Shown: in pieces, positions 1 to 64,000 of the stretch
Position numbering within the stretch: the first letter of the stretch is position 1
Layout: every line of letters begins with the position of its first letter
Source of the DNA: Faecalimonas sp.
GTDB lineage: Bacteria; Bacillota; Clostridia; Lachnospirales; Lachnospiraceae
Length of the DNA: 64,000 bases
Direction of reading: 5' to 3'
Assembly: GCA_045649885.1 (NCBI GenBank)
Contig: JAZRQP010000010.1
Location: 4,263-68,262, forward strand
Notes under the pieces: model-generated
The model's input: only the letters and a program-made list of their open reading frames with translations
What the model was told of the DNA's origin: nothing
Databases searched by the model: none
Program-made: the position numbers and the translations under genes

Positions 1-673
1 CAAGTTTGTCGTCCTTCATCACATATTCAACGGTATCGTTTTCAATCAGCGCCCTAGTTGCAGTACCTGTATACTCTTCACCGTCACGGATTACCGTAAT
101 CTCAACATCGGTTCCTAATTCTCCACGAATCTGAGAAACTATGGTATCCAAATCCTGGCCGGTAACATCTTCACCGTTTACCTTATAGACCACATCGCCT
201 TCTTTAAATCCGGCTTTTTCTCCCGGACAATTCTTATAAATTTTTGTAAATGTAACTAGTCCACTGGTGGTATCCTGCATAATCGCAACACCGATTCCTC
301 CAAATGTTCCGGAGGTGGACTCAAAGAGTGCTGTTGTCTCTGCCTTGTCGTAGTATACCGAATATGGCTCCTGGAGACCATTTACATATCCTTTTATCAG
401 ATAATCCTGCAAAACTTCCGCATCTACTTCATCCGAATACAGATAATATTTATCAATCAGGTCCTGTATTGCCTCAAGCTTCCATAGTGTGCGGCCAGAT
501 ACAATCCCGTCTTCCCCGTTTGCGGTACTTCTTTTCATGAGAGTGGAAATAACAAGTATACCACCCACAATTAGACTTACCGTTAACATAGCAAGGGCGC
601 CGCAAAGCGCCCCTTTCCAGAAGTTGTTCTTTTGTTTTTGTTGTATATGTTCTATATGCTCGAACTGCTCCAT
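1..673 (-). CDS. ctpA: S41A carboxyl-terminal processing protease with PDZ domain, 5' part (runs off window start; not in ORF track)
   Basis: Hand translation from ATG at 673 (RBS GGAG): MEQFEH...TM helix...GYVNGLQEPYSVYY...SGTFGGIGVAIM...PGEKAGFKEGDVVYKVNG...IRGELGTDVEITVIRDG, typical of S41/PDZ proteins; lies directly downstream of ftsX. Confidence 0.85.
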   Translation of the reverse strand, partial: MEQFEHIEHIQQKQKNNFWKGALCGALAMLTVSLIVGGILVISTLMKRSTANGEDGIVSGRTLWKLEAIQDLIDKYYLYSDEVDAEVLQDYLIKGYVNGLQEPYSVYYDKAETTALFESTSGTFGGIGVAIMQDTTSGLVTFTKIYKNCPGEKAGFKEGDVVYKVNGEDVTGQDLDTIVSQIRGELGTDVEITVIRDGEEYTGTATRALIENDTVEYVMKDDKL

Positions 674-687
674 TATCAATATAACTC

Positions 688-1599
688 CTATGCTTTCAAA
701 TGTTTCTTAATCGTAAAGAAACTTCCTACAAAACCAATTCCTACTCCAAGTAATAATCCCACCGGAAGTAATGTTTTGTAAACTGCTGACGCAGGTAAGA
801 AATCCACATTCAAAATAGTACTAAAGATAGTAAATTTCGTCAGAATGTAATTAATCGCCTTCTCATATGCAAAGTAAAGCAATGTCAATGGAATGGCTGC
901 GCCAACCACACCGATAATCACGCCTTCCAATACAAACGGTGCTCTTACAAAGGAATCCTTTGCACCAATGTATTTCATGATTGCAATCTCTTCCTTACGG
1001 ATAGTAATACCCATATTAACGGTGTTGTTAATCAAGAAGATAGCTACCGCAAGCAAGATTAAAATAATTGCTCCGGACACATAAGCGATTAACATATTTA
1101 CACTCGTCAATGCATCTGCAACAAGTTCGGACTTGTTTACCTTACGTACACCGTCAATACCTTCTGCATACTTAACCAATTCCGCTTGTTTTTCTACATC
1201 CTTCATATAAACTTCAAAGTTGTCAGAATGCTCCAATGGGTTTTCAGTCCAACCATCAGCCAAATCGCTATTTTCACCCAAATAGTCTTTTCTAAATTCT
1301 TCCCATGCTTCATCTGCTGAAACATATTTCACTTCTAATACTTCTTCTCTTTTACTCAGTTTTTTCTCAATATTTTCTTTTTGTTTTTTTGTAATGTCCT
1401 CATCTAGAAAAACAACAATTGCAACGCTTTCCTCTGCCTTTTCCACAAGATATTGGAAATTGGTTATGATTGAGTAAAATACACCAAACAAGAAAATACA
1501 TGCTGCCATCGTTGCAATAGATGCAATCGAGAACATTTTATTTCTTGAAATATTTCGAAGCCCCTGTTTTACTGTATATCTAACTGTACTGATTCTCAT
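688..1599 (-). CDS. ftsX: Cell division permease FtsX
   Basis: 4-TM FtsX layout; RKEEIAIMKYIGA...FVRAPFVLEG motif; coupled to ftsE. Confidence 0.95.
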   Translation of the reverse strand: MRISTVRYTVKQGLRNISRNKMFSIASIATMAACIFLFGVFYSIITNFQYLVEKAEESVAIVVFLDEDITKKQKENIEKKLSKREEVLEVKYVSADEAWEEFRKDYLGENSDLADGWTENPLEHSDNFEVYMKDVEKQAELVKYAEGIDGVRKVNKSELVADALTSVNMLIAYVSGAIILILLAVAIFLINNTVNMGITIRKEEIAIMKYIGAKDSFVRAPFVLEGVIIGVVGAAIPLTLLYFAYEKAINYILTKFTIFSTILNVDFLPASAVYKTLLPVGLLLGVGIGFVGSFFTIKKHLKA

Positions 1600-2276
1600 T
1601 ATTTACGCACCACCTTTTTCGTATCACTCACAATGTTCCCCTTCTGCATTGTGATTACACGTTTTTTCATTGCCTCAACAATTTCATGGTTGTGTGTAAC
1701 AACGACAACTGTTGTACCTCTCTGGTTTGCCTCTTCCAAAAGTTTCATAATTTCCCATGAGTTTACCGGGTCAAGGTTTCCTGTTGGCTCATCGCACAAA
1801 AGAATAGATGGTTCATTTACAATTGCTCTTGCTATCGCAACTCTCTGTTGCTCACCACCGGATAATTCTTTTGGATTTGATTTATATTTCTGAGCCAGAC
1901 CTACCAAAGAAAGTGCGGCTGGTACTTTTTTCTTAAGCACACGTGTCGGTGTCTCCGTAACACGCAGTGCAAAAGCAATATTCTCATATACATTTCTATC
2001 TTGTAACAAACGGAAATCTTGGAATACAACTCCCATCTTTCTACGATAATATGGGATGGCTTTATGTTTTAATTTGCCCAAATCCTTTCCCATCACTACA
2101 ATTTTTCCTGATGTCGGTTCTAATTCCTTCAAAAGAAGACGAATCAAAGTTGATTTGCCCGATCCACTATCCCCCACAATGAATACAAACTCTCCCTGCT
2201 CAATCTTAAGGCTTACTCCGTTGAGCGCGGCAATCCCCTTTGCGTACTCCTTTGTAACTTCTTTTAATTCTATCAT
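1599..2276 (-). CDS. ftsE: Cell division ABC ATPase FtsE
   Basis: Walker A GDSGSGKS, VFQDFRLL, LSGGEQQRV, DEPTGNLD. Confidence 0.95.
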   Translation of the reverse strand: MIELKEVTKEYAKGIAALNGVSLKIEQGEFVFIVGDSGSGKSTLIRLLLKELEPTSGKIVVMGKDLGKLKHKAIPYYRRKMGVVFQDFRLLQDRNVYENIAFALRVTETPTRVLKKKVPAALSLVGLAQKYKSNPKELSGGEQQRVAIARAIVNEPSILLCDEPTGNLDPVNSWEIMKLLEEANQRGTTVVVVTHNHEIVEAMKKRVITMQKGNIVSDTKKVVRK

Positions 2277-2293
2277 ACGCTCCTCCTAAATTA

Positions 2294-3403
2294 TTAATAC
2301 TCCACTGTCTCCATATATTTCATATATTTCACTACCATCAATGCAATTTTGAATGTAATTGCATCTTCAAACACACGAAGGTCCAGTCCTGTGCTTTTCT
2401 GAATCTTATCCAATCGGTACACCAAGGTGTTTCTGTGAATATACAACTGTCTGGAGGTTTCTGAAACATTTAAGCTGTTTTCAAAAAATTTATTAATCGT
2501 TGTCAACGTCTCCTCATCGAAGTCGTCCGGTGATTTTCCCTCAAATATCTCACGGATAAACATCTTACAAAGCGGGACCGGAAGCTGATAAATAAGACGC
2601 CCGATTCCCAAAGTATTGTAAGCAATCACATTTTTCTCACCGAAGAAAATTTTGCCCACGTCTAGTGCAAGCTGTGCTTCTTTATAGGATTTAGAAACCT
2701 CTTTGATATCGCTTACAATGGTTCCGTATGCAATGTGGAAGCTTGCTTCACATTCCTGCTCTAAGACCTCCAATGTCTCTTTTGCATACTGGTCCATTTC
2801 TGCATATCCTTGGGTTTCTTTCACTTCTTTTACGATAATAACATTCTTCTCATCCACAGCGGTAACGAAATCCTTCGTTTGACAGCCAAGAACATTTCTA
2901 ACCTGTTCTAAGACATTCGTCTCTTTATCACTTGGCATTTCAATAATAAAGATAACACGTCTCACATCTGTGTCAACATGCAATTTTTTTGCACGATTGT
3001 AAATATCTACCAAGAGTAAATTGTCAAGTAGTAAATTCTTGAAGAAATTATCCTTGTCAAATCGTTCCTGATATGCAACCAAAAGACTTTTCAATTGGAA
3101 AGCGGCCATTTTACCAATGGTCTGAACTTCATTGCCATTGCCTGCTGCCACCAAAATATATTCTAGCTGTCCCTCATCATAAATCTTGTATAAATGACAT
3201 CCTTTCGCTTCTTGATTGTCTGCAGGAGATTTTGCAAAATCAGCCACCTTGCTCATATATTCTGTTGCATTCCCATATGTACTTGCAAGAATCTTGCCCT
3301 CCAGGTCGAAAACATGTAAATCAATTTGAGTAATCTCTTTCAATCCATCAACTGTACTTTGAAGAATTTGGTTCGAAATCATCTTTATCCCTCCGTAATA
3401 CAT
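2294..3403 (-). CDS. CdaR/PucR family transcriptional regulator
   Basis: C-terminal HTH NVSETSRQLYIHRNTLVYRLDKI; GGDEF-like middle region. True start probably MISNQ (3382). Confidence 0.9.
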   Translation of the reverse strand: MYYGGIKMISNQILQSTVDGLKEITQIDLHVFDLEGKILASTYGNATEYMSKVADFAKSPADNQEAKGCHLYKIYDEGQLEYILVAAGNGNEVQTIGKMAAFQLKSLLVAYQERFDKDNFFKNLLLDNLLLVDIYNRAKKLHVDTDVRRVIFIIEMPSDKETNVLEQVRNVLGCQTKDFVTAVDEKNVIIVKEVKETQGYAEMDQYAKETLEVLEQECEASFHIAYGTIVSDIKEVSKSYKEAQLALDVGKIFFGEKNVIAYNTLGIGRLIYQLPVPLCKMFIREIFEGKSPDDFDEETLTTINKFFENSLNVSETSRQLYIHRNTLVYRLDKIQKSTGLDLRVFEDAITFKIALMVVKYMKYMETVEY

Positions 3404-3461
3404 AACCTTTTATCATATTAATGCAAAATCGCAAAAAAATAAAGGGGAAATTGGCATTTTT

Positions 3462-4136
3462 TTATGCATTTTCCCCTTTTTTCGCCATTTCTCTCTTTAA
3501 AATCTGTCTTAAGACAAATTCTTTGATTTTTTGAAATACATTTTTCTGCCTTCGCATCTCTCCGAGCAAATCTCCAAACCCAAACCAAACTCTTGCATTA
3601 ACAAGGGTTTTGTTGCGGTAAATGAATTCTTCCTCAGATGGAGAAGGTAAAGTAGAAAGAACACAGTCTACTTCTGCACCATTCACCAAATTCAAAAGCA
3701 TATCGTCTGACACTGCGTTTTCTTCCAAAGTAGCAGTCCCTACAATCTGAATATTGGCATAATCTTCGTTCATGTAGCCTTCCAGCTTCTCTAAATCTGC
3801 ACCATTCTCAGCCAACAAAAATACCTTAATCCCATTCTTATGAAGATATCTCATCACCATCTTAATAATGAGCAATTCTTCCACTTCCTTCAAACGGCGT
3901 TCTTCTTTCACACCTGCCGCCTGCAAGATTCCCTTGTCACTTGCAAGGGCAAGTTCAAAGGATTGGAACATGGCATTTGCCTCTTCGTCCTGTTGGAACT
4001 TCCCAAGAGTGTTCATTGTAACCATCTCAATTACACTCACCGGTTCCGTTCCCATATAGTCCATAATAAGCTTCATGGCATCTTTCGCTGAAAGGTTGTC
4101 AATTTCTAAATCTAATACTTGAATTTTCTCGTTCAT
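3462..4136 (-). CDS. WecB/TagA/CpsF family glycosyltransferase
   Basis: IDNLS...ASDKGIL...KVFLL...IQIVG...LLNLVNGAEVDCVL...EEEFI matches the TagA fold; somewhat divergent. Confidence 0.75.
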   Translation of the reverse strand: MNEKIQVLDLEIDNLSAKDAMKLIMDYMGTEPVSVIEMVTMNTLGKFQQDEEANAMFQSFELALASDKGILQAAGVKEERRLKEVEELLIIKMVMRYLHKNGIKVFLLAENGADLEKLEGYMNEDYANIQIVGTATLEENAVSDDMLLNLVNGAEVDCVLSTLPSPSEEEFIYRNKTLVNARVWFGFGDLLGEMRRQKNVFQKIKEFVLRQILKREMAKKGENA

Positions 4137-4183
4137 AACCTCACCTGATTTTCTTCAGTCTCTTGATTATAACAGATTATGTT

Positions 4184-4381
4184 CTATTTTTCAACTCTCA
4201 TATCTCGGCGCTTCTTTGTGACTAATCCTCCAATTTTCCCAGTCTCTTTAGACGTCAGAGAACGCCACCCTTCCTTTAACACTTTATCTAAAAGTCCAAG
4301 CTCCTCTGCCACTTCATATTTCATCTTTTCTTCTTCCGTAAGCTCTGACATGCGAATTTCTTTTTGTTTTTTCTTAGACAT
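4184..4381 (-). CDS. Small acid-soluble spore protein (alpha/beta-type, SspF-like)
   Basis: MKYEVAEELGLLDKV...GWRSLTSKETGKIGGLV motif. Confidence 0.85.
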   Translation of the reverse strand: MSKKKQKEIRMSELTEEEKMKYEVAEELGLLDKVLKEGWRSLTSKETGKIGGLVTKKRRDMRVEK

Positions 4382-4441
4382 AGAAAAATCCCCTTTCCCT
4401 TTTTGGTAAGAGGATTTCCCTTTTTTACATATTTATTCCAA

Positions 4442-7400
4442 TTAGCAACTGATTTCTTCATGTAAAGCAAATGAGTAAATCACCTTTTCCTTCACTGGTT
4501 TTCCTGTCAACTTATGAAGCGCCTCTGCATAATAGTCAAGCTGTGTATGATAGCGCTCTACCAGCTCTGAGGCTTCTCGCACTCTATCCGTCTTATAGTC
4601 AAGCACTACCAGTTGTCCGTCCTCTTCAAAGTAGACATCCACAATTCCCTGCACAAGCACACATTGCGCTTCATCCGCATCTGTGTATATTCGATTGGCA
4701 TCAAAACTCATGACAAATGGTTGTTCCGCGTGGTAGGTACCTCTCCGGCTGGCTGCTTGCACACGTTTTCCAATAGATGAACGAAGGAAAGTCTGTATAT
4801 CGCAGATATCAATGCACGCTGCCATTTCCTCTGATAGAAATCCTTCTGAAACAAATTTCTCAACGGTGACTAAAAGGCTGTCATCTTCATAATCCTTTGA
4901 AAAATCCAAAAGTTCAAGCAACTTATGGTAGGCCGTACCTCTTGATGCACCCGTAAGTTCCGTCTCTTCTTGCAGGAATTTTGGCAGTAGCGGAATCACG
5001 TCTTCCTCTTTGAAGATTTCCTCACCTTCCTGCTCCATATACATGCGTTTCTTCAACTCGGAAACAGAGAGTTTTTGTTTCACCACCTGACTGTTTTCAA
5101 ATGGATACACATAAGAAAATTGCTCTGCAATCTGCTGTTTCATTTCTGAGGCATAGACCACATCCGTATCCCACTGTTGCAGGACATCCTTTGTAATCTG
5201 ATTGAAAATCTGTTCCTCAGCCTCTTGTTCTGCCAAATCCTCCAGTGTCATTTTTTTGACTACAAATGGAATCTCGCTCCGCATACATCTGTCACGGTAT
5301 AATGCAGGTAAAATCCAATCCATGTATTTTACAGCTTTGGCCAGATGATAATATGGAAGCTGCGTGCCTTCATATCCCTGAAGGACTGCACACTTATCCG
5401 CTTCCTTTGCCAAATCTGCTACGGTGCCTGTCAAAATCAATTTCTCTTTTGCACGCGTCATGGCCACATAAAGGACACGCAATTCCTCTGCAGTTGTCTC
5501 CCTTGCTTCCCTCAGTTGAATCATTTTCTTCAAAAATGTTGTCGTCTTAGTACGTGCAATTGGATCAACGGCATCCACACCGACGCCCAATTCAGAATGC
5601 AATACAAGGCTCTTTTTGGTATCCTGCATGTTGAATTGCTTACCCATTCCTGCCACAAAAACAATCGGGAACTCTAAGCCCTTACTTTTATGGATGGTCA
5701 TCAGACTTACCACATCCGCATTTTCATCCATAAGGTTGGCTTCCCCATAATCAACCGCGTATTTTTTCAACTGCTCCATATAGCGTACGAAATTAAACAA
5801 CCCTTTGTAACTGGTTCCTTCAAAAGCAACTGCCTTCTCCACAAGCATTTCCAAATTGGCCGCTCTTTGTTCTCCGCCAGGAAGTGCTGATACGTAATCA
5901 CGATATCCGGTCTCCTCCAGAATCTGCCACAGGAGCATGTGAATTGCCATATATGGAACACGATTTCTATAATAATTTAACGTGGACAAAAATTGTTCAA
6001 GTCGCTCTTTAATCACTTTATTCTGTCCGTATTTTGCATAATGACAAATACAGTCATACATGGTCTTTTCCTGGTTGTTGCTTCGAATGATTGCAAGCTC
6101 CTCACTGGTAATTCCGGCAAACATAGAAGTCAGAACTGCCGTAAGCGGGATATCCTGTCTTGGATTATCCAGCACCTGTAGATAGTTTAACGCAATCTGT
6201 ATCTCCGGCGTTTCAAAATACCCTTCCTGTGAACATGCATAGGTTGGAATGCCTGCATCTCCCAACACCTTGGAGAAACTTTCCGTCCACCCCTTAGCAC
6301 TTCGGGTTAGAATTACCATATCACCATATCGAACCGGACGGTATTCCCCTGTCTTTTTATCAAAGACCGTATGACCTGCCATCAAACTTTTAATCCGTCT
6401 GGCAATTGCCTCTGCCTCCACCTCAATCCGTTCCTTTGCTTTGCTCTCCGGCACTTCAATCAGTAGAACCTCCGCCTCCTTATCCGGTTTCTCTTCGTAA
6501 TCTGCACCCACATACAAGGCGGCCTTGTCATCATAATCAATTCCACCCAGACGTGGCACCATAATCTGCCGAAATACAAAATTAGTACTGTCTAAGACCT
6601 CTTTCCTGCTACGGAAATTCTTATGCAAATCTATGCGCTGTTTCTCACTGTCCAATGTGCTGTAGGAATTGAATTTCTCCATAAAGAGCTCTGGTCTTGA
6701 CAAGCGAAAACGATAGATGCTTTGTTTTACGTCTCCAACCATAAAGATATTGTAAACGCCATTCGACACACCGGAAACACTGGTTAAAATAGCTTCCTGA
6801 ACATAGTTGCTATCCTGGTATTCATCAATCATGACTTCTGCGAACTTCTGCTGATAACTTGCTGCAACCTCACTTGGAACAAAATTACCATTTTCTTCTC
6901 TCGTCAGTATCTGCAGGGCATACTGTTCCATATCGCTGAAATCAATGAGGTCTTTCTTCCTTTTCTCCTCTGCAAACTGCTCCGCAAAGCGTGCTACCAG
7001 ACCGGTTAACATCTTCATATTACCATGAACGGCCGACATATCCTCTGCCAGATTTTCCAACTCATCATAGAAATAATTTTCCACCAGCTTTTTGATATAT
7101 CCCTTCACTTCATCTCGGATATCTTTCACATGAAGAAGCTTTGCATCATCCACAATGATTCCTCTGTTGGAGCCCAATTTCTGCCATTCGATATGGGTGA
7201 TTGCCCGTTTCATTTCTGTAAAGCCTTTCGCTGCACATAGGAGTTCTATCTGTTCCAAATCAGATTGCAACGTCTTCTCGTATGCAATCGGTCCCTGTTC
7301 TTCTCTGCAAACTTTGATTCCATGCTCTAAGAGACTCTTCATGTACTGCAGGTTTTCCCGCACCTCGTCCAGAAATTCCTGCACATATGCTTTTGCTTCC

Positions 7401-8020
7401 AGCTCCTCTCCCGAACCAATGTCATACTGCTGAGCACACAGGGTAAGCCATGTGTCTGGATTCGGATAGCTTCTTGAAAATTCATACAAACGTAAAATGA
7501 GCTCTTCTAAATTTTTATCGTCCTTCCCTGTGGAAAAGCATTCAACAAAGGTCAAAAATTCCGGGGCTGCTTCCTCAAACGCCTGCTCTAATACATCGCA
7601 AACTACATCCTGACGTAACAGTTTTAATTCGCCCTCTTCACCTACGCGGAATCCCGGTTCCAAATCAATGGTATGAAAGTGTTCCCGAATCACAGACAAA
7701 CAAAATTTATGGATGGTTGTAATCTGGGCCTGATGAATCAGCGTTGCCTGCTGCTGCAGATGCACATTATCCGGCTGCTCCATTAATGCCTTTTCGATGG
7801 CACTATGAATACGCTCCTTCATCTCTGACGCAGCTGCTTCTGTAAAGGTTACAATTAATAGTTGGTCCACATTAAGGGGCGAAGCATCTTTTGTTAAGCG
7901 GGTGATAATTCGTTCAACCAGTACCGCTGTTTTTCCGGAACCGGCCGCTGCAGACACAAGAATATTGCGGTTTCGCAAGTCAATTACCTGCTGTTGTTCC
8001 TTCGTAAATCTTACTCCCAT
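4442..8020 (-). CDS. addA: ATP-dependent helicase/nuclease subunit A
   Basis: VSAAAGSGKT, TFTEAAASEM, IDEYQD, VGDVKQSIYRFR, MTIHKSKGLEF, C-terminal PD-(D/E)xK VQGIVD...LDYKT. Confidence 0.97.
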   Translation of the reverse strand: MGVRFTKEQQQVIDLRNRNILVSAAAGSGKTAVLVERIITRLTKDASPLNVDQLLIVTFTEAAASEMKERIHSAIEKALMEQPDNVHLQQQATLIHQAQITTIHKFCLSVIREHFHTIDLEPGFRVGEEGELKLLRQDVVCDVLEQAFEEAAPEFLTFVECFSTGKDDKNLEELILRLYEFSRSYPNPDTWLTLCAQQYDIGSGEELEAKAYVQEFLDEVRENLQYMKSLLEHGIKVCREEQGPIAYEKTLQSDLEQIELLCAAKGFTEMKRAITHIEWQKLGSNRGIIVDDAKLLHVKDIRDEVKGYIKKLVENYFYDELENLAEDMSAVHGNMKMLTGLVARFAEQFAEEKRKKDLIDFSDMEQYALQILTREENGNFVPSEVAASYQQKFAEVMIDEYQDSNYVQEAILTSVSGVSNGVYNIFMVGDVKQSIYRFRLSRPELFMEKFNSYSTLDSEKQRIDLHKNFRSRKEVLDSTNFVFRQIMVPRLGGIDYDDKAALYVGADYEEKPDKEAEVLLIEVPESKAKERIEVEAEAIARRIKSLMAGHTVFDKKTGEYRPVRYGDMVILTRSAKGWTESFSKVLGDAGIPTYACSQEGYFETPEIQIALNYLQVLDNPRQDIPLTAVLTSMFAGITSEELAIIRSNNQEKTMYDCICHYAKYGQNKVIKERLEQFLSTLNYYRNRVPYMAIHMLLWQILEETGYRDYVSALPGGEQRAANLEMLVEKAVAFEGTSYKGLFNFVRYMEQLKKYAVDYGEANLMDENADVVSLMTIHKSKGLEFPIVFVAGMGKQFNMQDTKKSLVLHSELGVGVDAVDPIARTKTTTFLKKMIQLREARETTAEELRVLYVAMTRAKEKLILTGTVADLAKEADKCAVLQGYEGTQLPYYHLAKAVKYMDWILPALYRDRCMRSEIPFVVKKMTLEDLAEQEAEEQIFNQITKDVLQQWDTDVVYASEMKQQIAEQFSYVYPFENSQVVKQKLSVSELKKRMYMEQEGEEIFKEEDVIPLLPKFLQEETELTGASRGTAYHKLLELLDFSKDYEDDSLLVTVEKFVSEGFLSEEMAACIDICDIQTFLRSSIGKRVQAASRRGTYHAEQPFVMSFDANRIYTDADEAQCVLVQGIVDVYFEEDGQLVVLDYKTDRVREASELVERYHTQLDYYAEALHKLTGKPVKEKVIYSFALHEEISC

Positions 8021-11000
8021 TTCGCAGCCTCCTCCCGCATGATTTCCATGGCTTCTTCCGCCTTCAGCTTTTCTAATTCCCGATATTCGTATCCGTCTAT
8101 TTTCTCGTCAAAGCCACAAATTGCCTGATAAGGACAATATTTGCAAGCGGACTGCTGGTCTAATTTGTATGGCGAAACACTTGCTTCTCCTTGCAATATC
8201 TGTTTTCCAACCTTTCGCACCTGGCGATTGGCAAACTCGGAAATAATCGCAAACTCTTCCTCAGATAAAACCTTAGAAGCCTTCGCCAGGGTACCGTTTT
8301 TATTCTTCGATACCGGAATCACCTGTGATGACTGGTCAATTTCCCTGTCTAAATGTCCAATAACCTCCGGTGAATTCAGCACAATCCCATCTGGGCGCAG
8401 TTCCTTCAAGAAGGCATCCTCTAACACCTCTTCATCCTGCACTTTTTCCACAATCGGGTCTTGCACACGATAATAGAATAATCCCGCAGGAATAATCTGC
8501 TTTCCTTTACTCTCCTGCTGACTCATTTCCATGGCAGCATTCATATATACAACTAACTGCATTTGCAGTCCATAGCAAAGTTCACCTAAATCAAAGACCT
8601 GCTTTCCCGTCTTATAGTCCACAATCTTGACGTAAATGTGGTCCTCATCTTCATAGGTATCAATGCGGTCTATTTTCCCGCGAAGCACCATTTTACCCAG
8701 TTCGTCTAACTGGATATGGGAAGTGGAAAGTTCTCGCACACCGCCAAAGGCAACCTCATATCCTTTCGGTTTGAAATCTCCTTTTCCCAGTTGTTTTTTT
8801 AACGCCCATATGGTGCGACGCAGCATCCGTTTCAGTCTTGTAATGATATACTCATTTCTTGCCGAGCTATACAGAATGGAATTGCTGTAATCTACAATAC
8901 TCTCATCCACACTTTCTTGAATCAGCTCTTCCTGTCTATCCTCCGGTATATCGCCCCAGCCATACCCCTCCTGCTCGATTTTCTTCGAAAATCGCTCTAG
9001 TGAGCTATGACAAAGATTTCCCAAATCTACGGCCTGGAATTGATATTCCTCCCGTTCCTTCAGGTGGAGACCATATGTAAGGAAATGGGCGTATGCACAG
9101 GCAGAGAATTTCTCCAGTCTGGTCACACTATTTACCAGAACATCACCGTATAGTTTCTTGGCTGTCTCTCTTGTCAGCAAGTTCTCCGGTTTTTGATAAA
9201 ATGCGGCTTCTACAATCTGCTCTATCTTCCTGCTCCACTCCGGATGCCCCTTATACCATGTATAAAGCTCCTGCCATTCCTTCGAAAGACCGGCATGCTT
9301 GTTCTGCAACCCAATCACCAAGGAATCTAAACCGCTTTCCATGGTAAGCTCCTTATCTAATAGTCCGGAAGGAACATGGCCAATTTTCATATTCGGGAAC
9401 ATATTTGTCAGCTCCGAAATCAAATAGGATGGGCGGATTGCTTTTCCATCCACAGAGGTTTTGCTGTATGTCAAATAAACCTGATTCGTTGGCTTTGTCA
9501 GAAGCAGGTATAAATAGAATTTTTGAATATATGTTTTTTCTTTTGCTGTCGGTGCTAATGTTACACCCAAATTTAAAATTTTGTCTCTGTCATATTCCGT
9601 TAAAAGTCCGCCGTTTTGCACACTTCCCGGAATATAAATATCATTGGTACCTACAAGAAAGACTACCTTTACATCCTTAATTCGGCTGCGCTGCACATCA
9701 CCCACGATGACCTGGTCAATACTAGGAGGAATGATGCCGACCTTCGCCTGCTCTAATCCGGCGTCTAAAAGTTCGCAATACTCTTGTATGGAAATATATT
9801 CATCTCCCAAAAGCTCCACAAACTGGTCCAGCACCTCGATTACAATACGGTAAACCTGTGCATATTCCTTTTCCAATGCAAGCTCACCCATTTTCTCAAA
9901 CATCAATTGATATCCTTTGACACGTTGCTGCAGCTCTGCTCTTCGGAAGAACTTTTCTAGTGCCTTAGTAACATCCAGAACCGTCTTCTTTCTGCTTTTT
10001 AGTACAGATATCACCTCTTCCAGACTATCTACAAATTCCTTTCGTATACGGTTGATTTCAGAAAGCTGACTCTCATCCATCCCGTTACTTCTGCGAATCC
10101 AAGGCTCTTGCCATTTCTTATATGTCTTAACGCCCATGGCTATGACATAGTTTTCCAGCCTGTCTATGTCTTCTCTTTCCATACCTGAAAGACCGGTACG
10201 CAAATATCGAAATACACTTTCATAAGTAAAATTCTTCTCTGCCATTGCAAGCAGACTGCGGATAAATTCCACACAGGAATTCAGTAATATGCTTCTTTTA
10301 TCATCCATGAAAACCGGGAGTCCGTACTTCGCAAACACCTGCTCGATTTGGTTCGAATATGCAGCCAAATCATTTGTGATAATCGCAAAATCATTATAAC
10401 GATACTGCTTGGTACGAACCATGTGGCGAATCCTTTGTGCCACAAAATCGACTTCTTCCCTCGGACTTTTCCCGCACCAAATCTGAATGCTGTCCTGATC
10501 CTTCTCATAATGTTCCTTCGAATAACGGAAGAGATGGGATTCCAAAAATCCCAACGCCTCATTGTCACGGAATCGATAAACCGGCTCCTGATACATACAA
10601 ACAGGCTCGTCAATAGAAGTCCCACTTTCTTTTGCAATTGCCATAAGACCGGTAACCATTTTTTTACTAAGAGCAAATAATTGGTATGGATGTTGATACA
10701 CATATGGGTTTTCCCGTTTATCCATAGTGACTGTAACCATCACCTTTTCACTCACCTTCAATAGTTCTCGAAGCAATTTATTCTGAACCGGTGTAAAGCC
10801 GGTAAATCCATCCAAAACAATGATACTTTTCTTTAGCAGCTTTGATTTTATTACAACCGAAGCAAGCACATCCAGAATTTCTTCCACTGTGATGTACTTC
10901 TCCTTTAAATATTCTACAAATCCCTCGTAGACAAGTTGAATGTCTCGAAGCTTGTAATACATGTTCGGATTACTCTCTGCCTTTTGTAACAATTCCTCCA

Positions 11001-11415
11001 GGCTATCCGGGGTGATATCGTACTGTGTGAACTCGGATATAATGGATTTGATTTCACTGATATATCCGATCTTTTTCAAATTGCTGCCAAGAAGCTTTAA
11101 CTGCTCCTCTTTATCCCCCGCAATCTTTCGAATGACAAAGTTTTTCCCCACATCATCCAGCACAATCCGCCTGTTATTACCAACCTCTTCAAACACGCGG
11201 TTTGCCAAGCGATTGAAGCTTAGCACTTCCACATTCAGAGTTCCCTTATTGGGACTTGCCAAACACAAATCCTTCTGTGTTTGCATGGTAAACTGCTCCG
11301 GCACAAGAACAATGTAATTTTTGTCCGGATTTTTCAATGATTCAGTTGTCACCCATTGATACAAATAATGGGACTTTCCTGCACCGGAAGGTCCCATAAT
11401 AAATTGCAAACTCAT
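8011..11415 (-). CDS. addB: ATP-dependent helicase/nuclease subunit B
   Basis: GPSGAGKS, VPEQFT, LDGFTGFTPVQ, SVTRLEKFSAC, GKIDRID...VDYKTG, CKYCPYQAIC Fe-S cysteines; overlaps addA. Confidence 0.97.
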   Translation of the reverse strand: MSLQFIMGPSGAGKSHYLYQWVTTESLKNPDKNYIVLVPEQFTMQTQKDLCLASPNKGTLNVEVLSFNRLANRVFEEVGNNRRIVLDDVGKNFVIRKIAGDKEEQLKLLGSNLKKIGYISEIKSIISEFTQYDITPDSLEELLQKAESNPNMYYKLRDIQLVYEGFVEYLKEKYITVEEILDVLASVVIKSKLLKKSIIVLDGFTGFTPVQNKLLRELLKVSEKVMVTVTMDKRENPYVYQHPYQLFALSKKMVTGLMAIAKESGTSIDEPVCMYQEPVYRFRDNEALGFLESHLFRYSKEHYEKDQDSIQIWCGKSPREEVDFVAQRIRHMVRTKQYRYNDFAIITNDLAAYSNQIEQVFAKYGLPVFMDDKRSILLNSCVEFIRSLLAMAEKNFTYESVFRYLRTGLSGMEREDIDRLENYVIAMGVKTYKKWQEPWIRRSNGMDESQLSEINRIRKEFVDSLEEVISVLKSRKKTVLDVTKALEKFFRRAELQQRVKGYQLMFEKMGELALEKEYAQVYRIVIEVLDQFVELLGDEYISIQEYCELLDAGLEQAKVGIIPPSIDQVIVGDVQRSRIKDVKVVFLVGTNDIYIPGSVQNGGLLTEYDRDKILNLGVTLAPTAKEKTYIQKFYLYLLLTKPTNQVYLTYSKTSVDGKAIRPSYLISELTNMFPNMKIGHVPSGLLDKELTMESGLDSLVIGLQNKHAGLSKEWQELYTWYKGHPEWSRKIEQIVEAAFYQKPENLLTRETAKKLYGDVLVNSVTRLEKFSACAYAHFLTYGLHLKEREEYQFQAVDLGNLCHSSLERFSKKIEQEGYGWGDIPEDRQEELIQESVDESIVDYSNSILYSSARNEYIITRLKRMLRRTIWALKKQLGKGDFKPKGYEVAFGGVRELSTSHIQLDELGKMVLRGKIDRIDTYEDEDHIYVKIVDYKTGKQVFDLGELCYGLQMQLVVYMNAAMEMSQQESKGKQIIPAGLFYYRVQDPIVEKVQDEEVLEDAFLKELRPDGIVLNSPEVIGHLDREIDQSSQVIPVSKNKNGTLAKASKVLSEEEFAIISEFANRQVRKVGKQILQGEASVSPYKLDQQSACKYCPYQAICGFDEKIDGYEYRELEKLKAEEAMEIMREEAAKWE

Positions 11416-11458
11416 TCGTTTCCTCCTAAATGTACTTATGCAAATCTATAATATTCTA

Positions 11459-12022
11459 CTATAATTTGATAATCATCGCTGGAATCGGTGGATTTGATGG
11501 ACGATTAAAGTAGGATGTTAAAATAACAAGATACTGCTTTGTATCCAGTTTCTTAAGCTCCCCTAATATTCCATCCCGTTCTTCAAATCCACTGTCGCCG
11601 CCGCTATAGATACAAAGGCTCATCATGCCGCCTTTTTTCAACAGTTTTAACCCTTCATGAATTGCTGCGATACTAGTGTCTTTATGGGTTGCTAATGCAT
11701 GATCTCCTCCCGGCAAATAACCAAAATTGAAAACAATGCAACTCACATTTTCCGCTTCAACGTATTGCCCCATATTGGTATGACTGTCCTTTATCACTTC
11801 AACTCGGTCTGACAAAGCAAACTTTTCAAGACGATTTCTAGTATTCTCAATTGCCTGCTCCTGAATATCAAAGGCAAATACCTTTCCAGTTTCTCCTACA
11901 AGTTCACATAAAAGCTGTGTATCGTTTCCATTTCCTGCAGTTGCATCAATACATATATCTCCCTGTTTTACATGCTCACGGATAAAATGATGACACCACT
12001 CCGTAATCTGATAATTTTTCAT
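11459..12022 (-). CDS. Class I SAM-dependent methyltransferase (YtqB/MnmM-like)
   Basis: IDATAGNGNDT, FAFDIQEQAI, FNFGYLPGGD. Confidence 0.85.
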   Translation of the reverse strand: MKNYQITEWCHHFIREHVKQGDICIDATAGNGNDTQLLCELVGETGKVFAFDIQEQAIENTRNRLEKFALSDRVEVIKDSHTNMGQYVEAENVSCIVFNFGYLPGGDHALATHKDTSIAAIHEGLKLLKKGGMMSLCIYSGGDSGFEERDGILGELKKLDTKQYLVILTSYFNRPSNPPIPAMIIKL

Positions 12023-12028
12023 AAGAAT

Positions 12029-13276
12029 CTATTTCACTTTCTCATAAATTTCCACCGGGACATAGCCCTTTGCGAAAATGCCTTCACCACGGTATTCCTC
12101 TTCCAAAAGTTCTCCGTACTTACGAATCATTTGAATCTTGCCTGCTTCTGCATAGGAATATACCTTCTCAATATACACCTTCTGCCCACGAAGTACTTCC
12201 TCAATGGTTTCTTGAAGCTTATCCAGACCATCTCCATGCTTTGCTGAGATACGTACAATATGGTCTGCACGGAAATCACGCAAAATGCTCTCGCCTTCTA
12301 CTTTATCCTGCTTATTAAATGCCGTGATAATCGGCTTATTCTTTACTTCCAAATTGGTCAAGGTCTCATAGACAATATACATCTGCTCATCCACCTGAGG
12401 ATTGGACGCATCTACAACATGCAAGATGATGTCTGCATATTTGGCCTCTTCTAACGTACTGCGGAATGCCTCAATCAAATGATGTGGTAATTTCCGAATA
12501 AATCCAACTGTATCGGTAAGTAATACTTCCTGTTTGCTTGGAAGTTTTAAATTTCTCGTTGTCGGGTCTAAGGTTGCAAACAGCTTGTCCTCTTCCAATA
12601 CACCTGCTCCTGTGAGCTTGTTTAACAACGTAGATTTACCCGCATTGGTATAACCGACTATAGCAACTACCGGAACTTTATTTCTGCTGCGCTGTTCCCT
12701 TGTTACCTCCCGATGACGTTTCACGTCCTTCAGTTCACGATTAAGCTGTGCAATGCGGTCACGAATCAATCTTCGATCCATCTCCAGCTTCTTTTCACCT
12801 GGTCCTCTGGTACCAATACCACCGCCCAGTCTAGACAGTGATTTTCCAAGCCCTGTCAGTCTGGATTGACGATATTTCAATTGGGCCAATTCTACCTGAA
12901 TCTTTCCTTCATTGGTGGATGCTCGCCCTGCAAAAATATCCAGGATGATTAACGTACGGTCCATAACCTTGGTATCCAACACATCCTCCATATTGCCTAA
13001 CTGAATCGTGGAAAGCTCATCATCACAAATAATACCGGTAGCTTCAGTTTCCCAGATTAATTCCTTAATTTCATCTAATTTTCCTTTTCCAACATAAGTT
13101 CCCGGATGAATCTGGTCCAGATTCTGAATCACACGTCCTACGGTAACTGCCCCCGCTGTCTGCGCCAATTCTTCTAATTCATCCAAAGATTTCTCCGTAT
13201 CATCATGGTCACTGGTGCTTACACCGACTAATATAACACGTTCGATGTCCTGTTTTAGGTCTATCATTTCTGCCAT
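12029..13276 (-). CDS. hflX: Ribosome-splitting GTPase HflX
   Basis: GIGTRGPGEKKLE, VGYTNAGKST, LFATLDPT, DTVGFI, NKQD. Confidence 0.97.
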   Translation of the reverse strand: MAEMIDLKQDIERVILVGVSTSDHDDTEKSLDELEELAQTAGAVTVGRVIQNLDQIHPGTYVGKGKLDEIKELIWETEATGIICDDELSTIQLGNMEDVLDTKVMDRTLIILDIFAGRASTNEGKIQVELAQLKYRQSRLTGLGKSLSRLGGGIGTRGPGEKKLEMDRRLIRDRIAQLNRELKDVKRHREVTREQRSRNKVPVVAIVGYTNAGKSTLLNKLTGAGVLEEDKLFATLDPTTRNLKLPSKQEVLLTDTVGFIRKLPHHLIEAFRSTLEEAKYADIILHVVDASNPQVDEQMYIVYETLTNLEVKNKPIITAFNKQDKVEGESILRDFRADHIVRISAKHGDGLDKLQETIEEVLRGQKVYIEKVYSYAEAGKIQMIRKYGELLEEEYRGEGIFAKGYVPVEIYEKVK

Positions 13277-13297
13277 ACTAATTTTACCGCCTTGTTT

Positions 13298-13816
13298 TTA
13301 TCTTGTTTCCAAAAAATCTGCTTCCTTTTCGATGCGCTCATCATCCGGGTAAGCCTTCTTATATTCTTTCATCTGTTTCTTAGCCGCATCCCAATCTGCC
13401 ATTTTTTCATAAACTGCGATTAAGTTGTATTGTACCTCTTGTTTGATATCATCTGTGATATCCTCCATAGATAGTGCTTTCGTATAGACATCGAGAGCCT
13501 TCTCGTATTCTTCTATTTCCATATAGCAGGCACCCATAATACTGAATATCGTTGCAGTCTCTTCCGTCTCGTTCTCCAGTGCCAATTCAAATGCTTCCAA
13601 AGCCTTTTCATACTCTTCTAATTCAAAACAGGAAATACCAAGACCTCGATATGCTTCATCCAGATTCTTTTCTCTTTCAATCTCTTGTTCAAAGAACGCC
13701 TTCGCCTTCTCATAATTCCCTGCTTCCAATGAAGCTACACCATCTTTTACATTGTTTGCACAACCGCTCAAAATAAACATCCCTGCCAGGACACCTGCTA
13801 TGATCCATTTCTTCAT
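13298..13816 (-). CDS. TPR-repeat lipoprotein
   Basis: Lipobox LSGC; TPR-like repeats (EAYRGLGISCFELEEYEKALEAFELAL). Confidence 0.8.
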   Translation of the reverse strand: MKKWIIAGVLAGMFILSGCANNVKDGVASLEAGNYEKAKAFFEQEIEREKNLDEAYRGLGISCFELEEYEKALEAFELALENETEETATIFSIMGACYMEIEEYEKALDVYTKALSMEDITDDIKQEVQYNLIAVYEKMADWDAAKKQMKEYKKAYPDDERIEKEADFLETR

Positions 13817-13829
13817 CTATAAAACCCTC

Positions 13830-14165
13830 TTATTCCGTAATATGTTCCATTCCTTGATTAATAATACTCTGTATATGTGCATCCGCAAGCGAATAGTAAA
13901 TGGTTTTACCTTCCCTGCGATTCTTTACTAATTTCATCTGCTTCAAAATGCGAAGTTGATGCGACACGGCAGACTGTGTCATTCCTATAGCCTCCGCCAG
14001 TCCACACACACATGATTCTGACTGAAAAAGAGCACACAAAAGCTTTACTCTTGTGGCATCTCCAAATACTTTAAATAATTCCGCTAAGCCTTGCATAATT
14101 TCTTCACTTGGCATACCATTTTCAATCTGATGTACCAGATTTTCATGTACATGTGTACCCATCAT
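13830..14165 (-). CDS. ArsR/SmtB (CadC/CzrA-like) metal-sensing repressor; start reassigned to MMGTHVHE
   Basis: LAELFKVFGDATRVKLL...CVCGLA...SAVSHQLRILKQ; AGGA RBS precedes ATG at 14165; ORF-track N-terminus spans a hairpin. Confidence 0.9.
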   Translation of the reverse strand: MMGTHVHENLVHQIENGMPSEEIMQGLAELFKVFGDATRVKLLCALFQSESCVCGLAEAIGMTQSAVSHQLRILKQMKLVKNRREGKTIYYSLADAHIQSIINQGMEHITE

Positions 14166-14289
14166 AGCTACTTCCTTTCTTCCTTGCATGCACTTCTGCG
14201 CATCATAGGGCCTTTGCATGAAATTAATTCCGTACAAAACGACACCGTCCATACTTGATATTATGAACGATGTCGCCTGTTTGGTCAAC

Positions 14290-16278
14290 TTATTTTCGTC
14301 TTAGAATTCGAATTGCATTCAGTACACATAGCATTGCAACTCCGGTGTCTGCAAACACTGCCATCCACATATTTGCAAGCCCCAAAAATCCCATAATTAC
14401 AACAAGAGCCTTCACCCCAAGAGCGAACACAATATTCTGCATGGCAATACGATTGGTTATTTTCGCAATCTCCAAAGCTTCCGGAATTGCCTGCATAGAT
14501 GATGTCATAAATACAACATCAGCCGCTTCAATGGCTGCATCTGCACCGCTTCCCATTGCCGCACCAACATCTGCTCCCGCTAGCACCGGTGCATCGTTAA
14601 TACCATCCCCAACAAACATCACTACTCCATATTTATTACGTAGTTCTTTCAGATAGTTCAGTTTATCTTCCGGAAATAATTTCGCATGAACTTCTTCAAT
14701 GCCTGTTTCTTTTGCGACCTTCTCTGCGCTTATCCATGTATCTCCCGTCAACATAACCGTCTTAATTCCACGTTTCTTTAGGTTTTCAATGGCTGATTTG
14801 GAATCTCCTTTTAATGCATCCGCAATCATAATATAACCAACCAGTTCACTATTACATGCAACAAAAACTTCTGTACCACAGTTGTCTGTTTCTTTTTGCG
14901 TAATTTCTACTCCATAGCTTTCTAACAAAGCTTTGTTTCCACATAAGATTTCGCCTCTGTCAGTGAGCGCACGAATCCCTTTTCCTGTAATTTCCTCCAC
15001 AGACTCCGGTTGTTGTAAATAAAGTCCTTCTTCCTTCGCTTTTCTGACAATACTGTTTGCAATCGGGTGTGTGGACTGCAATTCACACTCCGCAGCCATG
15101 CAAAGAACTTCCTTTTCGGTGAAACGTTCTGTTGCTACACATGTTTGAACCTCAAACGCACCTCTCGTAACGGTTCCTGTTTTATCCATTACAACTGCCT
15201 TTACGCGCTGCAATATTTCGATTGCCAAACCGCCTTTAAAAAGTATATTCTTTCTTGAACCTACACCTATTCCCGAAAAAAATGCCAGTGGTACACTTAA
15301 AACAAGAGCACATGGACAACTAATAACCAGAAATGTAATTGCGGTATATATCCATTTGCTCCACTCACCGGTAAAAAGAGAAGGCAAAATGGCTGTCGCC
15401 ACTGCAGCAAGTACCACGATTGGTGTATACACTTTTGCAAATCTGGTAATAAAACGGTCCACCTTTGGTTTACTGTCTGCTGCATGCTCCACCGATTGTA
15501 AAATACGTGTAACCATAGAATGCTCCAAGGTGTGTGTGACACGAATCTTTAAAAGCCCAGAAGTATTCAAACAGCCCGATACAACCGCATCACCTTTCTG
15601 TACCTTCACAGGAACCGGCTCTCCCGTTACAGGGGCTGTATCAATTCTGCTCTCTCCCTCCACAACAACTGCATCTAAAGGAATTCTGTCCCCTGCTCTG
15701 ACAAGAAGGATATCACCTACCTTGGCTTTCTTTGCCGGAATTATAGACTCGCCGTGCTCATGTACAAGCTGCACGGTTTCCGGACGCATATCAACTGCCT
15801 CCATAATCTGTTTTCTACTTTTCTTGACTGCAATATCCTCAAATAATTCACCAACTCGGAAAAAGAGCATGACGCCAACTGCCTCTGCAAAATCTCCGAT
15901 TGCAAAGGCTGCAATTGTGGCAATACTCATCAGAAAGTTTTCATCCAAAAAATGACCTTTTACGACATTTTTTACTGCTGATTTCAAGATTCTTCCACCA
16001 AGCAAAAAATATGCAATAACAGATAGGATGATAGATGGCACTCTTGCCATATCCTGCGTAAAAATTGCTCCAATAAAAAGAAGGGCTGAAATTACAATAA
16101 GTAAAATCTCCTTTTTCTGCTCTGTATCACTATGTACATGATGATGGTCATGACCGCATCCACAGCTTACATATTCCTTATGCTCATGATTGTGGTGCCC
16201 GCACGCACACGCTTCATGATTGTGGTGTTCACATGCACATGCTTCATGTTTATGGTATTCATGTTTATGTTCTGACAT
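14290..16278 (-). CDS. Heavy-metal (Zn/Cd/Co) P1B-type ATPase with His/Cys-rich N-terminus
   Basis: CPCALVLS, DKTGTVT, TGEPVP, HPIA, GDGINDAP motifs. Confidence 0.95.
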   Translation of the reverse strand: MSEHKHEYHKHEACACEHHNHEACACGHHNHEHKEYVSCGCGHDHHHVHSDTEQKKEILLIVISALLFIGAIFTQDMARVPSIILSVIAYFLLGGRILKSAVKNVVKGHFLDENFLMSIATIAAFAIGDFAEAVGVMLFFRVGELFEDIAVKKSRKQIMEAVDMRPETVQLVHEHGESIIPAKKAKVGDILLVRAGDRIPLDAVVVEGESRIDTAPVTGEPVPVKVQKGDAVVSGCLNTSGLLKIRVTHTLEHSMVTRILQSVEHAADSKPKVDRFITRFAKVYTPIVVLAAVATAILPSLFTGEWSKWIYTAITFLVISCPCALVLSVPLAFFSGIGVGSRKNILFKGGLAIEILQRVKAVVMDKTGTVTRGAFEVQTCVATERFTEKEVLCMAAECELQSTHPIANSIVRKAKEEGLYLQQPESVEEITGKGIRALTDRGEILCGNKALLESYGVEITQKETDNCGTEVFVACNSELVGYIMIADALKGDSKSAIENLKKRGIKTVMLTGDTWISAEKVAKETGIEEVHAKLFPEDKLNYLKELRNKYGVVMFVGDGINDAPVLAGADVGAAMGSGADAAIEAADVVFMTSSMQAIPEALEIAKITNRIAMQNIVFALGVKALVVIMGFLGLANMWMAVFADTGVAMLCVLNAIRILRRK

Positions 16279-16293
16279 ATTGTACTCTCCTTT

Positions 16294-16317
16294 ATATATG
16301 AATAACTGTTCATATAT
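16294..16317 (-). promoter_or_regulatory. Probable ArsR/SmtB operator upstream of the ATPase
   Basis: Perfect IR ATATATGAA-TAACTG-TTCATATAT between the RBS and a TTGACA -35 (16343-16348). Confidence 0.75.
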
Positions 16318-16383
16318 TCATATAACCACATTTCAAGATATATGTCAACAAAAAAGCAAGTGCTATTGCAATCGCAACAGCAC

Positions 16384-16926
16384 TTATAGTTTCAAATATT
16401 CATCTTCAAAATGTCTTTGTATCCATTTCTTCGCTCGATATAGTTTGCTATATAAAACGTCTCTGGACATTCCCAATTCTCTCGCCACTTCATCATGTGA
16501 CTTATCCATAATATAGATTAAATGTAAGATATCATACCATGATTCATTTTCTTCTCTTACCCTGTGTAGAATTTCACTTGCAAATTGTTTGCGTTCTTGG
16601 GCGCTCTCGTCCAGAATGTATTCATCCTCTGCACTGTGCAAAATTGCACTCTCTTCCGGGATATTGTCGATATAATCCCCTTGTTCATGCTTCATATCTC
16701 TCAGCCAGTTGAATGATAAATTACGGGCTGTTCGCAACAAATATGCACGAACACAATCTAAATTCACATTATCAAAATGCTGAAACAATTTATAAAAAGC
16801 CTTCTGCGTAATATCGTGCGCAGTATATTCATCATTTGTATAATACCGGCTAATCTTGAACACTTCGTTCTCATATATTCGATAAATTTCTTCAAACTTT
16901 TCCTCTTTTGTTGTACCCTTTTGCAT
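16384..16926 (-). CDS. ECF-type sigma-70 factor; start reassigned to MQKGTT
   Basis: Region 2 (AHDITQKAFYKL...YLLRTARNLSFNWLR) and region 4 (HDEVARELGMSRDVLYSKLYRAKK); GAGGG RBS before ATG 16926. Confidence 0.85.
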   Translation of the reverse strand: MQKGTTKEEKFEEIYRIYENEVFKISRYYTNDEYTAHDITQKAFYKLFQHFDNVNLDCVRAYLLRTARNLSFNWLRDMKHEQGDYIDNIPEESAILHSAEDEYILDESAQERKQFASEILHRVREENESWYDILHLIYIMDKSHDEVARELGMSRDVLYSKLYRAKKWIQRHFEDEYLKL

Positions 16927-16963
16927 ACCAATTCCCTCTAAGCCTAATATTCTTATGCCATTA

Positions 16964-17073
16964 TAGCATGTGCCTGGCACATGCTACGCTCCGCACGGAT
17001 GCGCACTCCACTTCGCTGCGGCGCTGGTATAATGTAAACATTATACCATATGATTGGCAAAATATGGTATAAT
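16964..17073. repeat. Cluster of three perfect inverted repeats around a GC-rich core, with three TGGTATAAT extended -10 boxes
   Basis: TAGCATGTGCC-T-GGCACATGCTA (16964-16986); TGGTATAATGT-AA-ACATTATACCA (17025-17048); ATTATACCATAT-N10-ATATGGTATAAT (17040-17073). Confidence 0.8.
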
Positions 17074-17186
17074 TTTATTGATAAGACTGTTTCTTTATTT
17101 TCAGCGTGTCGATAAAAGTCGAATTTTTTTTATTGTTTTCCTGTTTCTTACAATTTACCATGTTATTATATTGGGAGAGAAATGCT

Positions 17187-17633
17187 ATGGAGTACAGAAC
17201 AATTACAAAAAGCGTCTTGCACCAACTTGGAATTGGAAAAACTTACAGCGGATACGATTACATTCTTCGTTCCATTGAACTAATTTTGCAAAATGAAGAT
17301 GTCCTGACAAATGTCACAAAAATTCTATATATTGATATAGCAAAGGAGTATCAGACTTCACAAACTTGTGTAGAAAGAAACATCCGTAAAGTAATTGAAG
17401 TCATCTGGAAGCATGCCGATGAAAACAGCATTCAGCTTCAAAAAATCTTTGGTAAAAAATTCCTATCACTAAAACCTTCCAACAAGGAATTTTTAGAACT
17501 GCTATATGAATATATTAAATTACAGGACACTTTGCAAAAAGCCCTTATCTCCAATCCGTTTATTTGTCCAATTTCCAACAAAGCTTGTTGCGCCTTCGAT
17601 GAAATTCTAAAAAAATTTATACAGCTTTATTAA
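17187..17633 (+). CDS. Stand-alone Spo0A C-terminal (DNA-binding) domain protein; start reassigned to MEYRT
   Basis: LHQLGIGKTYSGYDYI...TKILYIDIAKEYQTSQTCVERNIRKVIEVIW is the Spo0A_C pattern; no receiver domain. Confidence 0.85.
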   Translation: MEYRTITKSVLHQLGIGKTYSGYDYILRSIELILQNEDVLTNVTKILYIDIAKEYQTSQTCVERNIRKVIEVIWKHADENSIQLQKIFGKKFLSLKPSNKEFLELLYEYIKLQDTLQKALISNPFICPISNKACCAFDEILKKFIQLY

Positions 17634-17759
17634 TTTTTCAATCATCTTATGTCTTATCTATATTTGCCCCAAAAAATTTTATTACATGCACATTATATAC
17701 TTATGACACACTACCCCCGAATCTCTGACGAAAATTGCGTAAAATCATGAGAAATCCTG

Positions 17760-18440
17760 CTATTTTGGGAAGTCCTCAATCTGCCAGTCAATCGGCTCTA
17801 GCCCATGACTTTCCAAAAATTGATTGGTCTGACTAAATGGGCGACTTCCAAAAAATCCACGGTAAGACGATAATGGACTTGGATGTGGTGCCTCTAATAT
17901 CAGATGCTTTGGATTGTTAAGCATAGACTTCTTTAACTGGGCCGGCCTTCCCCACAAAATAAATACAATTGGTCTGTCCTGCGCATTCAACACACGAATC
18001 GCAGCATCCGTAAATTCTTCCCATCCGATTCCTCGGTGTGAATTTGCCTGGTGAGCGCGCACGGTTAGTACCGTATTCAAAAGCAGTACGCCTTGTTTTG
18101 CCCATTTTTCCAAATATCCATGACTTGGAATCGTGCATCCCAAATCGTCGTGTAATTCCTTATAAATATTCACAAGTGAAGGCGGAATCTCTACTTCCGG
18201 CTTCACAGAAAAACAAAGTCCATGTGCCTGTCTCTCACCATGGTACGGGTCTTGTCCAAAGATAACCACCTTCACATCCTTCAGAGGTGTTAAATGAAAT
18301 GCATTAAACACATCATCTGCAGGTGGGAAAATCTGATGAGTGCGATACTCCAGATTCACCGTATCAAACAATTTCTTATAATAATCTTTCTTAAATTCAT
18401 CTTTTAAAGCTTCAAGCCAATCTCCATTAATCGCTGGCAT
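17760..18440 (-). CDS. ung: Uracil-DNA glycosylase
   Basis: GQDPYH, GVLLLNTVLTV, HPSPLS. Confidence 0.97.
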   Translation of the reverse strand: MPAINGDWLEALKDEFKKDYYKKLFDTVNLEYRTHQIFPPADDVFNAFHLTPLKDVKVVIFGQDPYHGERQAHGLCFSVKPEVEIPPSLVNIYKELHDDLGCTIPSHGYLEKWAKQGVLLLNTVLTVRAHQANSHRGIGWEEFTDAAIRVLNAQDRPIVFILWGRPAQLKKSMLNNPKHLILEAPHPSPLSSYRGFFGSRPFSQTNQFLESHGLEPIDWQIEDFPK

Positions 18441-18448
18441 ATTTCCTC

Positions 18449-19210
18449 CTAGAGTCTGACAGATACTCCCTTTTCTCTTAAGTACTGTTTTACTTCTTTT
18501 ACTTCTAATTCTTTAAAATGGAATAGGGATGCTGCCAAAGCCGCATCTGCTTTTCCTTCTGTAAATGCATCATAAAAATGTTCCAGCGTTCCTGCACCAC
18601 CGGATGCAATAACCGGTATGGACACACTCTCTGAAACTTTACGAGTAAGTTCTAAATCATAACCTGCCTTTGTTCCATCGCAATCCATACTGGTAAGCAG
18701 GATTTCACCGGCACCAAGCTCTTCCACCTTTTTTGCCCATTCAATAGCATCAATGCCCATATCAACACGGCCACCATTTTTATAAATATTCCAACCGGTA
18801 CCGTCTGCGCGACGCTTTGCATCAATTGCAACAACCACACATTGGCTACCAAACTTCTCAGCCGCTTCCGAAATCAACTCCGGGCGATTAATGGCAGCTG
18901 AATTCACCGAAATTTTATCTGCACCTTCTCGAAGAAGCGCCTTAAAATCATCGACTGTACGAATCCCGCCTCCTACAGTAAATGGAATAAATACATTTTT
19001 TGCAACTTCCCTTACCATATCTACAACGGTTTCTCTGGCGTCTGAAGATGCCGTAATATCTAAAAATACAATCTCGTCTGCCCCCGCTTCATCATATGCC
19101 TTTGCAATGGCAACCGGGTCACCTGCATCCACAAGGTCCACGAAATTCACACCCTTTACCACGCGTCCCCCATGTACATCCAGACAAGGAATAATTCTTT
19201 TTGTAAACAT
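18449..19210 (-). CDS. hisF: Imidazole glycerol phosphate synthase cyclase subunit
   Basis: [36 protein letters not shown]. Confidence 0.97.
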
Positions 19211-19221
19211 GCCTCTTCCTC

Positions 19222-19830
19222 CTAGTTAAGCTCCACAAAATTTTTCAGGATCTTAAGTCCCACATCACTGCTCTTTTCCGGATGGAATTGACATGCAAAC
19301 ACATTGTCTTTCTCCACCGAGGCATGGATATTAACACTGTAGTCTGTGGTTGCTTTTACAATCTGCTCATCCTCTGCTTTGAGATAATAAGAATGTACAA
19401 AATATACATAGGACTGCTCAGAAAGTCCCTGAAACAATCTTCCTTGATTTTGCAAATGCAAAGAATTCCATCCCATATGCGGAATTTTCAAATCATCTTT
19501 GTCCGGAATGCGAAGAATCTCACCCTTCAAGATTCCAAGACCTGCTACGCCTGGAGTCTCATCGCTGCGTTCAAACAACAATTGAAGTCCAAGACAAATC
19601 CCCAAGAATGGCGTTCCCTTCTCTACCACCTCATATATCACCTTGTCCAATCCAAACTTCTTCAGATTAGCCATGGCATCTCCAAAAGCACCTACACCTG
19701 GTAAAATCACCTTATCTGCCTGCAAAATTTCTTGTGCATCCTTTGTAATCACCACATCTGCACCTAGTTTTTGCAGTGCCTTTTCTACACTTTTTATATT
19801 TCCTGCATCATAATCTATAATTGCAATCAT
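19222..19830 (-). CDS. hisH: Imidazole glycerol phosphate synthase glutaminase subunit (5' end reconstituted by the integrated element)
   Basis: [37 protein letters not shown]. Confidence 0.97.
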
Positions 19831-19831
19831 C
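19807..19831. repeat. att core, copy 1 (25-bp direct repeat = first 8 codons of hisH)
   Basis: ATCATAATCTATAATTGCAATCATC is identical to 35013-35037. Confidence 0.93.
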
Positions 19832-19943
19832 GTCTCAACTCCTTATAAATCAAGCATTTTTCAGATGCTTTCTTACATTTTCAACAGTTACTACTGTCAT
19901 TTCGTTGCATTTCATATCATTTTATTGCATTTCGTTACACTTC

Positions 19944-19985
19944 ATAATTAGTAAACATTTAGTATGCTAAATTTCATACTAATTA
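19944..19985. promoter_or_regulatory. Probable integrase arm-type sites near copy 1 of att
   Basis: TTAGTA at 19948 and 19959 (11-bp period) and inverted at 19977; the same ATAATTAGTAAA 12-mer occurs at 34921. Confidence 0.6.
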
Positions 19986-21220
19986 GCTATTAGTTGATTT
20001 GCAATCGTATTTATCTGTACCAACTGCTCATCACTCGGTCTAGCATCAACATAGTTATCCATTGTAGTAGATATGTTTCCATGCCCTAATATGTATTGTA
20101 ATGTTTTCGGAGGTAAATATTGAAAGTTTGTCGCAAAAGTGTGTCTACAGATATGTGGCTCAAATTTACGAATCGGATTATCAACATTTTCTGCATTAAA
20201 ACGCTTGATACAATTTTGTAGATATTCTTCCACATGACTTCTTACTATTGTCTTCCTGCTTCTTGTTGCAAGAAATACAAAGCCTTCATATTTACTACCT
20301 TTTTCATCATAACATACTGGTTCTATATCGCCCTTAATATAACGCTTTTCAAGAATACGCTCAAAACATTCATATACACCATCTGTCATCGGAATACTGC
20401 GTTCACCATTTGTTGTTTTTGTAGGTAAAACAATATGTGTATGATTGATGCATTGTAATTGCTTATCAACTTTTATCATTCGCTCTTCCATATCAATGTT
20501 ATCAAGAGTAAGACCACACAATTCAGATGCTCTTAATCCAGTCCAAAACAACACATATAGCATATCATAGCAATGTAAACTATGTGCATCTTTTGAACAA
20601 AAATCAAGAAATCGGTTCATATCCTCTACTGAAAGTGCTTCCATCTTTTTACTATCGCTTCTATCTGTTGTAATTCGTCTGAATGGATTTTTTGCAACAT
20701 AATCATAATCTAAAGCATACTCAAAAGTTCTTTTTATAAGACTAATCTGTGTTTGAATAGACGAGCCTCTATACTTCTTTTTCATATCAGCAAGCCATTC
20801 TTCACAATGCTCTGGTCTTATCTTTCCGATTTCCATATATCCTAGTTTATACTGTTGTAATGTATTTACCGTTACATTATATCCAACTTTCGTATTGTGA
20901 GCCAACTTTTTCCTATTATATAGTGAATTAAGATATCTATCCACTACTTCTAATAATGTAAGTTTTGCTCCATCAATATCAATATTGTTTTCAAGTTGTG
21001 CGTTTAATTCAGCCTCCTTCTCACGCAAACTCTTTGATGATTTTTTACCTTTTGGTAATTGGTCTGTCATTTCAAGTCTGTAAGAACTTATAACCCTTTC
21101 TTTCCCCAAGCAGTCTTTATAATGATACTCATATCTTTTAGTTTTGGGATTATAATATTCATTAGGTCTTAATGTTTTTCTCGCAGGCTTGTTCTTTTCT
21201 GATGTTGTTTTATTTGCCAT
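19979..21220 (-). CDS. int: Tn916-like tyrosine integrase
   Basis: N-terminal arm-binding domain (RYEYHYKDCLGKERVISS); catalytic R (TGLRASE), HICRH, LGH, and Y in TTMDNY; reading frame intact. Confidence 0.95.
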   Translation of the reverse strand: MANKTTSEKNKPARKTLRPNEYYNPKTKRYEYHYKDCLGKERVISSYRLEMTDQLPKGKKSSKSLREKEAELNAQLENNIDIDGAKLTLLEVVDRYLNSLYNRKKLAHNTKVGYNVTVNTLQQYKLGYMEIGKIRPEHCEEWLADMKKKYRGSSIQTQISLIKRTFEYALDYDYVAKNPFRRITTDRSDSKKMEALSVEDMNRFLDFCSKDAHSLHCYDMLYVLFWTGLRASELCGLTLDNIDMEERMIKVDKQLQCINHTHIVLPTKTTNGERSIPMTDGVYECFERILEKRYIKGDIEPVCYDEKGSKYEGFVFLATRSRKTIVRSHVEEYLQNCIKRFNAENVDNPIRKFEPHICRHTFATNFQYLPPKTLQYILGHGNISTTMDNYVDARPSDEQLVQINTIANQLIAN

Positions 21221-21303
21221 TTCTCAGCCTCCTTAAATAAGAGTGCCTTGAATGCATATTATAGTAAATTATAACGCATTCCAAACACATTGTCCATTTG
21301 TTT

Positions 21304-21510
21304 CTATATCTGTTCCACTTGTTCAATAAACTCCTCAAATTGCTTCCTTTTAATCTTTATAGTACGTCCCAACATAAGATGATATTTGTTTCCAAAGTCT
21401 TCATGCACTATCTCACGCAACCTACGTTGTCCTATTCCAAATAAATCAGATGCTTCTTTTATATTTAATAAAATTTTATTTTCCAATGCTATTGCTTCTA
21501 TAATAAACAC
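21304..21510 (-). CDS. xis: Excisionase (Tn916 Xis / HTH_17-like)
   Basis: KILLNIKEASDLFGIGQRRLREIV...IKIKRKQFEEFI, next to int. Confidence 0.85.
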   Translation of the reverse strand: MFIIEAIALENKILLNIKEASDLFGIGQRRLREIVHEDFGNKYHLMLGRTIKIKRKQFEEFIEQVEQI

Positions 21511-21643
21511 GCTCCATTCCGTTAATAAACATTCTCTAATAAAAACACTGCATAACTAAGGCAGTGTATGCTTTTCTAATTCATATTCAATTTAATCTTC
21601 ATTATAAAAGGGCAAAGCCTAACACCTTGCCCAAATCAATAAT

Positions 21644-22147
21644 CTATGCCGTAGCAAAAACATCTACTGTGGAACTAACAACTTCTAAAATCTCTGCAAC
21701 ACTTTCTTTATGTTCGTCTGTTAAACAATCCCATTTATCTGCTAAAATCTTCATCACTTCATCAACTGTCGGTAAATCTTTTACACAACGCTCAACTGAT
21801 TGCTTATACATTTTCAGTAATCTTTCATATTCTTCAAATACAACATGCGAATATGCTTCACGTACTTTGTTCTGTTCATCTGACTTCTTGCAGATGTAAA
21901 CTAAATCTTCCATCTTAACCAGTTCTTCACATACAAACTTATCATTTTCAGTTGCTATGATTTTAAGCACAAACACACAACAATTGTCATTATCTGTGTC
22001 TGTTGCCACACCGATTTCCTTTAATATTCCCTCAAAGATACCTTCACGTGTGACGTAAATAATCTCTTCATTTTGATGAATGCAAACTTTGTGTTCTTCC
22101 TCTTTCTGTGCCACACAATAATCTACACCTATTTCTCTAAATCTCAT
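21644..22147 (-). CDS. Hypothetical protein
   Basis: 167-aa ORF with AAGGAGG RBS; no recognised motif. Confidence 0.7.
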   Translation of the reverse strand: MRFREIGVDYCVAQKEEEHKVCIHQNEEIIYVTREGIFEGILKEIGVATDTDNDNCCVFVLKIIATENDKFVCEELVKMEDLVYICKKSDEQNKVREAYSHVVFEEYERLLKMYKQSVERCVKDLPTVDEVMKILADKWDCLTDEHKESVAEILEVVSSTVDVFATA

Positions 22148-22267
22148 TATTTAAAATCCTCCTTATTTTCATTTTTTAATTCCTGATTGTCCAATTGTAA
22201 TCGGTCAACCATTTTCTGTAATACTTGAATTTTTCTACTTTCTTTCATAACTATTTCTCCAATACAA

Positions 22268-22298
22268 AAGGACAAGAGAGTGTTAGTCCCTTGTCCTT
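22268..22298. terminator. Intrinsic terminator after the tape-measure fragment
   Basis: AAGGACAAG...CTTGTCCTT stem flanked by A/T runs. Confidence 0.6.
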
Positions 22299-22305
22299 GT
22301 TTTGT

Positions 22306-23577
22306 TTACCACTTATATTTACTCAAATCACCTTTACCATCGGTAATCTCCAAGATGATATTTTCAAAACGTTTACTGTGTTGTAAGTCAGTAATGAAAT
22401 CATCAGCATTCTTGACATTTGGAAATGTCATGTTTTCAAAATGAATTTCTACGTTTTTGTTACTATTGTTATTAGGTACGAAATTCGGCAATTTAGCGTA
22501 ATTGCCAATAGCGTCAAACATGTTAGTTTTTGCAACTACACTCAAAGCATCTTTTAACGCAATAAAGTTTTCCGTATCTTTTGCATTAAGCATAAGTTCT
22601 GGTTTAGATTTAGAACCATGTACCATAGCAAGACCTGTGTAATCAACTTTACCTCCTGTTGCATATGCTTTTACGTCTGATTTTTTAAACCAACCTGTTG
22701 TACCACTAGAGAGTGATTGGTGGCGAACCTTCCAGAAATTGCCCTTCTGTCCAATAATTACATAATAAGGATTTTCATCATAGAATTGATGATATCCTTT
22801 TGTGCCATTTGCCTGACGATATATCAAAGCATTGCCAGCATTAATCCTGCTTCCAACAGTAATTACATTATCATTAGAAGATGAATTGCTTGTTGTTGAT
22901 GGTTTACTTACAGTTGGTGTAACTGTAGTAGATGGAGTCACAGATGTTTGTGTATCTTTAACATTGCTATCTGCAACTGCGTTACTGTCACTTACCATTT
23001 TTGCAACGAGATTTTTAATATCAGACAATGTGCTATTTACTGTAGTAATTCCATCGCCAACAATATTTTTACCAGTTCCATCCCAAATACTTTGCATTTG
23101 TTCGGACAATACATAACCCACATCCCCAGTAACGTCTTTTAACGTATCTGAAATTGTTGAACCATTGCTATTCGTACTATCAATAGCACTTTGTATCAGA
23201 CCAGTAATATCATCCAATCTCTGATTTTGCCACTCAGCAGCCGAATCCATTAAACTTGTTAATAATTTTTCTTCCTCTCTGAGTTGTTGTTCTCTCTCAG
23301 TTTCAGAAAGAGTTTCCTTTGCATCCTCTAGTTCGACTTGATATTTTTGAATGAGCATCTTTGCTTCTTCTGAGTTATCATTCCCATAACTATTCAAGAT
23401 ATTTTGAAGTCGTGAAATCTCTTCTACTTGGTCTTTTACATTCTTCTGATAGTCAAATAAACTATTCGACGAATTTTGCAACTCAAGTCTTTTGTCAATT
23501 AAGGAGTAACGCCAATTACCCTTACACATTGAAGCCAAAGTGTCGCCAAACACATGTGGCTTCTTTTTTATTACCAC
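22306..23577 (-). pseudogene. Orphan C-terminal fragment of a large-prophage tail tape-measure protein (coiled coil + SH3-like + YATGG motif)
   Basis: LFDYQKNVKDQVEEI...SEEAKMLIQ...NQRLDDI...VGYVLS coiled coil; SH3b-like GWFKKSDVK; AYATGGKVDYTGLAMVHGSKSKPELML; no RBS at the GTG start; no other tail genes. Confidence 0.65.
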
Positions 23578-23608
23578 AAAGAAAAGCTAATTTTCTTTCT
23601 GTTGCAAT

Positions 23609-23643
23609 AAAAAAACTACTGTACGTTTACACACGTCAGTAGT
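23609..23643 (-). terminator. Leader intrinsic terminator downstream of the CIRCE promoter
   Basis: Minus strand ACTACTG-ACGT-GTGTAA-ACGT-A-CAGTAGT followed by a U-tract. Confidence 0.75.
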
Positions 23644-23738
23644 TGTTTCAGAACATTATTCAATTGTCAAAGGTTCTGCACTTCCTTGTGTGCAAATCAA
23701 TATAGATGTCTTATACCAAATTCTCTTGATATAAGCAT

Positions 23739-23801
23739 ATGTTAACAGACTTTATATCGTTTGTCAATAATATTTTAGCACTCTTTCGTCGAGAGTGCTA
23801 A
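23739..23801 (-). promoter_or_regulatory. Perfect CIRCE (HrcA operator) plus sigmaA promoter inside the mobile element
   Basis: TTAGCACTC-N9-GAGTGCTAA at 23775-23801; 7 nt; TTGACA (23762-23767); 17 nt; TAACAT (23739-23744). Confidence 0.9.
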
Positions 23802-23809
23802 TAATAAAA

Positions 23810-24716
23810 TTATTCCGTTTGATATTTTATTTCATGTTCAATTGCATATTTCTCTGCATATGACCCAGCTTCACATTTAATAGTAAAATTCTCATCGTCT
23901 GTATTATCAAATGCACTTGATGATATAAATGCATTTTCATCTATACTTGTTACGCTACTAGGAATATATATTTCTGTCAGTCCTGAGAATAAAAATGCAC
24001 CACTACCAATCTTTGTTAGTGTATTAGGTAGATTTACTGTTTTTAAGTTTTTGCAAGAGCGAAATGCACAGTTTCCAATATATTCATATCCTTCTGGTAT
24101 AGTTACTGTTTTTAATTCTTTGTGTAAAGCAAAAACTCCGTTGACATCTGATGTAACCCCTAATATCTTTTTCCCTTCAAAATATTTAGGAAGTATCATC
24201 TCTTCATATGTTCCGCTATATCCAGATATATAACAAGTATTATTGGCTGAATATTGAAAAACTAGATATTTCAAATCAACATTTGTTTCATTATCTTTTA
24301 ATTCTGGCTCAACAGTTGGACTGTTCTGTTGCGTTTTTTGACTAGGTGTAGTAGTCGTGGGCTGTTTTGTTACCTCGTTAGTAGATGGTTTCTCTTGTTT
24401 TGATGTTGCTTGTTGTTCAGATTTTATTTCAGATTCTTTAATTGAATTTTCTTCATTGTCTATAACTTCATTTTCAAGATTGGAAATATCTGTATCACTT
24501 TCATTATCTTTTAACAACTCATCATACTCTTTTATTTGTTCTTCAAGGCTTGCAATACGTGATAACAATTCTTTTTCTTTTTTTATTATGAATATTATTG
24601 CTATGTATAAGAATACCTCCAACTGTTGCCAATGAAAGCAAAAAAGCGACAGATACGATAATACTTTTATGATGGGCTTTAATGAAGTTTTTTATTATGC
24701 CTGTTATATTTTTCAT
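23810..24716 (-). pseudogene. Membrane-anchored BspA-type leucine-rich-repeat protein, frameshifted in an A7 tract at 24578-24584
   Basis: ATG 24716 with GGAG RBS gives MKNITG...TM helix; removing one A restores the frame into KKEKELLSRIAS...; LRR_5 motifs VTIPEGYEYIGNCAF, LPNTLTKIGSGAF, IPSSVTSIDENAF. Confidence 0.8.
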
Positions 24717-24743
24717 GGTACTTGCTCTCCTATGTGTTTTGAA

Positions 24744-25298
24744 TCATATCTTCTTATTAACTATATCTAACACTCGTTTATGATATTCTAGGTCTTCCTC
24801 TTCTGCATCATATACAGCACATCTATCAACATATTTATCAAATATAGAATAATCATAATTACAATCTGTCCATGACACAAGAAAAATCTTTGAGATTTGC
24901 TTGCGTATAAACAAATCCTCAACACAATCTATTTTTACGTCTCTTCTTGCTATCGCATCAATTGGATATAGAATAGCAGCATCAAATTGATGGCTTGTTT
25001 TAGACCAACTATTCTTAGTATTGAAACTATCAGCTTCATAAATATTTTTCCCTATTCTAAACTTCTCTCCCGCCTTTGGCTTCTTTGATACATATTTACC
25101 CAAGAAACTATCACCTGTTATATTCTGCATAGCATTAATTCGGAATAATATCTTTGAGTTTGGCATACATCGGTTTAGCATTGCCATCGCTGCAATATGT
25201 TTTTCGTATTGATGTGTTCCAGTAATGAACATACATTTTTCATCAGATGCAAGAAATTCCTCAATAGACTTTATAAGTTGTTCTTTATTGTTTGCCAT
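24744..25298 (-). CDS. Hypothetical protein, possible degenerate P-loop NTPase fold
   Basis: hhhTGTHQYEKH sits at a Walker-A-like position and AAILYPID at a Walker-B-like position; AAGG RBS. Confidence 0.6.
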   Translation of the reverse strand: MANNKEQLIKSIEEFLASDEKCMFITGTHQYEKHIAAMAMLNRCMPNSKILFRINAMQNITGDSFLGKYVSKKPKAGEKFRIGKNIYEADSFNTKNSWSKTSHQFDAAILYPIDAIARRDVKIDCVEDLFIRKQISKIFLVSWTDCNYDYSIFDKYVDRCAVYDAEEEDLEYHKRVLDIVNKKI

Positions 25299-25325
25299 AA
25301 AACGTATTTCCTTTCTGTAATGTAA

Positions 25326-26288
25326 TTAATCCAAACCATACAAAGCATCAGAATTAAACTGATAATCGCAATAAGTCATAAGATTTCTTTTAGCAATCCA
25401 ACCTTCGATTTCTTCCCCTTCAGAATCAATATAAGTAACTTTATCCCATAACTTTATAGATTCAACCAGAGTTACTTGCTCTCCATATGGAATTTGCATT
25501 GTTACAGATGAATAACTTGATGGTTCTACATATAATTTAGCAGAATCCACTTTAATAAAATAAATATCATCATTACCTTGCATAGAAACTATTGCGCTTT
25601 GTATTTGTGGTAACATCATATCATTTGTAACCTGCGCTCCACTTAATATCGTCCAAATGATTGCAATTGTATAAACTATATATGCTAAAGCTGGATGGTC
25701 TCTTAGAAATGCATTGACCTTTTCTTCCGGCAATACGTTTTCCGATATGTCCCTCAAGTCAAATGTCTCGGACACTTCGTATTCAAACTGTTCTATGTCT
25801 TCTAAAACATCTTCTCTTGTAAAATCCGTTCCATCCAACATGGCATCAAATTCTTCTCTTGGAATTGAAGTTATATGACTGAAAATTCCTTGGTATGATG
25901 AAACAATATCAGAAATGGTCTGTTGGAAATTTTGCATAGATTCTGTCATACCCATAGATGCAGATAAATTCTTTGTAATGTTTTCTACATATCTGGAGTA
26001 ATCATATGTTTTTAATATTGATTGAAAATTAGAACCAAGAACATCAGCAAATGTTTTGGTATATGCTGAATAATCTATAAGTTCCATACAATCCATATAT
26101 CCCTGCATTGTTTTAGAAAGTGATGTCGAGAAAATTTCAACCATATTTTTGGTAGATATGTTCTCGAAAATACCCTGATAGGATTCAAGTATAGATGTAA
26201 TACCTGATAAATTAGATTTAAAATCTTCTCCCACAAGTGTATCCACAATTATTTTGTTGTTAATTACTTCATCCTTTATATTACTCAT
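25326..26288 (-). CDS. SH3-domain membrane protein
   Basis: C-terminal SH3_3 pattern (AKLYVEPSSYSSVTMQIPYGEQVTLVE...WDKV...EGWIAKRNL); TM LAYIVYTIAIIWTIL; N-terminal helical pseudo-repeats (SYQGIF twice). Confidence 0.75.
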   Translation of the reverse strand: MSNIKDEVINNKIIVDTLVGEDFKSNLSGITSILESYQGIFENISTKNMVEIFSTSLSKTMQGYMDCMELIDYSAYTKTFADVLGSNFQSILKTYDYSRYVENITKNLSASMGMTESMQNFQQTISDIVSSYQGIFSHITSIPREEFDAMLDGTDFTREDVLEDIEQFEYEVSETFDLRDISENVLPEEKVNAFLRDHPALAYIVYTIAIIWTILSGAQVTNDMMLPQIQSAIVSMQGNDDIYFIKVDSAKLYVEPSSYSSVTMQIPYGEQVTLVESIKLWDKVTYIDSEGEEIEGWIAKRNLMTYCDYQFNSDALYGLD

Positions 26289-26564
26289 TGTTTTCCTCTC
26301 AATAATTCCGTAATGTTTTTATATGGATAATTATATTGTATCTGTTCAATTTAAGCAAATAATATATGTCACACACACTACTGATTAAAAATATTACCGA
26401 ACCGAACATATTTTTTGTCCCAAAATCACCTGAACCTCTTGAAAAACAAGGCATTATAGCACTTTAACAAAGTTTCTTTTAAAAACTCTACAGAATGCAA
26501 GAAACAAAATAGTTTACAATCATCTTTTATTCTATCACCGAACACATAACCGAACATCTAACAT

Positions 26565-26768
26565 TTGATGTTTGAACTATTACAGAAAGTTCCAGAGCGA
26601 TTCATTCCACAATCTTTAATGGAGTGGTTAGACAAATATCTCACCAAACGCATCCAACTGTTAAATCAACAGAACATAAAAAACACATGGCGAAATATCT
26701 ACCTTGAAAATGTCGTTAATGACATTAATAGCCGGACACAAAAAGAAGCACCTTCAGATGATGATTAA
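26565..26768 (+). CDS. Small hypothetical protein
   Basis: 67-aa ORF convergent on the Fic gene; weak RBS. Confidence 0.45.
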   Translation: MMFELLQKVPERFIPQSLMEWLDKYLTKRIQLLNQQNIKNTWRNIYLENVVNDINSRTQKEAPSDDD

Positions 26769-26789
26769 TTCATCCGTTGGTGCTTGATT

Positions 26790-27419
26790 TTATCTTGCTA
26801 TTCGTTTAATACAGAACTCTTTCATAAATGTAATGATTTTTTCATCCATTGCCGTTTCATAAAATTCGAGTAATAGTCCTTTAAACTCCTCTAATTTTTC
26901 TATTGGAATTTGGAAGATTCCGATATCATTTTCTACCAATACTTTATTTGCTATAAGCTGCGCCACACGTTTATTTCCATCAATAAACATTTGTGTTCTT
27001 GCTACATAACAGAAATATTTTAATGCCTTGAATTCGATGTCTTCTATCTGTTCAATCTTTTCTAGGTTTTCAATAATGATTCCTGTATGTGGTATTTCAG
27101 GCTCCCATGACGTACCACCTATTTGTACTGGGATTGTTCTGATTTCACCTGCATAACTAAATAACAAGTCTCCGACAACTTTATTATATTCTCGCAACAA
27201 CATTAGATTGTTTCCATAATCGAGATTATCTAATAAAAATTGCCATGCTCTTTTCATATTTATTACGAACAAAACTTCTTCCGTTTTTGTCGTTGTAGGT
27301 GCATTTGCAAGAATTGCTTCTGTTTTGGGAAATGTCGTTCCAAGACCTTCCAAATTCGCACTCTTCCAAATACTATCAACTAGAAGACGTTTTGCCATCT
27401 CAATTGCTGAATCACGCAT
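26790..27419 (-). CDS. Fic/Doc family protein with His-to-Gln active-site variant
   Basis: GEIRTIPVQIGG, QMFIDGNKR (canonical HPFxDGNGR/HPFVDGNKR). Confidence 0.85.
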   Translation of the reverse strand: MRDSAIEMAKRLLVDSIWKSANLEGLGTTFPKTEAILANAPTTTKTEEVLFVINMKRAWQFLLDNLDYGNNLMLLREYNKVVGDLLFSYAGEIRTIPVQIGGTSWEPEIPHTGIIIENLEKIEQIEDIEFKALKYFCYVARTQMFIDGNKRVAQLIANKVLVENDIGIFQIPIEKLEEFKGLLLEFYETAMDEKIITFMKEFCIKRIAR

Positions 27420-27449
27420 TATCTTTTATGCTCCCTTCTTCTTATTTTA

Positions 27450-27863
27450 TTATTTTTCTTCCATTGGTACTCTTTGAGGTAACTCTTCTCTCGTGCAAGT
27501 ATGCTCTTTTGTGCTAAGTATCTCGCATAATTTATCTGCATTTTCCCACGTATTAGGTATTACTTCCATAATATCACTTGGTTGACATTTCAACCAAATA
27601 CAGAGTGATTCAATGGATTTTGTATCAATAGAATTTTCTCTAGTCCTTTTTTCTAATAACCTCGTTTCAGGGTTTTTGTAATCGTATTCTTCTAAAAGAC
27701 CTGTTCCCATCTTCAATTTTCTCAAGGTTTCTTGTCCTATTATCTTTTGTTCTCTAATATGCGTTTGATTCTTCCCTTGTTCTTTCATGAGGTCAAATAA
27801 TTTTCCATAATAAATCATTGTATGCCTTTCTGGCTTGTTTCTTTCATCCTTATATATCGCCAA
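27450..27863 (-). CDS. Cro/C1-type HTH regulator with insertion
   Basis: YGKLFDLMKEQGKNQTHIR...IGQETLRKLK...IDTKSIESLCIWLKCQPSDIME (HTH_26-like). Confidence 0.8.
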   Translation of the reverse strand: MAIYKDERNKPERHTMIYYGKLFDLMKEQGKNQTHIREQKIIGQETLRKLKMGTGLLEEYDYKNPETRLLEKRTRENSIDTKSIESLCIWLKCQPSDIMEVIPNTWENADKLCEILSTKEHTCTREELPQRVPMEEK

Positions 27864-27958
27864 CTATATAATGACACAATTATTATACTAAAGTTTTTCC
27901 TTTTTTCAAATAGTTAATTTGTATCGGCAGAAAACTTTCCACCGATACACAAACCAAA

Positions 27959-28561
27959 TTATATTTCAAACAATTCCTTTAAAGTTCTAGGCTGATACTC
28001 TCTATGTCCCAATGCTTCAAAATGTTTCCGGGTCTGCTTGTTTGTCAATCCCTTTATTCCACCAGACAAGATATAATCTATTTTTAAAGATTCATCCTTA
28101 TTTTGTCTCCTGCGAATAAGTCTATCCTGCATCATCTTATAGATTTTATATCCTTTGGCTGCATCTAAATTATAAAACTCCATCGCATGATAAATGTCTG
28201 TGATTTCTCGTTCGATTTCTAGTAATTCCAATTCAAGAACTTTCTTCCGTTTGACAAGTAAATCAAAATCCATTTCCAAAGAAGCCATGATTTCATCCAC
28301 ATCTATATCAAGAGTAGCATCTGACAAATCATTTTTAACCTCAATTGTACTTATGATTTTCCATTCTCCATCCTTTAGTAAATTATCTGCAAGTTTATTA
28401 TATATGGTATTGATTTGATTAAATTTCAACTTGACCGCCTTTTTAAAACTGCCAACAATAATATTTTCCTTTGTTTCATTGTCACAGCCCACATAACGCA
28501 TTCCATCAGTAATTAAATAATGTGTTGCACACCCCATAACAGCTCCGTCCTTCCTACGCAA
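27959..28561 (-). CDS. Phage-type hypothetical protein
   Basis: EIEREITDIYHAMEF.NLDAAKGYKIYKMMQDRLIRRRQNKDE resembles Firmicute prophage ORFs (recalled, not searched). Confidence 0.6.
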   Translation of the reverse strand: MRRKDGAVMGCATHYLITDGMRYVGCDNETKENIIVGSFKKAVKLKFNQINTIYNKLADNLLKDGEWKIISTIEVKNDLSDATLDIDVDEIMASLEMDFDLLVKRKKVLELELLEIEREITDIYHAMEFYNLDAAKGYKIYKMMQDRLIRRRQNKDESLKIDYILSGGIKGLTNKQTRKHFEALGHREYQPRTLKELFEI

Positions 28562-29099
28562 TATATTTTTCTAATGTTGCTTTGATTCGGTTGATTTCCC
28601 TGTAATAAGTTGAAGCAGGAATATCCAATATAAGAAAAATTTCCGTATTATTAAAGCCTTCCATTTTCATTTTAGAAATAACTCGTTGAACCTCGGTTAA
28701 TTTTCCAAGTAATTCATTAATCCGTTCTTTTTCCAAATATTCTGATTCAACGGACTTTCCACCAACGCAATTATAAAGATTTTCCATTTCTGAATGTTCT
28801 ACATCCAAACTTATAACTGTTTCCGTTGGCTTTCGTTTCAATGCGTTTTCCATTTTTCGATTGTTCTCCAACTCAGTTCTCATATATTGCCAAACTGTAA
28901 AATACATATCAGCTTGCTTCGTGTATCTAGTTTTGCGACAATACACCTGAATTCCTTTTAGGAATCCCATTACTGCGACACCGTAAAAGTTATCAATGCT
29001 ATATCCATGCTGATATAAAAAGGCGTAGACGATATTATGATTATTGGCAGCCATTTCTTTTTCTTCCGTTGTAAGTGGTTTTAATTTATATTTTTCCAT
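28554..29099 (-). CDS. Sigma-70 family (ECF-like) sigma factor of the element
   Basis: NHNIVYAFL...FYGVAVMGFLKGIQ (region 2); LGKLTEVQRVISKMKMEGFNNTEI (region 4). Confidence 0.75.
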   Translation of the reverse strand: MEKYKLKPLTTEEKEMAANNHNIVYAFLYQHGYSIDNFYGVAVMGFLKGIQVYCRKTRYTKQADMYFTVWQYMRTELENNRKMENALKRKPTETVISLDVEHSEMENLYNCVGGKSVESEYLEKERINELLGKLTEVQRVISKMKMEGFNNTEIFLILDIPASTYYREINRIKATLEKYIA

Positions 29100-29159
29100 T
29101 TGTTTATGCTCCTTTGATTCCGTTGGGGAATTGCCGGTTAAAGCAACTCCCCAATTAAT

Positions 29160-29558
29160 TTAGAAAAGATTTTCAATAAGTTTATTTAATACTAATTTCT
29201 TCAAGTATCTGCTATCTTCACCATTGATTTCTATATCAAATGGGTCAAAGAATTCTGAATGTATTTCCTCGCCTGATTCATCATCAATCCATAAAATAAT
29301 TGAAACTGAATATCTGACTTTACAATTTTCGATATTGATGTGTAATGCAATATCTCTATAGAGAACAAAGTCCTCTAAATTAATTTCTGGATGCTTCAAC
29401 AATAATGCTTGATTAAACATTTTTTCACATTCTTCATATTTCCTGCGAATGTTGTCGGACATTTTCTCTATTGGCAAATATAAGCCAATATCCGTATCAC
29501 TTAATAAAATGTCATTGATTGCTACTTTTCCGATGTTTTCGATTTTTTTGTTTTTCAT
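29160..29558 (-). CDS. Hypothetical protein
   Basis: 132-aa ORF with AGGTAGG RBS, followed by a GGGGA hairpin terminator (~29117-29146). Confidence 0.65.
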   Translation of the reverse strand: MKNKKIENIGKVAINDILLSDTDIGLYLPIEKMSDNIRRKYEECEKMFNQALLLKHPEINLEDFVLYRDIALHINIENCKVRYSVSIILWIDDESGEEIHSEFFDPFDIEINGEDSRYLKKLVLNKLIENLF

Positions 29559-29664
29559 AGGTTGATTACCTACCTTTCTTTTTGATTTTGTTGTTTTGGC
29601 ATTTCTGCCGAATGGGTGCGATTAAACTGAATAATCCACGGCTAAACCGTCACACCCTGATTGA

Positions 29665-29820
29665 TTACTTACGATTCTTTTTAAGTAGTTTTGAATCATC
29701 AAAATATTTCATTTCCCCACCTTGATAATTTGTTTTAGGTGTAAGAATTTGGCTTCGTCCTATCTTTTGAACAACTCCGTTCTTGGTTACTGTCGCAAAT
29801 TGATTAATTGTTTTCTGCAT
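29665..29820 (-). CDS. Unannotated 51-aa basic small protein
   Basis: Hand translation MQKTINQFATVTKNGVVQKIGRSQILTPKTNYQGGEMKYFDDSKLLKKNRK; AGGAG RBS upstream; co-oriented in the operon. Confidence 0.6.
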   Translation of the reverse strand: MQKTINQFATVTKNGVVQKIGRSQILTPKTNYQGGEMKYFDDSKLLKKNRK

Positions 29821-29868
29821 TATGTACACTCTCCTTTTTTATTGGGGAGATTGCTCTCCCCATTCCTA

Positions 29869-30186
29869 TTATTTAATTCGTAATACTCCGAATGTGGATT
29901 CTGTTCTGACACTTGCAAACTGTTCCATACTAAGCAATTTTTTTACTGCTTCTTTATTTACGTTTTCTCTTGTCTGTACTGAATACGTTGCTTTGTAATC
30001 TGTGCCGATATACTGGCGAATTGGCTTGCCGTTCTTGTCGGTTGCCTCACATTCTTTAGTTTCATTCAGAAATTCGATGATTGCGTTTTCTGCTTCTCTG
30101 ATTTCTGCTTCTGTCTCTTCCTTTAATGCTTTGAGACTTCTTAACTCTGCTACTTTCTTTTCAAGTTCTGATTTTGTCATACACAT
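29869..30186 (-). CDS. Hypothetical coiled-coil protein, first gene of the leftward operon
   Basis: AGGAGG RBS; heptad N-terminus; promoter TTTACA-17-TATGAT upstream. Confidence 0.7.
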   Translation of the reverse strand: MCMTKSELEKKVAELRSLKALKEETEAEIREAENAIIEFLNETKECEATDKNGKPIRQYIGTDYKATYSVQTRENVNKEAVKKLLSMEQFASVRTESTFGVLRIK

Positions 30187-30248
30187 AATGACTACCTCCT
30201 ATTTAATTAATGATTTTGTGTCGGTCTGTTTCGTTTGACCTTGTAGTT

Positions 30249-30366
30249 ATCATACACTAATGTTAGTGTTTTGTAAATTGACGTTTTCACTAATATTTGT
30301 GTATTTAATTTCACTAATATTTGTGTATTTTTACCAATTGATAATTCACCAGTATTAGTGTATAAT
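30249..30366. promoter_or_regulatory. Divergent sigmaA promoters with a shared CACTAAT operator array
   Basis: Minus TTTACA(30272-77)-17-TATGAT(30249-54); plus TTGATA(30338-43)-17-TATAAT(30361-66); 22-bp direct repeat at 30285-30306 and 30309-30330; palindrome ACACTAA-TG-TTAGTGT at 30254-30269. Confidence 0.8.
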
Positions 30367-30414
30367 AAACTCAACAACAAAATAATAAATCAATTTTTAG
30401 GAGGTATCATTACT

Positions 30415-30951
30415 ATGATGAAAATTTACTTAACAAACTTAGGAAAATATAACGAAGGCGAATTACTGGGCGAATGGGTAAAGTTGCCAGCAACAGAAGA
30501 AGAACTAGAAGCAGTTTTTGAACGTATCAAAATATCAGACGAACCAGACGAAAACGGCAACTATTATGAAGAATATTTTATAACAGACTATGAGACAGAC
30601 ATTGACGGCTTGAAAATTGGGGAATATGACAACCTAGAAGAACTTAATGAACTGGCTGAAACATTGGAAGGCATGGACGAAAACGAACTAGAAGTTGTTG
30701 GAGTAATGTTAGAAGACGGATGCGAATTTGATGAAGCAATCAAAAAGACAGAAAACGGCGATTATAGAATCTATTATGATTGTAGCAATATGACGGATGT
30801 AGCATATGAAGTTATAGAAGAATCTGGATTTTTAAATAATGTATCTGATATAGTAGCGCGTTATTTTGATTATGAAGCATACGGCAGAGATTTAGATATC
30901 GAAGGCAAGTTTTACATGACAGATAGCGGAAACTGTATAGAAATTTTCTAA
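30415..30951 (+). CDS. ardA: Antirestriction protein ArdA (DNA mimic); start reassigned to MMKIY
   Basis: KIYLTNLGKYNEGELLGEWVKLP, EEYFITDYE, YFDYEAYGRDL; very acidic; AGGAGG RBS. Confidence 0.93.
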   Translation: MMKIYLTNLGKYNEGELLGEWVKLPATEEELEAVFERIKISDEPDENGNYYEEYFITDYETDIDGLKIGEYDNLEELNELAETLEGMDENELEVVGVMLEDGCEFDEAIKKTENGDYRIYYDCSNMTDVAYEVIEESGFLNNVSDIVARYFDYEAYGRDLDIEGKFYMTDSGNCIEIF

Positions 30952-30970
30952 TATAGAAAAGTAAAAAAAT

Positions 30971-31001
30971 AAGGTTGGGAGCGTTAAACTCTCAACCTTT
31001 T
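30971..31001 (+). terminator. ardA terminator
   Basis: AAGGTTGGGAG-CGTTAAA-CTCTCAACCTT plus T-tract. Confidence 0.8.
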
Positions 31002-31303
31002 ATTATGTCTTTTCTTGGGTGTAATTCTATACGTTTCTAGGGGTTAAAATCACTTTTAGATGGTCTAGCATAGAATTGCTAGACTGTGAGCAAATAAACG
31101 GAAATTTGCTTGATTTTGTGCTTTGTGTGGGTGTGCCGGTGTTGTCCTAAAGTGGCGGGTATTTTACATTTTGACGAATGTTCTGTTTCTCCAAATACCC
31201 TATAGGTGATGTTTCTACACACTCCGTAGTGATTTTGAACTCCGAAGTTAAATATATGGTGATAATTAAAATATTTCTAATCGCTAAAAAATATTTTATG
31301 TTA

Positions 31304-32287
31304 CTAATTACCTGAAAAAGTCACTTTATAATTTCCTTCTTCAAAACCATACTCCGTAAATGTTATTTGATATGACCTTCCTTTCTCTAAACTTGTTTTA
31401 ACAAACTGTCCACCACCACTACATTTCTTTCCATCTTTAACAAACAAATACTCTCCACTAACATTTTTTGGACATCCTGCCACCTGATTGATTATTTTAA
31501 CCGTAATTGTAACAGTCACTTTAAATTTACCGGACATATAATCTTCTTTTTGTATTGCAACATTTTCTATAATCCATTCATTGTATAATGTTTTACTACT
31601 ACTAGAACGAGTTCTATAGTATATTCCTTCGGAACCATCTAAGTGAAATTCGGTCACTACTGAATTTTCGGCAGCGGAACGTTTTGGTGTATTTTCTTGT
31701 GCAATTAAGACAATATTGCACTCAGAACAATGTTTCCCTTCTGTTAATCCTGTTGATGAGTAGGTAGCTGCTACGGCTTTATCAATTACCTCTGTGTGTC
31801 CTTTTGCTGATACATAATCACCTTTATATGAATCTCCACAAGTACAACTATATGTGGTGTAGCCTTGCTCTGTACAAGTAGGATTCGTTTTTGATTTGGA
31901 ATACGAATGTTTATGTTTTTCAGTTTCTTTTTTGTTTTCAGAAGAAGTTGTTTTATTTTCCTTTGATGAAATTGAATTTGTACCACTTGATTTGTCAGTT
32001 TGCTTTTTCTCTTCAGTAGTTTTATTTGATTCCTCTTTAGTTGTAGGCTTTGGGGTAGATGTAGTTCCTGTTGCTGATTCAGAAGCATTATTTTCTACCA
32101 CAACATTCTCTTCTGCTTTTGTATCTTCTCCAATAGTGTCATTGGCATTACTCTCTGCTATTTCTTCGTCAGTCATGGTTGATTCAAGATTCTCATTATT
32201 ATCTACTTTTTCATCCTTCTTACCACATCCGGCACAAGTTCCAAATACTAAAATCATAACTAATAAAATACAAATCGTTCTTTTCAT
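31304..32287 (-). CDS. Lipoprotein with Ser/Thr/Lys-rich linker and PTCTEQGYTTYxC-type repeats
   Basis: MKRTICILLVMILVFGTCAGC lipobox; HSYSKSKTNPTCTEQGYTTYSC and ATYSSTGLTEGKHCSEC repeats. Confidence 0.75.
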   Translation of the reverse strand: MKRTICILLVMILVFGTCAGCGKKDEKVDNNENLESTMTDEEIAESNANDTIGEDTKAEENVVVENNASESATGTTSTPKPTTKEESNKTTEEKKQTDKSSGTNSISSKENKTTSSENKKETEKHKHSYSKSKTNPTCTEQGYTTYSCTCGDSYKGDYVSAKGHTEVIDKAVAATYSSTGLTEGKHCSECNIVLIAQENTPKRSAAENSVVTEFHLDGSEGIYYRTRSSSSKTLYNEWIIENVAIQKEDYMSGKFKVTVTITVKIINQVAGCPKNVSGEYLFVKDGKKCSGGGQFVKTSLEKGRSYQITFTEYGFEEGNYKVTFSGN

Positions 32288-32349
32288 TCCTATAGTCCTC
32301 CTCATAAGTAATTATTTCTTTCCATATTCAGTTGATATCGTTTCTTCTC

Positions 32350-32853
32350 TTATTTTCTCTTAATAGCTTCTAGCAATTTAATTATTTCTGCAAATCCTAA
32401 GAACATTGTTCCAGCAATGATGCATGCAGCCCAATATACAAATGCTATAGCAAATGAAAATTCCGTATCTGTATAAGTATAATATGTACCACGAACAACT
32501 TCCACATTACCAAAGGCTATACCGGCAATAAAACCACCAATATAGATTATCCATGCAATTACAGTTAATGCCGTGGCAATTCCATTTTCAATATCTTTAT
32601 TAATAGGCTTATTGCTATCTGACTTACAACTTTCCTTCACTATCTCATATTCTTCATCCGTAATATCAATAGGTGCTTTCCGATAATACTTTCCTTCCAA
32701 ATTATCATACCAAGAATATTCATCGCTATAGGTGTCTGAATATTCTTTTTCGTATAATCCCTCTCGTATCAACAAATCACTTTTCTCTTTTTCAGATAAT
32801 TCCTTTTGAAGTTTCTCTTTGTGGTCTAAGTATTGCTTTAGTTTGTCATTCAT
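32350..32853 (-). CDS. Hypothetical membrane protein (2 C-terminal TM helices)
   Basis: Start MNDK after AAGGAG; hydrophobic segments IATALTVIAWIIYIGG and FAIAFVYWAACII. Confidence 0.7.
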   Translation of the reverse strand: MNDKLKQYLDHKEKLQKELSEKEKSDLLIREGLYEKEYSDTYSDEYSWYDNLEGKYYRKAPIDITDEEYEIVKESCKSDSNKPINKDIENGIATALTVIAWIIYIGGFIAGIAFGNVEVVRGTYYTYTDTEFSFAIAFVYWAACIIAGTMFLGFAEIIKLLEAIKRK

Positions 32854-33085
32854 TTGTACGCTTCTCCTTCTCATTCCTTAACATTGAGTCCCTCTTTTCA
32901 CATTATAGTTATTTTCTTAACAACAGTCGAGAATAAGACCATATGTGGCATTTTTACACCATCGTATATAGACGGGGATATGTTTACATCTGACAGTTTA
33001 AGTACCTATATACAGCAAGGTACTTTCTCAGAAAAGGCAGAAAATAAGGCATACCAGATAACTTAATATCCGATATGCCTATAAC

Positions 33086-34174
33086 CTAATATGGTTTCAC
33101 TTCCACTTTCAAAAACCTTTCATAAATATATTCAGGAATATTCTCTTTATATTTAGCAACTACCAACAATATATCGGCTTGTTTCATAACCTTATATTCT
33201 GCAAACGCTTCTTCTGCTGTATCCCATTCAGAAAGAGGTATTGTTCTTTCTGCACCTGTAAATGTGATTTCTGCATAATATTTCTTACTCTTTCCATTGT
33301 ATCTAACTCCAAGTGGTAACGTGTTCTCTGGTGTCTGTCCTTCTTCGTAGTGTTTCTTACTATTAGCAAGAAGTATGTTTAATCCTTTTGGTAATAAGCA
33401 ACAGAAATCAGGAGTATACATACCAGAACCATCACCAAATAAATCCTTGTCTACATCCATCTCTTCATCGCCACATTCATAATAGTGTTCTAAATACCAT
33501 TTCACAAATTCTCTTGGATTGTCAATCCAACCTTGCCACATAGTAGATTTATCATAACAAGAACGTACAGTATCATCATCTACTGTGTCACCACATCTTT
33601 TAAGAATTCCGTTATAAACCCTATATGCATGTAAACTTGCTTTGTTCTCATATTCAATATATTCTTGTTCAAGATTTAATTCTTGCCATGCAACCTTGCC
33701 AGTCTTTAAATCCTTATAATCCCTTGCGCTGACATATAGAAGATTCTTATACCAATTATTTGTATCATCTCCGTCCTTATGCCATATTTTATGTCTGCCA
33801 TAATATGACACAAGAAAAGTTTCTGCAACCAATTCTTCTGGTGTAGTCTCTCTCTTATATCGGCTACCATCGACCTTATCAATTTCAAAAACTGTATAAT
33901 GGCATTTACCTTCTTTATGAGAATAAAAAGTGTTTTTGTCTTTACGATTCAGATTATTTACACATCTTCCATAATTAGAAATCCAGTAATTCTCTGTTCC
34001 ATCCACACGGATAAAGACCTCAAAAGCATTTTTCAGTTTATACTTAATTGGATATTCTACTGGTATACATTTATCCTTTGAAATTTCAATTAGTTCTTTT
34101 TGCTCATCTAATATGTATTGTACCTTTCCTGTACACTCATTTTCCTCACTTGTAATAATGTTAATATCATTCAT
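33086..34174 (-). CDS. NUMOD4 - HNH - second HNH-like - AP2 domain nuclease
   Basis: VDGTENYWISNYGRC (NUMOD4); WHKDGDDTNNWYKNL (HNH_3-like); YNGILKRC...DVDKD...YTPDFCCLLP; GVRYNGKSKKYYAEI...WDTAEEAFAEY (AP2). Confidence 0.8.
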   Translation of the reverse strand: MNDINIITSEENECTGKVQYILDEQKELIEISKDKCIPVEYPIKYKLKNAFEVFIRVDGTENYWISNYGRCVNNLNRKDKNTFYSHKEGKCHYTVFEIDKVDGSRYKRETTPEELVAETFLVSYYGRHKIWHKDGDDTNNWYKNLLYVSARDYKDLKTGKVAWQELNLEQEYIEYENKASLHAYRVYNGILKRCGDTVDDDTVRSCYDKSTMWQGWIDNPREFVKWYLEHYYECGDEEMDVDKDLFGDGSGMYTPDFCCLLPKGLNILLANSKKHYEEGQTPENTLPLGVRYNGKSKKYYAEITFTGAERTIPLSEWDTAEEAFAEYKVMKQADILLVVAKYKENIPEYIYERFLKVEVKPY

Positions 34175-34288
34175 TCGTCCTCCTTTTATTTACCTAGAAT
34201 ATAAAATAATCCTACTGTTGACTTTCTTTTACTTCTTATCAACTAAGAACTAAACCTACACTTCTGAGGTAGTAGTATCACCTTATAA

Positions 34289-34690
34289 TTAATTTTCGCT
34301 ATGTGTAGCAGTTGTCTCATTTAATGTTTTTTCTGTCAGACGTTTGCACGCTTCTTTGAGATACTTACCAGCACTTGCTTTAAAAATGTAATGTGCCGGA
34401 TGAACATATATTTCTCTACTATATAGATTAATATGTTTTCTCTCAATCCTTAATGATGGCTCAATCTTAAAATATCCATCCATTATCGCAGTATCACCAT
34501 CTTCAATAATATCCACAAGTACATCCATTAGTGCATTAACAACTTTTTCAATAATCTCTTTCGTATATCTAAGTTTATACCTCTTTGAATATGGATGTCC
34601 TTTTCCATTACCACCGATAACAAATCTTTCATCTTTTAGTTTTTTTCTAACACGGTCTTTAATTTCAATCTTGTTTATTTTCTGATTCAT
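34289..34690 (-). CDS. HU/IHF-like DNA-binding protein
   Basis: IIEKVVNALMDVLVDIIEDGDTAIMDGYFKIEPSLRIERK...FKASAGKYLKEA is the HU fold; start MNQK. Confidence 0.75.
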   Translation of the reverse strand: MNQKINKIEIKDRVRKKLKDERFVIGGNGKGHPYSKRYKLRYTKEIIEKVVNALMDVLVDIIEDGDTAIMDGYFKIEPSLRIERKHINLYSREIYVHPAHYIFKASAGKYLKEACKRLTEKTLNETTATHSEN

Positions 34691-34979
34691 TCTCTCACTT
34701 CCTTTCACCATGAAACTGCTATTTGATTATGTTTATTGTGCTATATTAGGCTCTCACACGCACCAGAATCGTCATATTTCGATTTTCTGATTGTCTGTGT
34801 GAATTTCTTCGTCTAATAAATTCAGGCACTTAAAAAGCCCACTATCAATCATATTCCTATAACTGATAATGGACTTTAGTAAATGTCCAAATATTTAATT
34901 TTATACACATTCAAGGCATTATAATTAGTAAATAATTAGTATAATCAGAACTTTATATTATTTTGTACCGTGTAATGCT

Positions 34980-35036
34980 TTATTTTACAGTAGTCTTTCC
35001 GTTGTAATGGCAATCATAATCTATAATTGCAATCAT
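34980..35036 (-). pseudogene. Orphaned original hisH start (MIAIIDYD then out-of-gene CHYNGKTTVK*)
   Basis: ATG 10 nt after the HK stop codon; first 8 codons identical to hisH. Confidence 0.85.
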
Positions 35037-35037
35037 C
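35013..35037. repeat. att core, copy 2
   Basis: Identical to 19807-19831. Confidence 0.93.
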
Positions 35038-35046
35038 TTTTGCCCC

Positions 35047-36528
35047 CTACTTTAAGTCCAATTCAAACCAAAAAGCGACTCCATTTTCATAGTTTACCAC
35101 ACCATAGTCCTGTTGGAAAGAGTCCATTATGGCTTTTACAATCGATAATCCAATTCCATGGCCGCCATATTCTCTGGTACGAGCCTTGTCCACCTTATAA
35201 AACTTGCTCCAGATATGCTCTATTTCTTCATTAGGAATCTGTTTTCCTGTATTAAAAACAGACACACGTATCTTATCGTTTCCATCCATCTTGGTAATTC
35301 TGATATCAATAATCTTTTCGTTTTCAACATGGTTAAGGGCGTTGCTCAAATAGTTGCGAACAACCTGCTCAACCCGAAATTCGTCAGCCCATACAAATAT
35401 CGGTTCCTGACATACAAATCTTACTTCTGCTTCTTTTTGCTGAATCAAAATCTCATTACTTTGAATAATGCCTCGGATTAATTCCGTGATATCAAAACGT
35501 TCAAATGCAATTTCCTCTTCACCAAACTCCAGCTGATTTAATGTCAAAAGATTCTTTACCAACTGATTCATTTTATTTGCCTCATCCATAATGACATCAC
35601 AATAAAAAGCGCGACTTTCCGGATCGTCTGAAACTCCCTCTTTCAATCCTTCCGCATACCCCTGAATTAAAGCAATCGGCGTTTTAAGTTCATGGGAGAC
35701 ATTTCCTATAAACTCTGTACGCATGGTCTCTATTTTTTCTTTCTTTTCAATATCCTTTTGTAACTCATAGTTTGCATTTTTCAGTTCTGAAACAGTCTGT
35801 TCCAGTTTTTCTGACATTGTGTTAAAATTCTCACCCAGCACACCAATTTCATTTTCACCGCCACTCACATATTTAGCATCAAAATCCAGATTTGCCATGC
35901 GAGCCGACAAACTGGTAAGTTCCAAGATTGGATTGGTAATTCGTTTGGTAAAAAACCACACGAATACACTTGCCAAGCATGCCATAATCAATGTGATATA
36001 AATTAAAAATGTATTGGAAAGGGAAACACTTTCTCGGATACTTTCTAGAGGACTTCGCAAAATAAATGCATTGCCGTTGCTTAAGTACCCCCACATTTCA
36101 ATATATTCGTCTTTGTTAATCACATCCGTTGCACTATGAATCTGATAACGGTCACTGGATTCCAAAATTTCCCCACGCACCTGGTTCTTATTTAATAAGT
36201 ATCCCATCAATTGGGTAAACAACTCCTGTGTTTTTCGTTCACTCTGGGTAGCTGTCAAAAGAGCCTTATTATCTCCGTCAACAACCACAAAGGATATGTT
36301 TCCGACCTCCACAAGTTCGCCTAATTCCTCCAACATTTTTTCCGATGTCAGAGTTCCCTTTTTCGTTGCATCATTCATCTCATTGTAGACACGGATTAGA
36401 GCTGTCTGTTTATTATGAATATAAAAGCCTTCCAAAAACCATGTGTTAATAAGAATCGATACTAACAGTACAGCTGCAACCAAGGCAATGAAGATGGTTG
36501 CTATCTGGCGTCTGATTGATTTTTTCAT
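35047..36528 (-). CDS. HAMP-domain sensor histidine kinase
   Basis: H-box VSHELKTPI, N-box NYLSNA, FYKVDKAR, GHGIGLSI. Confidence 0.95.
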   Translation of the reverse strand: MKKSIRRQIATIFIALVAAVLLVSILINTWFLEGFYIHNKQTALIRVYNEMNDATKKGTLTSEKMLEELGELVEVGNISFVVVDGDNKALLTATQSERKTQELFTQLMGYLLNKNQVRGEILESSDRYQIHSATDVINKDEYIEMWGYLSNGNAFILRSPLESIRESVSLSNTFLIYITLIMACLASVFVWFFTKRITNPILELTSLSARMANLDFDAKYVSGGENEIGVLGENFNTMSEKLEQTVSELKNANYELQKDIEKKEKIETMRTEFIGNVSHELKTPIALIQGYAEGLKEGVSDDPESRAFYCDVIMDEANKMNQLVKNLLTLNQLEFGEEEIAFERFDITELIRGIIQSNEILIQQKEAEVRFVCQEPIFVWADEFRVEQVVRNYLSNALNHVENEKIIDIRITKMDGNDKIRVSVFNTGKQIPNEEIEHIWSKFYKVDKARTREYGGHGIGLSIVKAIMDSFQQDYGVVNYENGVAFWFELDLK

Positions 36529-37205
36529 GCTTCCACCTCGAATTTATAGCCCATGCCCCATATGGTTTTAATATAGTTTCCTTTATCGCCAAGCTTACTT
36601 CTCAGTTTTTTTACATGGGTATCAATTGTCCTTGCATCACCGAAATAATCATAATTCCATACATTGTTCAAAATCTTTTCTCTGGACAACGCAATCCTTT
36701 GGTTCTCCACGAAATATGTGAGTAATTCAAATTCTTTTACGCTTAAATCTATAATTTCTCCATCAATCGTTACCATATGGGCAGCTTTATTGATGACAAT
36801 TCCGCCCGCATTAATTTCGGCATCACCATCTACATTTTTCACACGTTTTAAAAGCGCTCCTACTCTGGCAACCAAAATCTTTGGACTAAATGGCTTTGCA
36901 ACATACTCATCTACTCCAAGTTCAAACCCTTTTAGCTCATTCTGTTCTTCTGCTCTTGCAGTAAGCATCATAATAGGAACCTTAGAATGTTCGCGCACTT
37001 CCTTGCACACCTGCCAGCCGTCCATACGCGGCATCATTACATCCAGAATGATTAAATCAATATTTTTATCTGCGTAAAACATATCCATGGCTTCAATGCC
37101 ATCTGATGCTTCTAAAATCTGATAGCCCTCTCGTTCCAAAAAGTCACGGAGTAATTTACGCATTCTGCTTTCATCATCTACAATTAAAATTTTTATTTTT
37201 TCCAT
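36525..37205 (-). CDS. OmpR-family response regulator
   Basis: ILIVDDE, LDVMMP, KPFS, RTIDTHVKKLRSK. Confidence 0.95.
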   Translation of the reverse strand: MEKIKILIVDDESRMRKLLRDFLEREGYQILEASDGIEAMDMFYADKNIDLIILDVMMPRMDGWQVCKEVREHSKVPIMMLTARAEEQNELKGFELGVDEYVAKPFSPKILVARVGALLKRVKNVDGDAEINAGGIVINKAAHMVTIDGEIIDLSVKEFELLTYFVENQRIALSREKILNNVWNYDYFGDARTIDTHVKKLRSKLGDKGNYIKTIWGMGYKFEVEA

Positions 37206-37383
37206 GAAACTTACACCTCGTCCAGAACTTATAATGTTATCCTAGCAAAGATTTATGTAAAAATTGTGTTTCCATTATACTATTTTTTCAAGCACAAATA
37301 AAGGGGACATTTACAGGCTTGAACAAAAGCTTCTACAAAAAAAGATGCGATAGCAAAACTACCGCACCTTTCCTTGCAATCTC

Positions 37384-40300
37384 TTATTTATTTTTCAGCG
37401 ATTTTTTAAATTCTTTGTATGAAATATAAGCTTCTGTCTTTTTAAACTTGTTAACCTTAATAATCCACATTACTAACGAAAGAACAAACACAGGAATAAA
37501 TACAAATGTTAAAACCCTTGTTAATGTTTGAACAATCGGTTCTGTTGTTTTGATTGTTGTATCTGGGCCGATGCCATTCATTGCTTGTGAATTTGCAATC
37601 GCATATAAGTTGTGGTGACAAGCTTCTCTCATTGCTGAAACTGCCACAGGGTCATTTTCAAATTGTGGCAAACCTTTTCCGCCTGTGATCATGAATGCAA
37701 GCATAGAGTCATAGGTTGTTGTTCCACCCATTACACCGTCAATGCCATTTACCATGGAATTCAATACGTTATCTGTAATCTGTAAACCGTTACATTGCCA
37801 TTCACCGTTCATGATACCTTTTACAAGTCCTGCATTAGCGCCTGACCATTGTGTGCCCCAGCGAGTATAAGCCATCATAACACCGTTTCCACCCGCTTGT
37901 GAGCTTTCAAGCGCACCTTGGAATGCTCTCAAGTAAATTTCACGAGCTGCTTGTTCATTTAACCATACTCCAAGACCAATTCTGTCTTGCTCACAGTCAT
38001 TTAATGCGAAGTGTTTCATTACAACGCGAACACCTTTTTCTTGGATACCTGCAACTTCATTTCTTCCGATTTCAGATGAAAGGAAACCATCTTCTGAGTA
38101 GTACTCAAAGTTACGTCCGCTATATGGCGCTCTGTGAATATTTGCACCTGGTCCATAGAGGAAGGTTACTTTTGCATCTAAACAGTCATTTCCTACAACT
38201 TTACCAATTTCATAAACTAACTCTTTGTTAAATGTAGCAGCTAATACATCTTCTGATGTAAGCGCTGTTGTTTCAACACCAAGATGGCTACCAAACAACG
38301 CTACTGTTAATCCCTGAGGACCGTTTTCATCACGTGTACCTGGAGCTTGTACAGAAAGAATTGGCATTGTCCAGTGGAAGGAATCCCCAATGAGAGAAAC
38401 CATTTCATCAAATGTGAGTTGATCTAACAATTTATCCCACTTCGGATCATCATAATCAAGACCAATCATGTCATAAAGTTTCAAGCCATTATCAGCACCA
38501 AGTGTTGGCATTTTAGCATCCGCTTTTGCATCAGTTTTGTATTGTTGATCTTGCAATGCTTTGATTAAATAATCGTTTAATGCAATCTTAACTGTCTTTT
38601 CAAGGCTTGGCATTGTACCTTCCCAGTCGTTACGAGTCAAGTATACGATATCCTCTACTTCTTCATTCATGTTAGGGTCTGACGAATTTAATTGATTTTT
38701 AATTTCTGTACCCGCATCACTTGTAGCATAAGTTGTAGTATCTAATTCTGGGTTGTTCCATTTTGCTACTAATGAAGCGTTACCAGCAACATCCATACGT
38801 CCGCCTGTGCTTTCTGGTGTATAGCCTTTTGCTGCCAATACGTTATTTGCTGCATTGTGAGCATCTGTAGCTGCTGTGAAATAGTAATCACCGGCATCTA
38901 AAATATATGTGCCTGCTTTGTATGCATCATAGCTTGCCACATAATCGCCATCTACTTCGATTTTTAATGTTTCAGAAGCGCCTGGCTCTAAGATATCTGT
39001 CTTATCAAATCCAACCAATGATACTGATGCCTTTTCAATCTTGTTATCAATATCATATTGTGTATATGGACTTGATACATAGATTTGAACGGTTTCTTTA
39101 CCTGCTACATCACCTTTGTTTGTAACTGTTACATTGATTGTGTATGTTGTTGTATCTTTGTCATAAGTCAAAGACATATTGCTATATTCAAAGTTTGTAT
39201 AGCTGAGACCATATCCAAATGGGAACGCAACATCATTGCCATATTTGTATTCACCGGCATTGCCCTTGCCCATTACATAGTCTTCATAACGTGTTTCATA
39301 ATATTTGTATCCAACATAGATACCTTCTTGGTATATCATATAAGTATCTGCATGTCCAGGAATCTTACTTGTATCTCCATCATATACGATAGGTGTAAAG
39401 TTCTGCATAACTGGACTTGAGTAATTATCATAGCAATAAGTATCCGGCAAACTACCAGATGGGTTTACTTTACCACTTAAGATTTCAGCCACCGCATTGA
39501 GACCAGTTTGTCCAACACCGCCGATCCAAAGTGTTGCATCTACACCATATTCATTGTCTTTCAAGAAATCTACCTGAAGAGCATTTGATGTATTAATAAG
39601 TACGACAATCTTTTTAACTTTGCCATCATCTTTCAACTTCTTGATGCCGGCCATCATATCTTTTTCATTCTGATTTAATGCAAGATAGTTCTTACCATCT
39701 TTTAACTCATGGTCAAAGTAACTGTCTGCACCTTCACCACCAATACGTGATAATACAACGATTGCTGCATCACCATATTCTTCTACAGACTTCAAGACTT
39801 TATCTGAATATAAATTCCATGGAGCTTCAACAATTTCTGCTGAACCATAACCCTTTGCTGTTGCTGAATCCTGTACAACTGCGCCTGCATTACCGCGTGT
39901 ATATTCTTTTGCAGCCCCTGTTTTATAGAAATCCCACAATGTTTTGTTTACAGCAAAATCTTCTTTTTCCAAAGCTGTTTTTAAATCATCACATTTTGAG
40001 ATATCCACGTTTGCTGAGCCTGTACCACCATATACAATATTTACAGACGATGTTGAGAACAGACTCACTTTCGCCTCTTTGTCAAGTGGAAGTGTTGCGT
40101 TTTCGTTCATCAAAAGAGACGCACCTTCTGCTTCCACCTGTTTTACAAGTTCTGCACCTTTTTTCGTTCTTTCTTCTTCTGTCTTAAAATCACCCTCATA
40201 ATAAACCGCATCTTTGTCTTCATTCTCCAATTCCCAGAATGTTCCACCAACAAACAATGCTACCGTGTTGTCAAACATAGACACAACGATAAAGATGATC

Positions 40301-40434
40301 GTGAAGAGAATTGCAAGTGGAGCACTAAGAAGTGTTAAAAACTTCCAAGGTCTTCTTGCTCTTCTCCGCGCTTTTTTAAACGCTTTTTTCTGAGCTTTTT
40401 TCTCAGCTCTTAATTCTTTTTTGTTTTCTTCCAT
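37384..40434 (-). CDS. GH3 beta-glycosidase, permuted domain order, TM helices at both ends
   Basis: FPFGYGLSYT, Fn3-like GKETVQIY, GPGANIHRAPYSGRNFEYYSED, KHFALN, ITDN nucleophile. Confidence 0.9.
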   Translation of the reverse strand: MEENKKELRAEKKAQKKAFKKARRRARRPWKFLTLLSAPLAILFTIIFIVVSMFDNTVALFVGGTFWELENEDKDAVYYEGDFKTEEERTKKGAELVKQVEAEGASLLMNENATLPLDKEAKVSLFSTSSVNIVYGGTGSANVDISKCDDLKTALEKEDFAVNKTLWDFYKTGAAKEYTRGNAGAVVQDSATAKGYGSAEIVEAPWNLYSDKVLKSVEEYGDAAIVVLSRIGGEGADSYFDHELKDGKNYLALNQNEKDMMAGIKKLKDDGKVKKIVVLINTSNALQVDFLKDNEYGVDATLWIGGVGQTGLNAVAEILSGKVNPSGSLPDTYCYDNYSSPVMQNFTPIVYDGDTSKIPGHADTYMIYQEGIYVGYKYYETRYEDYVMGKGNAGEYKYGNDVAFPFGYGLSYTNFEYSNMSLTYDKDTTTYTINVTVTNKGDVAGKETVQIYVSSPYTQYDIDNKIEKASVSLVGFDKTDILEPGASETLKIEVDGDYVASYDAYKAGTYILDAGDYYFTAATDAHNAANNVLAAKGYTPESTGGRMDVAGNASLVAKWNNPELDTTTYATSDAGTEIKNQLNSSDPNMNEEVEDIVYLTRNDWEGTMPSLEKTVKIALNDYLIKALQDQQYKTDAKADAKMPTLGADNGLKLYDMIGLDYDDPKWDKLLDQLTFDEMVSLIGDSFHWTMPILSVQAPGTRDENGPQGLTVALFGSHLGVETTALTSEDVLAATFNKELVYEIGKVVGNDCLDAKVTFLYGPGANIHRAPYSGRNFEYYSEDGFLSSEIGRNEVAGIQEKGVRVVMKHFALNDCEQDRIGLGVWLNEQAAREIYLRAFQGALESSQAGGNGVMMAYTRWGTQWSGANAGLVKGIMNGEWQCNGLQITDNVLNSMVNGIDGVMGGTTTYDSMLAFMITGGKGLPQFENDPVAVSAMREACHHNLYAIANSQAMNGIGPDTTIKTTEPIVQTLTRVLTFVFIPVFVLSLVMWIIKVNKFKKTEAYISYKEFKKSLKNK

Positions 40435-40568
40435 AAATACTTCTCCTTACTTCTTGATAGTAATTTATATAGTACATTCTAACATGTTTTTGTTAAAACT
40501 TAAACATAATTCTAACAATTTCCATAAAAAAACAGTTCCGAATTTCTCCAGAACTGTTTCTATAAAAC

Positions 40569-42086
40569 TTATTGATATTTTTCCATGGCTTCTTCCAAGC
40601 TCATTCCACCTGCAATGGCATCTTTACGCTGTGCATTGACAGCCTGAATTTCCTTCATACGTGCTCCGGTTAACTTATAACCTTTCATTGCAATTAAAGT
40701 CGCAATCCATGCTAACATTGGCACAACACAGAATAAGATAATGACTACTCCCTTCATACCCGGTACATATGTGACATCTGCGTCCGGAAGTGCTTTCGTA
40801 AATCCAATAAATCCAACTACAACACCCACAATCGCCGTTCCAAGAGATGACACCAGTTTGTCAACCAAGCTGAATAATGTTCCCATAATTCCCGGAACAT
40901 ATTTCCCGCTTCTCCATGTTTCATAGTCGGAGCAATCAGCTACCATAGGAATTGGCATATCTGCAGTTGCATAATATGCGCCATAACCAATACCAAAGAA
41001 CAGAAGAAATGCAATTGTATATAAGTTAATGGTTATTTTACCACCGGTCAACAGCGACAGCGTCACTGCCGGGTTACCTTGCTGCCAGAGTAACAAAATT
41101 GCAAGCACTCCAATATACATAATCAGCGCAACACTTACATAGGTCATAAGCGATGCCTTTTGTCCATGCTTTTGGGATGTCCGAACTGTCAGTAAGAAAA
41201 ATGGAGCCGAGAATACATATCCAACTACCATCATTGGCAAATACAGACCGTCATAGTTGCCCATCAGCCCACCGTATAGCATACAAAGTACAGGCATGCC
41301 TGTTGCAATGGAAAATGCTAATTTACATCCTGCTCCTGCAACCATCAAACGCTGCAATTCTTTGTTGTCTTTTAATATTGCTACATATTCTGATATTTTT
41401 ACCTTTTCCTGTTTAGCAGAAATACCCCAATATTCCGGACGATCCTTTTCAGCAATACCGATAATAGCCAAGATTGTCATGATTAATGAAACCACGATAC
41501 ACAATGGAATCATGAAATCATAGAAACCGGTGCTGTTGTATCCACCCAGACTTTTCTGTAAAATCGGTGCTAAAAATTGAACAAGCCCCATACCAATCAA
41601 ACTTGCGACTGTATTAAATACTGTAAATAGCGGTCTCTGGTTAGGGTCATTTGTCAAACAAGTTTGTCCGGAACGCGTGCATGCTGTCTGGAATGTATAT
41701 CCGATTACATATAGTGCGTAAAACAATACAAAACAAACCATTTTTACTGCTGTCATATCTGCCGGAATCAAACGTGTTCCGAAATACAACAGAATTGCAC
41801 TGACAATCATAATCAAGTTACCGAGAAGCATAAACGGACGGAACTTACCGAATCTGGTTGCCGTTTTATCTATCAGCGCGCCAATAATCGGGTCTGTCAC
41901 CGCATCAAACAGACGCATAAATGTTACCATTGAGGTAGCAAATGCAACTAATAACCCTAAAACACCACTTGCATAATATGCAATAAAATTCAACGTCAAA
42001 ATATAATACACATTGGTTGCACCGTTGTTCATTGGAAACAACACCAATTGATATAATTTCGCACGATTTGTTACTTGCTTTTCCAT
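40569..42086 (-). CDS. GPH (MelB/UidB-like) MFS glycoside:cation symporter
   Basis: RLFDAVTDPIIG, RFGKFRPF, MVADCSDYE motifs. Confidence 0.9.
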   Translation of the reverse strand: MEKQVTNRAKLYQLVLFPMNNGATNVYYILTLNFIAYYASGVLGLLVAFATSMVTFMRLFDAVTDPIIGALIDKTATRFGKFRPFMLLGNLIMIVSAILLYFGTRLIPADMTAVKMVCFVLFYALYVIGYTFQTACTRSGQTCLTNDPNQRPLFTVFNTVASLIGMGLVQFLAPILQKSLGGYNSTGFYDFMIPLCIVVSLIMTILAIIGIAEKDRPEYWGISAKQEKVKISEYVAILKDNKELQRLMVAGAGCKLAFSIATGMPVLCMLYGGLMGNYDGLYLPMMVVGYVFSAPFFLLTVRTSQKHGQKASLMTYVSVALIMYIGVLAILLLWQQGNPAVTLSLLTGGKITINLYTIAFLLFFGIGYGAYYATADMPIPMVADCSDYETWRSGKYVPGIMGTLFSLVDKLVSSLGTAIVGVVVGFIGFTKALPDADVTYVPGMKGVVIILFCVVPMLAWIATLIAMKGYKLTGARMKEIQAVNAQRKDAIAGGMSLEEAMEKYQ

Positions 42087-42112
42087 ATTTTCTCTCCTAC
42101 ATCCATATATAT

Positions 42113-44047
42113 CTACATCCAGTTAGAACTATCGCCCTTCGCCAAACGATATTCCGGTTTTTCTTTATCAACCTTATAGATTACACAGCTGTCTGTATAG
42201 TCACCTGCTTTAACTTCTAATTTATTTTCAGCTTCTAACATAATATCAAACTTGAAAACATTTTCTCCTTTTTGCGTGCCCACAAGCTTGCCATTGTGAT
42301 AAAGGGAAACTTCATCTAAATTAGAATAAACAGTAATTGTTTGTTTCACAGCACTGCGATACTCATAGCGCTTTCCTGCCAGATAAACGAACTTATCTTT
42401 CTTATTCCAATATGCCTTATATAAATAGAAGACATCCTTTTTCAACTTACGGTCAAAGGTAATCATGCCCTTGTGGTTCATACCAGGCTCGCCGCCCTGA
42501 TTACGGGCATCTGCCGCAAAATCAAACATATTCCAGTAATAGTGTGCCCACATGTACGGATAACGTTTAAAACACTCCAGCATATACTCGTGGTATTTTG
42601 TATGATACTCTTCCGAGTTATCCCCACGCTTTGGATGTTTTGAATGAAGGTTTGGCATACCCTCCGCACCGTATTCCGAATAGCATAAGCATCTATTTGG
42701 ATATAAGAAGTGCCACAATCTAATCCAAAGGTCATTGAGCCATAAAAATGGTACATACCATCCAAGATATAAGTTCCAGCCGACCAAATCTGTAATGTGC
42801 GCTACCGGATTCCAATGTAGGCACATCGCATAACACGCCAAGGTTGTTAGTCGGGTTGGGTCCATCTTATGACACAAATCATTTAACACACGATGATTCT
42901 CTAACATTTGCTTTTTATATCTTCTACCGGAAATGGTAATCTCATTGGATACTCCCCACATCACAATACTTGGATGATTATAATTTTGAATAATCAACTC
43001 CTTCATCTGTGAAATGGTATTCTCATTTCCATTTGCCAAATGCTCGGAAATGTATGGAATCTCTGCCCATACAATCATACCTACTTTATCGCACAAATCA
43101 TAGAAATATTGGTCATGCTGATAATGTGCCAAACGAATCGTATTCGCTCCAACCTCACGAAGAAGTGCCATATCTCTGTCGTGATGTTCCTTTGAAATCG
43201 CATTTCCAATACCTTTGAAATCCTGATGACGTGATGCACCATGTAAAGGATATGGTCTGCCGTTCAAATGGAAACCATCTTTCGGACTAAATTCGAAGGT
43301 ACGCACACCGCAGTTGCAGGAAATCTCATCCACTTCTTTTCCATTCTTCATTAGAACAGCTTTAATTTGGTACAGATACGGATCTTTAAGTCCATCCCAT
43401 AGATGTACGTTAGGCACAGAAAGCTCTACCTCTGTTCCTTCCGCTTCAGCCACAATATTTCCCTCTGCATCCAGAAGCTCCACTACGACCTTCGCCTTTG
43501 CTTCCTTTGCTACTTTATTAATATAAGTACTCACTTTAATAGTCGCATTTTTTCCATCTACTTCTGTCTCATATTTCATCCCTGGTCCGCCGTAATAGTC
43601 CAATTCAAAATGTTCCTTTGAAACTACCAGGATTTCAATATCACGGTAGATACCTCCGTAGAAAGTAAAATCTGCTTTCTGTGGATACACGCGGTCGTTC
43701 ACACTGTTATCCACTTCTATTTTTATCTGATTGTTCTCTTGTAAATCTTTTGTAACGTCAACACGGAATGTAGAGTATCCACCATCGTGAGCGACAACCT
43801 CTTTGCCATTTAACATGACCTTTGCACTTGCATTGACACCGTGGAATTGCAAATAAACACATTCCTTTTCCGCATCAAATTCCGGTTTTGCAAATTGATT
43901 ATCATACACTAGGGTTCCTCGCCAGTAGTCATTTCCACCATCCTGACCGTCTTTGGCGTTCCATGTATGAGGAAGTTCTACTGCTTGTCTGTTACCTGTC
44001 TGGTCTGTAAAACTCCAACCTTTCATTAACTTCTCAATTCTTCTCAT
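42113..44047 (-). CDS. GH2 glycoside hydrolase, beta-glucuronidase-like (NxKG motif)
   Basis: LPHTWN, DFTFYGGIYR, RLAHYQH, WGVSNE (acid/base), SEYGA (nucleophile), NHKG; start MRRIE. Confidence 0.9.
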   Translation of the reverse strand: MRRIEKLMKGWSFTDQTGNRQAVELPHTWNAKDGQDGGNDYWRGTLVYDNQFAKPEFDAEKECVYLQFHGVNASAKVMLNGKEVVAHDGGYSTFRVDVTKDLQENNQIKIEVDNSVNDRVYPQKADFTFYGGIYRDIEILVVSKEHFELDYYGGPGMKYETEVDGKNATIKVSTYINKVAKEAKAKVVVELLDAEGNIVAEAEGTEVELSVPNVHLWDGLKDPYLYQIKAVLMKNGKEVDEISCNCGVRTFEFSPKDGFHLNGRPYPLHGASRHQDFKGIGNAISKEHHDRDMALLREVGANTIRLAHYQHDQYFYDLCDKVGMIVWAEIPYISEHLANGNENTISQMKELIIQNYNHPSIVMWGVSNEITISGRRYKKQMLENHRVLNDLCHKMDPTRLTTLACYAMCLHWNPVAHITDLVGWNLYLGWYVPFLWLNDLWIRLWHFLYPNRCLCYSEYGAEGMPNLHSKHPKRGDNSEEYHTKYHEYMLECFKRYPYMWAHYYWNMFDFAADARNQGGEPGMNHKGMITFDRKLKKDVFYLYKAYWNKKDKFVYLAGKRYEYRSAVKQTITVYSNLDEVSLYHNGKLVGTQKGENVFKFDIMLEAENKLEVKAGDYTDSCVIYKVDKEKPEYRLAKGDSSNWM

Positions 44048-44151
44048 ACTTAATTCCTTTCGTTTGTGCATTGTTACGCACAGTTCAAAAATATCTTAAC
44101 ATATTTTAGACAATTTGTCCTAGATTTAATGATAAATTTATAATATTATTT

Positions 44152-44994
44152 CTAATCAACCAAACCCTTTTTGGCCTCTATCAAATTATAAACCGTCGCA
44201 GAACCAACTACTAGGATTGCGCCTACAATCGCCATCGCACCAACTTTCTCCCCATAAAATGCAGCCACAAGAAGCGGATTTAAGATGGGTTCAATAGTAG
44301 AAGTAAGGGATGCGGTGACCGGTGACACATAATCCAAACCTTTGGATAGAAATACATAAGAAAGACCACACTGCACAGCACCAAGTAAAATGATACAACT
44401 CCAAATAACTGGTGTGCTTGTGGTTTCATTCATATATGCCGGTATCGCAAACACCATGCTCATGGCATTTGAAAGCAAAATGGAAGATTCAAAATCAGCT
44501 CCCGGAAAACGTTTCATCATAAAGACAAGTGCATAGAAGAATCCTGACACTATGGCCAACACATTTCCTGTCATCCCTCCAACATGCAAGGACTCAAAGA
44601 AAAAGCACAAAATTCCACTAAACACAAGAACACATGTCACTACTGCTTCTTTTCTTGGTCTCTTTTTATAAATAATCCACATCAACAAGATAACAAAAAT
44701 AGGCTCTGTAAACTGAAGTACGATTGCATTTGCTGCCGTGGTGAGTTTTGTTGCTGCCACAAAAGTAAATGCCATTACCATGTTACAAATTGCTCCAAAG
44801 ACCACAGACTTATTAAATACAAATTTGTGTTTTGTATAATACATGTAACCGCCAATAACAACAGATGAAAAAATACTACGCACTCCTTGAATCGTCATTG
44901 GTGACCATGGAATATATTTAATTAGGACCCCGCCCAAAGCAAAGCAGATTGCTGAGAGTAGCACGTATATGGTTCCTGTTAGACTGTTTTTCAC
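44152..44994 (-). CDS. EamA/DMT family transporter; start reassigned to GTG 44994
   Basis: Two EamA repeats (TTAANAIVLQFTEPIF; STIEPILNPLL); GGAGG RBS; ORF-track N-terminus overlaps tmRNA. Confidence 0.9.
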   Translation of the reverse strand: MKNSLTGTIYVLLSAICFALGGVLIKYIPWSPMTIQGVRSIFSSVVIGGYMYYTKHKFVFNKSVVFGAICNMVMAFTFVAATKLTTAANAIVLQFTEPIFVILLMWIIYKKRPRKEAVVTCVLVFSGILCFFFESLHVGGMTGNVLAIVSGFFYALVFMMKRFPGADFESSILLSNAMSMVFAIPAYMNETTSTPVIWSCIILLGAVQCGLSYVFLSKGLDYVSPVTASLTSTIEPILNPLLVAAFYGEKVGAMAIVGAILVVGSATVYNLIEAKKGLVD

Positions 44995-45046
44995 AAAATA
45001 TTCCTCCGTAATTGCTATAACCTTGAATTCCACATAATAACATGTA

Positions 45047-45087
45047 AAAAAGGATAAAATCACTTCAACAATGATTTTATCCCTTTT
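45047..45087 (-). terminator. tmRNA terminator
   Basis: AAAAGGATAAAATCA...TGATTTTATCCCTTTT hairpin. Confidence 0.75.
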
Positions 45088-45090
45088 AAG

Positions 45091-45434
45091 TGGACCTGGC
45101 GGGAATCGAACCCGCGTCCGAAAGCCCATCCATCAAGGCATCTCCCATCACAGTCATTATTTTGACATTCCCTCCGTCATTCGCCTAATGACAGGCTAAT
45201 AACTTTAGTAGCTTCATAAGTTCTTCCATTTCCTCAAAGCTTTGGAAACGAAGTGCCTCACCTCGTTGAAGCCGGTTACTTAAGCAGTGAGCGACCTAAG
45301 ACCGACTACTGCCACTAGGCAGCGTACGCTAAATTTTCGTTTGCGTTTAATTTTAAAGTACGGATTGTTACGCGGTCCCGTCCCGCGGATGGCTTCCTCA
45401 ACTTCAAAACCCCCGTCGAAACCAGTACAAGCCC
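45091..45434 (-). ncRNA. ssrA: tmRNA, tag peptide ANENLAYAA
   Basis: 5' GGGCTTG pairs with 3' CAGGTCC-A; GGTTTCGACGGG; T-arm GGGTTCGATTCCC; tag ORF GCA AAC GAA AAT TTA GCG TAC GCT GCC TAG. Confidence 0.95.
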
Positions 45435-45521
45435 TAAAATTGGTGTCTGGTTCGCAAACGTATTTGAATTATATATTATGGATTTGGGAATGTCAAGGCT
45501 TTCAAATTGACAAAATTTGTC

Positions 45522-46445
45522 TTACATACTATCAATATATTCTTCCGCATACTTGGATGCAACTGCACCATCTGCCACGGCGGTTACAATCTGTCTGAGT
45601 GGTTTGTTTCTCATATCTCCAACTGCAAACACGCCCGGAATATTGGTTCTGGTTGTTTCATCCGCAGGTACATACCCTGCTTCATCCAACTCCACTTGAC
45701 CTTTGATTAATTCCGTATTTGGAACATTTCCGATTGCAACAAAGATACCATCACAGGCAACCATACGAACGGAATCATCATTACGACTTTTCACCTTCAC
45801 ACCTGTAACAAATTCATCTGCCAAAATTTCCACAACTTCGGAGCTCCAGATAAACTCGATATTCTCTGTCTTCTCCAGAGATTCCATATATGTTTTGGAT
45901 GCGCGAAGCTCATCCCTACGATGTACTAAGTATACCTTTTTACAAATCTTTGCAAGGAAAATGGCATCCGCAACTGCGGTGTTTCCACCACCCACAATGA
46001 CAACCGTTTTGTCTTTGTAGAACATACCATCGCAGGTTGCACAGTAAGATACACCTCGACCTCTTAAATTTCTTTCATTTGGAAGACCTAGCTCTCGAGG
46101 ATACGCACCCAATGCTAAGATAATAGTCTTCGCTTGAAAGGTGTCTTTGGAGGTATGAATGAGTTTTGGATTCTTATCTAATTCCACGCTTTTTACTTCT
46201 GCAAGCTTTGTTTTTACTCCAAAACGCTCTGCACCCTTTTTCATCTGCATTCCAAGTTCAAATCCATTGATACCTTCTACAAATCCCGGATAATTTTCCA
46301 CGATTTCCGTTGTAGCCATCTGTCCACCCGGTGCAAATTTTTCAATAACCATAGCGGTGAGGTTCGCCCTGGCAGCATAAAGTGCTGCCGTATACCCAGC
46401 CGGACCTCCACCGATTATAATCACATCAAAACAATTATTTTCCAT
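45522..46445 (-). CDS. trxB: Thioredoxin reductase
   Basis: GGGPAG, CATC, GGGNTA, GVFAVGD. Confidence 0.96.
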   Translation of the reverse strand: MENNCFDVIIIGGGPAGYTAALYAARANLTAMVIEKFAPGGQMATTEIVENYPGFVEGINGFELGMQMKKGAERFGVKTKLAEVKSVELDKNPKLIHTSKDTFQAKTIILALGAYPRELGLPNERNLRGRGVSYCATCDGMFYKDKTVVIVGGGNTAVADAIFLAKICKKVYLVHRRDELRASKTYMESLEKTENIEFIWSSEVVEILADEFVTGVKVKSRNDDSVRMVACDGIFVAIGNVPNTELIKGQVELDEAGYVPADETTRTNIPGVFAVGDMRNKPLRQIVTAVADGAVASKYAEEYIDSM

Positions 46446-46455
46446 CTTTTGTCTC

Positions 46456-46779
46456 CTACTCTACTCCGTTTTCTGCCAGCCATTCTTCTAATTCTTCCTG
46501 TGACATAGCACCCACAAATGTGGCTCTTGGTTCTGCTTCTCCTGTAAATAATTTGATTGTTGGAATACTCATAACACGATACTTTTGAGCCAATTCCACC
46601 GCTTCATCAATATCCACTTTTACGATTTTTAATCTGTTTGCGTAACTTTCTGCTACTTCATCAAGTACAGGCGCAAACATTTTACATGGCATGCACCAGT
46701 TTGCAAAAAAGTCAACCAATACCGGTGTCTGTGCATTTAAAACTTCCTGTTCAAAATTTGCTTTTGTCACCTTCATCAT
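46456..46779 (-). CDS. trxA: Thioredoxin
   Basis: WCMPCK, VMSIPT. Confidence 0.93.
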   Translation of the reverse strand: MMKVTKANFEQEVLNAQTPVLVDFFANWCMPCKMFAPVLDEVAESYANRLKIVKVDIDEAVELAQKYRVMSIPTIKLFTGEAEPRATFVGAMSQEELEEWLAENGVE

Positions 46780-46792
46780 AATGAAATCCTCC

Positions 46793-48751
46793 TTAACCTT
46801 CTAACATTTTCAGGAACTCTTCCTCTGTGATAATCGGAATACCAAGCTCCTTTGCCTTTTTATTTTTGGATGATGTAGAATTTACATCATTGTTGATTAA
46901 ATAATCCGTTTTGGAAGTTACTGAGCCGGTCACCTTACCACCTTTGCTCTCGATCACTTCCTTCACTTCGTTTCGATTTGCGAAATGTTCTACACTACCA
47001 GTGATAACAAACACCTTGTTTTCAAAGATTTGTTCTTCTGTATTCACCTCTTCTATTGGAATAACAAGTTCCTCAAGCAAACGTTTTACTTCTTCCACAT
47101 TTTTCTCTTTTGCAAAATATGCCACAAATGCATTTGCAAGTACAGGTCCAATGCCTGATACAGCCGCCAGCTCTTCCTCTGTTAGCTGCATCATTCTGTG
47201 CATATCATATTTGAATTCTTTGCATATAACTTTTGCATTCGCAAGCCCGATTCCGGCAATTCCAAGACCGTAAATCAAACGCGGCAAGGCTGTAGTTCTT
47301 GCCTTTTCAATACTCTTTTGTAAATTCTCGTAAGACTTTTCGCCAAAGCCTTCCATGGACTTAATTTCCTCTGCATATTGTTCCAAATGGAACATATCAG
47401 AAAACACATGAATAAATCCTTTTGCAATGAATTTCTCCAGAGTCGCCTCGGAAAGTCCATCGATATTCAGCGCGTCGCGACTTACAAATAGTGCAAAGGA
47501 TTTCAAATGCTTCGCCGTACACTCTTCATTGGTACAATACAAGGCCTTCGCATCACTCACCTGACGAATCTCCGTCTTTCCGCCACATGCCGGACATGCT
47601 GACGGAATATCCTTCACGCCGCTTCTGGTTAGATTGGACGCAATCTGCGGAATAATCATATTGGCTTTGTATACTTCTATCTTATCCCCAATTCCCAGTT
47701 CCAATTCCTCCATAATACTAATATTATGAACGCTGGCTCTGCTAACTGTGGTTCCTTCCAATTCTACCGGCTCGAAAATCGCAACCGGATTAATCAGTCC
47801 TGTTCTTGACGGACTCCACTCGATTTCCAACAGCTTGGTCTCGCGAATCTCGTCTGCCCACTTAAATGCAAAAGAGTCTCTTGGAAATTTAGAGGTTCTT
47901 CCAAGGGACTGTCCATAAGCAATGTCATCATATACAAGCACAAGTCCATCCGATGGAAAATCATTATTTTTTATCTCCTCCGCAAAATATGCAACTCTTT
48001 CCTCAATCGTGTCGGCTGTTACCTCATAGCCTTCTACCACCGCAAAACCTTGTTCTTTCAGCCATTCTAATTGACAAATTCTTGAATTTTCAAAATCCAC
48101 GTCGTCAGCCTTTACAAGTGAAAATGCAAAAAACTGCACGTTACGTTTTGCTGTGATTTCATTATTCAATTGACGAACCGAGCCACTGCAAAGATTTCTT
48201 GGATTCTTATATTTGGCATCCACATCTTCAATCTCAGCGTTGATTTTTTCAAAATCCTGATAACCGATAACCGCCTCACCGCGCAAAATCAATTCCCCTT
48301 GGTATGCAATCTTAAGCGGAAGATTCTTAAAGGTCCTTGCGTTATTCGTAATAACTTCGCCAACCTCTCCATTTCCTCTGGTAACTGCTTTTTCCAGTTT
48401 TCCATTCTTATATGTGAGTACGATAGTTAATCCATCTAACTTCCAAGAAACAAAAGCTCTTTGATCTCCAAGAAATTCTTTCAACCGGGAAATCTCCTTT
48501 GTCTTATCCAGAGAAAGCATTGGTTTTTCGTGACGCTCTTTTGGAAGCTCACTTAGTACCTCGTAACCAACGTTGACTGTTGGACTGTTTGCCATCACGA
48601 TTCCTAATTCTTCTTCTAATGCAAGCAGCTCATCATACAGCTTATCATACTCAAAGTTACTCATAATCTCAGTAGCTTCCTGATAATAGGCTTTGGATGC
48701 TTTATTCAATAATTCCACTAATTCCTGCATGCGCTGTTTTTTTTGTTCCAT
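46793..48751 (-). CDS. ligA: NAD-dependent DNA ligase; start reassigned to MEQKK
   Basis: KLDG, TRGNG, NPRN, AFKW, Zn finger, BRCT domain. Confidence 0.96.
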   Translation of the reverse strand: MEQKKQRMQELVELLNKASKAYYQEATEIMSNFEYDKLYDELLALEEELGIVMANSPTVNVGYEVLSELPKERHEKPMLSLDKTKEISRLKEFLGDQRAFVSWKLDGLTIVLTYKNGKLEKAVTRGNGEVGEVITNNARTFKNLPLKIAYQGELILRGEAVIGYQDFEKINAEIEDVDAKYKNPRNLCSGSVRQLNNEITAKRNVQFFAFSLVKADDVDFENSRICQLEWLKEQGFAVVEGYEVTADTIEERVAYFAEEIKNNDFPSDGLVLVYDDIAYGQSLGRTSKFPRDSFAFKWADEIRETKLLEIEWSPSRTGLINPVAIFEPVELEGTTVSRASVHNISIMEELELGIGDKIEVYKANMIIPQIASNLTRSGVKDIPSACPACGGKTEIRQVSDAKALYCTNEECTAKHLKSFALFVSRDALNIDGLSEATLEKFIAKGFIHVFSDMFHLEQYAEEIKSMEGFGEKSYENLQKSIEKARTTALPRLIYGLGIAGIGLANAKVICKEFKYDMHRMMQLTEEELAAVSGIGPVLANAFVAYFAKEKNVEEVKRLLEELVIPIEEVNTEEQIFENKVFVITGSVEHFANRNEVKEVIESKGGKVTGSVTSKTDYLINNDVNSTSSKNKKAKELGIPIITEEEFLKMLEG

Positions 48752-48830
48752 TTTTATTTCCTCAACTTCTATTTCCACTTCTGCCCGACTACCACATTTC
48801 AGTCTTCTATGCCCTGTCACCCAATGGTGC

Positions 48831-49562
48831 CTACTCCTGTACAGGAATTACGGTTTCATTGGAAGAATCTTTAATCAATTCATATAATTCCGCTATCTCA
48901 TCCTCAGTTACTTTGCGATATTCACCAGGCTTCAAATTGCCAAGCTCGATATTCATAACACGAACCCGTTTCAGTTCTGTCACCTTATAACCAAGATATT
49001 CACACATTCGACGAATTTGACGGTTCAGACCTTGGGTTAAAATAATGCGGAATTTGTACTTTCCAATCATTTCCACCTTGCACTTACGAGTCACTGTATC
49101 TAATATCGGAACACCATTTGCCATCTGCTCAATAAACTCTGCCGTAATCGGTTTATTTACCGTCACCTTGTATTCCTTCTCATGCTGGTTTCCGGAGCGC
49201 ATCATTTTATTAATAATATCACCGTTATTGGTCATCAGAAGTAATCCTTCCGAATCCTTATCCAGCCTTCCGATATAAGTAACTCGGGTTGGATATTTCA
49301 AAAAATTGATAATATTATTTTTCTCTCGTTTCTCTTCGGTACACACAATTCCAACTGGTTTGTTGACTGCCAAAAGTACCATCTCATTCTTCGGACGAAT
49401 TTCTTTTTTCCCTACGCGAACCACTTGGGATTCTGTAATCTTCATCCCTGTTTCCGCAGGTTTTCCATCCACTGTCACCTTTCCACTTTCGATTAAGCGG
49501 TCCGCCTCTCGTCTGGAACAAACACCCGCTTCACTTAAAAATTTATTCAAACGTATTTCCAT
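48831..49562 (-). CDS. 23S rRNA pseudouridine synthase (RluF/RsuA family)
   Basis: S4 domain RLNKFLSEAGVCSRREAD; GRLDKDSEG; GLNRQIRRM. Confidence 0.9.
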   Translation of the reverse strand: MEIRLNKFLSEAGVCSRREADRLIESGKVTVDGKPAETGMKITESQVVRVGKKEIRPKNEMVLLAVNKPVGIVCTEEKREKNNIINFLKYPTRVTYIGRLDKDSEGLLLMTNNGDIINKMMRSGNQHEKEYKVTVNKPITAEFIEQMANGVPILDTVTRKCKVEMIGKYKFRIILTQGLNRQIRRMCEYLGYKVTELKRVRVMNIELGNLKPGEYRKVTEDEIAELYELIKDSSNETVIPVQE

Positions 49563-49570
49563 AACGTCTC

Positions 49571-50854
49571 CTACAAACTGAAATATGCTCCCATAAAATC
49601 AACTAAGCTTTCATAATCCTTCACACCCATGATCTCACGGCTGGAATGCATAGCAAGTAGCGGCACACCAATATCCACCGTGCGGACTGGAAGCATAGCA
49701 GATGAAATCGCGCCGATTGTTCCGCCACCGGTTGAATCAGAATGATTAACAAATTTCTGGTATGCAATACCCTCTTTCTCACAAATCTGCTGCACAATGG
49801 CAATCGCCTCACTATCTGTCGCGTAGCTCTGGGAAGCCGCTTGTTTAATCGCAAAACCTTGGTTCAGAACATGCTTATTCGTCACATCATATTTTGCAGC
49901 ATAATTTGGATGGTAAGCATGACTTACATCCACAGACATAAATAAGCTATCTTCTAGCGCATTTGTAAAATCTACTGTTTTCATTCCAAGTGACACATAG
50001 ATTTTCTCCAATATTGTGGATAATAATGTGGAGGCTGCTCCTTGCTTGGAACGACTGCCGATTTCCTCATGGTCAAATACAATCATCATGTTCAAACCAT
50101 TCTTGCGTGTACTCCGGGTAATTCCCTCTACAATAGCCTGCGTAGAAGTTAAGTTATCAAGTCTAGGTGCAGAAACGAACTCATCTTTCAGGCCCACGTG
50201 GCTTGGCTTATCTACGTTGTAGACCATTAATTCATAATCCAGAATATCATCTTTATTTACATTCAGTTTATCTGCAAGCGCTTCTAAGAATGCTTCTTTT
50301 GTCATTTCTTCGGATGCTGTTCCGCAGATTGGAATCATCTCCACCTGTTTGCGAAGTTCAACACCCTTGTTCATCTCACGATTAAAATGAATTGCCAGAT
50401 TTGGAATAATTAAAATCGGTTTCTTCATATCAATGAAACGAACCTCCGGCTTGAATACGTCATCCGATTTCAAAACCACACGTCCAGCTACCGAAAGTGG
50501 TCTATCTAACCAAGTAGATAGGATTGCTCCGCCATACCCTTCCGTATTAAGCTGCAAGTATCCGTTCACTTCCATTCCCGCATTTGGCTTAATACGAAAT
50601 CCCGGAAAATCTCCGTGAGATGCGGCAATACGAAAACTATCTTCTGCTCTAAAATCTGTTCCTACAGTGAAAGCAAAAATGGTAGAGCCATGGTGTACAA
50701 ACATATATTTTCCACCTTTTTTAAGGCTCCAGTTCTCCTTTAATGTAAGTTCTTCAAAACCCTCCGCAAGCAATTGCTCTTTGACTGCTAATGCAGTGTG
50801 AAATTGCGAAGTTGCATTTTCTAATAAATGAAATAATTTCTCTATACGATTCAT
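49571..50854 (-). CDS. M18 family aminopeptidase
   Basis: ASHGDFPG, TWLDRPLS, RLDNL, DHEEIGS, MHSSRE. Confidence 0.92.
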   Translation of the reverse strand: MNRIEKLFHLLENATSQFHTALAVKEQLLAEGFEELTLKENWSLKKGGKYMFVHHGSTIFAFTVGTDFRAEDSFRIAASHGDFPGFRIKPNAGMEVNGYLQLNTEGYGGAILSTWLDRPLSVAGRVVLKSDDVFKPEVRFIDMKKPILIIPNLAIHFNREMNKGVELRKQVEMIPICGTASEEMTKEAFLEALADKLNVNKDDILDYELMVYNVDKPSHVGLKDEFVSAPRLDNLTSTQAIVEGITRSTRKNGLNMMIVFDHEEIGSRSKQGAASTLLSTILEKIYVSLGMKTVDFTNALEDSLFMSVDVSHAYHPNYAAKYDVTNKHVLNQGFAIKQAASQSYATDSEAIAIVQQICEKEGIAYQKFVNHSDSTGGGTIGAISSAMLPVRTVDIGVPLLAMHSSREIMGVKDYESLVDFMGAYFSL

Positions 50855-50998
50855 AAACTAATCTCCTTTTTCTTTACCTTTTTATGATACTGTTTCCCAC
50901 ATCAAAAGTCAACTTTTCCCAAAAAGAGAATGTAATTTTTTAGGGTATCTGATATACTATAGGTTGTACTGGAAATTCCTATTTACAAGGAGTATTTT

Positions 50999-52345
50999 AT
51001 GCAAACAAACAATTTATTAACAGAATCTGTTTCAAAAATATTTTTTCGTTACCTAATACCTGCTATTTTAGCAAATATGGTGACTTCTATTTATATATTA
51101 GCAGACACCATTATTATTGGAAAAGGTATCGACACACTTGCAATGGCGGCTCTTAATATTATTCTTCCATTATTTAATATTTTCTTTGGAGTGGGACTTT
51201 TATTCGGAGTTGGCGGTTCCGTTCTAATGTCCATCGCACGCGGACGTGGAGACGAACAGTTGGGAAAATGTTATTTCACGCTTTCTGTAATTTTGAATGC
51301 TATAACTTGTCTGATACTAACAGTGTTACTATGGATTTTCATGGAGCCGGTTGTACGTTTCTTAGGTGCAACAAATGCAACGCTGCCATACATTCGCGAC
51401 TATGCACCTTATGTAATCTTGGGCTTAAGCGCGTTTGCTTTTTCTTCACTTTTACAAACCTTTGTAAGAAATGACGGAGCTCCGAAGCTTGCCATGATTG
51501 CAGTTATTTCAGGTGGTGTTTTAAACGTAATCCTGGACTTAATTTTCGTATTCCCGCTGCAAATGAAAATGGCCGGCGCGGCAATTGCAAGCGTGATTGG
51601 CTCACTTTGTACTATCTGCATTTTATTATTACACTTTTTATCAAAAACAAATGGATTGAATTTCTCATTGAAAGGGTTTTCTTTGTCCTGTATTGGGCGG
51701 ATTTTCCAAAATGGTTTTACCAGTTTCCTCGTGGATATAACATCTGGGATTGTTATGTTTGTCTTTAATATAAAGATTTTAGAATACGCAGGAGACAACG
51801 GTGTCAGTATGTATGGTGTTATATGCAATACCGCAATTATCGTGGTCTGTCTATGTAATGGAATTAATCAGGCGGCTCAGCCGATTCTTTCAACCAATTA
51901 CGGTGCTGGTTTTACAAAACGTATTGGTCAAATACGGAGTCTTGGAATTAAAACTGCTTTGATAATATGCGCATTACCAACAATATTAGGACTGATTATG
52001 CCAAATATGTTTACCTATATTTTCTTGAATCCCAACGAGGAAATCCTTGCCATGTCGTCCTCCGCAATCCGCATTTATTTTATCGGGTTCTTGGCTATGG
52101 GCATTAACATGTTTGTGGTTGGATATTTTCAATCTACTGCAAAACCGAAATTGTCACTACTTGTGTGTCTTGCGAGAGGCTGTGTACTTAGTATTATTTT
52201 TGTCACAATCCTTGCGCCGACATTTGGAATCAATGGAATATGGGCATCCGTTCCACTGGCAGAATTTGTGACGTTATTTATATCAATTTATTTTCTGGCT
52301 AGGAAATCGACACGCCAGATGAACACAAAGGAGGAAATCGCATGA
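50999..52345 (+). CDS. MATE family efflux transporter
   Basis: 12 TM; RNDGAPKLAM; STNYGAG. Confidence 0.9.
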   Translation: MQTNNLLTESVSKIFFRYLIPAILANMVTSIYILADTIIIGKGIDTLAMAALNIILPLFNIFFGVGLLFGVGGSVLMSIARGRGDEQLGKCYFTLSVILNAITCLILTVLLWIFMEPVVRFLGATNATLPYIRDYAPYVILGLSAFAFSSLLQTFVRNDGAPKLAMIAVISGGVLNVILDLIFVFPLQMKMAGAAIASVIGSLCTICILLLHFLSKTNGLNFSLKGFSLSCIGRIFQNGFTSFLVDITSGIVMFVFNIKILEYAGDNGVSMYGVICNTAIIVVCLCNGINQAAQPILSTNYGAGFTKRIGQIRSLGIKTALIICALPTILGLIMPNMFTYIFLNPNEEILAMSSSAIRIYFIGFLAMGINMFVVGYFQSTAKPKLSLLVCLARGCVLSIIFVTILAPTFGINGIWASVPLAEFVTLFISIYFLARKSTRQMNTKEEIA

Positions 52346-52830
52346 TTGCTTTATCATTAACTGAAGTAAAAGAATGTATGTCAAAATTGTTGTTATCGGA
52401 AACATTTGATCCTTTTCTATTTATTGAAGGGGAAATCATGACTTTTTCAACATTTACTATGGATGGATATTTAAAGAAAGATTTTTTTGAAGAAGGCACC
52501 GCCCCTGACAGAGAATATGTACTTTGGAAAGAAATGCGTGAATACTGCTTCTCTCTCATTAAGGGAAAACGTACACCCCTTGGGTTTAAATTTGTCTTGG
52601 GACTGTCTGAATCTAATATTGAAAAACTAATTCAGCAACAGGGATTAAACTTTGAGCTTGAAGATGTGCGTGGACTCTACATAAACTTGAAATACGATGG
52701 TCAAAAACTGCAATGTGTGACAGGAACGGCCATGAACTTATTTACAATGGATAAATCCCTGGAACAGGCATGGGATACGATGGTGCAGAAGTTCTTTACA
52801 CAGAAGGAAATTACGTTTGAAGTGATGTAG
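52342..52830 (+). CDS. Conserved Lachnospiraceae protein (DUF5721-like)
   Basis: TFSTFTMDG...IKGKRTPLGFKFVL...FTMDKSLEQAWD pattern recalled; coupled to the MATE gene. Confidence 0.65.
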   Translation: MIALSLTEVKECMSKLLLSETFDPFLFIEGEIMTFSTFTMDGYLKKDFFEEGTAPDREYVLWKEMREYCFSLIKGKRTPLGFKFVLGLSESNIEKLIQQQGLNFELEDVRGLYINLKYDGQKLQCVTGTAMNLFTMDKSLEQAWDTMVQKFFTQKEITFEVM

Positions 52831-52885
52831 AGGAACGGCAGTTGTTTTGGTTTTGACCGCTTTATGGTGCATGAATTTGAAATTT

Positions 52886-52983
52886 TACGGTGCAGGATAA
52901 GGATTTGCAATATGGCACCGTAATCCACATAACTGTTCAAAAATAACTACGGTGCAAAACATGTAATACATGTTCTGCACCGT
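52886..52983. repeat. Two REP-like hairpins sharing a TACGGTGCA/GCACCGT stem between convergent genes
   Basis: 52886-52922 and 52948-52983. Confidence 0.65.
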
Positions 52984-53033
52984 TTTCATGTCCATATCCT
53001 ACCTAAAATCCTTGTCCGTCCGCATACACTGCT

Positions 53034-55109
53034 TTACTTAGCAAGCAACATCATAATCTCATTACTTCTCTTGATAAACTCTGTCATTTGCTCTGGATTT
53101 AGTGGCTTGTTGCTAAGTAGCGCCAAGTCATACAATTGTTTGCAGAACAATGCAGTATTTTCACCTTCACCGTTCGCGAGCACATATTGTACCAATGGAT
53201 GATTTGCATTGAGAACCAAAGTCACATCATTGCCAAACATACTTGGGTCCATGCCCATCATGCCGTACATTTTCATCATATCCTGCATACGACGTGATTC
53301 CTCAGAAAGTGTCATCATAGATGCCACATTTTCATTTTTCAGTTTTTCCACTTTTACATCTAACTTCTCATTTCCTAATGCTTTGCGGAAAATATCTGTC
53401 AATGTTTCTGTGTTTGCCTTAAATGCTTCTTCCTCATCTGCTGCAACTTCCTGCTTAAAGGTGTCTGTCAAATCTGCATCAATACGCGCAAACTTCACAT
53501 TTTCATTGCGTTGCTCTAACTGACTGATAAATGGCGAGTCAATGTTATGTGTCAATATAACTGCATCCATTCCTTCAGCCTTGAACATATTGATGTACTG
53601 GCTCTGTTGTTGTTCGTCTGTCACATAGTAAATCGTAATTTTTTCCTTTTCTTTGTCTTCACTGGAAGCATCGCCTTCTACCGTTTCCACTTCCACAGTA
53701 GCATCTTCTGTTGCAGGTTTGGTATTTTCAATACACTCTTTCAACGTCAAATACTTGTGGTCAAGATTTTTAAACAACATGTAATCGCTCATCTTATCAC
53801 AGAACTTGTCATCTTTGAGGCAGCCAAATTTGATAAATGGGCTGATGTCATCCCAGTAGCTTTCATAGGTTTCTTTATCTGTCTTGCACATTCCGGAAAG
53901 CTTGTCTGCCACCTTCTTGGAAATGTATTCCGAAATCTTATTTACGAATCCATCATTCTGGAGCGCGCTACGGGATACGTTAAGTGGTAAATCTGGACAA
54001 TCAATAACACCCTTTAATACCATCAAAAACTCCGGAATGACTTCTTTTATATTATCTGCAATAAATACCTGGTTGTTATATAATTTAATCTTTCCTTCTA
54101 CTGAATCATATTCTGTATTGATTTTCGGGAAATACAAAATACCCTTCAAGTTAAATGGATAATCCATGTTCAGATGAATCCAGAACAATGGCTCTTTGTA
54201 ATCCATAAACACCTTACGGTAGAATGCAATGTAGTCATCCTTTTCACATTCGTTTGGATGCTTTGCCCAAAGTGGAGTTGTATCATTCAAAGCTACCGGA
54301 CGTTTATTAATCTTAACCTTATCCTTTGCCGGTGACACTTCCACCATTTCTTTGGTGCCATCTTCATTTTCTTTTTCTTCCATCTTGGCTTCTTCGTGAA
54401 TGTGTTCTACAACCACGTCGTCTTCCTTCAACTCGTCAGCCATGATAGTTTCATATTCCTGCTCTGCATTTTCCTTTGATAAATAAATCGGAACCGGCAT
54501 AAATGAGCAGTATTTTTCAATCACTTCTCTTACGCGATATTCATTAGCAAATTCTAAGCTGTCTTCGTTGAGGAATAAGGTAATCTCTGTTCCGACAGCC
54601 TCTTTATTACCGTCTTCCATGTCGTACTCTGTACCACCGTCGCAGGTCCAATGTACAGGAGTGGCACCTTCTTTATAAGAGAGGGTATCAATTTGCACCT
54701 CGTCAGCTACCATAAATGCTGAATAGAATCCAAGACCAAAATGACCAATCATATCATCTTCTGTTGTCTTGTCTTTGTATTTTTCTAAAAATTCTGTAGC
54801 ACCGGAAAATGCAATCTGTGTAATATATTCCTCTACTTCTTCCGCTGTCATACCAAGACCGGTATCGATGAATTTCATGGTCTTTTCTTCCGGATTCACA
54901 ACCACCTGAATACTTGGCTTGTAATCATCCGGCATCTGGTACTCGCCCATCATATCTAATTTTTTCAATTTTGTGATTGCATCGCAACCATTTGAAATTA
55001 ACTCACGCACGAAAATGTCGTGGTCAGAATACATCCATTTTTTAATAATTGGAAAAATATTTTCGCTGTTAATAGAAAGATTTCCATGTTTTGTTGCCAT
55101 ATTAAGCAT
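53034..55109 (-). CDS. htpG: Hsp90 chaperone HtpG
   Basis: FVRELISNGCDA, DTGLGMT, IGHFGLGFYSAF, LNVSRSALQ. Confidence 0.97.
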   Translation of the reverse strand: MLNMATKHGNLSINSENIFPIIKKWMYSDHDIFVRELISNGCDAITKLKKLDMMGEYQMPDDYKPSIQVVVNPEEKTMKFIDTGLGMTAEEVEEYITQIAFSGATEFLEKYKDKTTEDDMIGHFGLGFYSAFMVADEVQIDTLSYKEGATPVHWTCDGGTEYDMEDGNKEAVGTEITLFLNEDSLEFANEYRVREVIEKYCSFMPVPIYLSKENAEQEYETIMADELKEDDVVVEHIHEEAKMEEKENEDGTKEMVEVSPAKDKVKINKRPVALNDTTPLWAKHPNECEKDDYIAFYRKVFMDYKEPLFWIHLNMDYPFNLKGILYFPKINTEYDSVEGKIKLYNNQVFIADNIKEVIPEFLMVLKGVIDCPDLPLNVSRSALQNDGFVNKISEYISKKVADKLSGMCKTDKETYESYWDDISPFIKFGCLKDDKFCDKMSDYMLFKNLDHKYLTLKECIENTKPATEDATVEVETVEGDASSEDKEKEKITIYYVTDEQQQSQYINMFKAEGMDAVILTHNIDSPFISQLEQRNENVKFARIDADLTDTFKQEVAADEEEAFKANTETLTDIFRKALGNEKLDVKVEKLKNENVASMMTLSEESRRMQDMMKMYGMMGMDPSMFGNDVTLVLNANHPLVQYVLANGEGENTALFCKQLYDLALLSNKPLNPEQMTEFIKRSNEIMMLLAK

Positions 55110-55141
55110 CTCCTTTTCCGTCTAAAGTTTACCTAAAACAT

Positions 55142-55204
55142 ATATTAATACTCATTAAATCAGATGTCAATACAAAATTAGCACTCTCAAAGAAAGAGTG
55201 CTAA
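55142..55204 (-). promoter_or_regulatory. CIRCE plus sigmaA promoter of htpG
   Basis: TTAGCACTC-N9-GAGTGCTAA 55178-55204; 7 nt; TTGACA 55165-70; 17 nt; TAATAT 55142-47. Confidence 0.93.
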
Positions 55205-55320
55205 TAATTTTATGAAAATTATGAAATTATAATAAAAAAATTTCCCCACAACACAGATTCCATGATACAATGCAAATATTGAAGTATGATTAACTTTTAA
55301 CCAAAAGGAGCGTTTACAAT

Positions 55321-55821
55321 ATGAAGAATCTAAGAATTATGCCTGTTACCAATATGGAGCTTGTCTATTCCGTGTATGCCGTTGCAGATGCAATCTGGCA
55401 CCAACACTACATACCTATTCTTGGAGAAGAACAGGTTGACTATATGGTAGAGAAATTTTTATCACCGGAAGCATTGGTAGAACAAATCAACTCTGGTTAC
55501 GAATACTTTTTATTTTCCTATGATTATACCTTTGCCGGATTTGCTGGAATTCATGAAGAAGACGGAAAATTATTCTTAAGCAAGCTATATGTAGACGAAG
55601 AATTTCGTGGAAAAGGCATTGGAAAGCACATGTTCCAGAAGTTTGTTGAAATATGCAAAATGAGAAACTTGAAGGGGATTTGGCTTACTTGCAATCGCCA
55701 CAACACAGACACCCTTGCAGTGTATGAACACCTCGGTTTTACCAAAGTTCGCGAGGAAGTCACTGACATTGGAAATGGATTTGTGATGGATGATTACATA
55801 TTAGAATATGAAGTAAAATAG
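55321..55821 (+). CDS. GNAT acetyltransferase
   Basis: LSKLYVDEEFRGKGIG acetyl-CoA motif; LTCNRHN. Confidence 0.9.
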   Translation: MKNLRIMPVTNMELVYSVYAVADAIWHQHYIPILGEEQVDYMVEKFLSPEALVEQINSGYEYFLFSYDYTFAGFAGIHEEDGKLFLSKLYVDEEFRGKGIGKHMFQKFVEICKMRNLKGIWLTCNRHNTDTLAVYEHLGFTKVREEVTDIGNGFVMDDYILEYEVK

Positions 55822-55845
55822 ATATAATATTTACGGGGAGTATTG

Positions 55846-56550
55846 CTACTCCCCGCTATTTATTGAAACAATATCTAACACCTGGCTCAAATCATTTATT
55901 TCATAATCGATGTGTAGCCCTAGGTCATTTTCCTTTCCCAAAGGATTAAACCAGCAAGTAACAATACCTGCATTATTTCCACCTTGAATATCACTGGTAA
56001 GGGAATCACCCACAATTAGAACCTCTGATTTATCATATTCACCAATTGTTTTAAAGACTTCATCAAAAAATCCAATTGCCGGCTTTTCTATCCCTATCAC
56101 ATCGGATATAAATACGCCATCAAACAAATCAATGAGCCCTGAGTTTCGAAGTTTTCTATCCTGTGCTACCTTTGTTCCATTTGTAACTGCATATTGCGGA
56201 ATCTTGCCCTTACACATTTTTACAGTTTCCAAGCCATTCTTATTAAAACAAATGGTATCTCCTAAACGAACCTGATATTCAGCGTTAACCTGTGGCGCAA
56301 CAGAGGTATCCAATCCATATTTCTCAAGCAGATCATGGAAACGCGCTACCAAAGCTTCTTTTTTGCTAATATCACCTATCTCCAAACGTTTCCAATACTC
56401 TCTATTAATGGTTTGATATGCACCAAGCATTTCGTCTGTGCACTCGCCCAAATCAAAAGCCGAAAAACATTGTCGGATAGCAGCCTTTTCCGCCGCTTCA
56501 AAATTTAAAAGTGTACCATCTATATCCCACAAAATAACTTTAATTTTCAT
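55846..56550 (-). CDS. YjjG-family HAD nucleotidase
   Basis: WDIDGTLLNF, TNG, KP, VGDSLTSDIQGG. Confidence 0.92.
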   Translation of the reverse strand: MKIKVILWDIDGTLLNFEAAEKAAIRQCFSAFDLGECTDEMLGAYQTINREYWKRLEIGDISKKEALVARFHDLLEKYGLDTSVAPQVNAEYQVRLGDTICFNKNGLETVKMCKGKIPQYAVTNGTKVAQDRKLRNSGLIDLFDGVFISDVIGIEKPAIGFFDEVFKTIGEYDKSEVLIVGDSLTSDIQGGNNAGIVTCWFNPLGKENDLGLHIDYEINDLSQVLDIVSINSGE

Positions 56551-56682
56551 TTTGACGTTCCTCTCAACCTTAATTTGAATTTTGTAATAGGGAACCCTGA
56601 GTTAACCCTATTCTGACACTTGTGTGATAAAAAAAGAAAGTGCCGAAACCCTTGTAAAATCAAGAACCTTAGCACCTTCAAA

Positions 56683-56756
<74 letters not shown>

Positions 56757-56791
56757 CTATAATTACAAAATTTCTTATTAAATAAAAAAAA

Positions 56792-56862
56792 CTACGGAAA
56801 AGGGATTCGAACCCCTACTAACAGAGTCAGAGTCTGCTGTGCTACCATTACACCATTCCGCA
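56792..56862 (-). tRNA. tRNA-Gln(CTG)
   Basis: TGCGGAA/TTCCGTA acceptor; anticodon loop CTCTGAC; GGTTCGAATCC. Confidence 0.93.
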
Positions 56863-57023
56863 TTAATGTTTACCGAACAAAATACATTATATCATTATTT
56901 TTTTAAAAATCAACCATTTTCTTTTAAAAAAATATTGTAAATCAGCCTGTTTTGTGATAAAAATTTTATGTGAGATGTTTTAGTCTCCTTACTAATCATT
57001 TTGAAAAAGAGAGGAAATCGAAA

Positions 57024-57707
57024 ATGGAAAAAATTTATACAGGTAAAACAAAAGATGTGTACAAACTTGATAATGGAAATGTAATGTTAAAATTCAAAGA
57101 CGACTGTACCGGAAAAGACGGCGTATTTGATCCAGGCGAAAACTCTGTTGGTTTAACAATTGAAGGGATTGGTAAAGCAAACTTAGAAACATCTATCCAC
57201 TACTTCGAATTATTAAAAGAAGCCGGAATTAAAACACACTACGTAGGTGCTAACTTAGATGACGCTACTATGGAAGTTCTTCCTGCAACAGTATTTGGAC
57301 ATGGTCTCGAAGTAATCTGCCGTTTGGTAGCAACAGGAAGCTTCATCCGCAGATATGGTGAATATATTGAAAATGGTACTGTTTTAGAAGGTGGCTATGT
57401 TGGATGTACATTCAAAAATGGTGAATTAGGTGACCCACTTGTAACAGGTGAAGGTCTTGCAGCATTAGGAATCATGACACCTGCTATGTTTGAAAGCATG
57501 AAAGAACAAACATTGGCAATTACTAAAATTGTTGCTGATGATTTAAAATCACTTGGTCTTGACCTTTGGGATATCAAATTCGAATTTGGTTACAACAACG
57601 ACGAAGTTATCTTAATCGACGAAATTGCTTCTGGTAACATGCGTGTATACAAAGACGGACAAATCGTTGACCCAGTTGAATTGACAAAGATTATCAACAA
57701 CAGATAA
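57024..57707 (+). CDS. purC: SAICAR synthetase; start reassigned to MEKIY
   Basis: GKTKDVY, LEVICR, DIKFEFG, LIDEI. Confidence 0.92.
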
Positions 57708-57724
57708 TTATAGACAAAAAATTT

Positions 57725-57755
57725 ATGGCACTGAATTTTCACATTCAGTGCCATT
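57725..57755. terminator. Bidirectional terminator purC/dapF
   Basis: ATGGCACTGAAT...ATTCAGTGCCAT hairpin. Confidence 0.8.
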
Positions 57756-57805
57756 TTTATTATCCCTTATTCTACCGTTGAAAGCTGTTCTTTTCCTAGT
57801 TGTAC

Positions 57806-58639
57806 CTAGATTTCTATCTCGCCTTCGAATGAAATTGCTGCGGGACCGGTCATATAAACCTTATTCGCTTCTCTATCCCACTCAATTTGTAAATCTCCGC
57901 CAAGTAATTTAACAGTCACTTTATCTTCGGTTAATCCATTCAAGATACTTGCAACCGCTACTGCACATGCTCCGGTACCACAAGCAAGTGTTTCCCCTGA
58001 GCCGCGCTCCCACACACGCATTTCAACTGTATGTCTGTCAATCACTCTTGCAAATTCTGTATTGATACGTTTTGGAAAACGTTCATGATTCTCAAACTTC
58101 GGCCCAATTTTCTCGATTTCTAATCCCTGTACATCATCAATATACACCACTGTATGAGGATTTCCCATAGAAACACCAGTCATACGATACTCTTTCCCAT
58201 CTACAAGAATCGGTGCATTAATTACAGAGTCACCCTCTGCTACAATCGGAATGTTGGCAGGTACTAATTCCGGACTGCCCATATCCACTTTGACAAGTTT
58301 TACTTTCCCATTTTCCACAGTAAAATCCAAATACTTAATACCACCCAATGTTTCCACTGAAATGCTGGTCTTATCAGTCAATCCATAGTCATAAACGTAT
58401 TTTCCTACACACCGAATCCCGTTTCCGCACATTTCTCCGCGAGAACCGTCTGCGTTATACATTTCCATTTCAAAATCTGCTACTTTGGATGGGTTAATCA
58501 TAATCAAACCGTCTGAACCAACACCAAAGTTTCGGTTGCTCACTTTGATCGCTACTTCACTTGGATTGTCTATTTTCTCTTGGAAACAGTTTACATACAC
58601 ATAATCATTTCCAAGCCCTTGCATCTTTGTAAATTTCAT
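57806..58639 (-). CDS. dapF: Diaminopimelate epimerase
   Basis: [36 protein letters not shown]. Confidence 0.97.
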
Positions 58640-58665
58640 CTTTCTGTCCTCCCTAAACAACTTCT

Positions 58666-58694
58666 ATTGTAAGCCCATAGGAGACTTTTGTCAC
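58666..58694 (-). promoter_or_regulatory. Probable dapF sigmaA promoter (would make dapF independent of the interrupted upstream gene)
   Basis: GTGACA-17-TACAAT. Confidence 0.55.
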
Positions 58695-58701
58695 GGTTTT
58701 T

Positions 58702-59280
58702 TTAATCTTTTATCTGCCTTCCTGTCACATCCAAATGATAATTCTCTTTATAGATTAATTCTGAAATTGGAACAATCTCGTATCCTTGTGCTTTCAGGCC
58801 TTCAATTACCTTTGGAAGTGCCTCTGCCGTATATTTTGCACCGTTGTGCATAAGTATAATGGAACCATTCTTTAAATTTTTATGTTCGGTAACTGTTTTG
58901 ATAATATTGTCTACTCCGTAGTCCTTCCAATCTAAGCTGTCTACGTCCCATTGTATGGTATAATATCCGCAAGAGGTTGCATTTTTAATCACTTCATTGT
59001 CATAATCTCCGTATGGTGGACGGAATAAATCCATTTCTACGCCGGTTATCTCTTTAACCTTTTCATGTACCTTCAGAAGCTCCTGCTGACACTCGCTATC
59101 TGGTAGCTGACTCATATTTTTATGATTTTCACTGTGATTTGCCAAGTCATGCCCTGCTTCTTTGATTTTCTTTACATCCTCTGGGAAATTCTCTACCCAA
59201 CCACCGGTCATAAAGAATGTAACATGAATGTTATATTCTTTTAAAATGTCAAGAATTTGCTGTGTATCTTCATTCCCCCA
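58702..59280 (-). pseudogene. 3' part of a PdaB-like polysaccharide deacetylase (CE4), split just after the motif-1 aspartate by a serine-recombinase element
   Basis: The in-frame upstream extension reads WGNEDTQQILDILKEYNIHVTFFMTGGWVE, then ANHSENH, FRPPYG, WDVDSLDW, LMHN; the expected N-terminus and (S/T)FD(A/C)A are missing. Confidence 0.85.
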
Positions 59281-59298
59281 CGGTAATGGTCAGTGGGG
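59276..59298. repeat. Probable att junction of the serine-recombinase element
   Basis: IR CCCCAC-GGTAATGGTCA-GTGGGG centred where deacetylase homology stops, 4 nt from the recombinase stop codon. Confidence 0.6.
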
Positions 59299-59302
59299 CT
59301 AC

Positions 59303-60940
59303 TTATCCCACTAATTTCATCAGATTTTCGTACTCGTTGGAGAAATTATAACGGATTTTGATACGCTTGTTCTCAAAGATTTGAATCTCATCTATCATCT
59401 CTACGACAATCTCTCTTGTGAGTTCTGTAATCTCTTTGTGTTCAAGTAAATGCTGAACCCATGGTAACTCCAGTACATCAGACTGTTTGTTCTTCTGAAC
59501 CTTTTTCTCCAACTCACACAGTTTCCGATTCAACTCATCCTCTTCCCTTGTATATGATTCTCTATATTCGATGTACTCTTCGTTTGAGAGATTACCTTCT
59601 GCATATTCCTCAAACACCTTTTTCTTCAGTTTCTTCTTTCGGTCTATTTCTTTCTTTGTCTTCTCCAGGTCCATAAGATACATTTCTGTTGAAGTCATTT
59701 TCTTCTTAGTTTCCTTCTCTGCACGCTCAACTAATTCTTTCAAATGCTGCATTGCAGAAAGCATTTGATTCAAATCATGCAGAACAATCGCCTTCAAAGT
59801 ATCTTCCTTTATGTAATGTGACGTACATCCCTTTGTTCCAATATTCTGATAAGTGCCACACTTGAAGGTAAAGTAATTCTGCCCCTTGGAATCTTTATGC
59901 GAATTCTTACGCATAGCCCGACCACAGTCACCACATTTGAGAAACCCTGCAAAAATGCTCTGATTTTGTTCGAAAGTGATATCTGTTTTTCGCTGCTTTA
60001 ACGCCTTCTGTGTCTTTTCCCATGTGTCCATATCAATGATAGCCGCATGCGTTCCAGGAACCTTAATCCACTCAGATTCATCTAATCGTTCCGGTTTCCC
60101 ATGAATCTCTCTCCACGTAGTTCCCTGCACCATCGTACCGGTATATATCTCATGTTTTAGAATCTTGGTAATTGTGGAATAGGTCCAGTAATACGTAGTA
60201 TCCAGTTTATTGGAATTCGTGTAATTATATCCATTCTGTTTTTTGTACTCAGACGGACAAAGGATTCCTTCCTCGTTCAAAATCTTCGCAATACGAACCT
60301 TTCCATAACCAGACAGGAACATATCAAAGATTCTCCGAACCACTTCTGCCGCATATGGGTCAATCTCCAACCGATGTCTGTCTTTCTCTGACTTTTGATA
60401 TCCATAACATGCAAATGCACCAACAAATTCTCCGCTACGCTGTTTTGCTTTAAACGATGCCTGACATTTCGCTGAAATATCCTGTGCGTAATGCTCGTTA
60501 AACATATTACGAACAGAAAACATCATGTCATAACCACTAGTTAAGGTATCGTATTGGTCAAGAATTGCAATAAAACGAACATTATACTCCTTAAACCTTT
60601 TTTTGATAAGAACTTCTACATCTGTTTGATTTCTTCCGAATCTCGACTGGTCTTTGACGACAATACAATTAATCACTCCGTTTTTTGCATCTTCCAGCAT
60701 TTCTTGAAAACCCGGACGGTCGAAAAGATATCCTGTCTCGCCATCATCCACGTACTCTTTAATAAGTACCATGTCCTCATGGTGTTTAAGAAAATCCAAC
60801 GCCAGCATGCGTTGATTAGATATACTTTCGCTTTCTTTTTTATGCCCTCCATCTTCTACCGATAATCTTAAATAAATTCCAACCTTGAATGTTTTAATTT
60901 TCGCTAACCTTCTATTTCTGCTCACTATTACACCATTCAA
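59303..60940 (-). CDS. Large serine recombinase (resolvase + recombinase + zinc ribbon + coiled coil)
   Basis: GIYLRLS (catalytic Ser), YVDDGETG, RPGFQEML, VKDQSRFGRN, CGDCG...CGTY...C; start codon uncertain (TTG 60940 or GTG 60925). Confidence 0.95.
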   Translation of the reverse strand: MNGVIVSRNRRLAKIKTFKVGIYLRLSVEDGGHKKESESISNQRMLALDFLKHHEDMVLIKEYVDDGETGYLFDRPGFQEMLEDAKNGVINCIVVKDQSRFGRNQTDVEVLIKKRFKEYNVRFIAILDQYDTLTSGYDMMFSVRNMFNEHYAQDISAKCQASFKAKQRSGEFVGAFACYGYQKSEKDRHRLEIDPYAAEVVRRIFDMFLSGYGKVRIAKILNEEGILCPSEYKKQNGYNYTNSNKLDTTYYWTYSTITKILKHEIYTGTMVQGTTWREIHGKPERLDESEWIKVPGTHAAIIDMDTWEKTQKALKQRKTDITFEQNQSIFAGFLKCGDCGRAMRKNSHKDSKGQNYFTFKCGTYQNIGTKGCTSHYIKEDTLKAIVLHDLNQMLSAMQHLKELVERAEKETKKKMTSTEMYLMDLEKTKKEIDRKKKLKKKVFEEYAEGNLSNEEYIEYRESYTREEDELNRKLCELEKKVQKNKQSDVLELPWVQHLLEHKEITELTREIVVEMIDEIQIFENKRIKIRYNFSNEYENLMKLVG

Positions 60941-60990
60941 TTGCTACCGTACTGAAAGTGTACGTCAATACGGTGCGAAAAGCAATTGAT

Positions 60991-61098
60991 TTATTTCCTT
61001 TCTTTTAATTTCGAAAGGATAATTTTATAAATTAATTCTTCGCTCGTAATTTTGCCCAAAAACTCTCTCTCAATCTTATATTCACTTTTAGCAGCCAC
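60991..61098 (-). CDS. Unannotated 35-aa protein directly upstream of the recombinase (candidate directionality factor)
   Basis: GAGGTG RBS 6 nt before GTG; MAAKSEYKIEREFLGKITSEELIYKIILSKLKERK*. Confidence 0.55.
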   Translation of the reverse strand: MAAKSEYKIEREFLGKITSEELIYKIILSKLKERK

Positions 61099-61258
61099 AA
61101 CTTTCACCTCATCTTCCATTACTTGATTTTATGAAAGAGACCTTTGGGTTAACACAAAACATCCCTTCTTATATGTTATGAAAGATTTTTTGCTTTTGAG
61201 TGAAAAATTTTAAAACTTTTTTCAAAAACCACATAACTTTTTATGTTGAGGCGCAAAA

Positions 61259-61302
61259 AACAGGTGTATTAGGGCTAATGCTATAGCCGAAATATACCTG
61301 TT
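61259..61302 (-). terminator. Terminator of the TPR/PIN-like gene
   Basis: AACAGGTATATT...AATACACCTGTT stem with inner GGCTA/TAGCC and a U-tract. Confidence 0.7.
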
Positions 61303-61338
61303 CTTTGAGTCAATATCGTTTTTATTTTAAACCATGGC

Positions 61339-64000
61339 CTATTCACTTATAGGAAACTGCAACTTAATGTTATTGTATCTCATTACATACAATGCAAAAC
61401 ATCTCCAAATCGGATTTCCCATCCTGCTTTCATCGTGATATTTTTTAAAGATGTCAGTTATTAATGAAACAAAGTTTTCTTTATACTTGTCTTCCAACTC
61501 GTTTACTGACCTCAAGCATTCACTCCACTGCAACAAGAATTCGTCCCTCTCTACATCTGTCATATTCTCATATAATGCTGTCAATGTCTTTATGAGTTTG
61601 TCTGTCACAATAATGTTGAACCTACAATCAATCATCTTTCTTATATAATTGATTAGCATTGGGGCTGTTAATCCCATATCACACAAAAAGTCCACAATAC
61701 CCACTGATGATATACCACATTCTTTTATTTGGCTAATAGCCATGATTGGAACTTCCGCACTTACCAAAACAACATCTGTGTTCATCGATATTGCCACCGC
61801 ATCATAGTCGCATACTCCCAGAAAATCTTTCCAATCGAAATCCTTAAATTCCTCGACTTTGATGTCTTTTTCATTGTTCATTGTATCAATTTGTTGGCAA
61901 TATTGTCTGATTCCCGCTGCTTCGCCCATCCATTTTTGTTTTTCCTCTTCTACACTCTCTTGGAAAAACACCTCTCCATTAGCCTTACCCATTGTAGCAA
62001 CACAGTCCTTCTTATACCTTGCAATAATATCCTCCGCTTCACTTAATATTTCTCTTTGTGCAGAGTCCGTAATATAAATATTCTTGTGTTTATATTGCTC
62101 AATTGGAAATCCTAATTTGTATAATGCAACCATTGCTGAAAATGACAACATGAACCTTTCACCTGAGACCTCATTGCAATTTAAAATTTCACGAAAAATA
62201 ACACTTTTGTCCTCTAATAGCACGAGAATAAATTGCAAATAATTAACATTAACAAATTTGTATAACGAAAACAGCGTAACTGTCATGTTGTGCATATCCT
62301 GGTAATGCTCTAACCATTTAAAAGCATCTCCGTCATCTGGAATGTTCGCTTTAAGCACTTCTACCATTTCCTTACGTGATTGTTCATCATCTCCTGCCGG
62401 AAGCAAAATCTGTTTTGCAATGCCTGCTCCTACTATTTTGTTCATGCAAGTTCTAAAATAATAACAATCTAAAGTTAGAATTTCTTTTACGACATAGGTG
62501 GTATCTCCAATTATAATATCCATCCCGACTTCTTTACGAATTAGCCCCATCTGTATGGCACGGTCTTCAGATATGTGCATTGCGCCTTCCCAACTCCACG
62601 CTTCTTCTGGAAGAACATTTTTCTTATAAATACAATATACTATTTTACCTTTGTTTCCCTTGTCTTCTAAAATAACAGACGTACACACATCTACTTTTTT
62701 TACCTCAGGTCCACTTTGGTTTTCATCACCCATATGAATCACCAAATAATTTTGATAAGTATTTATATCCTGCTCTTGTGACTTCAATAGGGCACGCATT
62801 ATTAAATTTATTGCCTCTTCATGTTGACCGTTTTCCTCACATACAACCGCAGACAGCATAAGCATTCTAGAACTATCAATAGATATCGCGGCCTTTAACA
62901 CTTCATCTGAAATAGAGCGCCTGTTTTCTATAGAAAGCCCTATAATAGCATCTATCACACGTTCTTCTTTCGGGTATTCTTCAAAAAGAGTATTAAGTAT
63001 AGACAACGCTTCCAATCTATACCCTTGATACATTAATGCTGTTGCTTTCATTTGCAGAACCTTTTCGTTTGCCTTCCCCAATGCCTCTATTCTACTGATG
63101 ATTTTCATGGCATCTTTGTATCGTTGACATCCTATTAACAATTCGCACGCTTTCTCATCCGAATTCGTTAAAATAGACATTGATTCTTTCGAAGACCACA
63201 CCTCCAAAAATTCGTCCACCACTGAATCTTCAGTTGACATTATTAACATTTCTATCCAATACTCAATGTAGTTTTTATATTTATCCTTGTATCCCAAAAG
63301 CAATTCAGTGCATTCTGTATTACCTTTTTCAATTCTTACAGCCTGTGCATATAGAATAAACAAATTAAAATCTTTGTCAATCAACCATAAGTTCCGTCCT
63401 AACACTTCCAAAATTGCTATTCCCTTGTTTTCTTGACGTAGCAAATAGTTATTCAACAACCAATATTGTCCTGTCGATTTGCATCTTTCTATAATTTCTG
63501 CTTCTGTTGCTTCATTTTTTTCGATTTTTAAAAACAGAAACAATCCTTGAATATCCTCATCATCTTTTAACCATTCCGGTAATTCTGATACAAACGCATC
63601 TGCTTCTGTCGTCGAACAAATAATCGTCGCACGTAACACTGTTACAAAATATTCTTTTTGCACTTTGTGACACATATACAGCACATTTTCTTTTCTACTT
63701 CGCAACTCATGTAAAATACTTGTAGCCAAGTCATCCGCTGTAATGTCCGTTCCCTTAGACAATAATTCATTTATCTTTTTAGTGTTAATCAGTATCTTAT
63801 CAATAAAATTTGCATCTTCACCAAGAAGTTTTTCCATTTCATCTGCGATAAGTATTGGCTCATTATATAAATACAGCGAACATAGACGTTTTATCAACCA
63901 TATTTCAGAAGGATATTTGTCCGTGACTGTAAATTCATAAGTATCAACGACACCATTTTCTTTTAACTTTTTCTCTAGAACAGCACTTCTCTCTTGTTCT
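61339..64000 (-). CDS. Large TPR + GreA/B C-terminal-like + PIN-like protein (5' end beyond the window)
   Basis: The frame stays open from 63897 to the window end (...EQERSAVLEKK...IWLIKRL); TPR helices; LIRKEVGMDIIIGDTTYVVKEI GreA-C-like; FMLSFSAMVALYKLG / DYDAVAIS / VLVSAE PIN-like. Confidence 0.7.
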   Translation of the reverse strand, partial: EQERSAVLEKKLKENGVVDTYEFTVTDKYPSEIWLIKRLCSLYLYNEPILIADEMEKLLGEDANFIDKILINTKKINELLSKGTDITADDLATSILHELRSRKENVLYMCHKVQKEYFVTVLRATIICSTTEADAFVSELPEWLKDDEDIQGLFLFLKIEKNEATEAEIIERCKSTGQYWLLNNYLLRQENKGIAILEVLGRNLWLIDKDFNLFILYAQAVRIEKGNTECTELLLGYKDKYKNYIEYWIEMLIMSTEDSVVDEFLEVWSSKESMSILTNSDEKACELLIGCQRYKDAMKIISRIEALGKANEKVLQMKATALMYQGYRLEALSILNTLFEEYPKEERVIDAIIGLSIENRRSISDEVLKAAISIDSSRMLMLSAVVCEENGQHEEAINLIMRALLKSQEQDINTYQNYLVIHMGDENQSGPEVKKVDVCTSVILEDKGNKGKIVYCIYKKNVLPEEAWSWEGAMHISEDRAIQMGLIRKEVGMDIIIGDTTYVVKEILTLDCYYFRTCMNKIVGAGIAKQILLPAGDDEQSRKEMVEVLKANIPDDGDAFKWLEHYQDMHNMTVTLFSLYKFVNVNYLQFILVLLEDKSVIFREILNCNEVSGERFMLSFSAMVALYKLGFPIEQYKHKNIYITDSAQREILSEAEDIIARYKKDCVATMGKANGEVFFQESVEEEKQKWMGEAAGIRQYCQQIDTMNNEKDIKVEEFKDFDWKDFLGVCDYDAVAISMNTDVVLVSAEVPIMAISQIKECGISSVGIVDFLCDMGLTAPMLINYIRKMIDCRFNIIVTDKLIKTLTALYENMTDVERDEFLLQWSECLRSVNELEDKYKENFVSLITDIFKKYHDESRMGNPIWRCFALYVMRYNNIKLQFPISE

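Follow-up and report, generated by a model that had tools for sequence, protein, structure and literature searches.

What becomes of a biosynthetic gene when a mobile element inserts into its first codons? The question is raised by the 64,000-nucleotide stretch of Faecalimonas DNA that we analysed (the window), in which 15.2 kb of low-GC sequence (19832-35012; GC content of about 0.32 between the repeats that bound it versus about 0.40 in the flanks) lies between hisH and a two-component system. We asked how the element arrived there, what it did to the start of hisH, and how hisH may now be expressed.

An insertion at a recurrent site

The intact hisH gene (19222..19830, minus strand) encodes the glutamine amidotransferase subunit of IGP synthase (202 amino acids; full-length match to Pfam GATase, 9.5e-27). 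It is followed on the same strand, after 11 nt, by hisF, which encodes the cyclase subunit (18449..19210; PF00977, 1.1e-87), and 8 nt after hisF by a uracil-DNA glycosylase gene, ung (17760..18440; PF03167), which is last in the unit as judged from the spacing of the open reading frames. hisH is single-copy (one tblastn match in the genome), this hisF is the only strong hisF match in the genome, and the remaining pathway (hisZ, G, D, B, A/I) is encoded elsewhere in the genome. Beyond the element, also on the minus strand, are genes for a sensor histidine kinase (35047..36528; HAMP, HisKA, and HATPase_c domains) and an OmpR-type response regulator (36525..37205), which overlap by 4 nt; a terminator (37333-37379) and promoter-like sites (37234-37291) lie upstream of the response regulator. 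The TAG stop codon of the kinase gene (35047-35049) is 10 nt ahead of the original ATG of hisH, from which an 18-codon stub now runs out of the host start and into the left end of the element (34980..35036, minus strand).

The element is bounded by a perfect 25-bp direct repeat, ATCATAATCTATAATTGCAATCATC, with one copy at the start of the working hisH (attR core, 19807-19831, minus strand) and a second at the far end (attL core, 35013-35037, minus strand). On the minus strand it reads G followed by ATG ATT GCA ATT ATA GAT TAT GAT, which is one base 5' of the start codon plus codons 1-8 of hisH. The 2.39-Mb genome contains exactly two copies, both at the ends of the element, and by simple arithmetic the chance expectation for a 25-bp repeat within 19 kb is roughly 1e-7.

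Ahead of hisH by 148 nt, and oriented with it, is an intact gene for a tyrosine integrase of the Tn916/Tn1549 family (int; 19979..21220, minus strand; 413 amino acids). Its catalytic domain matches positions 3-169 of the 172 in PF00589 (E = 9.7e-27) and has the R..HxxR..H..Y signature, which appears as TGLRxSELCGL, HxxRHTF, and GH...Y in the alignment to Tn1549 Int. Residues 7-75 match the arm-binding domain found at the N terminus of Tn916 Int (PF02920, E = 8.5e-20; PDB 1B69 and 2BB8). The best-matching solved structures are Tn1549 Int (6EN0, E = 3e-37), with a match confined to the catalytic region (residues 92-393), and the N-terminal domain of Tn916 Int (1B69, E of about 1e-6). A gene for a Tn916-type excisionase, Xis (68 amino acids; PF09035, 1.3e-12), is at 21304..21510 (minus strand). 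The attR arm, from the int stop codon to hisH (19832..19978, minus strand), has two GYAAYGRAATG motifs (19898-19908 and 19928-19938) and a 25-nt repeat (19940-19964), TACTAAWTRTTTACTAATTATRAWG, of which the left arm has a copy (34917..34941, minus strand; two matches versus zero expected by chance). This arm repeat is a candidate binding site for Int or Xis.

Relatives show what the locus looks like without the element. The kinase gene and hisH are neighbours in 20 or more congeneric species, and the joined flanks align without interruption in more than 20 genomes of the genus. At the junction, we compared the uninterrupted site of the three nearest species with the joined flanks: two species match them exactly and the third has a single base change. 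The spacing from kinase to hisH in the empty site is 10 nt, a coupling that the working hisH has lost. The target also recurs well beyond the genus, as 17 of 17 integrase homologues from other Lachnospiraceae genera (64-94% identity) have their genes some 150 nt ahead of hisH-hisF and in the same orientation. Integrases at the hisH site are found in about a dozen further gut Lachnospiraceae genera, and viral contigs that reach far enough show the same int-hisH-hisF arrangement. In five other genomes, a similar stub and hisH are on one contig, 9.2-59.7 kb apart; complete elements at this site range from about 9 to 60 kb. An earlier reading of the sequence alone (the sequence-only reading) had described the flanking repeat at the hisH start, had attributed the insertion to a site-specific tyrosine integrase that separated hisH from the two-component operon, and had proposed looking for an empty attB site in relatives and for homologous integrases with the same target. 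The repeat, the insertion, and the separation are borne out, and both the empty site and the shared target were found.

Crossover and the rebuilt 5' end

In other hosts, the mismatches between attL and attR fit an exchange between attP and attB, and they map the probable crossover to GATTATGAT (19807-19815, minus strand), or codons 6-8 of hisH. In one relative (G061), the identity between attL and attR is exactly this segment. The element therefore contributes a Shine-Dalgarno site and hisH codons 1-5, and in this host the element and host sequences are identical through codon 8. The Shine-Dalgarno sequence, AAGGAG (19839..19844, minus strand), is 8 nt ahead of the ATG, and a similar site is present 6-9 nt ahead of the ATG in all 19 attR arms (19/19), even though the surrounding sequence has diverged. 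By our own count, codons 1-8 of element and host differ by about nine synonymous changes and one non-synonymous change. The N terminus of HisH, MIAIIDYD, is unchanged here after the insertion, and the differences in other hosts are synonymous except for G3A in Blautia BIOML-A1. Retention of the Shine-Dalgarno site and the synonymous nature of the substitutions in the first codons make the element a clear example of one that has been selected to restore the start of an essential biosynthetic gene.

These results refine the sequence-only reading. It was right that integration is in the 5' end of hisH and that the working gene uses a Shine-Dalgarno site from the element, but the crossover that it placed at the start codon maps inside codons 6-8. 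Similarly, the element does replace the upstream signals, as it had proposed, but not these alone, as codons 1-5 are supplied too.

Transcription of the rebuilt operon

Upstream of int is a promoter-like site, TGGACA-17-TATAAT (11 of 12 consensus positions; 21268..21296, minus strand), whose conservation extends to more than 30 relatives. Such a site would be conserved for the sake of int itself, and its conservation is no proof that it feeds hisH. Given the imperfect palindrome around its -10 element, the promoter could be under repression while the element is integrated. A strong intrinsic terminator ahead of xis (21610..21632, minus strand; dG of -13.6 kcal/mol, with a U-tract) is predicted to insulate xis-int-hisH from the cargo genes. 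No terminator-like hairpin was found in any of 15 spacers between int and hisH (15/15), including the attR arm in the window, while the same scan detected two control terminators. Since nothing appears to terminate transcription between int and hisH and the int promoter is conserved, read-through from int is a plausible source of hisH mRNA, and the likeliest one. Expression of hisH may thus depend on transcription of the element, and the sequence-only reading went on to propose that histidine synthesis might be tied to the element's activity or retention.

The explanation that we favor, with a probability of roughly three in four, is that a phage-derived element was inserted into the 5' end of hisH by its own integrase and that the rebuilt gene is fed by read-through from int. 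The attP site of the element would carry a copy of the hisH 5' end (the Shine-Dalgarno site and codons 1-8), and strand exchange maps within GATTATGAT, across the codons for Asp-Tyr-Asp. The kinase gene keeps its translational coupling to the original start, but this start now opens only the 18-codon stub; the working hisH-hisF-ung is rebuilt with the Shine-Dalgarno site and first codons of the element. Translation of hisH would begin from that site, and its transcription would come mainly from int or xis-int mRNAs that start at 21268-21296 and read through, with the terminator at 21610-21632 blocking transcription from the rest of the element and no terminator intervening before hisH. A broader idea, which we put forward tentatively and think more doubtful than not, is that attP in this phage clade carries a "hisH 5' cassette" (Shine-Dalgarno site plus first codons), so that lysogeny shifts the sole IGP-synthase operon from its native promoter to the operator-flanked int promoter and histidine synthesis becomes co-regulated with the integration/excision module. 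After decay of the prophage, the leader would be left as a permanent signal for hisH, as in remnants with a broken int.

A rather unlikely alternative is that an outward promoter in the last ~90 nt of the element makes hisH-hisF-ung independent of int and of the element's regulation. The attR arm does contain a weak promoter-like site, TTGAAA-17-AAAAAT (19856-19884), that might serve hisH instead, with a 9/12 match that is placed correctly for a leader of about 20 nt. However, such matches are no commoner than in shuffled sequence (13 found, 11.8 expected), and the -35 and -10 elements are not conserved in the family, with some loci (L020-L022 and L025) being unrelated there. Remnants could also speak for an arm promoter: four with a broken int retain intact hisH and hisF, the proximal arm is kept in all four (4/4), and one of them (L029) has intact hisH and hisF without the int promoter. 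In that remnant, though, read-through is possible from another co-oriented upstream gene that has its own promoter.

It seems quite improbable that the element instead works as a switch like SpyCI, which would keep hisH-hisF-ung silent or strongly reduced while integrated and restore the kinase-hisH operon upon excision. In its favor, the insertion at the 5' end cuts hisH off from the native promoter, the element has int, xis, and the arms on both sides intact, and SpyCI sets a precedent at the mutL 5' end, as outlined in PMC4701971. Against it, all 19 relatives (19/19) have a suitably spaced Shine-Dalgarno site, and the supplied first codons diverge almost only synonymously; remnants that cannot excise, with int broken, hold full-length hisH and hisF, and no terminator stops read-through from int. 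The last alternative, that the repeat is a target duplication from transposition or an assembly artefact and that there is no site-specific element, has a negligible probability. The genome is a fragmented metagenome-assembled genome (MAG; 153 contigs, 3.8% estimated contamination), in which strain-level polymorphism of the insertion is invisible, but both junctions are within a single 93-kb contig, and isolates and MAGs that were produced in independent studies share the same architecture. Furthermore, the recombinase is a tyrosine integrase and not a transposase, and the differences between attL and attR in other hosts are those of attP x attB exchange, unlike a duplication.

Class of the element and known systems

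The body of the element (21644..34711) encodes an orphan C-terminus resembling a tape measure protein (22306-23577; weak match), BspA-LRR (23810-24622), SH3 (25326-26288), Fic (26790-27419), HTH (27450-27863), and ECF-like sigma (28554-29099) proteins, ArdA (30358-30951, plus strand), a 362-amino acid HNH/NUMOD-like protein that is common to relatives (33086-34174), and an HU-like protein (34289-34711). Among its open reading frames of at least 50 amino acids, we found no match to a relaxase, coupling protein, or type IV secretion system (T4SS) in Pfam, NCBIfam, or PHROG, and ArdA is the sole conjugation-associated gene. Aside from the weak tape-measure match, the element in the window has no match to terminase, portal, capsid, or tail proteins. 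It has no recognisable genes for replication, packaging, or transfer and may no longer move. Its 15-kb size and its int would be compatible with a PICI-like satellite; terS, capsid-redirecting, and primase-rep genes were not recognised in it. We considered an ICE or IME identity for the family and rejected it, given the lack of a relaxase or T4SS here and the phage genes in relatives. The relative in Lachnospira hominis NSJ-43 (G068) is a full prophage with portal, head protease, tape measure, endolysin, and DNA polymerase; the G061 element encodes a tape measure and a PhuZ-like tubulin; and in IMG/VR, 21 viral contigs carry this integrase. The integrases of this clade belong to temperate Lachnospiraceae phages and to shortened forms of them. 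Since the window copy lacks virion genes, we take it to be a decayed prophage or a satellite-like derivative whose int, xis, and both arms are intact. Another contig of the genome (C51) encodes homologues of proteins from the larger relatives. attP patterns had no matches in the viral and metagenome contigs searched, and we infer the present-day ability of the element to excise.

Abundant gut Lachnospiraceae thus harbor a clade of Tn916/Tn1549-type integrases that is specific for hisH and has codons 6-8 of this gene as its attachment site. Knowledge of the site makes prophages and islands in their genomes easier to delimit, and the integrases are a possible tool for site-specific integration in bacteria that are hard to engineer. 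The decayed copies indicate that a phage-derived leader can become fixed. If our account of transcription is true, then lysogeny rewires the control of histidine biosynthesis and links prophage state to the metabolism of gut commensals.

The closest parallels to the rebuilt 5' end are streptococcal ICEs whose tyrosine integrases insert site-specifically into the conserved 5' end of ftsK, rbgA, or ebfC; integration of two rbgA ICEs and one ebfC ICE puts element DNA in place of the entire upstream sequence and its promoter (Ambroset et al. 2016, PMC4701971). The hisH element likewise relies on a site-specific tyrosine integrase that targets a housekeeping gene at its conserved 5' end, but its target is a biosynthetic gene that is not first in its operon, its carriers are phage-derived Lachnospiraceae elements rather than conjugative ones, and its integrase clade, whose N-terminal domain is of the Tn916 type, was found at hisH without exception in the 17 loci examined. 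SpyCI of Streptococcus pyogenes, likewise a small phage-like chromosomal island, has int and xis and occupies the 5' end of a multi-gene unit's first affected gene. Until SpyCI excises, mutL and the genes downstream stay silent (Nguyen and McShan 2014, as cited in PMC4701971); in contrast, the hisH element supplies a Shine-Dalgarno site and synonymous first codons, which argues for continued expression.

With the integrases of Tn916 and Tn1549 (6EN0, 6EMY, 1B69), the hisH integrase shares its arm-binding N-terminal and catalytic domains and a Tn916-type Xis directly upstream. Those transposons insert into AT-rich sites of low specificity with heterologous coupling sequences, whereas the hisH clade uses one conserved core in hisH; the target is fixed and the core, GATTATGAT, is shared in 17 of 17 loci, so that the hisH integrase behaves as a site-specific relative and unlike Tn916 itself. 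In lambda-type prophages, int is last before the att site and is transcribed towards it, and transcripts can exit into host DNA. The xis-int genes of the hisH element point outward across att in the same way. The flanking host genes of lambda are independent of the int transcript, whereas here a host operon with no other evident promoter lies downstream. Compared with these systems, hisH is a new target, with a new clade of integrases, for a known but rare strategy of rebuilding the 5' end of the interrupted gene.

The repeat, the rebuilt hisH and the empty site

The 25-bp direct repeat that the sequence-only reading had described around the element is perfect, lies at both expected positions (19807-19831 and 35013-35037), and has no further copies when the rest of the 2.39-Mb genome is searched. 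Every relevant gene (hisH, hisF, int, the kinase, and others) is on the minus strand, and on this strand the repeat reads G + ATG ATT GCA ATT ATA GAT TAT GAT, or codons 1-8 of hisH. At one copy, an intact hisH opens at 19830 (minus strand; 202 aa; GATase E=9.5e-27) and is followed after 11 nt by hisF and, another 8 nt on, by a uracil-DNA glycosylase gene. At the other copy, a stub of 18 codons opens at 35036 (minus strand), with its start 10 nt past the TAG stop of a HAMP/HisKA-type sensor kinase, whose gene overlaps that of its response regulator by 4 nt. GC content is about 0.32 inside the repeats versus about 0.40 outside. The earlier observation was confirmed, and its interpretation is partly supported, as described below.

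The genome has one copy each of hisH and hisF; hisZ-hisG-hisD-hisB and a hisA/hisI-like gene are on another contig. Because hisH is single-copy, the rebuilt gene is the cell's only IGP-synthase amidotransferase. Directly downstream of the hisHF-ung unit is a 175-aa ORF (17106-17633, plus strand) that is little more than the C-terminal DNA-binding domain of Spo0A (E=3e-30); it lacks a receiver domain.

To look for an empty site, we joined the two flanks computationally and searched 60 relatives with the result. More than 20 congeneric genomes were matched across the junction without interruption. In the three closest species (96, 93, and 90% identity), the site is ...AAG TAG GGGGCAAAAG ATGATTGC(A/G)ATTATAGATTATGAT GCAGGAAAT...; two of these are exactly the constructed site, and the third is one base off, inside the 25 bp. 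Therefore, the adjacency of the kinase and hisH is the ancestral state for this part of the genus. Judged from these comparisons, the 15.2 kb is an insertion that came later; relatives do have an empty site, the absence of which the sequence-only reading had named as a ground for rejecting its proposal.

Integrase family and crossover position

The integrase gene adjoining hisH (int, 19979-21220, minus strand) encodes a 413-aa tyrosine integrase with a PF00589 catalytic domain and a PF02920 Tn916-type N-terminal arm-binding domain. Its catalytic motifs are intact, and the closest solved structures are the Tn1549 integrase (6EN0, E=3e-37) and the N-domain of the Tn916 integrase (1B69). Directly upstream, on the same strand, is xis, for a Tn916-type excisionase (PF09035). 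A 25-nt direct repeat is common to both arms of the element (19940-19964 and 34917-34941), with 0 such matches expected by chance, and two GYAAYGRAATG motifs occur in the right arm, between int and hisH; all of these are candidate arm-type sites. Patterns for the attP junction and the left arm had 0 matches in IMG/VR and JGI metagenome contigs, which thus gave no sign of an excised form.

Scanning one genome per species, we identified 17 loci with integrases that are 64-94% identical to the window's. The hosts are Jutongia, Coprococcus, Blautia, Marvinbryantia, Butyribacter, Jingyaoa, Lachnospira, Butyrivibrio, Eubacterium sp. MSJ-13, and unnamed Lachnospiraceae. In all 17, int is followed after about 150 nt by hisH-hisF on the same strand, so the search for the same target in homologous integrases, which had been suggested as a check, came out in favor of hisH. 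IMG/VR has 21 viral contigs with this integrase, and those that reach beyond int carry this same arm together with the start of hisH. Two IMG/VR contigs (L077 and L078) encode an integrase that is 69% identical to the window's, with a different arm rich in AGTAATGA repeats and no hisH downstream, so target specificity may change near that distance; a switch within the clade is possible. A close integrase is present in just 3 of 401 Lachnospiraceae genus representatives: the family spans many genera but is rare per genome.

Searching with a degenerate pattern built on the start of hisH, we found five other genomes in which the stub shares a contig with the working hisH (9.2, 12.4, 37.4, 39.7, and 59.7 kb apart) and a sixth in which the two are split over two contigs. 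In these hosts, the stub and hisH are mismatched at several positions, and in one of them (G061) the identity is exactly GATTATGAT. The right-hand end of the identity is after codon 8 in every case. These limits place strand exchange within codons 6-8, which makes the SD site and codons 1-5 of the working hisH, by this comparison, element-derived. Thus, of the proposal that the element integrates at the start codon and supplies the ribosome-binding site, the second part holds, but the stub/gene mismatches move the crossover into codons 6-8.

Across codons 1-8, we counted about nine synonymous changes between the element and host versions and a single replacement, Gly3Ala in Blautia BIOML-A1, where the element is 9.2 kb long. 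An SD-like site lies 6-9 nt before the ATG in 19 of 19 right arms, though the surrounding sequence varies between sub-clades. At four loci, int is truncated or internally deleted and yet hisH and hisF are full-length. Carriers in culture include Lachnospira hominis NSJ-43, Blautia sp. BIOML-A1, Eubacterium sp. MSJ-13, and Jingyaoa shaoxingensis NSJ-46, the last with a remnant whose int is truncated. Together, the codon changes, the kept SD, and the loci with a broken int show selection for expression of the rebuilt hisH.

Two side observations concern the ends of these elements. In four of six elements (window 34980-35036; loci L034, L038, and L040), the stub peptide is 18 aa and ends at a conserved position (...TVK* or ...VVK*); the probable reason is conservation of the left-arm DNA, with its CCGTTGTAATGG and CCGTGTAATGC motifs, and not a role for the peptide. 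Stub and hisH of one Coprococcus MAG (L033, G064:C3:36750-36832, versus L042) stay identical as far as 20 nt upstream of the ATG, a stretch that takes in an element-type SD (ACTTGAAAGGACAGAGACAG); about 75 nt upstream there is a YoeB-like toxin gene. This host site may already have held a leader from an earlier element.

Transcription of the rebuilt hisH

At the empty site, hisH starts 10 nt past the kinase stop, with no space for a promoter, and the two-component operon has its own terminator and promoter-like sites upstream. In other genera, the genes upstream of the stub are unrelated and mostly end within about 75 nt of its ATG, so hisH often has no promoter of its own. Once the element is in place, transcription coming from the cargo genes would be stopped by a strong predicted terminator upstream of xis (21610-21632). 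Between xis and int is a promoter match (21268-21296; TGGACA-17-TATAAT, 11/12) that, with an imperfect palindrome around its -10, is kept in more than 30 relatives. The spacer between int and hisH has no terminator-like hairpin in the window or in 14 relatives, and the same scan detects both control terminators.

Given the int promoter and the lack of a terminator after int, read-through from int is the simplest source of hisH mRNA, and we consider it somewhat better than an even bet (roughly 55-60%). The main alternative is that hisH is driven by a weak promoter-like site that lies within the arm (19856-19884), which seems doubtful, as this site is not conserved across the family or its sub-clades; a conserved promoter within the arm was rejected because the sub-clades do not share one. 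It is also unlikely that hisH is silent while the element is integrated, as in a SpyCI-like state, given the kept SD, the nearly synonymous codons 1-8, and the broken-int loci with full-length hisHF.

We also considered a hairpin just before the SD (AAGCAT-N7-ATGCTT). It folds in the window sequence, with a z-score of only -1.4, and has one compensatory change, in locus L016. Over 17 family members, RNAalifold gave no consensus pair, so we discarded the hairpin as a terminator or structure common to the family. Separately, the imperfect palindrome flanking the int promoter (21236-21296) is GTGYYTKGAATG ... CATTCAAGGCAC, and the half-site GCCTTGAATG occurs again at the left end of the element, in the same orientation, beside a TATAAA box (34908-34917; region 34900-34926). 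Both int and the leftmost operon might be under the control of a single factor.

Nature of the element and comparison with known systems

The relative in Lachnospira hominis NSJ-43 (59.7 kb) is a complete prophage that encodes a portal, a head protease, a tape measure, an endolysin, and a DNA polymerase. The 37-kb element of G061 (L048) encodes a tape measure, a PhuZ/TubZ-like tubulin, a ClpX-like ATPase, and other phage families; no portal or terminase was recognized among the ten ORFs scanned, and it is an unusual phage-like element. All of the phage-like relatives share xis and int with the window element, and subsets of relatives share early-region genes with it (a 362-aa HNH/NUMOD-like protein, a 105-aa protein, an ECF-like sigma factor, and a 200-aa protein). 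By Pfam, PHROGs, and NCBIfam, genes for virion, packaging, replication, or transfer functions (including relaxase and T4SS) are absent from the window element. Its sole virion-type trace is an orphan tape-measure-like C-terminus, in a 423-aa ORF without homology to the tape measures of related elements. The best reading of the window element is a prophage derivative that has been shortened, or possibly a satellite. Another contig of the same genome (C51) has homologs of proteins from the larger hisH-targeting elements (a 1039/1090-aa phrog_8308 protein, a tape-measure-like protein, and an HNH/NUMOD-like protein) at about 8.4-10 kb, 59-60.5 kb, and 124.8-125.4 kb; these may belong to a second phage-like element or to a potential helper.

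Integration at the 5' end of a conserved gene, with the N-terminus kept, is documented but rare: it accounts for 7 of 73 streptococcal ICEs with tyrosine integrases, at ftsK, rbgA, and ebfC, and some of these ICEs replace the target's upstream region and promoter (PMC4701971). SpyCI at mutL appears in the same source as a regulatory-switch variant. Our literature search turned up no account of a phage or ICE that uses hisH for attachment. As the strategy was already known from streptococci, the hisH case adds to it, on comparative evidence that is unusually clear, a target and an integrase clade that are new; it is not a new kind of system.

Follow-up and report, generated by a model that had tools for sequence, protein, structure and literature searches.

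An integrative element in the window—the whole 64-kb stretch of DNA analyzed here—carries a perfect CIRCE beside a sigma-A-type promoter, and together they are predicted to form a complete htpG-type class I heat-shock promoter: a putative HrcA operator lying 7 nt 5′ of near-consensus sigma-A hexamers. The explanation we favor, with moderate confidence, is that a captured, HrcA-repressible promoter of the htpG type sits on a recently acquired 307-bp cassette and would drive an orphan noncoding RNA of ~126 nt. We infer from sequence that HrcA binds, that the promoter is active, where the transcript starts and stops, and that heat induces it.

HrcA is kept active by GroEL. At normal temperature, GroEL-activated HrcA would occupy the CIRCE and block RNA polymerase at the neighboring −35, presumably in the same way as at htpG; with the operator ending 7 nt from the −35, the repressor would occlude contacts made by sigma region 4 or by the alpha C-terminal domain. 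Under proteotoxic stress or chaperone overload, HrcA would leave the site, and the released promoter would yield the short RNA, whose synthesis would stop at a strong intrinsic terminator. The cassette would then have the layout of a moron—promoter, payload, terminator—acquired at the junction of a leucine-rich-repeat (LRR)-type module and a truncated giant tape-measure-like gene.

The CIRCE site and its host element

The element spans 19807–35037 (15.2 kb) between perfect 25-bp direct repeats annotated as att sites; the left copy (19807–19831) overlaps the start codon of hisH and restores the hisH start, and the right copy lies at 35013–35037. On the minus strand it encodes a Tn916-type tyrosine integrase with an N-terminal DNA-binding domain (19979–21220; PF00589 and PF02920) and a Tn916-Xis-type excisionase (21304–21510; phrog_16129), whose homolog on the Logan contig L214 matches PF09035. 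A sequence-only reading of this DNA had placed the CIRCE within a mobile element, and the repeats, xis, and integrase confirm that the element is integrative and bounded. Its gene order runs from integrase and excisionase through P0002, a conserved 167-aa protein (21644–22147, minus strand) that adjoins a giant gene in all relatives, to a 423-codon frame, an LRR_5 gene, and genes for an HTH-like and an SH3 protein, followed by Fic, another HTH, an ECF-like sigma factor, ArdA, HNH-like, and HU-like genes. Beside the ArdA, sigma-like, and HTH genes, no conjugation, relaxase, or virion module was detected in the element. NCBIfam classification of its unassigned genes was uninformative, and 21200–25300 showed no similarity to phage records.

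Two genes flank the CIRCE and its promoter. The 423-codon frame contains the 5′-truncated 3′ fragment of a tape-measure-like gene (~398 codons; 22306–23502, minus strand), which matches the tape-measure C terminus of phrog_4211 and has longer homologs. Directly upstream of the CIRCE lies the BspA-type LRR_5 protein gene (23810–24622, minus strand), with a shorter N terminus than its relatives of 300–301 aa. A 1-nt indel at 24584 relative to contig L077 leaves this gene with a TTG start and a product of 270 aa; either the gene is a pseudogene with a frameshift, or the metagenome-assembled genome (MAG) has a homopolymer error here.

A pattern search of the window returned two exact CIRCEs, at 23775–23801 and 55178–55204; dinucleotide shuffles of the window give an expectation of zero. 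The copy in the element, TTAGCACTC-N9-GAGTGCTAA, has 18 of 18 arm bases and is a predicted HrcA operator. The predicted promoter beside it (23739–23767, minus strand) reads, from the CIRCE onward, AATATTA (7 nt), TTGACA (23767–23762), 17 nt, and TAACAT (23744–23739), with a TG one base 5′ of the −10 that makes it an extended −10 (TG-n-TAACAT). An operator 7 nt 5′ of TTGACA-17-TAACAT is placed where it could interfere with a sigma-A promoter, and, because hrcA is present in the genome, repression of this promoter by HrcA can fairly be inferred. Promoter-like hexamers by themselves are no commoner in this AT-rich region than in shuffles, with 76 counted where 78.6 are expected: the diagnostic feature is the combination of CIRCE and promoter, not the hexamers alone.

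The CIRCE begins 8 nt past the LRR stop codon, and the LRR gene has no terminator of its own. No T-run follows the CIRCE hairpin on the 3′ side of either strand, and a terminator scan ranks it as merely a weak candidate (tail AATATTATTG). Lacking a U-tract, the hairpin is ruled out as the terminator of the LRR gene, in agreement with the earlier argument that it is not just a terminator.

The second CIRCE of the window belongs to the resident htpG promoter (55142–55204, minus strand), our comparison site: CIRCE at 55178–55204, TTTTGTA (7 nt), TTGACA (55170–55165), 17 nt, and TAATAT (55147–55142), with htpG itself (53034–55109, minus strand; HSP90 family) on the 3′ side. The exact CIRCE and the geometry shared with htpG, both reported from the letters alone, are borne out at 23775–23801 and 23767–23739. 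So is the statement that the element copy did not arise by recent duplication of the host htpG promoter, since the N9 and both spacers indeed differ; the motifs alone match, which rules out a recent copy. The surroundings of the cassette show no similarity to any htpG 5′ region, and the likeness to other htpG promoters consists of motifs and AT-rich flanks. De novo origin of a 27-bp operator that is both perfect and correctly spaced is very improbable, so the simplest source would be an htpG-type promoter captured from another member of the family; its donor was not found.

Perfect CIRCEs number five in the whole 2.39-Mb assembly: at hrcA-grpE, groES-groEL, clpB, htpG, and the element. The 46 other genomes of the genus carry one to four each, never five. 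The genome has an intact hrcA, and its hrcA-grpE and groES-groEL loci, each with a CIRCE of its own, show the classical order of promoter, then CIRCE. At clpB (L003 1501–1527, from the same genome), the −35 falls in the spacer of the CIRCE: the last five bases of the N9 are TTGAC, to which the right arm adds its first G to give TTGACG. An N9 of this clpB type, with the TTGAC end (e.g., TCTCTTGAC), recurs across the genus.

The layout of the element promoter is characteristic of htpG. Among the family-wide matches of the first DNA search, 22 other genera show CIRCE-7 nt-TTGAC(A/T)-17 nt-TAnnAT, upstream of htpG in 21 of them and upstream of clpB in one. The same arrangement, with 5–7-nt spacing, is found at htpG in eight further genomes of the genus, and among 2.9 million viral contigs the exact geometry occurred once, at a host htpG promoter. 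Because this layout marks htpG in the family, the genus, and the sole viral match, we assign the element promoter to the htpG type. In ~30 genomes of the family (L007–L034 and L059–L066), the htpG CIRCE lies 5–7 nt 5′ of the −35, whereas at groES and hrcA it lies 3′ of the −10. An operator 5′ of the −35 is unusual for a repressor; no description of it was found in the literature searched, and we know of no experimental test of a CIRCE so placed.

Exact CIRCEs have been reported at groE, dnaK, and hsp90 of Clostridium cellulovorans and Clostridium acetobutylicum (PMC8336468), and htpG is therefore an accepted member of the clostridial HrcA regulon. With the clostridial htpG (hsp90) promoter the element site shares the same perfect 27-bp operator, the 5–7 nt before TTGACA, and the 17-nt spacer. 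Unlike that promoter, it is followed by neither a chaperone gene nor any other ORF, its transcript being predicted to end after ~126 nt, and it lies on a mobile element and is not conserved in related elements.

The 307-bp cassette and the predicted RNA

Two homology breakpoints delimit the cassette (23503–23809, minus strand), which comprises the CIRCE, promoter, RNA, terminator, and a spacer of ~100 nt. On the LRR side, homology to a 91%-identical LRR locus (L076) stops precisely at 23810, with the final base of the LRR stop codon. On the int side, nucleotide homology to contigs L048 and L214 ends exactly at 23502, and homologs of the 423-codon frame align solely from residue 26 onward. The giant gene is intact in G418 (L048/L212), a genome of the same genus, where it encodes 2110 aa; on L214 it runs to at least 654 aa and is followed by P0002, a Tn916-Xis, and a 413-aa Tn916-type integrase at 87–90% nucleotide identity to the window. 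At the position of the cassette, L048 and L214 have an uninterrupted giant gene and no CIRCE; not even a three-mismatch CIRCE occurs in L048, L212, L213, or L214.

Relatives of the LRR side at 73–91% identity (L076, L068–L075, and L078–L079) carry an ordinary hairpin terminator past the stop codon, and no CIRCE. Beyond that terminator stands an oppositely oriented gene in L076 and sequence that varies among the other contigs; two of these LRR relatives have what looks like the guaA 3′ end there, an indication that the element of the LRR-type relatives stops at that point. The only relative with a CIRCE is L077, a contig of 1.77 kb at 97.7% identity that ends inside the −10. Its two SNPs in the promoter region (23772 and 23753) both fall outside the arms and hexamers, a sparing that is not significant (chance ~0.27). 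The sequence-only reading had held the element to be wired to the heat-shock regulon; that claim is not supported, since homologous elements other than the nearly identical L077 lack the CIRCE, an outcome which that reading had itself named as refuting it. Because relatives of both flanks lack the segment and L077 alone has the site, we read the cassette as gained recently, in a single lineage, at the seam where the modules of a chimeric and partly decayed element meet, and not as a conserved regulatory feature.

Chimerism is evident on both sides of the seam. The int-proximal 3.7 kb of the element matches L214 and G418-type elements, and nothing in the window element corresponds to the 11.6 kb upstream of the match on the G418 contig, the 5′ part of the giant gene included. 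The right part of the window element, at its LRR end, resembles elements that seem to adjoin the 3′ end of guaA in two contigs. One MAG assembly is the sole source of the left junction (23502/23503), and an exact look-up of P0002 and P0124 returned no independent copy of it on record.

The first 25 codons of the 423-codon frame (23503–23577) are not tape-measure sequence. They resemble L067 1501–1539 (88% nucleotide identity over 40 nt), a stretch within the gene that encodes an unrelated protein of 260 aa in a different genome of the genus, and are probably another small fragment trapped at the junction. Phage contigs L080–L084 show a split tape-measure gene: an N-terminal part of at least 1070 aa where visible, a C-terminal part of 303–314 aa, and an inserted gene of 427–556 aa with faint or weak DUF723, DUF4379, or CapR matches, possibly homing-endonuclease-like. 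After the split gene come a DUF6558 protein, possibly the distal tail protein, and then a large protein of ~1225 aa.

From a start near 23732, the promoter is predicted to give a noncoding transcript of ~126 nt (23607–23732, minus strand) with two 5′ hairpins and an intrinsic terminator, the latter formed by a 12-bp stem (23644–23614) and U7 (23613–23607). The predicted fold scores z = −2.9 against shuffles. No minus-strand ORF of 20 aa or more lies in the leader, and the next ORF is the truncated tape-measure fragment, which has no chaperone domain; as a class I heat-shock gene, then, the unit lacks the expected product. The leader fell into no known RNA family: Rfam gave no match at the gathering threshold, and relaxing the cutoff to E up to 10 brought in only noise. 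Searches for relatives of the cassette or its leader found none in 400 family genomes, 47 genus genomes, viral contigs, and metagenome contigs; the family genomes were searched twice, once with the leader alone, and the viral and metagenome contigs by two exact-pattern scans each. In its own genome the RNA has no second copy and no trans target with complementarity above chance, and covariation support was nil.

The region has two marks of a small-RNA gene, its own predicted promoter and a Rho-independent terminator around a structured noncoding sequence; the searches for conservation, covariation, or a target gave nothing to add to them. That the element carries a bona fide HrcA-repressed small RNA gene, such that proteotoxic stress or chaperone overload would switch on an element-encoded riboregulator, we regard as doubtful.

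Alternative explanations and the relation to xis-int

The promoter had been described as aimed at the leader, the tape-measure fragment, and xis-int. Its strand is as described, but a supply of transcripts to xis-int is not supported: three intrinsic terminators lie between promoter and xis, and int has a promoter-like site of its own (21296–21268, TGGACA-17-TATAAT). The first terminator is that of the RNA (23644–23607); the terminator scan places the others after the tape-measure fragment (22298–22268, minus strand) and 3′ of P0002, 5′ of xis (21632–21610, minus strand). The related proposal that the element senses stress through this promoter and passes the signal into xis-int fares no better, the predicted first product being a terminated, ORF-less RNA and the next a pseudogene fragment. 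Because of the terminators, the separate int site, and L214, which has the same int module and no cassette, coupling to excision finds no support in the sequence: the cassette is not visibly connected to xis-int, and a functional link between them is not supported.

An excision switch would require the HrcA-gated promoter to act as the element's stress sensor, with read-through into xis and int, perhaps by antitermination at a boxA-like motif, so that heat or chaperone overload leads to excision. The promoter does point toward xis-int, which share its strand, the integrase belongs to the Tn916 type, and a promoter, leader, and terminator 5′ of excision genes recall the tet(M) attenuator of Tn916, where leader attenuation couples an upstream signal to xis/int transcription. 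The parallel covers Tn916-type Int and Xis and a promoter with a terminated leader upstream on the same strand; it fails in that two further terminators and ~2.1 kb, including a pseudogene fragment, intervene here, in that there is no leader peptide, and in that L214 has no leader before the same int module. With its P0002-xis-int at 87–90% nucleotide identity, L214 also lacks the CIRCE and retains an uninterrupted giant gene, and the cassette occupies the scar of a truncation rather than a conserved regulatory region. We consider such a switch very unlikely. The present evidence mainly shows a host stress promoter captured at a recombination junction, and heat-triggered excision is unsupported.

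The reading we favor, a captured promoter driving a noncoding RNA, draws on a perfect CIRCE that is one of five in the genome, the other four standing at hrcA, groES, clpB, and htpG; on a layout that is that of htpG promoters across the family, the genus, and the sole viral contig match; on the place of htpG among known exact-CIRCE genes in clostridia (PMC8336468), together with the intact hrcA; on a terminator hairpin and U7 ~126 nt downstream with no ORF between; and on breakpoints at 23810 and 23502 around a cassette found in L077 and absent from other relatives. It has to accommodate hexamers that alone are as frequent in shuffles, an operator position unusual for a repressor, a sparing of SNPs in L077 within chance, a left junction from one MAG assembly, and an RNA that, with no homolog, covariation, or evident target, may be meaningless transcription. 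An alternative is an inert relic: a foreign htpG-like (or clpB-like) promoter piece brought in by illegitimate recombination or imprecise excision, unselected and functionless even if HrcA may bind it. The location exactly at a chimeric junction beside a pseudogene fragment, the indel in the neighboring LRR gene, the absence of the site from all moderately diverged relatives, and the orphan RNA all fit such a history, which we hold to be possible, if on the unlikely side. The functional parts are nevertheless all intact: the arms keep 18 of 18 bases, the −35 is perfect, the spacing is 17 nt, the −10 is extended, and the terminator matches. The surroundings are also unlike any htpG 5′ region, and together this favors a complete working unit or a very recent capture.

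If the operator instead mattered simply as a protein-binding site, it could act as a decoy that titrates HrcA, the more so if excision is followed by replication of the element, or as a roadblock against read-through from the LRR operon into the int-proximal genes. Its position 8 nt past the stop codon of an LRR gene without a terminator would serve a roadblock, and tandem CIRCE arrays near non-chaperone genes in some viral contigs (for example L147) resemble titration or multi-site control more than they do a lone operator; but one extra site among five would titrate little, nothing suggests that the element replicates, and the exact htpG-type spacing to a consensus promoter would be left unexplained, so we think either role highly improbable. 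Least credible is an assembly artefact, a MAG contig joining reads from different elements, so that the context of the cassette would not be real. The genome is a MAG of 153 contigs with 3.8% contamination, and the left junction has no independent copy. The right junction, from the LRR stop through CIRCE and −35 to the start of the −10, is however reproduced in L077, an independent Logan contig from another sample; the perfect 25-bp repeats frame the element and restore hisH; and the order of the int-proximal module is the same as in L214.

HrcA operators on mobile and viral DNA

HrcA regulons are small and consist almost entirely of chaperone genes. Were the favored reading true, the regulon would be extended in kind, by an RNA output, and in location, onto horizontally mobile DNA. 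If the element did carry the bona fide HrcA-repressed small RNA gene that we regard as doubtful, no earlier small RNA under HrcA control would be known, nor an earlier class I heat-shock output from an integrative element. Taken with the tandem CIRCE arrays of some phage contigs, such a gene would suggest that mobile elements repeatedly tap or manipulate the HrcA–GroEL circuit. The promoter would also be a simple test case for HrcA repression from an operator upstream of the −35.

Prophage-encoded small RNAs under host regulators are known, as with PinT under PhoP in Salmonella. Like PinT and the morons of phages and islands, the cassette would be a self-contained promoter-payload-terminator unit between element genes, with the operator of a core host regulator and a noncoding payload; unlike them, its regulator would be HrcA, and its RNA is predicted from sequence. 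The literature searched described no HrcA-gated integrative element and no HrcA-controlled moron or small RNA. The nearest case is Lactobacillus plantarum, where class I or III stress-operator motifs were predicted upstream of prophage P2a genes and an hrcA mutant showed changed expression of an integrase gene (PMC3842655). Those motifs are weak matches (p ~1e-6), with no perfect CIRCE and matched promoter, and no mechanism was shown there either.

Viral contigs with a perfect CIRCE are not rare: more than 113 stand among the matches listed. At the 80 loci read, 20 of 118 ORFs downstream of a CIRCE in either direction matched five chaperone references (GroES 12, HtpG 5, HrcA 1, GroEL 1, and ClpB 1), and a recurrent group among the remaining ORFs looks by eye like small heat-shock proteins. 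These contigs suggest wider support for mobile elements touching the HrcA circuit, of which the present element is a weak example.

Other viral CIRCEs stand apart from chaperone genes. Contig L147 (IMGVR_UViG_3300038675_000167; 41.9 kb) has three perfect copies and one imperfect copy in tandem at 5373–5548, with a 49-nt period and a small GTTAGA..TCTAAC repeat between copies; the array lies between divergent genes without a Pfam or PHROG match and may serve the phage as a sponge for HrcA or as a switch with several operators. In L108 and L101 the CIRCEs adjoin small ORFs that look related by eye, having a motif in common within the first ~50 residues, and in a few large phage contigs CIRCEs precede genes with no assigned function.

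An apparent link between CIRCE and serine integrases in ~12 viral contigs was rejected: in L105, the contig inspected, it reflects a prophage inserted just upstream of a host groES promoter. There (7880–8070), the prophage has a large serine integrase, and the host CIRCE lies ~80 nt from the end of the "viral" contig. L097, L103, L106, L111, L115, L117, L130, L134, L136, L167, and L171 have CIRCE-adjacent sequence in common with L105, by sequence match only, and the region beside groESL may be a recurrent attachment site.

Follow-up and report, generated by a model that had tools for sequence, protein, structure and literature searches.

A serine-recombinase island splitting a PdaB-like deacetylase gene in Faecalimonas: a possible sporulation-gene intervening element

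Among the described elements that split sporulation genes, gin is a non-phage element of ~29 kb located in gerE of Bacillus cereus ATCC 10987, which is excised in sporulation (PMC5595907) and is served by the large serine recombinase (LSR) GirC and the 42-aa RDF GirX (PMC5595907). The sigK gene is interrupted by skin, whose recombinase in B. subtilis is SpoIVCA, and in C. difficile by skinCd, with the recombinase CD1231 and the RDF CD1234 (PMC5025042). In the spsM gene of B. subtilis the intervening DNA is the SPbeta prophage, with SprA and SprB (PMC4191935, PMC5499854).

The window analysed here, a stretch of 64,000 nucleotides from Faecalimonas sp., contains one end of a non-phage, site-specific LSR island lodged in a PdaB-like gene, and the chances that this island behaves as a sporulation-gene intervening element appear about even. 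A sporulation gene is interrupted, a serine recombinase adjoins the junction and the open reading frame is restored at a short core; membership of the class formed by skin, SPbeta, vfbin and gin is therefore a real possibility. No paper describing pdaB or cwlD as an LSR target was found in the literature searched, in keeping with the earlier note, which knew of no description of this target.

The likeness to gin is extensive. Both are non-phage islands of ~29 kb that carry an LSR, split a gene of the mother cell (putatively so here) and have a short core with imperfect inverted repeats; in both, precise excision restores the reading frame (in silico here), and each has a tiny partner, a candidate one here, without a known motif. 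The target of gin is gerE, whereas here it is a PdaB-like deacetylase gene in a host of the class Clostridia; gin has three recombinases and the present island a single TndX-type LSR. For gin, expression specific to sporulation and activity of the RDF have been shown, whereas the island offers a candidate partner ORF. With skin it shares the principle of an LSR-bearing element that splits a sporulation gene and whose site-specific excision rejoins the halves, here in silico. Reduced skin elements exist, and relatives of the present element measure 3.3–5 kb. However, skin derives from a prophage and is close to fixation in its species, whereas the island is non-phage and occurs in 1 of ~93 sequences; unlike skin, it has no recognised sigmaE-dependent RDF or LSR promoter, and sigK is uninterrupted in this genome. 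SPbeta is likewise a strain-variable mobile element in a mother-cell envelope-maturation gene that its LSR restores (in silico in the present case), but it is an active phage whose RDF is under sigmaE/K control, whereas the island is devoid of virion genes and of an identified RDF promoter.

The closest named recombinases are those of Tn5397 and Tn4451 (TndX/TnpX), elements that also have the LSR at one end and non-phage cargo, and the DUF4368 tail is weakly represented here. TndX/TnpX-type enzymes are not known to need a directionality factor for insertion or excision. Tn5397 and Tn4451 insert at GA-dinucleotide sites, whereas the island is strictly site-specific for one conserved motif; unlike them, it has a conserved small ORF upstream of the LSR and no mobilisation or conjugation genes that could be found. 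The island thus has the TndX/TnpX-like LSR of the Tn5397/Tn4451 type but not the mobilisation or conjugation functions that characterize such transposons. The features of the locus are collected in Table 1.

Table 1. Features at the right junction of the island, in window coordinates
Feature	Position	Strand	Basis or remark
dapF (diaminopimelate epimerase), host gene that immediately follows the deacetylase gene	57806..58660	-	ORF
3' segment of the PdaB-like CE4 gene (~codons 63-252 + stop)	58702..59275	-	host DNA right of crossover
Core CGTGGGG (gene-strand reading), presumed crossover region in codons A60-W61-G62	59276..59282		junction alignments to L024
Element right end, attP-derived arm GGTAATGGTCAGTGGGGCTAC (+ strand)	59283..59302		junction sequences
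Large serine recombinase (LSR)	59303..60940	-	same orientation as split gene; ends 20 bp from crossover
Hairpin between small ORF and LSR RBS	60938..60989	-	fold -21.6 kcal/mol, z = -2.95
35-aa ORF directly upstream of LSR (GTG start; 42 aa from ATG at 61119)	60991..61098	-	ORF
C-terminal part of 1178-aa TPR-containing cargo protein	61339..64000	-	ORFs; weak TPR matches

The 3' part of the deacetylase gene, core included, extends over window positions 58702–59282 of the minus strand and comprises codons 61–252 of 252. The minus-strand frame 58702–59301 reads stop, PH, stop and then PLPWGNEDTQQILD..., closing with the stop at 58702. Its match to PF01522 spans profile positions 18–123 of 124 (E 4e-33), which means that the frame is without its N-terminus and the first part of motif 1. 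An intact homologue of 252 aa, P0001, is 99% identical and reads ...ALSFDAAWGNEDTQQ, placing the break between FDAA and WGNED; over residues 61–252 of this intact allele the window segment is 100% identical. The extent of the PF01522 match and the comparison with P0001 bear out the earlier note's observation that the frame begins abruptly at WGNED, past the motif-1 Asp. The gene order rhaM-like, deacetylase, DAP_epimerase, SAICAR_synt is also found on L024, a contig of the same species with an empty site.

The 5' half that the note had predicted at the far end of the element is present on contig C100 (266–454; 98% identity over residues 1–63), where it ends ...FDAAWG. The 7-bp core CGTGGGG is common to the window junction (attR) and the C100 junction (attL). 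C100 and the window align to L024 with 99.8% and 98.4% identity, respectively, both alignments covering the 7 bp at L024:4179–4185. When the halves are joined in silico across CGTGGGG, a protein of 252 aa identical to P0001 results: recombination there would take out the island and give back the gene without a single changed letter, so that the proposed rebuilding of the gene by precise excision holds exactly in this in-silico joining. The junction had also been described as flanked by inverted repeats, and these exist, though they are short: CCCCAC (59276–59281) pairs with GTGGGG (59293–59298) and AGTGGG (59292–59297) with CCCACT (59307–59312), in addition to a 14/18 imperfect inverted repeat, judged by eye, that the two element ends form around the core. 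Metagenome and viral contigs did not yield the predicted attP junction: an exact 30-mer gave no match, and five 20-mer matches were unrelated chance ones.

The recombinase next to the deacetylase frame is intact, as the note had held. The domains Resolvase (PF00239), Recombinase (PF07508) and Zn_ribbon_recom (PF13408) all score above their cutoffs, DUF4368 is weak, and the catalytic motif Y23/R25/S27 is invariant in alignment A1; the protein thus unites the resolvase domain with Ser nucleophile, the recombinase domain and the zinc ribbon of a large serine recombinase. Its length is 545 aa if translation starts at the TTG at 60940; the GTG at 60925, which follows a GGTG RBS, is the likelier start and gives 540 aa. 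Identity to TndX is 32% over 94% of the length, and an ortholog 73% identical sits at the same site on L028, with different cargo beside it.

The 35-aa ORF upstream of the LSR carries the motif Y-x-[IV]-E-R-x-[FY]-L...EL...RI and matches no family in Pfam, NCBIfam or PHROG; of 84 related loci, 60 have a homologous peptide ahead of the LSR. If the element uses a directionality or accessory factor, this ORF is the best candidate. The 3' arm of the leader hairpin, TACGGTAGCAATTG (60951–60938), has an inverted copy 45–60 bp inside the left end of the element; this 14-mer pair is unique in the genome, and the relative G036 has a covarying 16-mer pair. Motif scans for a sporulation promoter of the LSR or the small ORF were negative: among pdaB-targeting elements, 2/13 of type A and 0/9 of type B have a sigmaE/K-type -10 box ahead of these two genes, and the island as a whole shows no enrichment of such boxes. 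None of the other LSRs of the genome (C143, C32, C50) has a recognisable split sporulation gene next to it.

The split gene looks sporulation-specific from its family, distribution and upstream region. Its best NCBIfam family is PdaB (TIGR02764, equivalog; profile 1–191/191), ahead of ylxY, PdaA and PgdA, with 226.7 bits where the cutoff is 237.4. The by-eye PdaB assignment of the earlier note was therefore right in direction, the best family not being one of vegetative CE4 enzymes, but the score just below the curated cutoff calls for the name PdaB-like. The best match among solved structures is 4m1b. In B. subtilis pdaB belongs to the sigmaE regulon, and sporulation of the mutant is 5% (PMC4703394). 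Orthologs are present in 89/137 SpoIVA-positive and in 4/64 SpoIVA-negative genera (Fisher p = 1.6e-16); the 48/137 SpoIVA-positive genera without the gene, which include the only other species sampled from the same genus, indicate that it may be dispensable. In 9 of 12 orthologs a CATA[CT][AG]NT box precedes the start by 32–44 nt (shuffles mean 0.33), and the putative promoter in this species is ACATATT-14-CATATACT. Besides SpoIVA and Spo0A, the host genome encodes a CwlD-like protein and a SigK-like one whose gene is uninterrupted. Rescue by an intact paralog, which the note had named as a ground for rejecting its proposal, was ruled out, as the only other CE4 genes (C148, C117) carry TFDDG and score best with PgdA families, leaving the genome without a PdaB-type paralog. 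The intact-allele cluster of this species has 92 member sequences, against one split.

The element measures ~29.9 kb when closed through a 141-bp assembly repeat, and its GC content is 35.7%, compared with 38.1% for the genome. Its cargo includes AbiD, a PLD nuclease, a giant TPR protein, NUDIX and GNAT enzymes, regulators and a primase. The TPR cargo gene and the element run past the window to C10:93194 and C100:55–269; the 1178-aa TPR protein has no PADLOC family. Relaxase and conjugation genes were not found in the 29.9 kb, where DpnD/PcfM and a D5_N primase are the only related features, and an ICE reading of this copy was ruled out on the lack of conjugation genes. A prophage was likewise ruled out, since Pfam, PHROGs and megablast against phages returned no virion structural, packaging or lysis genes, the megablast matches amounting to just 2% of 20 kb of element sequence.

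Relatives of the LSR define a narrow range of targets. At ~34 of 84 loci they occupy the same pdaB-like codons, and at a further 34 they split CwlD-like or CwlC-like amidase genes at the GHGG codons (HGGxDxG), so that ~68/84 fall in these three kinds of sporulation-type peptidoglycan enzyme gene. The same pdaB-like site is occupied in 5 of 93 gene-bearing genera, and different LSR lineages have struck the 252-codon gene at three distinct places. The deacetylase gene of G036 and that of G114 are each in three pieces, which would require two or more excisions. Related elements range from 3.3 kb, at which size the LSR and the gene halves are still intact, up to an ICE with VirB4-like, CHAP and TopB genes (G028). 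All 14 complete 3' halves are open and none is decayed. Same-codon recombinases were found in dozens of species, and the LSR family is large in gut Clostridia; among its carriers in culture are Anaerosacchariphilus polymeriproducens MCWD5, with the gene in three pieces, Lachnospiraceae bacterium LCP25S3_G4, of type A, and Blautia producta DSM 2950, in which a CwlC-like gene is split. Near-identical LSRs that form a derived clade occur across many genera, and in sister pairs the LSR dS is 3–7 times lower than that of the split gene (0.054 vs 0.36; 0.48 vs 1.47), which indicates that elements hop between species and that intact halves may reflect young insertions. Split alleles have omega values of 0.03–0.06; purifying selection on them as proof of function was dropped, because with LSR dS well below host-gene dS a shared insertion ancestry is unsupported.

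An assembly or binning artefact, with halves from different strains or a chimeric contig and no single cell having the split gene, is very improbable. The genome consists of 153 contigs with 3.8% contamination, the same 141 bp stand at both ends of C100 while C10 ends within that repeat, and the window side and C100 differ in their identity to L024. Yet both contigs pass unbroken through the junctions into element DNA, the element ends form their imperfect inverted repeat around one 7-bp core, and matching architecture occurs in finished or isolate genomes of other genera; the break in the assembly is accounted for by a second AbiD module in the element, 96.6% identical.

A far stronger competitor, falling only somewhat short of an even chance, is an ordinary integrative element: a TndX-like LSR would target the conserved FDAAWGNED codons for the sake of a wide host range and have no developmental role, knocking out a non-vegetative and often dispensable gene and excising sporadically, for transfer only, with young insertions looking intact. 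Such an element would fit the TndX-type enzyme, the near-identical LSR clade that recalls a promiscuous transposon, the low LSR dS in sister pairs, the ICE among the relatives, a cargo typical of defence and accessory islands, the lack of a sporulation-type promoter near the LSR or small ORF, the insertion in 1 of ~93 sequences of the species cluster and the absence of the gene from over a third of SpoIVA-positive genera. It sits less well with targets concentrated in three sporulation-type peptidoglycan enzyme genes, with repeated strikes on one gene by different lineages, with the retention of LSR and gene halves in the minimal elements and with the absence of decay among the complete 3' halves. 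Precedent also speaks against it: all mother-cell sporulation-gene LSR elements known to have been tested experimentally (skin, skinCd, SPbeta, vfbin and gin) are excised in sporulation.

For a sporulation-gene intervening element, the following course can be proposed. The LSR would have integrated the island into codons 60–62 (A-W-G of FDAAWGNED) of a spore-cortex deacetylase gene, leaving attR at the window junction, attL with the 5' half on C100, and the LSR and 35-aa ORF at the right end. The gene would be a mother-cell gene under a sigmaE/K-type promoter, and the island, silently carried in the germ line, would be excised at least in the terminal mother cell, making deacetylase production possible; excision would then be timed to sporulation. 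A bolder and rather unlikely extension is that the LSR and the 35-aa ORF form a portable 'mother-cell excision cassette', specialised on the catalytic-motif codons of PdaB-like, CwlD-like and CwlC-like enzymes, in which any cargo (a single gene, defence islands or ICEs) would be borne in the germ line and shed only in the mother cell, with the covarying inverted repeat belonging to a switch that would sense whether the element is integrated or excised.

If excision is timed to sporulation, the principle of skin, SPbeta and gin would extend to genes for spore-cortex peptidoglycan enzymes, gain a new recombinase family and reach dominant spore-forming commensals of the gut, in which dozens of species carry such elements. 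It would also explain how defence islands and conjugative elements can reside at no cost in genes for transmissible spores, and would furnish LSR/att pairs that are orthogonal by nature, perhaps together with a tiny directionality factor. Without such timing, mobile elements repeatedly inactivate cortex genes, which bears on the loss of sporulation in gut lineages.

The 3' part of a deacetylase gene, translated from the minus strand, opens with a stop, PH and a second stop before continuing as PLPWGNEDTQQILDILKEYNIHVTFF. The Pfam profile Polysacc_deac_1 is matched from position 18 to 123 of 124 (E 4e-33), and the frame is therefore that of a CE4 deacetylase from which the N-terminus and the beginning of motif 1 are missing. 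The gene directly upstream encodes a large serine recombinase (LSR) whose catalytic Y-x-R-x-S motif is invariant across relatives, and short inverted repeats border the junction. The truncated frame, the intact recombinase abutting it and the flanking repeats are thus as the earlier note had described them. A protein search identified P0001, an intact 252-aa homologue from the same species with 99% identity and the sequence KKVALSFDAAWGNEDTQQ in this region. The 5' half, which the note expected at the far end of the element, was found by tblastn of the whole assembly on a second contig, C100, where residues 1–63 are encoded at 98% identity; there the frame runs through SFDAAWG into foreign DNA, adding DGYSGYKK before a stop.

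The uninterrupted gene of a same-species contig, L024, lies in the order rhaM-like, deacetylase, dapF, purC. This empty site (attB) aligns with C100 as far as position 4185 (99.8% identity) and with the window from position 4179 onward (98.4%); the overlap, 4179–4185, therefore delimits 7 bp, CGTGGGG, common to both junctions. When the 5' part of C100 and the 3' part in the window are joined across this core, the resulting ORF encodes 252 aa and matches P0001 exactly. The element ends, GGTGATGGTTACTCGGGCTAC and GGTAATGGTCAGTGGGGCTAC, form by eye an imperfect inverted repeat (14/18) when read inward, as is typical of an LSR attP.

Coordinates of the split gene, the island and neighbouring features
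Feature	Position	Strand	Remarks
Frame with deacetylase 3' half	window 58702–59301	minus	stop at 58702
Deacetylase, residues 1–63	C100:454–266
7-bp core CGTGGGG	window 59276–59282		overlap of C100 and window alignments to L024
LSR	window 59303–60940	minus	intact; Resolvase, Recombinase and Zn_ribbon_recom domains, weak DUF4368 tail
14-mer TACGGTAGCAATTG	window 60938–60951		3' arm of hairpin
Reverse complement of 14-mer	C100:209–222		exact
1178-aa TPR protein	window 61339–64000		gene extends to C10:69137
AbiD modules, island left end and host	G000 C10:92126–93194 and C100:1350–2505		outside the window
Partial Spo0A-like ORF	window 17190–17525 (C10:21452–21787)		Spo0A C-terminal DNA-binding part only, profile positions 147–258, 70.8 bits

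From the junction, contig C10 continues to its end, which carries an AbiD gene. The AbiD module of the island (gene plus 141-bp promoter-leader) shares 96.6% identity over 1069 bp with a host module two genes upstream of attB; the same 141-bp leader precedes both AbiD copies, C100 has identical 141-bp ends, and this duplication accounts for the assembly break. The only consistent assembly path gives an element of ∼29.9 kb, with a GC content of 35.7% versus 38.1% for the genome. Besides the LSR and a 35-aa ORF, it encodes a 1178-aa TPR protein and a PLD-family nuclease, three HTH-TPR regulators, three NUDIX and two GNAT enzymes, HEPN, HD/AraC, HTH-deaminase, DUF2441, HAD and methyltransferase proteins, DpnD/PcfM, a D5_N/DUF5906 primase-helicase, DUF5688 and AbiD. 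Neither virion nor conjugation genes were found in the island, and no close relative was found among deposited phages. The nuclease gene and two small ORFs come after the gene for the TPR protein, which matches no PADLOC family; together they may constitute an undescribed defence module.

The best NCBIfam match of the intact protein is sporulation protein PdaB, scoring 226.7 bits across all 191 profile positions; as the curated cutoff is 237.4 bits, the gene is named PdaB-like, and the note's assignment by eye stands as to the best model and falls short of the threshold. The YlxY, PdaA and PgdA models come out far below it, and among solved structures 4m1b is the best match. With FDAAWG as its motif 1, the protein does not have the second Asp of TFDDG. 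Among 201 genomes, one per genus of the family, an ortholog occurs in 89 of 137 genera with SpoIVA versus 4 of 64 without (Fisher p = 1.6e-16), leaving 48 of the 137 SpoIVA-positive genera without the gene. The sole other species of the genus sampled has SpoIVA and no ortholog, its best CE4 match being 38% identical. Nine of 12 orthologs carry a CATA[CT][AG]NT box 32–44 nt before the start codon (shuffled controls: mean 0.33 of 12, maximum 3), and the promoter in this species, ACATATT-14 nt-CATATACT, is one that we take to be a good sigmaE-type promoter by the B. subtilis consensus. In B. subtilis, pdaB belongs to the sigmaE regulon and the mutant sporulates at 5% (PMC4703394). The host possesses SpoIVA, Spo0A, an uninterrupted SigK-like factor and a CwlD-like amidase. 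The window also contains a partial Spo0A-like ORF; the real spo0A is elsewhere, on contig C127. An intact paralog, which the note had named as a possible objection, did not emerge: the only other CE4 genes have TFDDG and PgdA as best model, and tblastn of the assembly and family models revealed no PdaB-type paralog able to substitute. P0002 (ENA contig of another assembly, 318 aa) carries this deacetylase from residue 38 onward, fused behind a phage-integrase SAM-like domain (PF13495/PF02899) at the N-terminus; the fusion may reflect a separate rearrangement, or else chimerism at the gene's 5' end.

The gene is broken at residue 59–61 in five of 93 gene-bearing genera (G000, the present genome, G022, G028, G036 and G114), always within TGGGG of the W-G codons. 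Directly in front of the 3' half, G028, G036 and G114 have a related LSR (37–48% identity); G022 has just a reversed N-terminal LSR fragment beside the junction. The inserts differ widely: G028 carries an ICE, G036 an AbiE toxin-antitoxin element of 5 kb, and G114 (Anaerosacchariphilus polymeriproducens MCWD5) an 11-kb insert with two LSRs and sigI-rsgI as cargo. Second cuts, made by other LSR lineages, occur near residue 175 (WDVDSLDW region; L022 of G036, at 11066–11999 of that locus, L029, L067, L090, L096) and near residue 149 (G114, L019–L021); G036 and G114 each have the gene as three pieces, all of them still open. It is firmly shown that the gene, PdaB-like and of sporulation type, is split by a site-specific LSR island at an attB that recurs elsewhere, and that precise excision of the island would restore it; an artefactual split is very improbable.

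A profile built from five LSRs retrieved 80 further loci in species genomes. A fragment of the deacetylase gene adjoins the LSR in ∼34 of 84 analysed loci, with the LSR either preceding the 3' half, as in the window (type A), or converging on the 5' half (type B). The smallest elements measure 3.3 kb, for instance L102 (alanine racemase gene and LSR) and L091 (Rpn-like gene, small ORF and LSR). At 34 further loci of the 84, an Amidase_3 fragment starting exactly at HGGxDxG follows 20–135 bp after the LSR (Amidase_3-linked: L031–L059, L063, L069, L077, L080, L086, L095). Some fragments are CwlD-like (162–178 bits on TIGR02883, profile 9–189); a second kind combines amidase and SPOR domains, which we take to be the architecture of B. 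subtilis CwlC. Some four fifths of the LSR family therefore sit in three sporulation-type peptidoglycan enzyme genes. One near-identical LSR clade spans Blautia, Dorea, Faecalimonas, Thomasclavelia and others. Of the named recombinases, TndX of Tn5397 comes closest (32% identity); TndX-type recombinases work without a directionality factor.

Directly upstream of the LSR, 60 of the 84 loci, this one included, encode a peptide with Y-x-[IV]-E-R-x-[FY]-L...E-L...R-I; the 35-aa version matches no family in Pfam, NCBIfam or PHROG. Between this ORF and the LSR ribosome-binding site lies a stable hairpin whose 3' arm is a 14-mer; its reverse complement, 45–60 bp inside the left end of the element, is the only other copy in the genome. 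The diverged G036 element has, at the two corresponding places, a different 16-mer in the same inverted relation (L022 ∼8998–9013 and ∼5795–5810), a case of covariation. Were the element excised as a circle, the LSR gene and attP would lie between these repeats.

The island would be excised at least in the mother cell, allowing expression of the deacetylase gene. This is suggested by how narrow the targets of the LSR family are, by the multiple independent hits on the gene, by the existence of minimal elements, by gene pieces that are intact throughout, and by the precedent of skin, SPbeta and, above all, gin. Excision of these three has been established experimentally, and gin, non-phage like the present island, has a 42-aa directionality factor (PMC5595907). 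The chance that the island is such an intervening element is put at about even. A plain disruptive insertion, with no use of excision for gene expression, is a substantial possibility, held at rather less than an even chance. Counted in its favour are the negative promoter scans: in pdaB-targeting elements the sigmaE/K-type box of the deacetylase promoter precedes the small ORF and LSR in only 2 of 13 of type A and 0 of 9 of type B, and stricter sigmaE, sigmaK and sigmaG patterns show no enrichment within the island. The gene is also dispensable in many spore-formers, and the insertion is rare in this species, public data holding 92 member sequences in the intact-allele cluster and one split form. 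The elements are, moreover, horizontally mobile: between sister elements LSR synonymous divergence is 3–7 times below that of the host gene (0.054 versus 0.36; 0.48 versus 1.47), and the nearest relative of the LSR, in L028 (73% identity), adjoins different cargo, so the elements have moved between species. The strong constraint on the split 3' halves of sister elements (omega 0.03–0.06) is therefore not assignable to the split state. The predicted attP junction was absent from metagenome and viral contig collections.

No description of pdaB or cwlD as a target of LSR elements was found in the literature searched. Judged from sequence, the island would be a sporulation-gene intervening element, a known class, with a pdaB-like gene as its target and with the defining excision behaviour as a prediction.

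Follow-up and report, generated by a model that had tools for sequence, protein, structure and literature searches.

A long reading frame runs off the end of the DNA stretch analyzed here (64,000 nucleotides, hereafter the window). The part inside the window had been read as TPR helices followed by a GreA/B C-terminal (GreA/B-C) pattern and a PIN-like region with an altered active site. TPR-GreA/B-C-PIN (TGP) proteins are widespread predicted single-gene immune sensors and have been proposed as RNA polymerase guards. Two questions are raised by this locus: whether the frame encodes an intact member of this family, and which part of the protein would deliver an effector function when its PIN site departs from the canonical one.

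Gene structure, domains, and family membership

Within the window, the minus-strand frame continues without interruption for 886 codons (61339-63999) and is open at the window edge. The original observation that it extends further was correct, as the intact gene was recovered from the contig at C10 65601-69137 (minus strand) with a product of 1178 aa. Only 292 codons fall outside the window, which therefore holds the last three quarters of the gene. The start codon is an ATG six bases after AAAGGAG, a good ribosome-binding site, and the gap upstream is AT-rich. Promoter and terminator scans around the gene returned chance-level, uninformative results. A search of 50% identity representatives with its profile gave 429 matching clusters at E ≤ 1e-3, of which 134 also reach E ≤ 1e-30. 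The majority of the matches are 1150-1220 aa long and align over their full length. The gene is far beyond a chance frame.

TPR, GreA/B-C, and PIN domains were each recovered independently, and profile and fold searches back the GreA-C and PIN assignments (Table 1). The family profile matched engineered and consensus TPR and PPR proteins among PDB sequences (E 3.4e-18 to 1e-8, profile positions about 513-720), and the single sequence gave sub-threshold matches to Pfam TPR_14/TPR_19 at residues 584-640. By hhalign, the GreA/B-C region aligned with 24 GreA sequences at a probability of 83% (E 9e-6), spanning GreA residues 84-158 of 160. An AlphaFold2 model of residues 1-350 (pLDDT 84.4) and a second model that includes the GreA/B-C domain (pLDDT 85.9) were both confident. 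In Foldseek, the GreA/B-C model matched GreA (1grj, 9a7t_B), Gfh1 (3aoi, 2f23, 2etn), Rnk (3bmb), and 2pn0 with a probability of 1.00 over 82-90 columns, and the PIN model matched PAE2754 (1v8o, 1v8p) with a probability of 0.96-0.99 and a TM of 0.64-0.69 on target; the Foldseek E-values are weak (0.01-0.4) despite these high probabilities. Every motif quoted previously was located at residue level. The string KVDVCTSVIL...IVYCI...LIRKEVGMDIII...YVVKEI spans exactly the GreA/B-C domain of Table 1, FMLSFSA occupies residues 908-914, DYDA 1023-1026, and LVSAE 1037-1041. In the RNA polymerase-contact "S-P" motif of GreA, the Ser is not conserved; conservation is limited to Ala and Leu.

Table 1. 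Positions of the TGP gene, the domains and pocket codons of its product, and the adjoining island features
Feature	Window position	Strand	Residues	Evidence or remark
Polysaccharide deacetylase, 3' part	58702..59283	-	codons about 77-269	gene split by island
Large serine recombinase of island, 545 aa	59303..60940	-		Pfam Resolvase, Recombinase, Zn_ribbon_recom; immediately downstream of TGP gene
TGP-family gene, last 886 codons and stop	61339..64000	-		remainder runs to contig C10 69137, 875 bases past window end
N-terminal six-helix bundle, Avs2-type			1-136	wholly outside window
Flexible/coiled linker			about 140-175	
Helical solenoid before TPR array	63214..64000	-	293-554	reaches back outside window to about residue 184; AlphaFold2 model and full-length family conservation
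TPR repeats	62716..63213	-	555-720	family profile vs PDB sequences
GreA/B C-terminal-like beta domain	62473..62697	-	727-801	hhalign, Foldseek, model pLDDT about 88-91
Helical linker	62179..62472	-	802-899	conserved R895-E896 at end
PIN domain, PF20698 type	61726..62178	-	900-1050	Foldseek, PF20698 scores of relatives, column counts
Pocket codon S911	62143-62145	-	911	beta1 end
Pocket codon E976	61948-61950	-	976	
Pocket codon D1023	61807-61809	-	1023	
Pocket codon D1025	61801-61803	-	1025	
Pocket codon E1041	61753-61755	-	1041	
C-terminal helical domain	61342..61725	-	1051-1178	kept across family, no role assigned

Scanned directly, the protein matched neither PF20698 nor PF01272 nor any of the PADLOC models at E ≤ 0.1, and Pfam, PADLOC, NCBIfam, and PDB-sequence scans returned nothing past the weak TPR matches. 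The gene was also missed by a PF20698 scan of whole genomes and a PF01272 scan of its own genome. Because of these missing direct matches, membership is drawn from transitive, profile, and fold evidence. The closest relatives with a PF20698 match score 19.5-26.2 bits (26.2 for P0009), below the gathering cut-off of 27.8 bits, and P0106, P0115, P0129, and P0142 pass it with 28.6-43.1 bits. These passing proteins are retrieved by the profile of the gene through its positions about 584-1170 (E about 1e-76 to 7e-31). An antiviral role for the TGP architecture was predicted by Kaur, Iyer, Burroughs, and Aravind (eLife 2021, PMC8195603), and the architecture is represented in Pfam as PF20698 (PIN-TPR-GreABC). 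The protein is a divergent member of this described conflict family and a specimen of a known system type, not a new kind.

The PIN pocket and the N-terminal bundle

Canonical-PIN positions were assigned from the secondary structure of the model. Compared with the acidic quartet of canonical (VapC-like) PIN domains, formed by the beta1 Asp, a helix Glu, and two further Asp, the beta1 position is not acidic, and E976, D1023/D1025, and E1041 are. When aligned with the relatives over the PF20698 cut-off, the protein has Ser at beta1 where they have Ser or Thr (4/4), retains D-Y-D-A, and carries S-A-E as the late motif vs T/S-D-D. Across 80 diverse family members, beta1 is Ser in 59 and Thr in 17 (Ser/Thr in 76/80) and never Asp. 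The other pocket columns hold 77 D and 3 E (D1023), 75 D and 3 E (D1025), 70 E and 10 D (E1041, acidic in 80/80), and 51 E and 20 D (E976); K979 is kept in 73/80 and R895 in 72/80. Five of the nine best conserved columns in the 1178-residue alignment are R895, K979, G1020, D1023, and D1025. As the best conserved columns of the whole protein include these pocket residues, the PIN pocket is judged to be under purifying selection and not decayed. The description of the site as degenerate thus holds for the exchanges themselves, Ser for the beta1 Asp and AE for the late DD, but not for decay, as Ser/Thr at beta1 is family-wide and the pocket is conserved. With the pocket columns so strongly conserved, the suggestion that the effector role had moved elsewhere because of a degenerate PIN site is not supported as stated. 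Nuclease activity is not assured, as the protein lacks the catalytic Asp that comes first in canonical PINs and has "AE" in place of "DD".

A profile of residues 1-136 aligned by hhalign with the N-termini of Avs2 homologues (99.9%, E 2e-32) and with a 1374-aa protein of genome G149 (97.9%), which PADLOC identifies as Avs2 (E=0). Among the 120 Avs2 homologues listed, 20 carry an N-terminal domain matching the bundle, including P0161 of Petroclostridium xylanilyticum. The same slot in other Avs2 members is occupied by SIR2_2, metallophosphatase, DUF4062, or MEPIS-type heads. These profile alignments point clearly to homology between the bundle and the N-terminal effector-slot domain of an Avs2 subclade. 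The bundle has no structural match, no Pfam match, and no enzyme fold; because of this, the putative effector label is taken from its position. An effector at the N-terminus, then unseen, had been proposed. This is partly supported: the bundle is helical, looks non-enzymatic, and fills the Avs2 effector slot.

Other identities for the N-terminus were considered and rejected. The first helix resembles Bell/MEPIS-type domains by eye, and comparison with 24 MEPIS-type Avs2 N-termini gave an hhalign probability of 1.1%; no fold match was found either. An EAD-type adaptor with a partner elsewhere was dismissed, as no paralogue was found in the 96%-complete genome or in 400 genomes of the phylum. 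An HMM of the domain matched only the TGP gene itself in the genome and in the relatives' loci, and a word-based search with the N-terminal 190 residues returned near-identical copies only.

Island context and competing explanations

The gene is cargo at the recombinase end of an integrative island of at least 30 kb, and the host is a ruminant-gut spore-former of the class Clostridia. Carriage on an inserted element, as originally suspected, is supported by the deacetylase gene that the island splits; codons 5-80 of its 5' part were located on contig C100. A 272-aa lipoprotein at C10 86238-87056 was rejected as this missing half, as it has no Pfam match and the real half is on C100. The distribution is sporadic. 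Besides its own genome, 3/400 genomes of the class match, all partially, and no homologue was found in plasmid and phage records. Neighbours of independent relatives include restriction-modification genes with a McrB-like AAA_5 gene, two DNA methylases elsewhere, and, in further loci, integrases, PemK, and ToxN, as well as GmrSD and FokI restriction-modification genes. A defence-island type of context is thus present in relatives, as restriction-modification and toxin-antitoxin neighbours. No conserved partner gene was found among the relatives' loci compared. A 79-aa gene upstream of relative P0012 was rejected as a partner, being the detached N-terminus of a broken copy.

The best explanation, which we consider probable, is an intact, stand-alone, divergent TGP member of 1178 aa that is carried as island cargo and would act as an RNA polymerase-docked sensor with PIN and N-terminal outputs. 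Its proposed working is modeled on the family scheme (Kaur et al. 2021) and on Bab/Agp. Docking on RNA polymerase, at the rim of its secondary channel, would fall to the GreA/B-C domain, and the TPR/solenoid would sense either a phage protein or an alteration that the phage imposes on the polymerase. One output may be the PIN pocket (Ser/Thr for the first Asp with conserved E, D-x-D, and E), which would act on RNA through variant nuclease activity or through RNA/metal binding. The other may be the N-terminal bundle, executing or relaying growth arrest or cell death.

A catalytically dead PIN, serving as an RNA/ligand sensor or as structure, would leave a protein that only guards RNA polymerase and has no output other than the N-terminal bundle, perhaps membrane-active or assembly-forming. 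The family-wide replacement of the beta1 Asp by Ser/Thr, the loss of the first Asp of the late "DD" in this clade, the position of the bundle in the Avs2 effector slot, and its moderately hydrophobic first helix (Kyte-Doolittle mean 1.35 over 17 residues) are consistent with such a protein, as is Agp, for which no Bab-independent activity was found (bioRxiv 10.1101/2024.11.07.622273). However, the four acidic positions, K979, and R895 rank with the best conserved columns, suggesting chemistry or tight binding, and the N-terminal domain has no structural match and no detectable homology to MEPIS/Bell-type Avs2 heads (hhalign probability 1%). We regard a dead PIN as unlikely. A further reading, also unlikely, would make the bundle a hitherto unannotated, non-enzymatic death/signaling effector swapped between two unrelated sensor chassis, the NLR-like NTPases of Avs2 and this TGP clade, with the Ser-variant PIN of the clade as a reader of RNA from hijacked RNA polymerase that releases this effector and is no nuclease.

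A four-gene system was also considered, in which a co-oriented upstream operon (161 aa, 137 aa, and a 247-aa PLD-family nuclease) supplies the effector through its PLD nuclease. The gap to the TGP gene is only 100 bp, the PLD protein matches PLDc_2 (E 9e-19) with weak similarity to DpdK and DrmC, and the arrangement recurs beside a 98%-identical copy of the gene. However, beside a 90%-identical copy at the same chromosomal site and with the same recombinase, the operon is replaced by three genes unrelated to it (431, 311, and 175 aa), and the PLD neighbour accompanies none of the more distant relatives examined. The TGP gene also has its own ribosome-binding site behind the AT-rich gap. The operon was rejected as a partner on the basis of the 90%-identical relative, and with no N-terminal paralogue in the genome, the dedicated partner that had been envisaged was not found; this four-gene reading is very improbable. 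The least probable of all is a non-defence island factor that tunes host transcription in the service of island maintenance, excision, or timing, for instance at sporulation. It would accommodate the GreA/B-C domain, the gene's place immediately next to the serine recombinase, seen in three related islands, and the spore-cortex-type deacetylase gene split by the island. It conflicts with the relatives of 27-70% identity, whose unrelated contexts have restriction-modification and toxin-antitoxin genes as neighbours but no serine recombinase. It also conflicts with the N-terminal module common with Avs2 defence proteins and with a family membership that points to conflict systems.

For the genome itself, finding that an integrative island carries a putative defence gene as cargo is an ordinary outcome. 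The clade is large (at least 134 clusters at 50% identity), uniform in length, stand-alone, and found in gut Firmicutes, which makes it a convenient test case. It bears on GreA/B-C docking on RNA polymerase, on the enzyme status of a PIN domain without the first Asp, and on the role of the head common with Avs2. This common head is a concrete case of a putative effector module exchanged by NLR-like and TGP sensors.

Comparison with known systems

The core order TPR, GreA/B-C, special PIN, and helical tail is the same as in described TGP systems, which likewise combine a stand-alone gene, a variable N-terminal module (here a putative effector or adaptor), rapid evolution, and mobile or defence contexts (PMC8195603). 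Ser/Thr at PIN beta1 is common to the PF20698-passing relatives and the protein reported here. In contrast to those systems, our protein falls under the Pfam threshold, ends its late PIN motif in x-E and not D-D, and places about 370 extra solenoid residues before the TPR array. Annotated TGP effectors are TIR, SIR2, PNPase, REase, HNH, peptidases, and EAD10, whereas an unannotated helical bundle is found here. Outside this N-terminal bundle, our protein is unrelated to Avs2 (AVAST type 2). The NLR-like Avs2 proteins combine a STAND P-loop NTPase with a C-terminal sensor, whereas our protein has no NTPase and carries the TGP core instead.

GreA, GreB, Gfh1, and Rnk have the C-terminal domain fold and part of the motif (...A-I-x-x-G-L-x-R-K-x-x-G-D-x-V...) in common with the TGP protein. 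The TGP protein, however, has no N-terminal coiled-coil finger for reaching the active site of the polymerase, and it does not retain the Ser-Pro of the GreA motif.

To our knowledge, Bab/Agp is the sole TGP member studied experimentally. Bab/Agp, an abortive-infection system of E. coli ECOR25, protects E. coli against T5 and needs the GreA/B-C domain of Agp to do so. Agp, with 1094 aa close in length to our protein, is likewise a TGP protein and is encoded on a mobile defence island (bioRxiv 10.1101/2024.11.07.622273). Agp signals via an N-terminal amyloid motif of about 25 residues to a separate 109-aa Bell-domain partner (same source). Amyloid coupling of this type does not fit the present locus, where the N-terminus is folded in the model and the neighbours are not conserved. 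In place of the amyloid motif and the small partner, our protein has a folded 136-residue N-terminal domain, with no small partner and no N-terminus paralogue in the genome.

Gene extent and family membership

The original prediction described a giant TPR-GreA/B-C-PIN-like protein, read as a candidate defence system, whose frame continues beyond the window; the observation was confirmed and the interpretation partly supported. In the assembly (2.39 Mb, 153 contigs; window at C10:4263–68262, C10 being contig JAZRQP010000010.1), the frame runs for 886 codons without interruption and is open at the window edge. Outside the window it gains 292 codons, up to an ATG with AAAGGAG six bases before it. 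The gene is intact; its complete product, P0002, has 1178 residues, the size to which "giant" refers.

As a single sequence, P0002 matched no PADLOC model or PDB sequence and nothing meaningful in NCBIfam, and its only Pfam hits were sub-threshold TPR matches (TPR_14, E 0.0013). A word-indexed search returned 11 relatives. Three of these (27–34% identity to P0002) match Pfam PF20698, titled "PIN domain associated with the TPR-GreAB-C-PIN system", slightly below its cut-off (26.2, 21.4, and 19.5 bits vs 27.8), at the place predicted to hold the PIN-like region. An exhaustive profile search with the P0002 family, covering 1.84 billion representatives, retrieved 429 clusters at E ≤ 1e-3, with 134 of them reaching E ≤ 1e-30; the majority have 1150–1220 aa and align over the entire length. 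More distant matches have only positions ~584–1170 in common with the family. Because the profile reaches four distant relatives that pass the PF20698 cut-off (P0106, P0115, P0129, and P0142; 28.6–43.1 bits), membership of P0002 in the TPR-GreA/B-C-PIN (TGP) conflict family is established transitively.

GreA/B-C and PIN domains

The predicted architecture is supported directly, each domain by separate evidence. The family profile A2, built from 80 sequences, finds TPR and PPR proteins of PDB, both engineered and consensus ones (E 3.4e-18 to 1e-8), at positions ~513–720. A PF01272 scan of the genome detected two genuine Gre factors and missed the P0002 gene. A profile of P0002 residues 716–835 was then aligned with one of 24 GreA proteins from the source genome and its relatives, giving a probability of 83% (E 9e-6) over GreA 84–158 of 160, the entire C-domain. 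An AlphaFold2 model of residues 716–1178 was built from 36 sequences (pLDDT 85.9, pTM 0.73). With this model, Foldseek returned a probability of 1.00 to GreA (1grj, 9a7t_B), Gfh1 (3aoi, 2f23, 2etn, 2eul), Rnk (3bmb), and 2pn0, over 82–90 columns at 12–22% identity. The PIN archetype PAE2754 (1v8o, 1v8p) was matched at 0.96–0.99, with TM-scores of 0.64–0.69 on target, and 3ix7 at 0.84; E-values for this model were modest (0.01–0.4) because the query is multi-domain.

When the conserved columns are placed on the secondary structure of the model, S911, E976, D1023, D1025, and E1041 occupy the canonical positions of PIN acidic residues (Table). The PIN site had been called degenerate. The residue observations behind that claim were correct, but the reading as decay was not supported, since Ser/Thr at beta1 is family-wide and also present in relatives above the PF20698 cut-off. 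The late motif is T/S-D-D in those relatives vs S/T-x-E in the P0002 clade. The beta1 Ser is a trait of this PIN version and not private decay of P0002. Selection on the pocket is directly supported: nine columns of the whole-protein alignment are ≥90% conserved, and five lie in or beside it (R895, K979, G1020, D1023, D1025). We therefore read the pocket as functional, with RNA cleavage as a putative activity. In Agp (Bab/Agp, the E. coli family member active against T5), D762N, the sole PIN mutant tested, destabilised the protein (bioRxiv 10.1101/2024.11.07.622273).

Features of the P0002 locus, its relatives, and the PIN pocket (L001 and L002, stretches of C10; L004, metagenome contig; residue counts over 80 diverse family members)
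Feature	Coordinates	Setting	Residues (n = 80)
Deacetylase gene, 3' part (codons 77–269)	window 58702–59283; C10 63545–62967	beside recombinase
Deacetylase gene, 5' part (codons 5–80)	contig C100 266–493
Large serine recombinase	window 59303–60940	downstream of P0002 gene
P0002 frame in window	61339–63999	minus strand
P0002 start codon	C10 69137
Three overlapping genes (161, 137, 247 aa)	L001 7238–8879 = C10 69238–70879	minus strand; immediately upstream of P0002 gene, a little past the window end
HTH_3-TPR regulators	L001 8996–9928; L001 10081–10863; L002 6608–7240	on island
D5_N/DUF5906 primase-helicase-like (685 aa)	L002 11249–13306 = C10 89249–91306	far part of island
Abi_2 family (305 aa)	L002 14234–15151 = C10 92234–93151	far part of island
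P0012 pieces (79 codons, N-terminal; 1088 codons, remainder)	L004 9669–9908; 10001–13267
P0161	L050 2453–6574	genome G149
R895			R 72
S911		end of strand beta1 (907–910)	S 59, T 17, D never
E976		start of helix after beta2 and inserted hairpin	E 51, D 20
K979			K 73
D1023		start of next helix	D 77, E 3
D1025		start of next helix	D 75, E 3
E1041		after strand 1036–1038	E 70, D 10

N-terminal head domain

The effector function had been proposed to lie at the N-terminus or in a partner. A model of residues 1–350 (pLDDT 84.4) has a six-helix bundle at 1–136, helices at 140–154 and 160–174 with low confidence at 141–163, and a solenoid from residue 184. Foldseek found no structural match for it (top probability 0.33), and Pfam scans of 28 N-termini gave no consistent match. 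Resemblance of the first helix by eye raised a divergent Bell/MEPIS-type domain, rejected by a profile comparison probability of 1%.

Among 400 genomes of the class, the full-length profile matched a 1374-aa hypothetical protein of Petroclostridium xylanilyticum (P0161) at positions 8–176 only. PADLOC labels P0161 Avs2 from residue 145 on (E=0), and NCBI names its relatives "AVAST type 2 anti-phage system protein Avs2". The head-domain profile matches P0161 at 97.9% probability and the aligned N-termini of 20 Avs2 homologues at 99.9% (E 2e-32). This directly supports a shared head domain, with the N-terminal 135 residues of P0161 homologous to the P0002 head. The P0002-type head occurs in 20 of the 120 Avs2 relatives listed; the remaining heads there include SIR2_2, metallophosphatase, DUF4062, and "MEP[IV][ST]" types at that position. 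The head of the P0002 clade is therefore a portable module that also occupies the effector slot of Avs2, a second defence chassis. An adaptor serving a separate effector is unlikely, as no head-domain paralogue was found in the source genome or in 400 genomes of the phylum.

Mobile context and proposed working

Both mobile and defence context are directly supported. Congeners have an intact polysaccharide deacetylase gene of ~269 codons. Here its codons are split between C10 and C100, so an island of at least 30 kb is inserted at codon ~77–80, with a recombinase adjoining the P0002 gene, bearing out the predicted carriage on an element. The two pieces overlap by ~four codons, possibly the att core. 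In the island's far part no virion genes were seen, and numerous NUDIX, GNAT, kinase-like, and HTH-TPR genes accompany those in the Table. Peptide-signal control of island genes is hinted at by its HTH_3-TPR regulators, which are of RRNPP-like type and number at least three.

The last gene of the operon upstream of P0002 (247 aa) encodes a PLD-family nuclease (PLDc_2; NucT/DpdK/DrmC-like). The trio may form a small defence cassette of its own; two HTH-TPR regulators lie upstream of it. The neighbours are unchanged in a 98%-identical copy. A 90%-identical copy shares the chromosomal site and the kind of recombinase, but unrelated genes of 431, 311, and 175 aa replace the PLD operon, which suggests that this slot is a cargo hot spot beside the recombinase. 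The family is sporadic: of 400 genomes searched in the class, three besides the source genome match, all of them partially, and plasmid and phage records contain no homologues; sheep and bovine gut metagenomes contain near-identical DNA. One metagenome homologue, P0012, is broken, through either pseudogenisation or misassembly, and lies in a dense restriction-modification, McrBC-like island.

Following the family model and Bab/Agp, the GreA/B-C domain would dock at the rim of the RNA polymerase secondary channel, the TPR/solenoid would sense phage interference, the PIN pocket would work on, or read, the transcript, and the head would bring growth arrest or death. Two features of the clade merit a bench test: the PIN pocket, conserved though Asp-less, and the unannotated head that the clade shares with Avs2.

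Compared with GreA, the Leu of its "G-L" motif and the preceding Ala are conserved in the P0002 family; Agp L634P mutates the same Leu (bioRxiv 10.1101/2024.11.07.622273). The Ser of the GreA "S-P" motif is not conserved, so RNA polymerase binding by P0002 is something we infer. A defence-type context is seen in distant relatives: one follows an NgoMIV-type restriction-modification system, Vsr, HNH, and a McrB-like AAA_5 gene, one follows two DNA methylases, one lies between integrases with PemK and ToxN, and one adjoins GmrSD and a FokI restriction-modification system. P0002 is a new member, indeed a sizeable clade, of the already known TGP family, and the context of P0002 and its relatives shows the same stand-alone, defence-island pattern as the TGP genes of Kaur et al. 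(PMC8195603).
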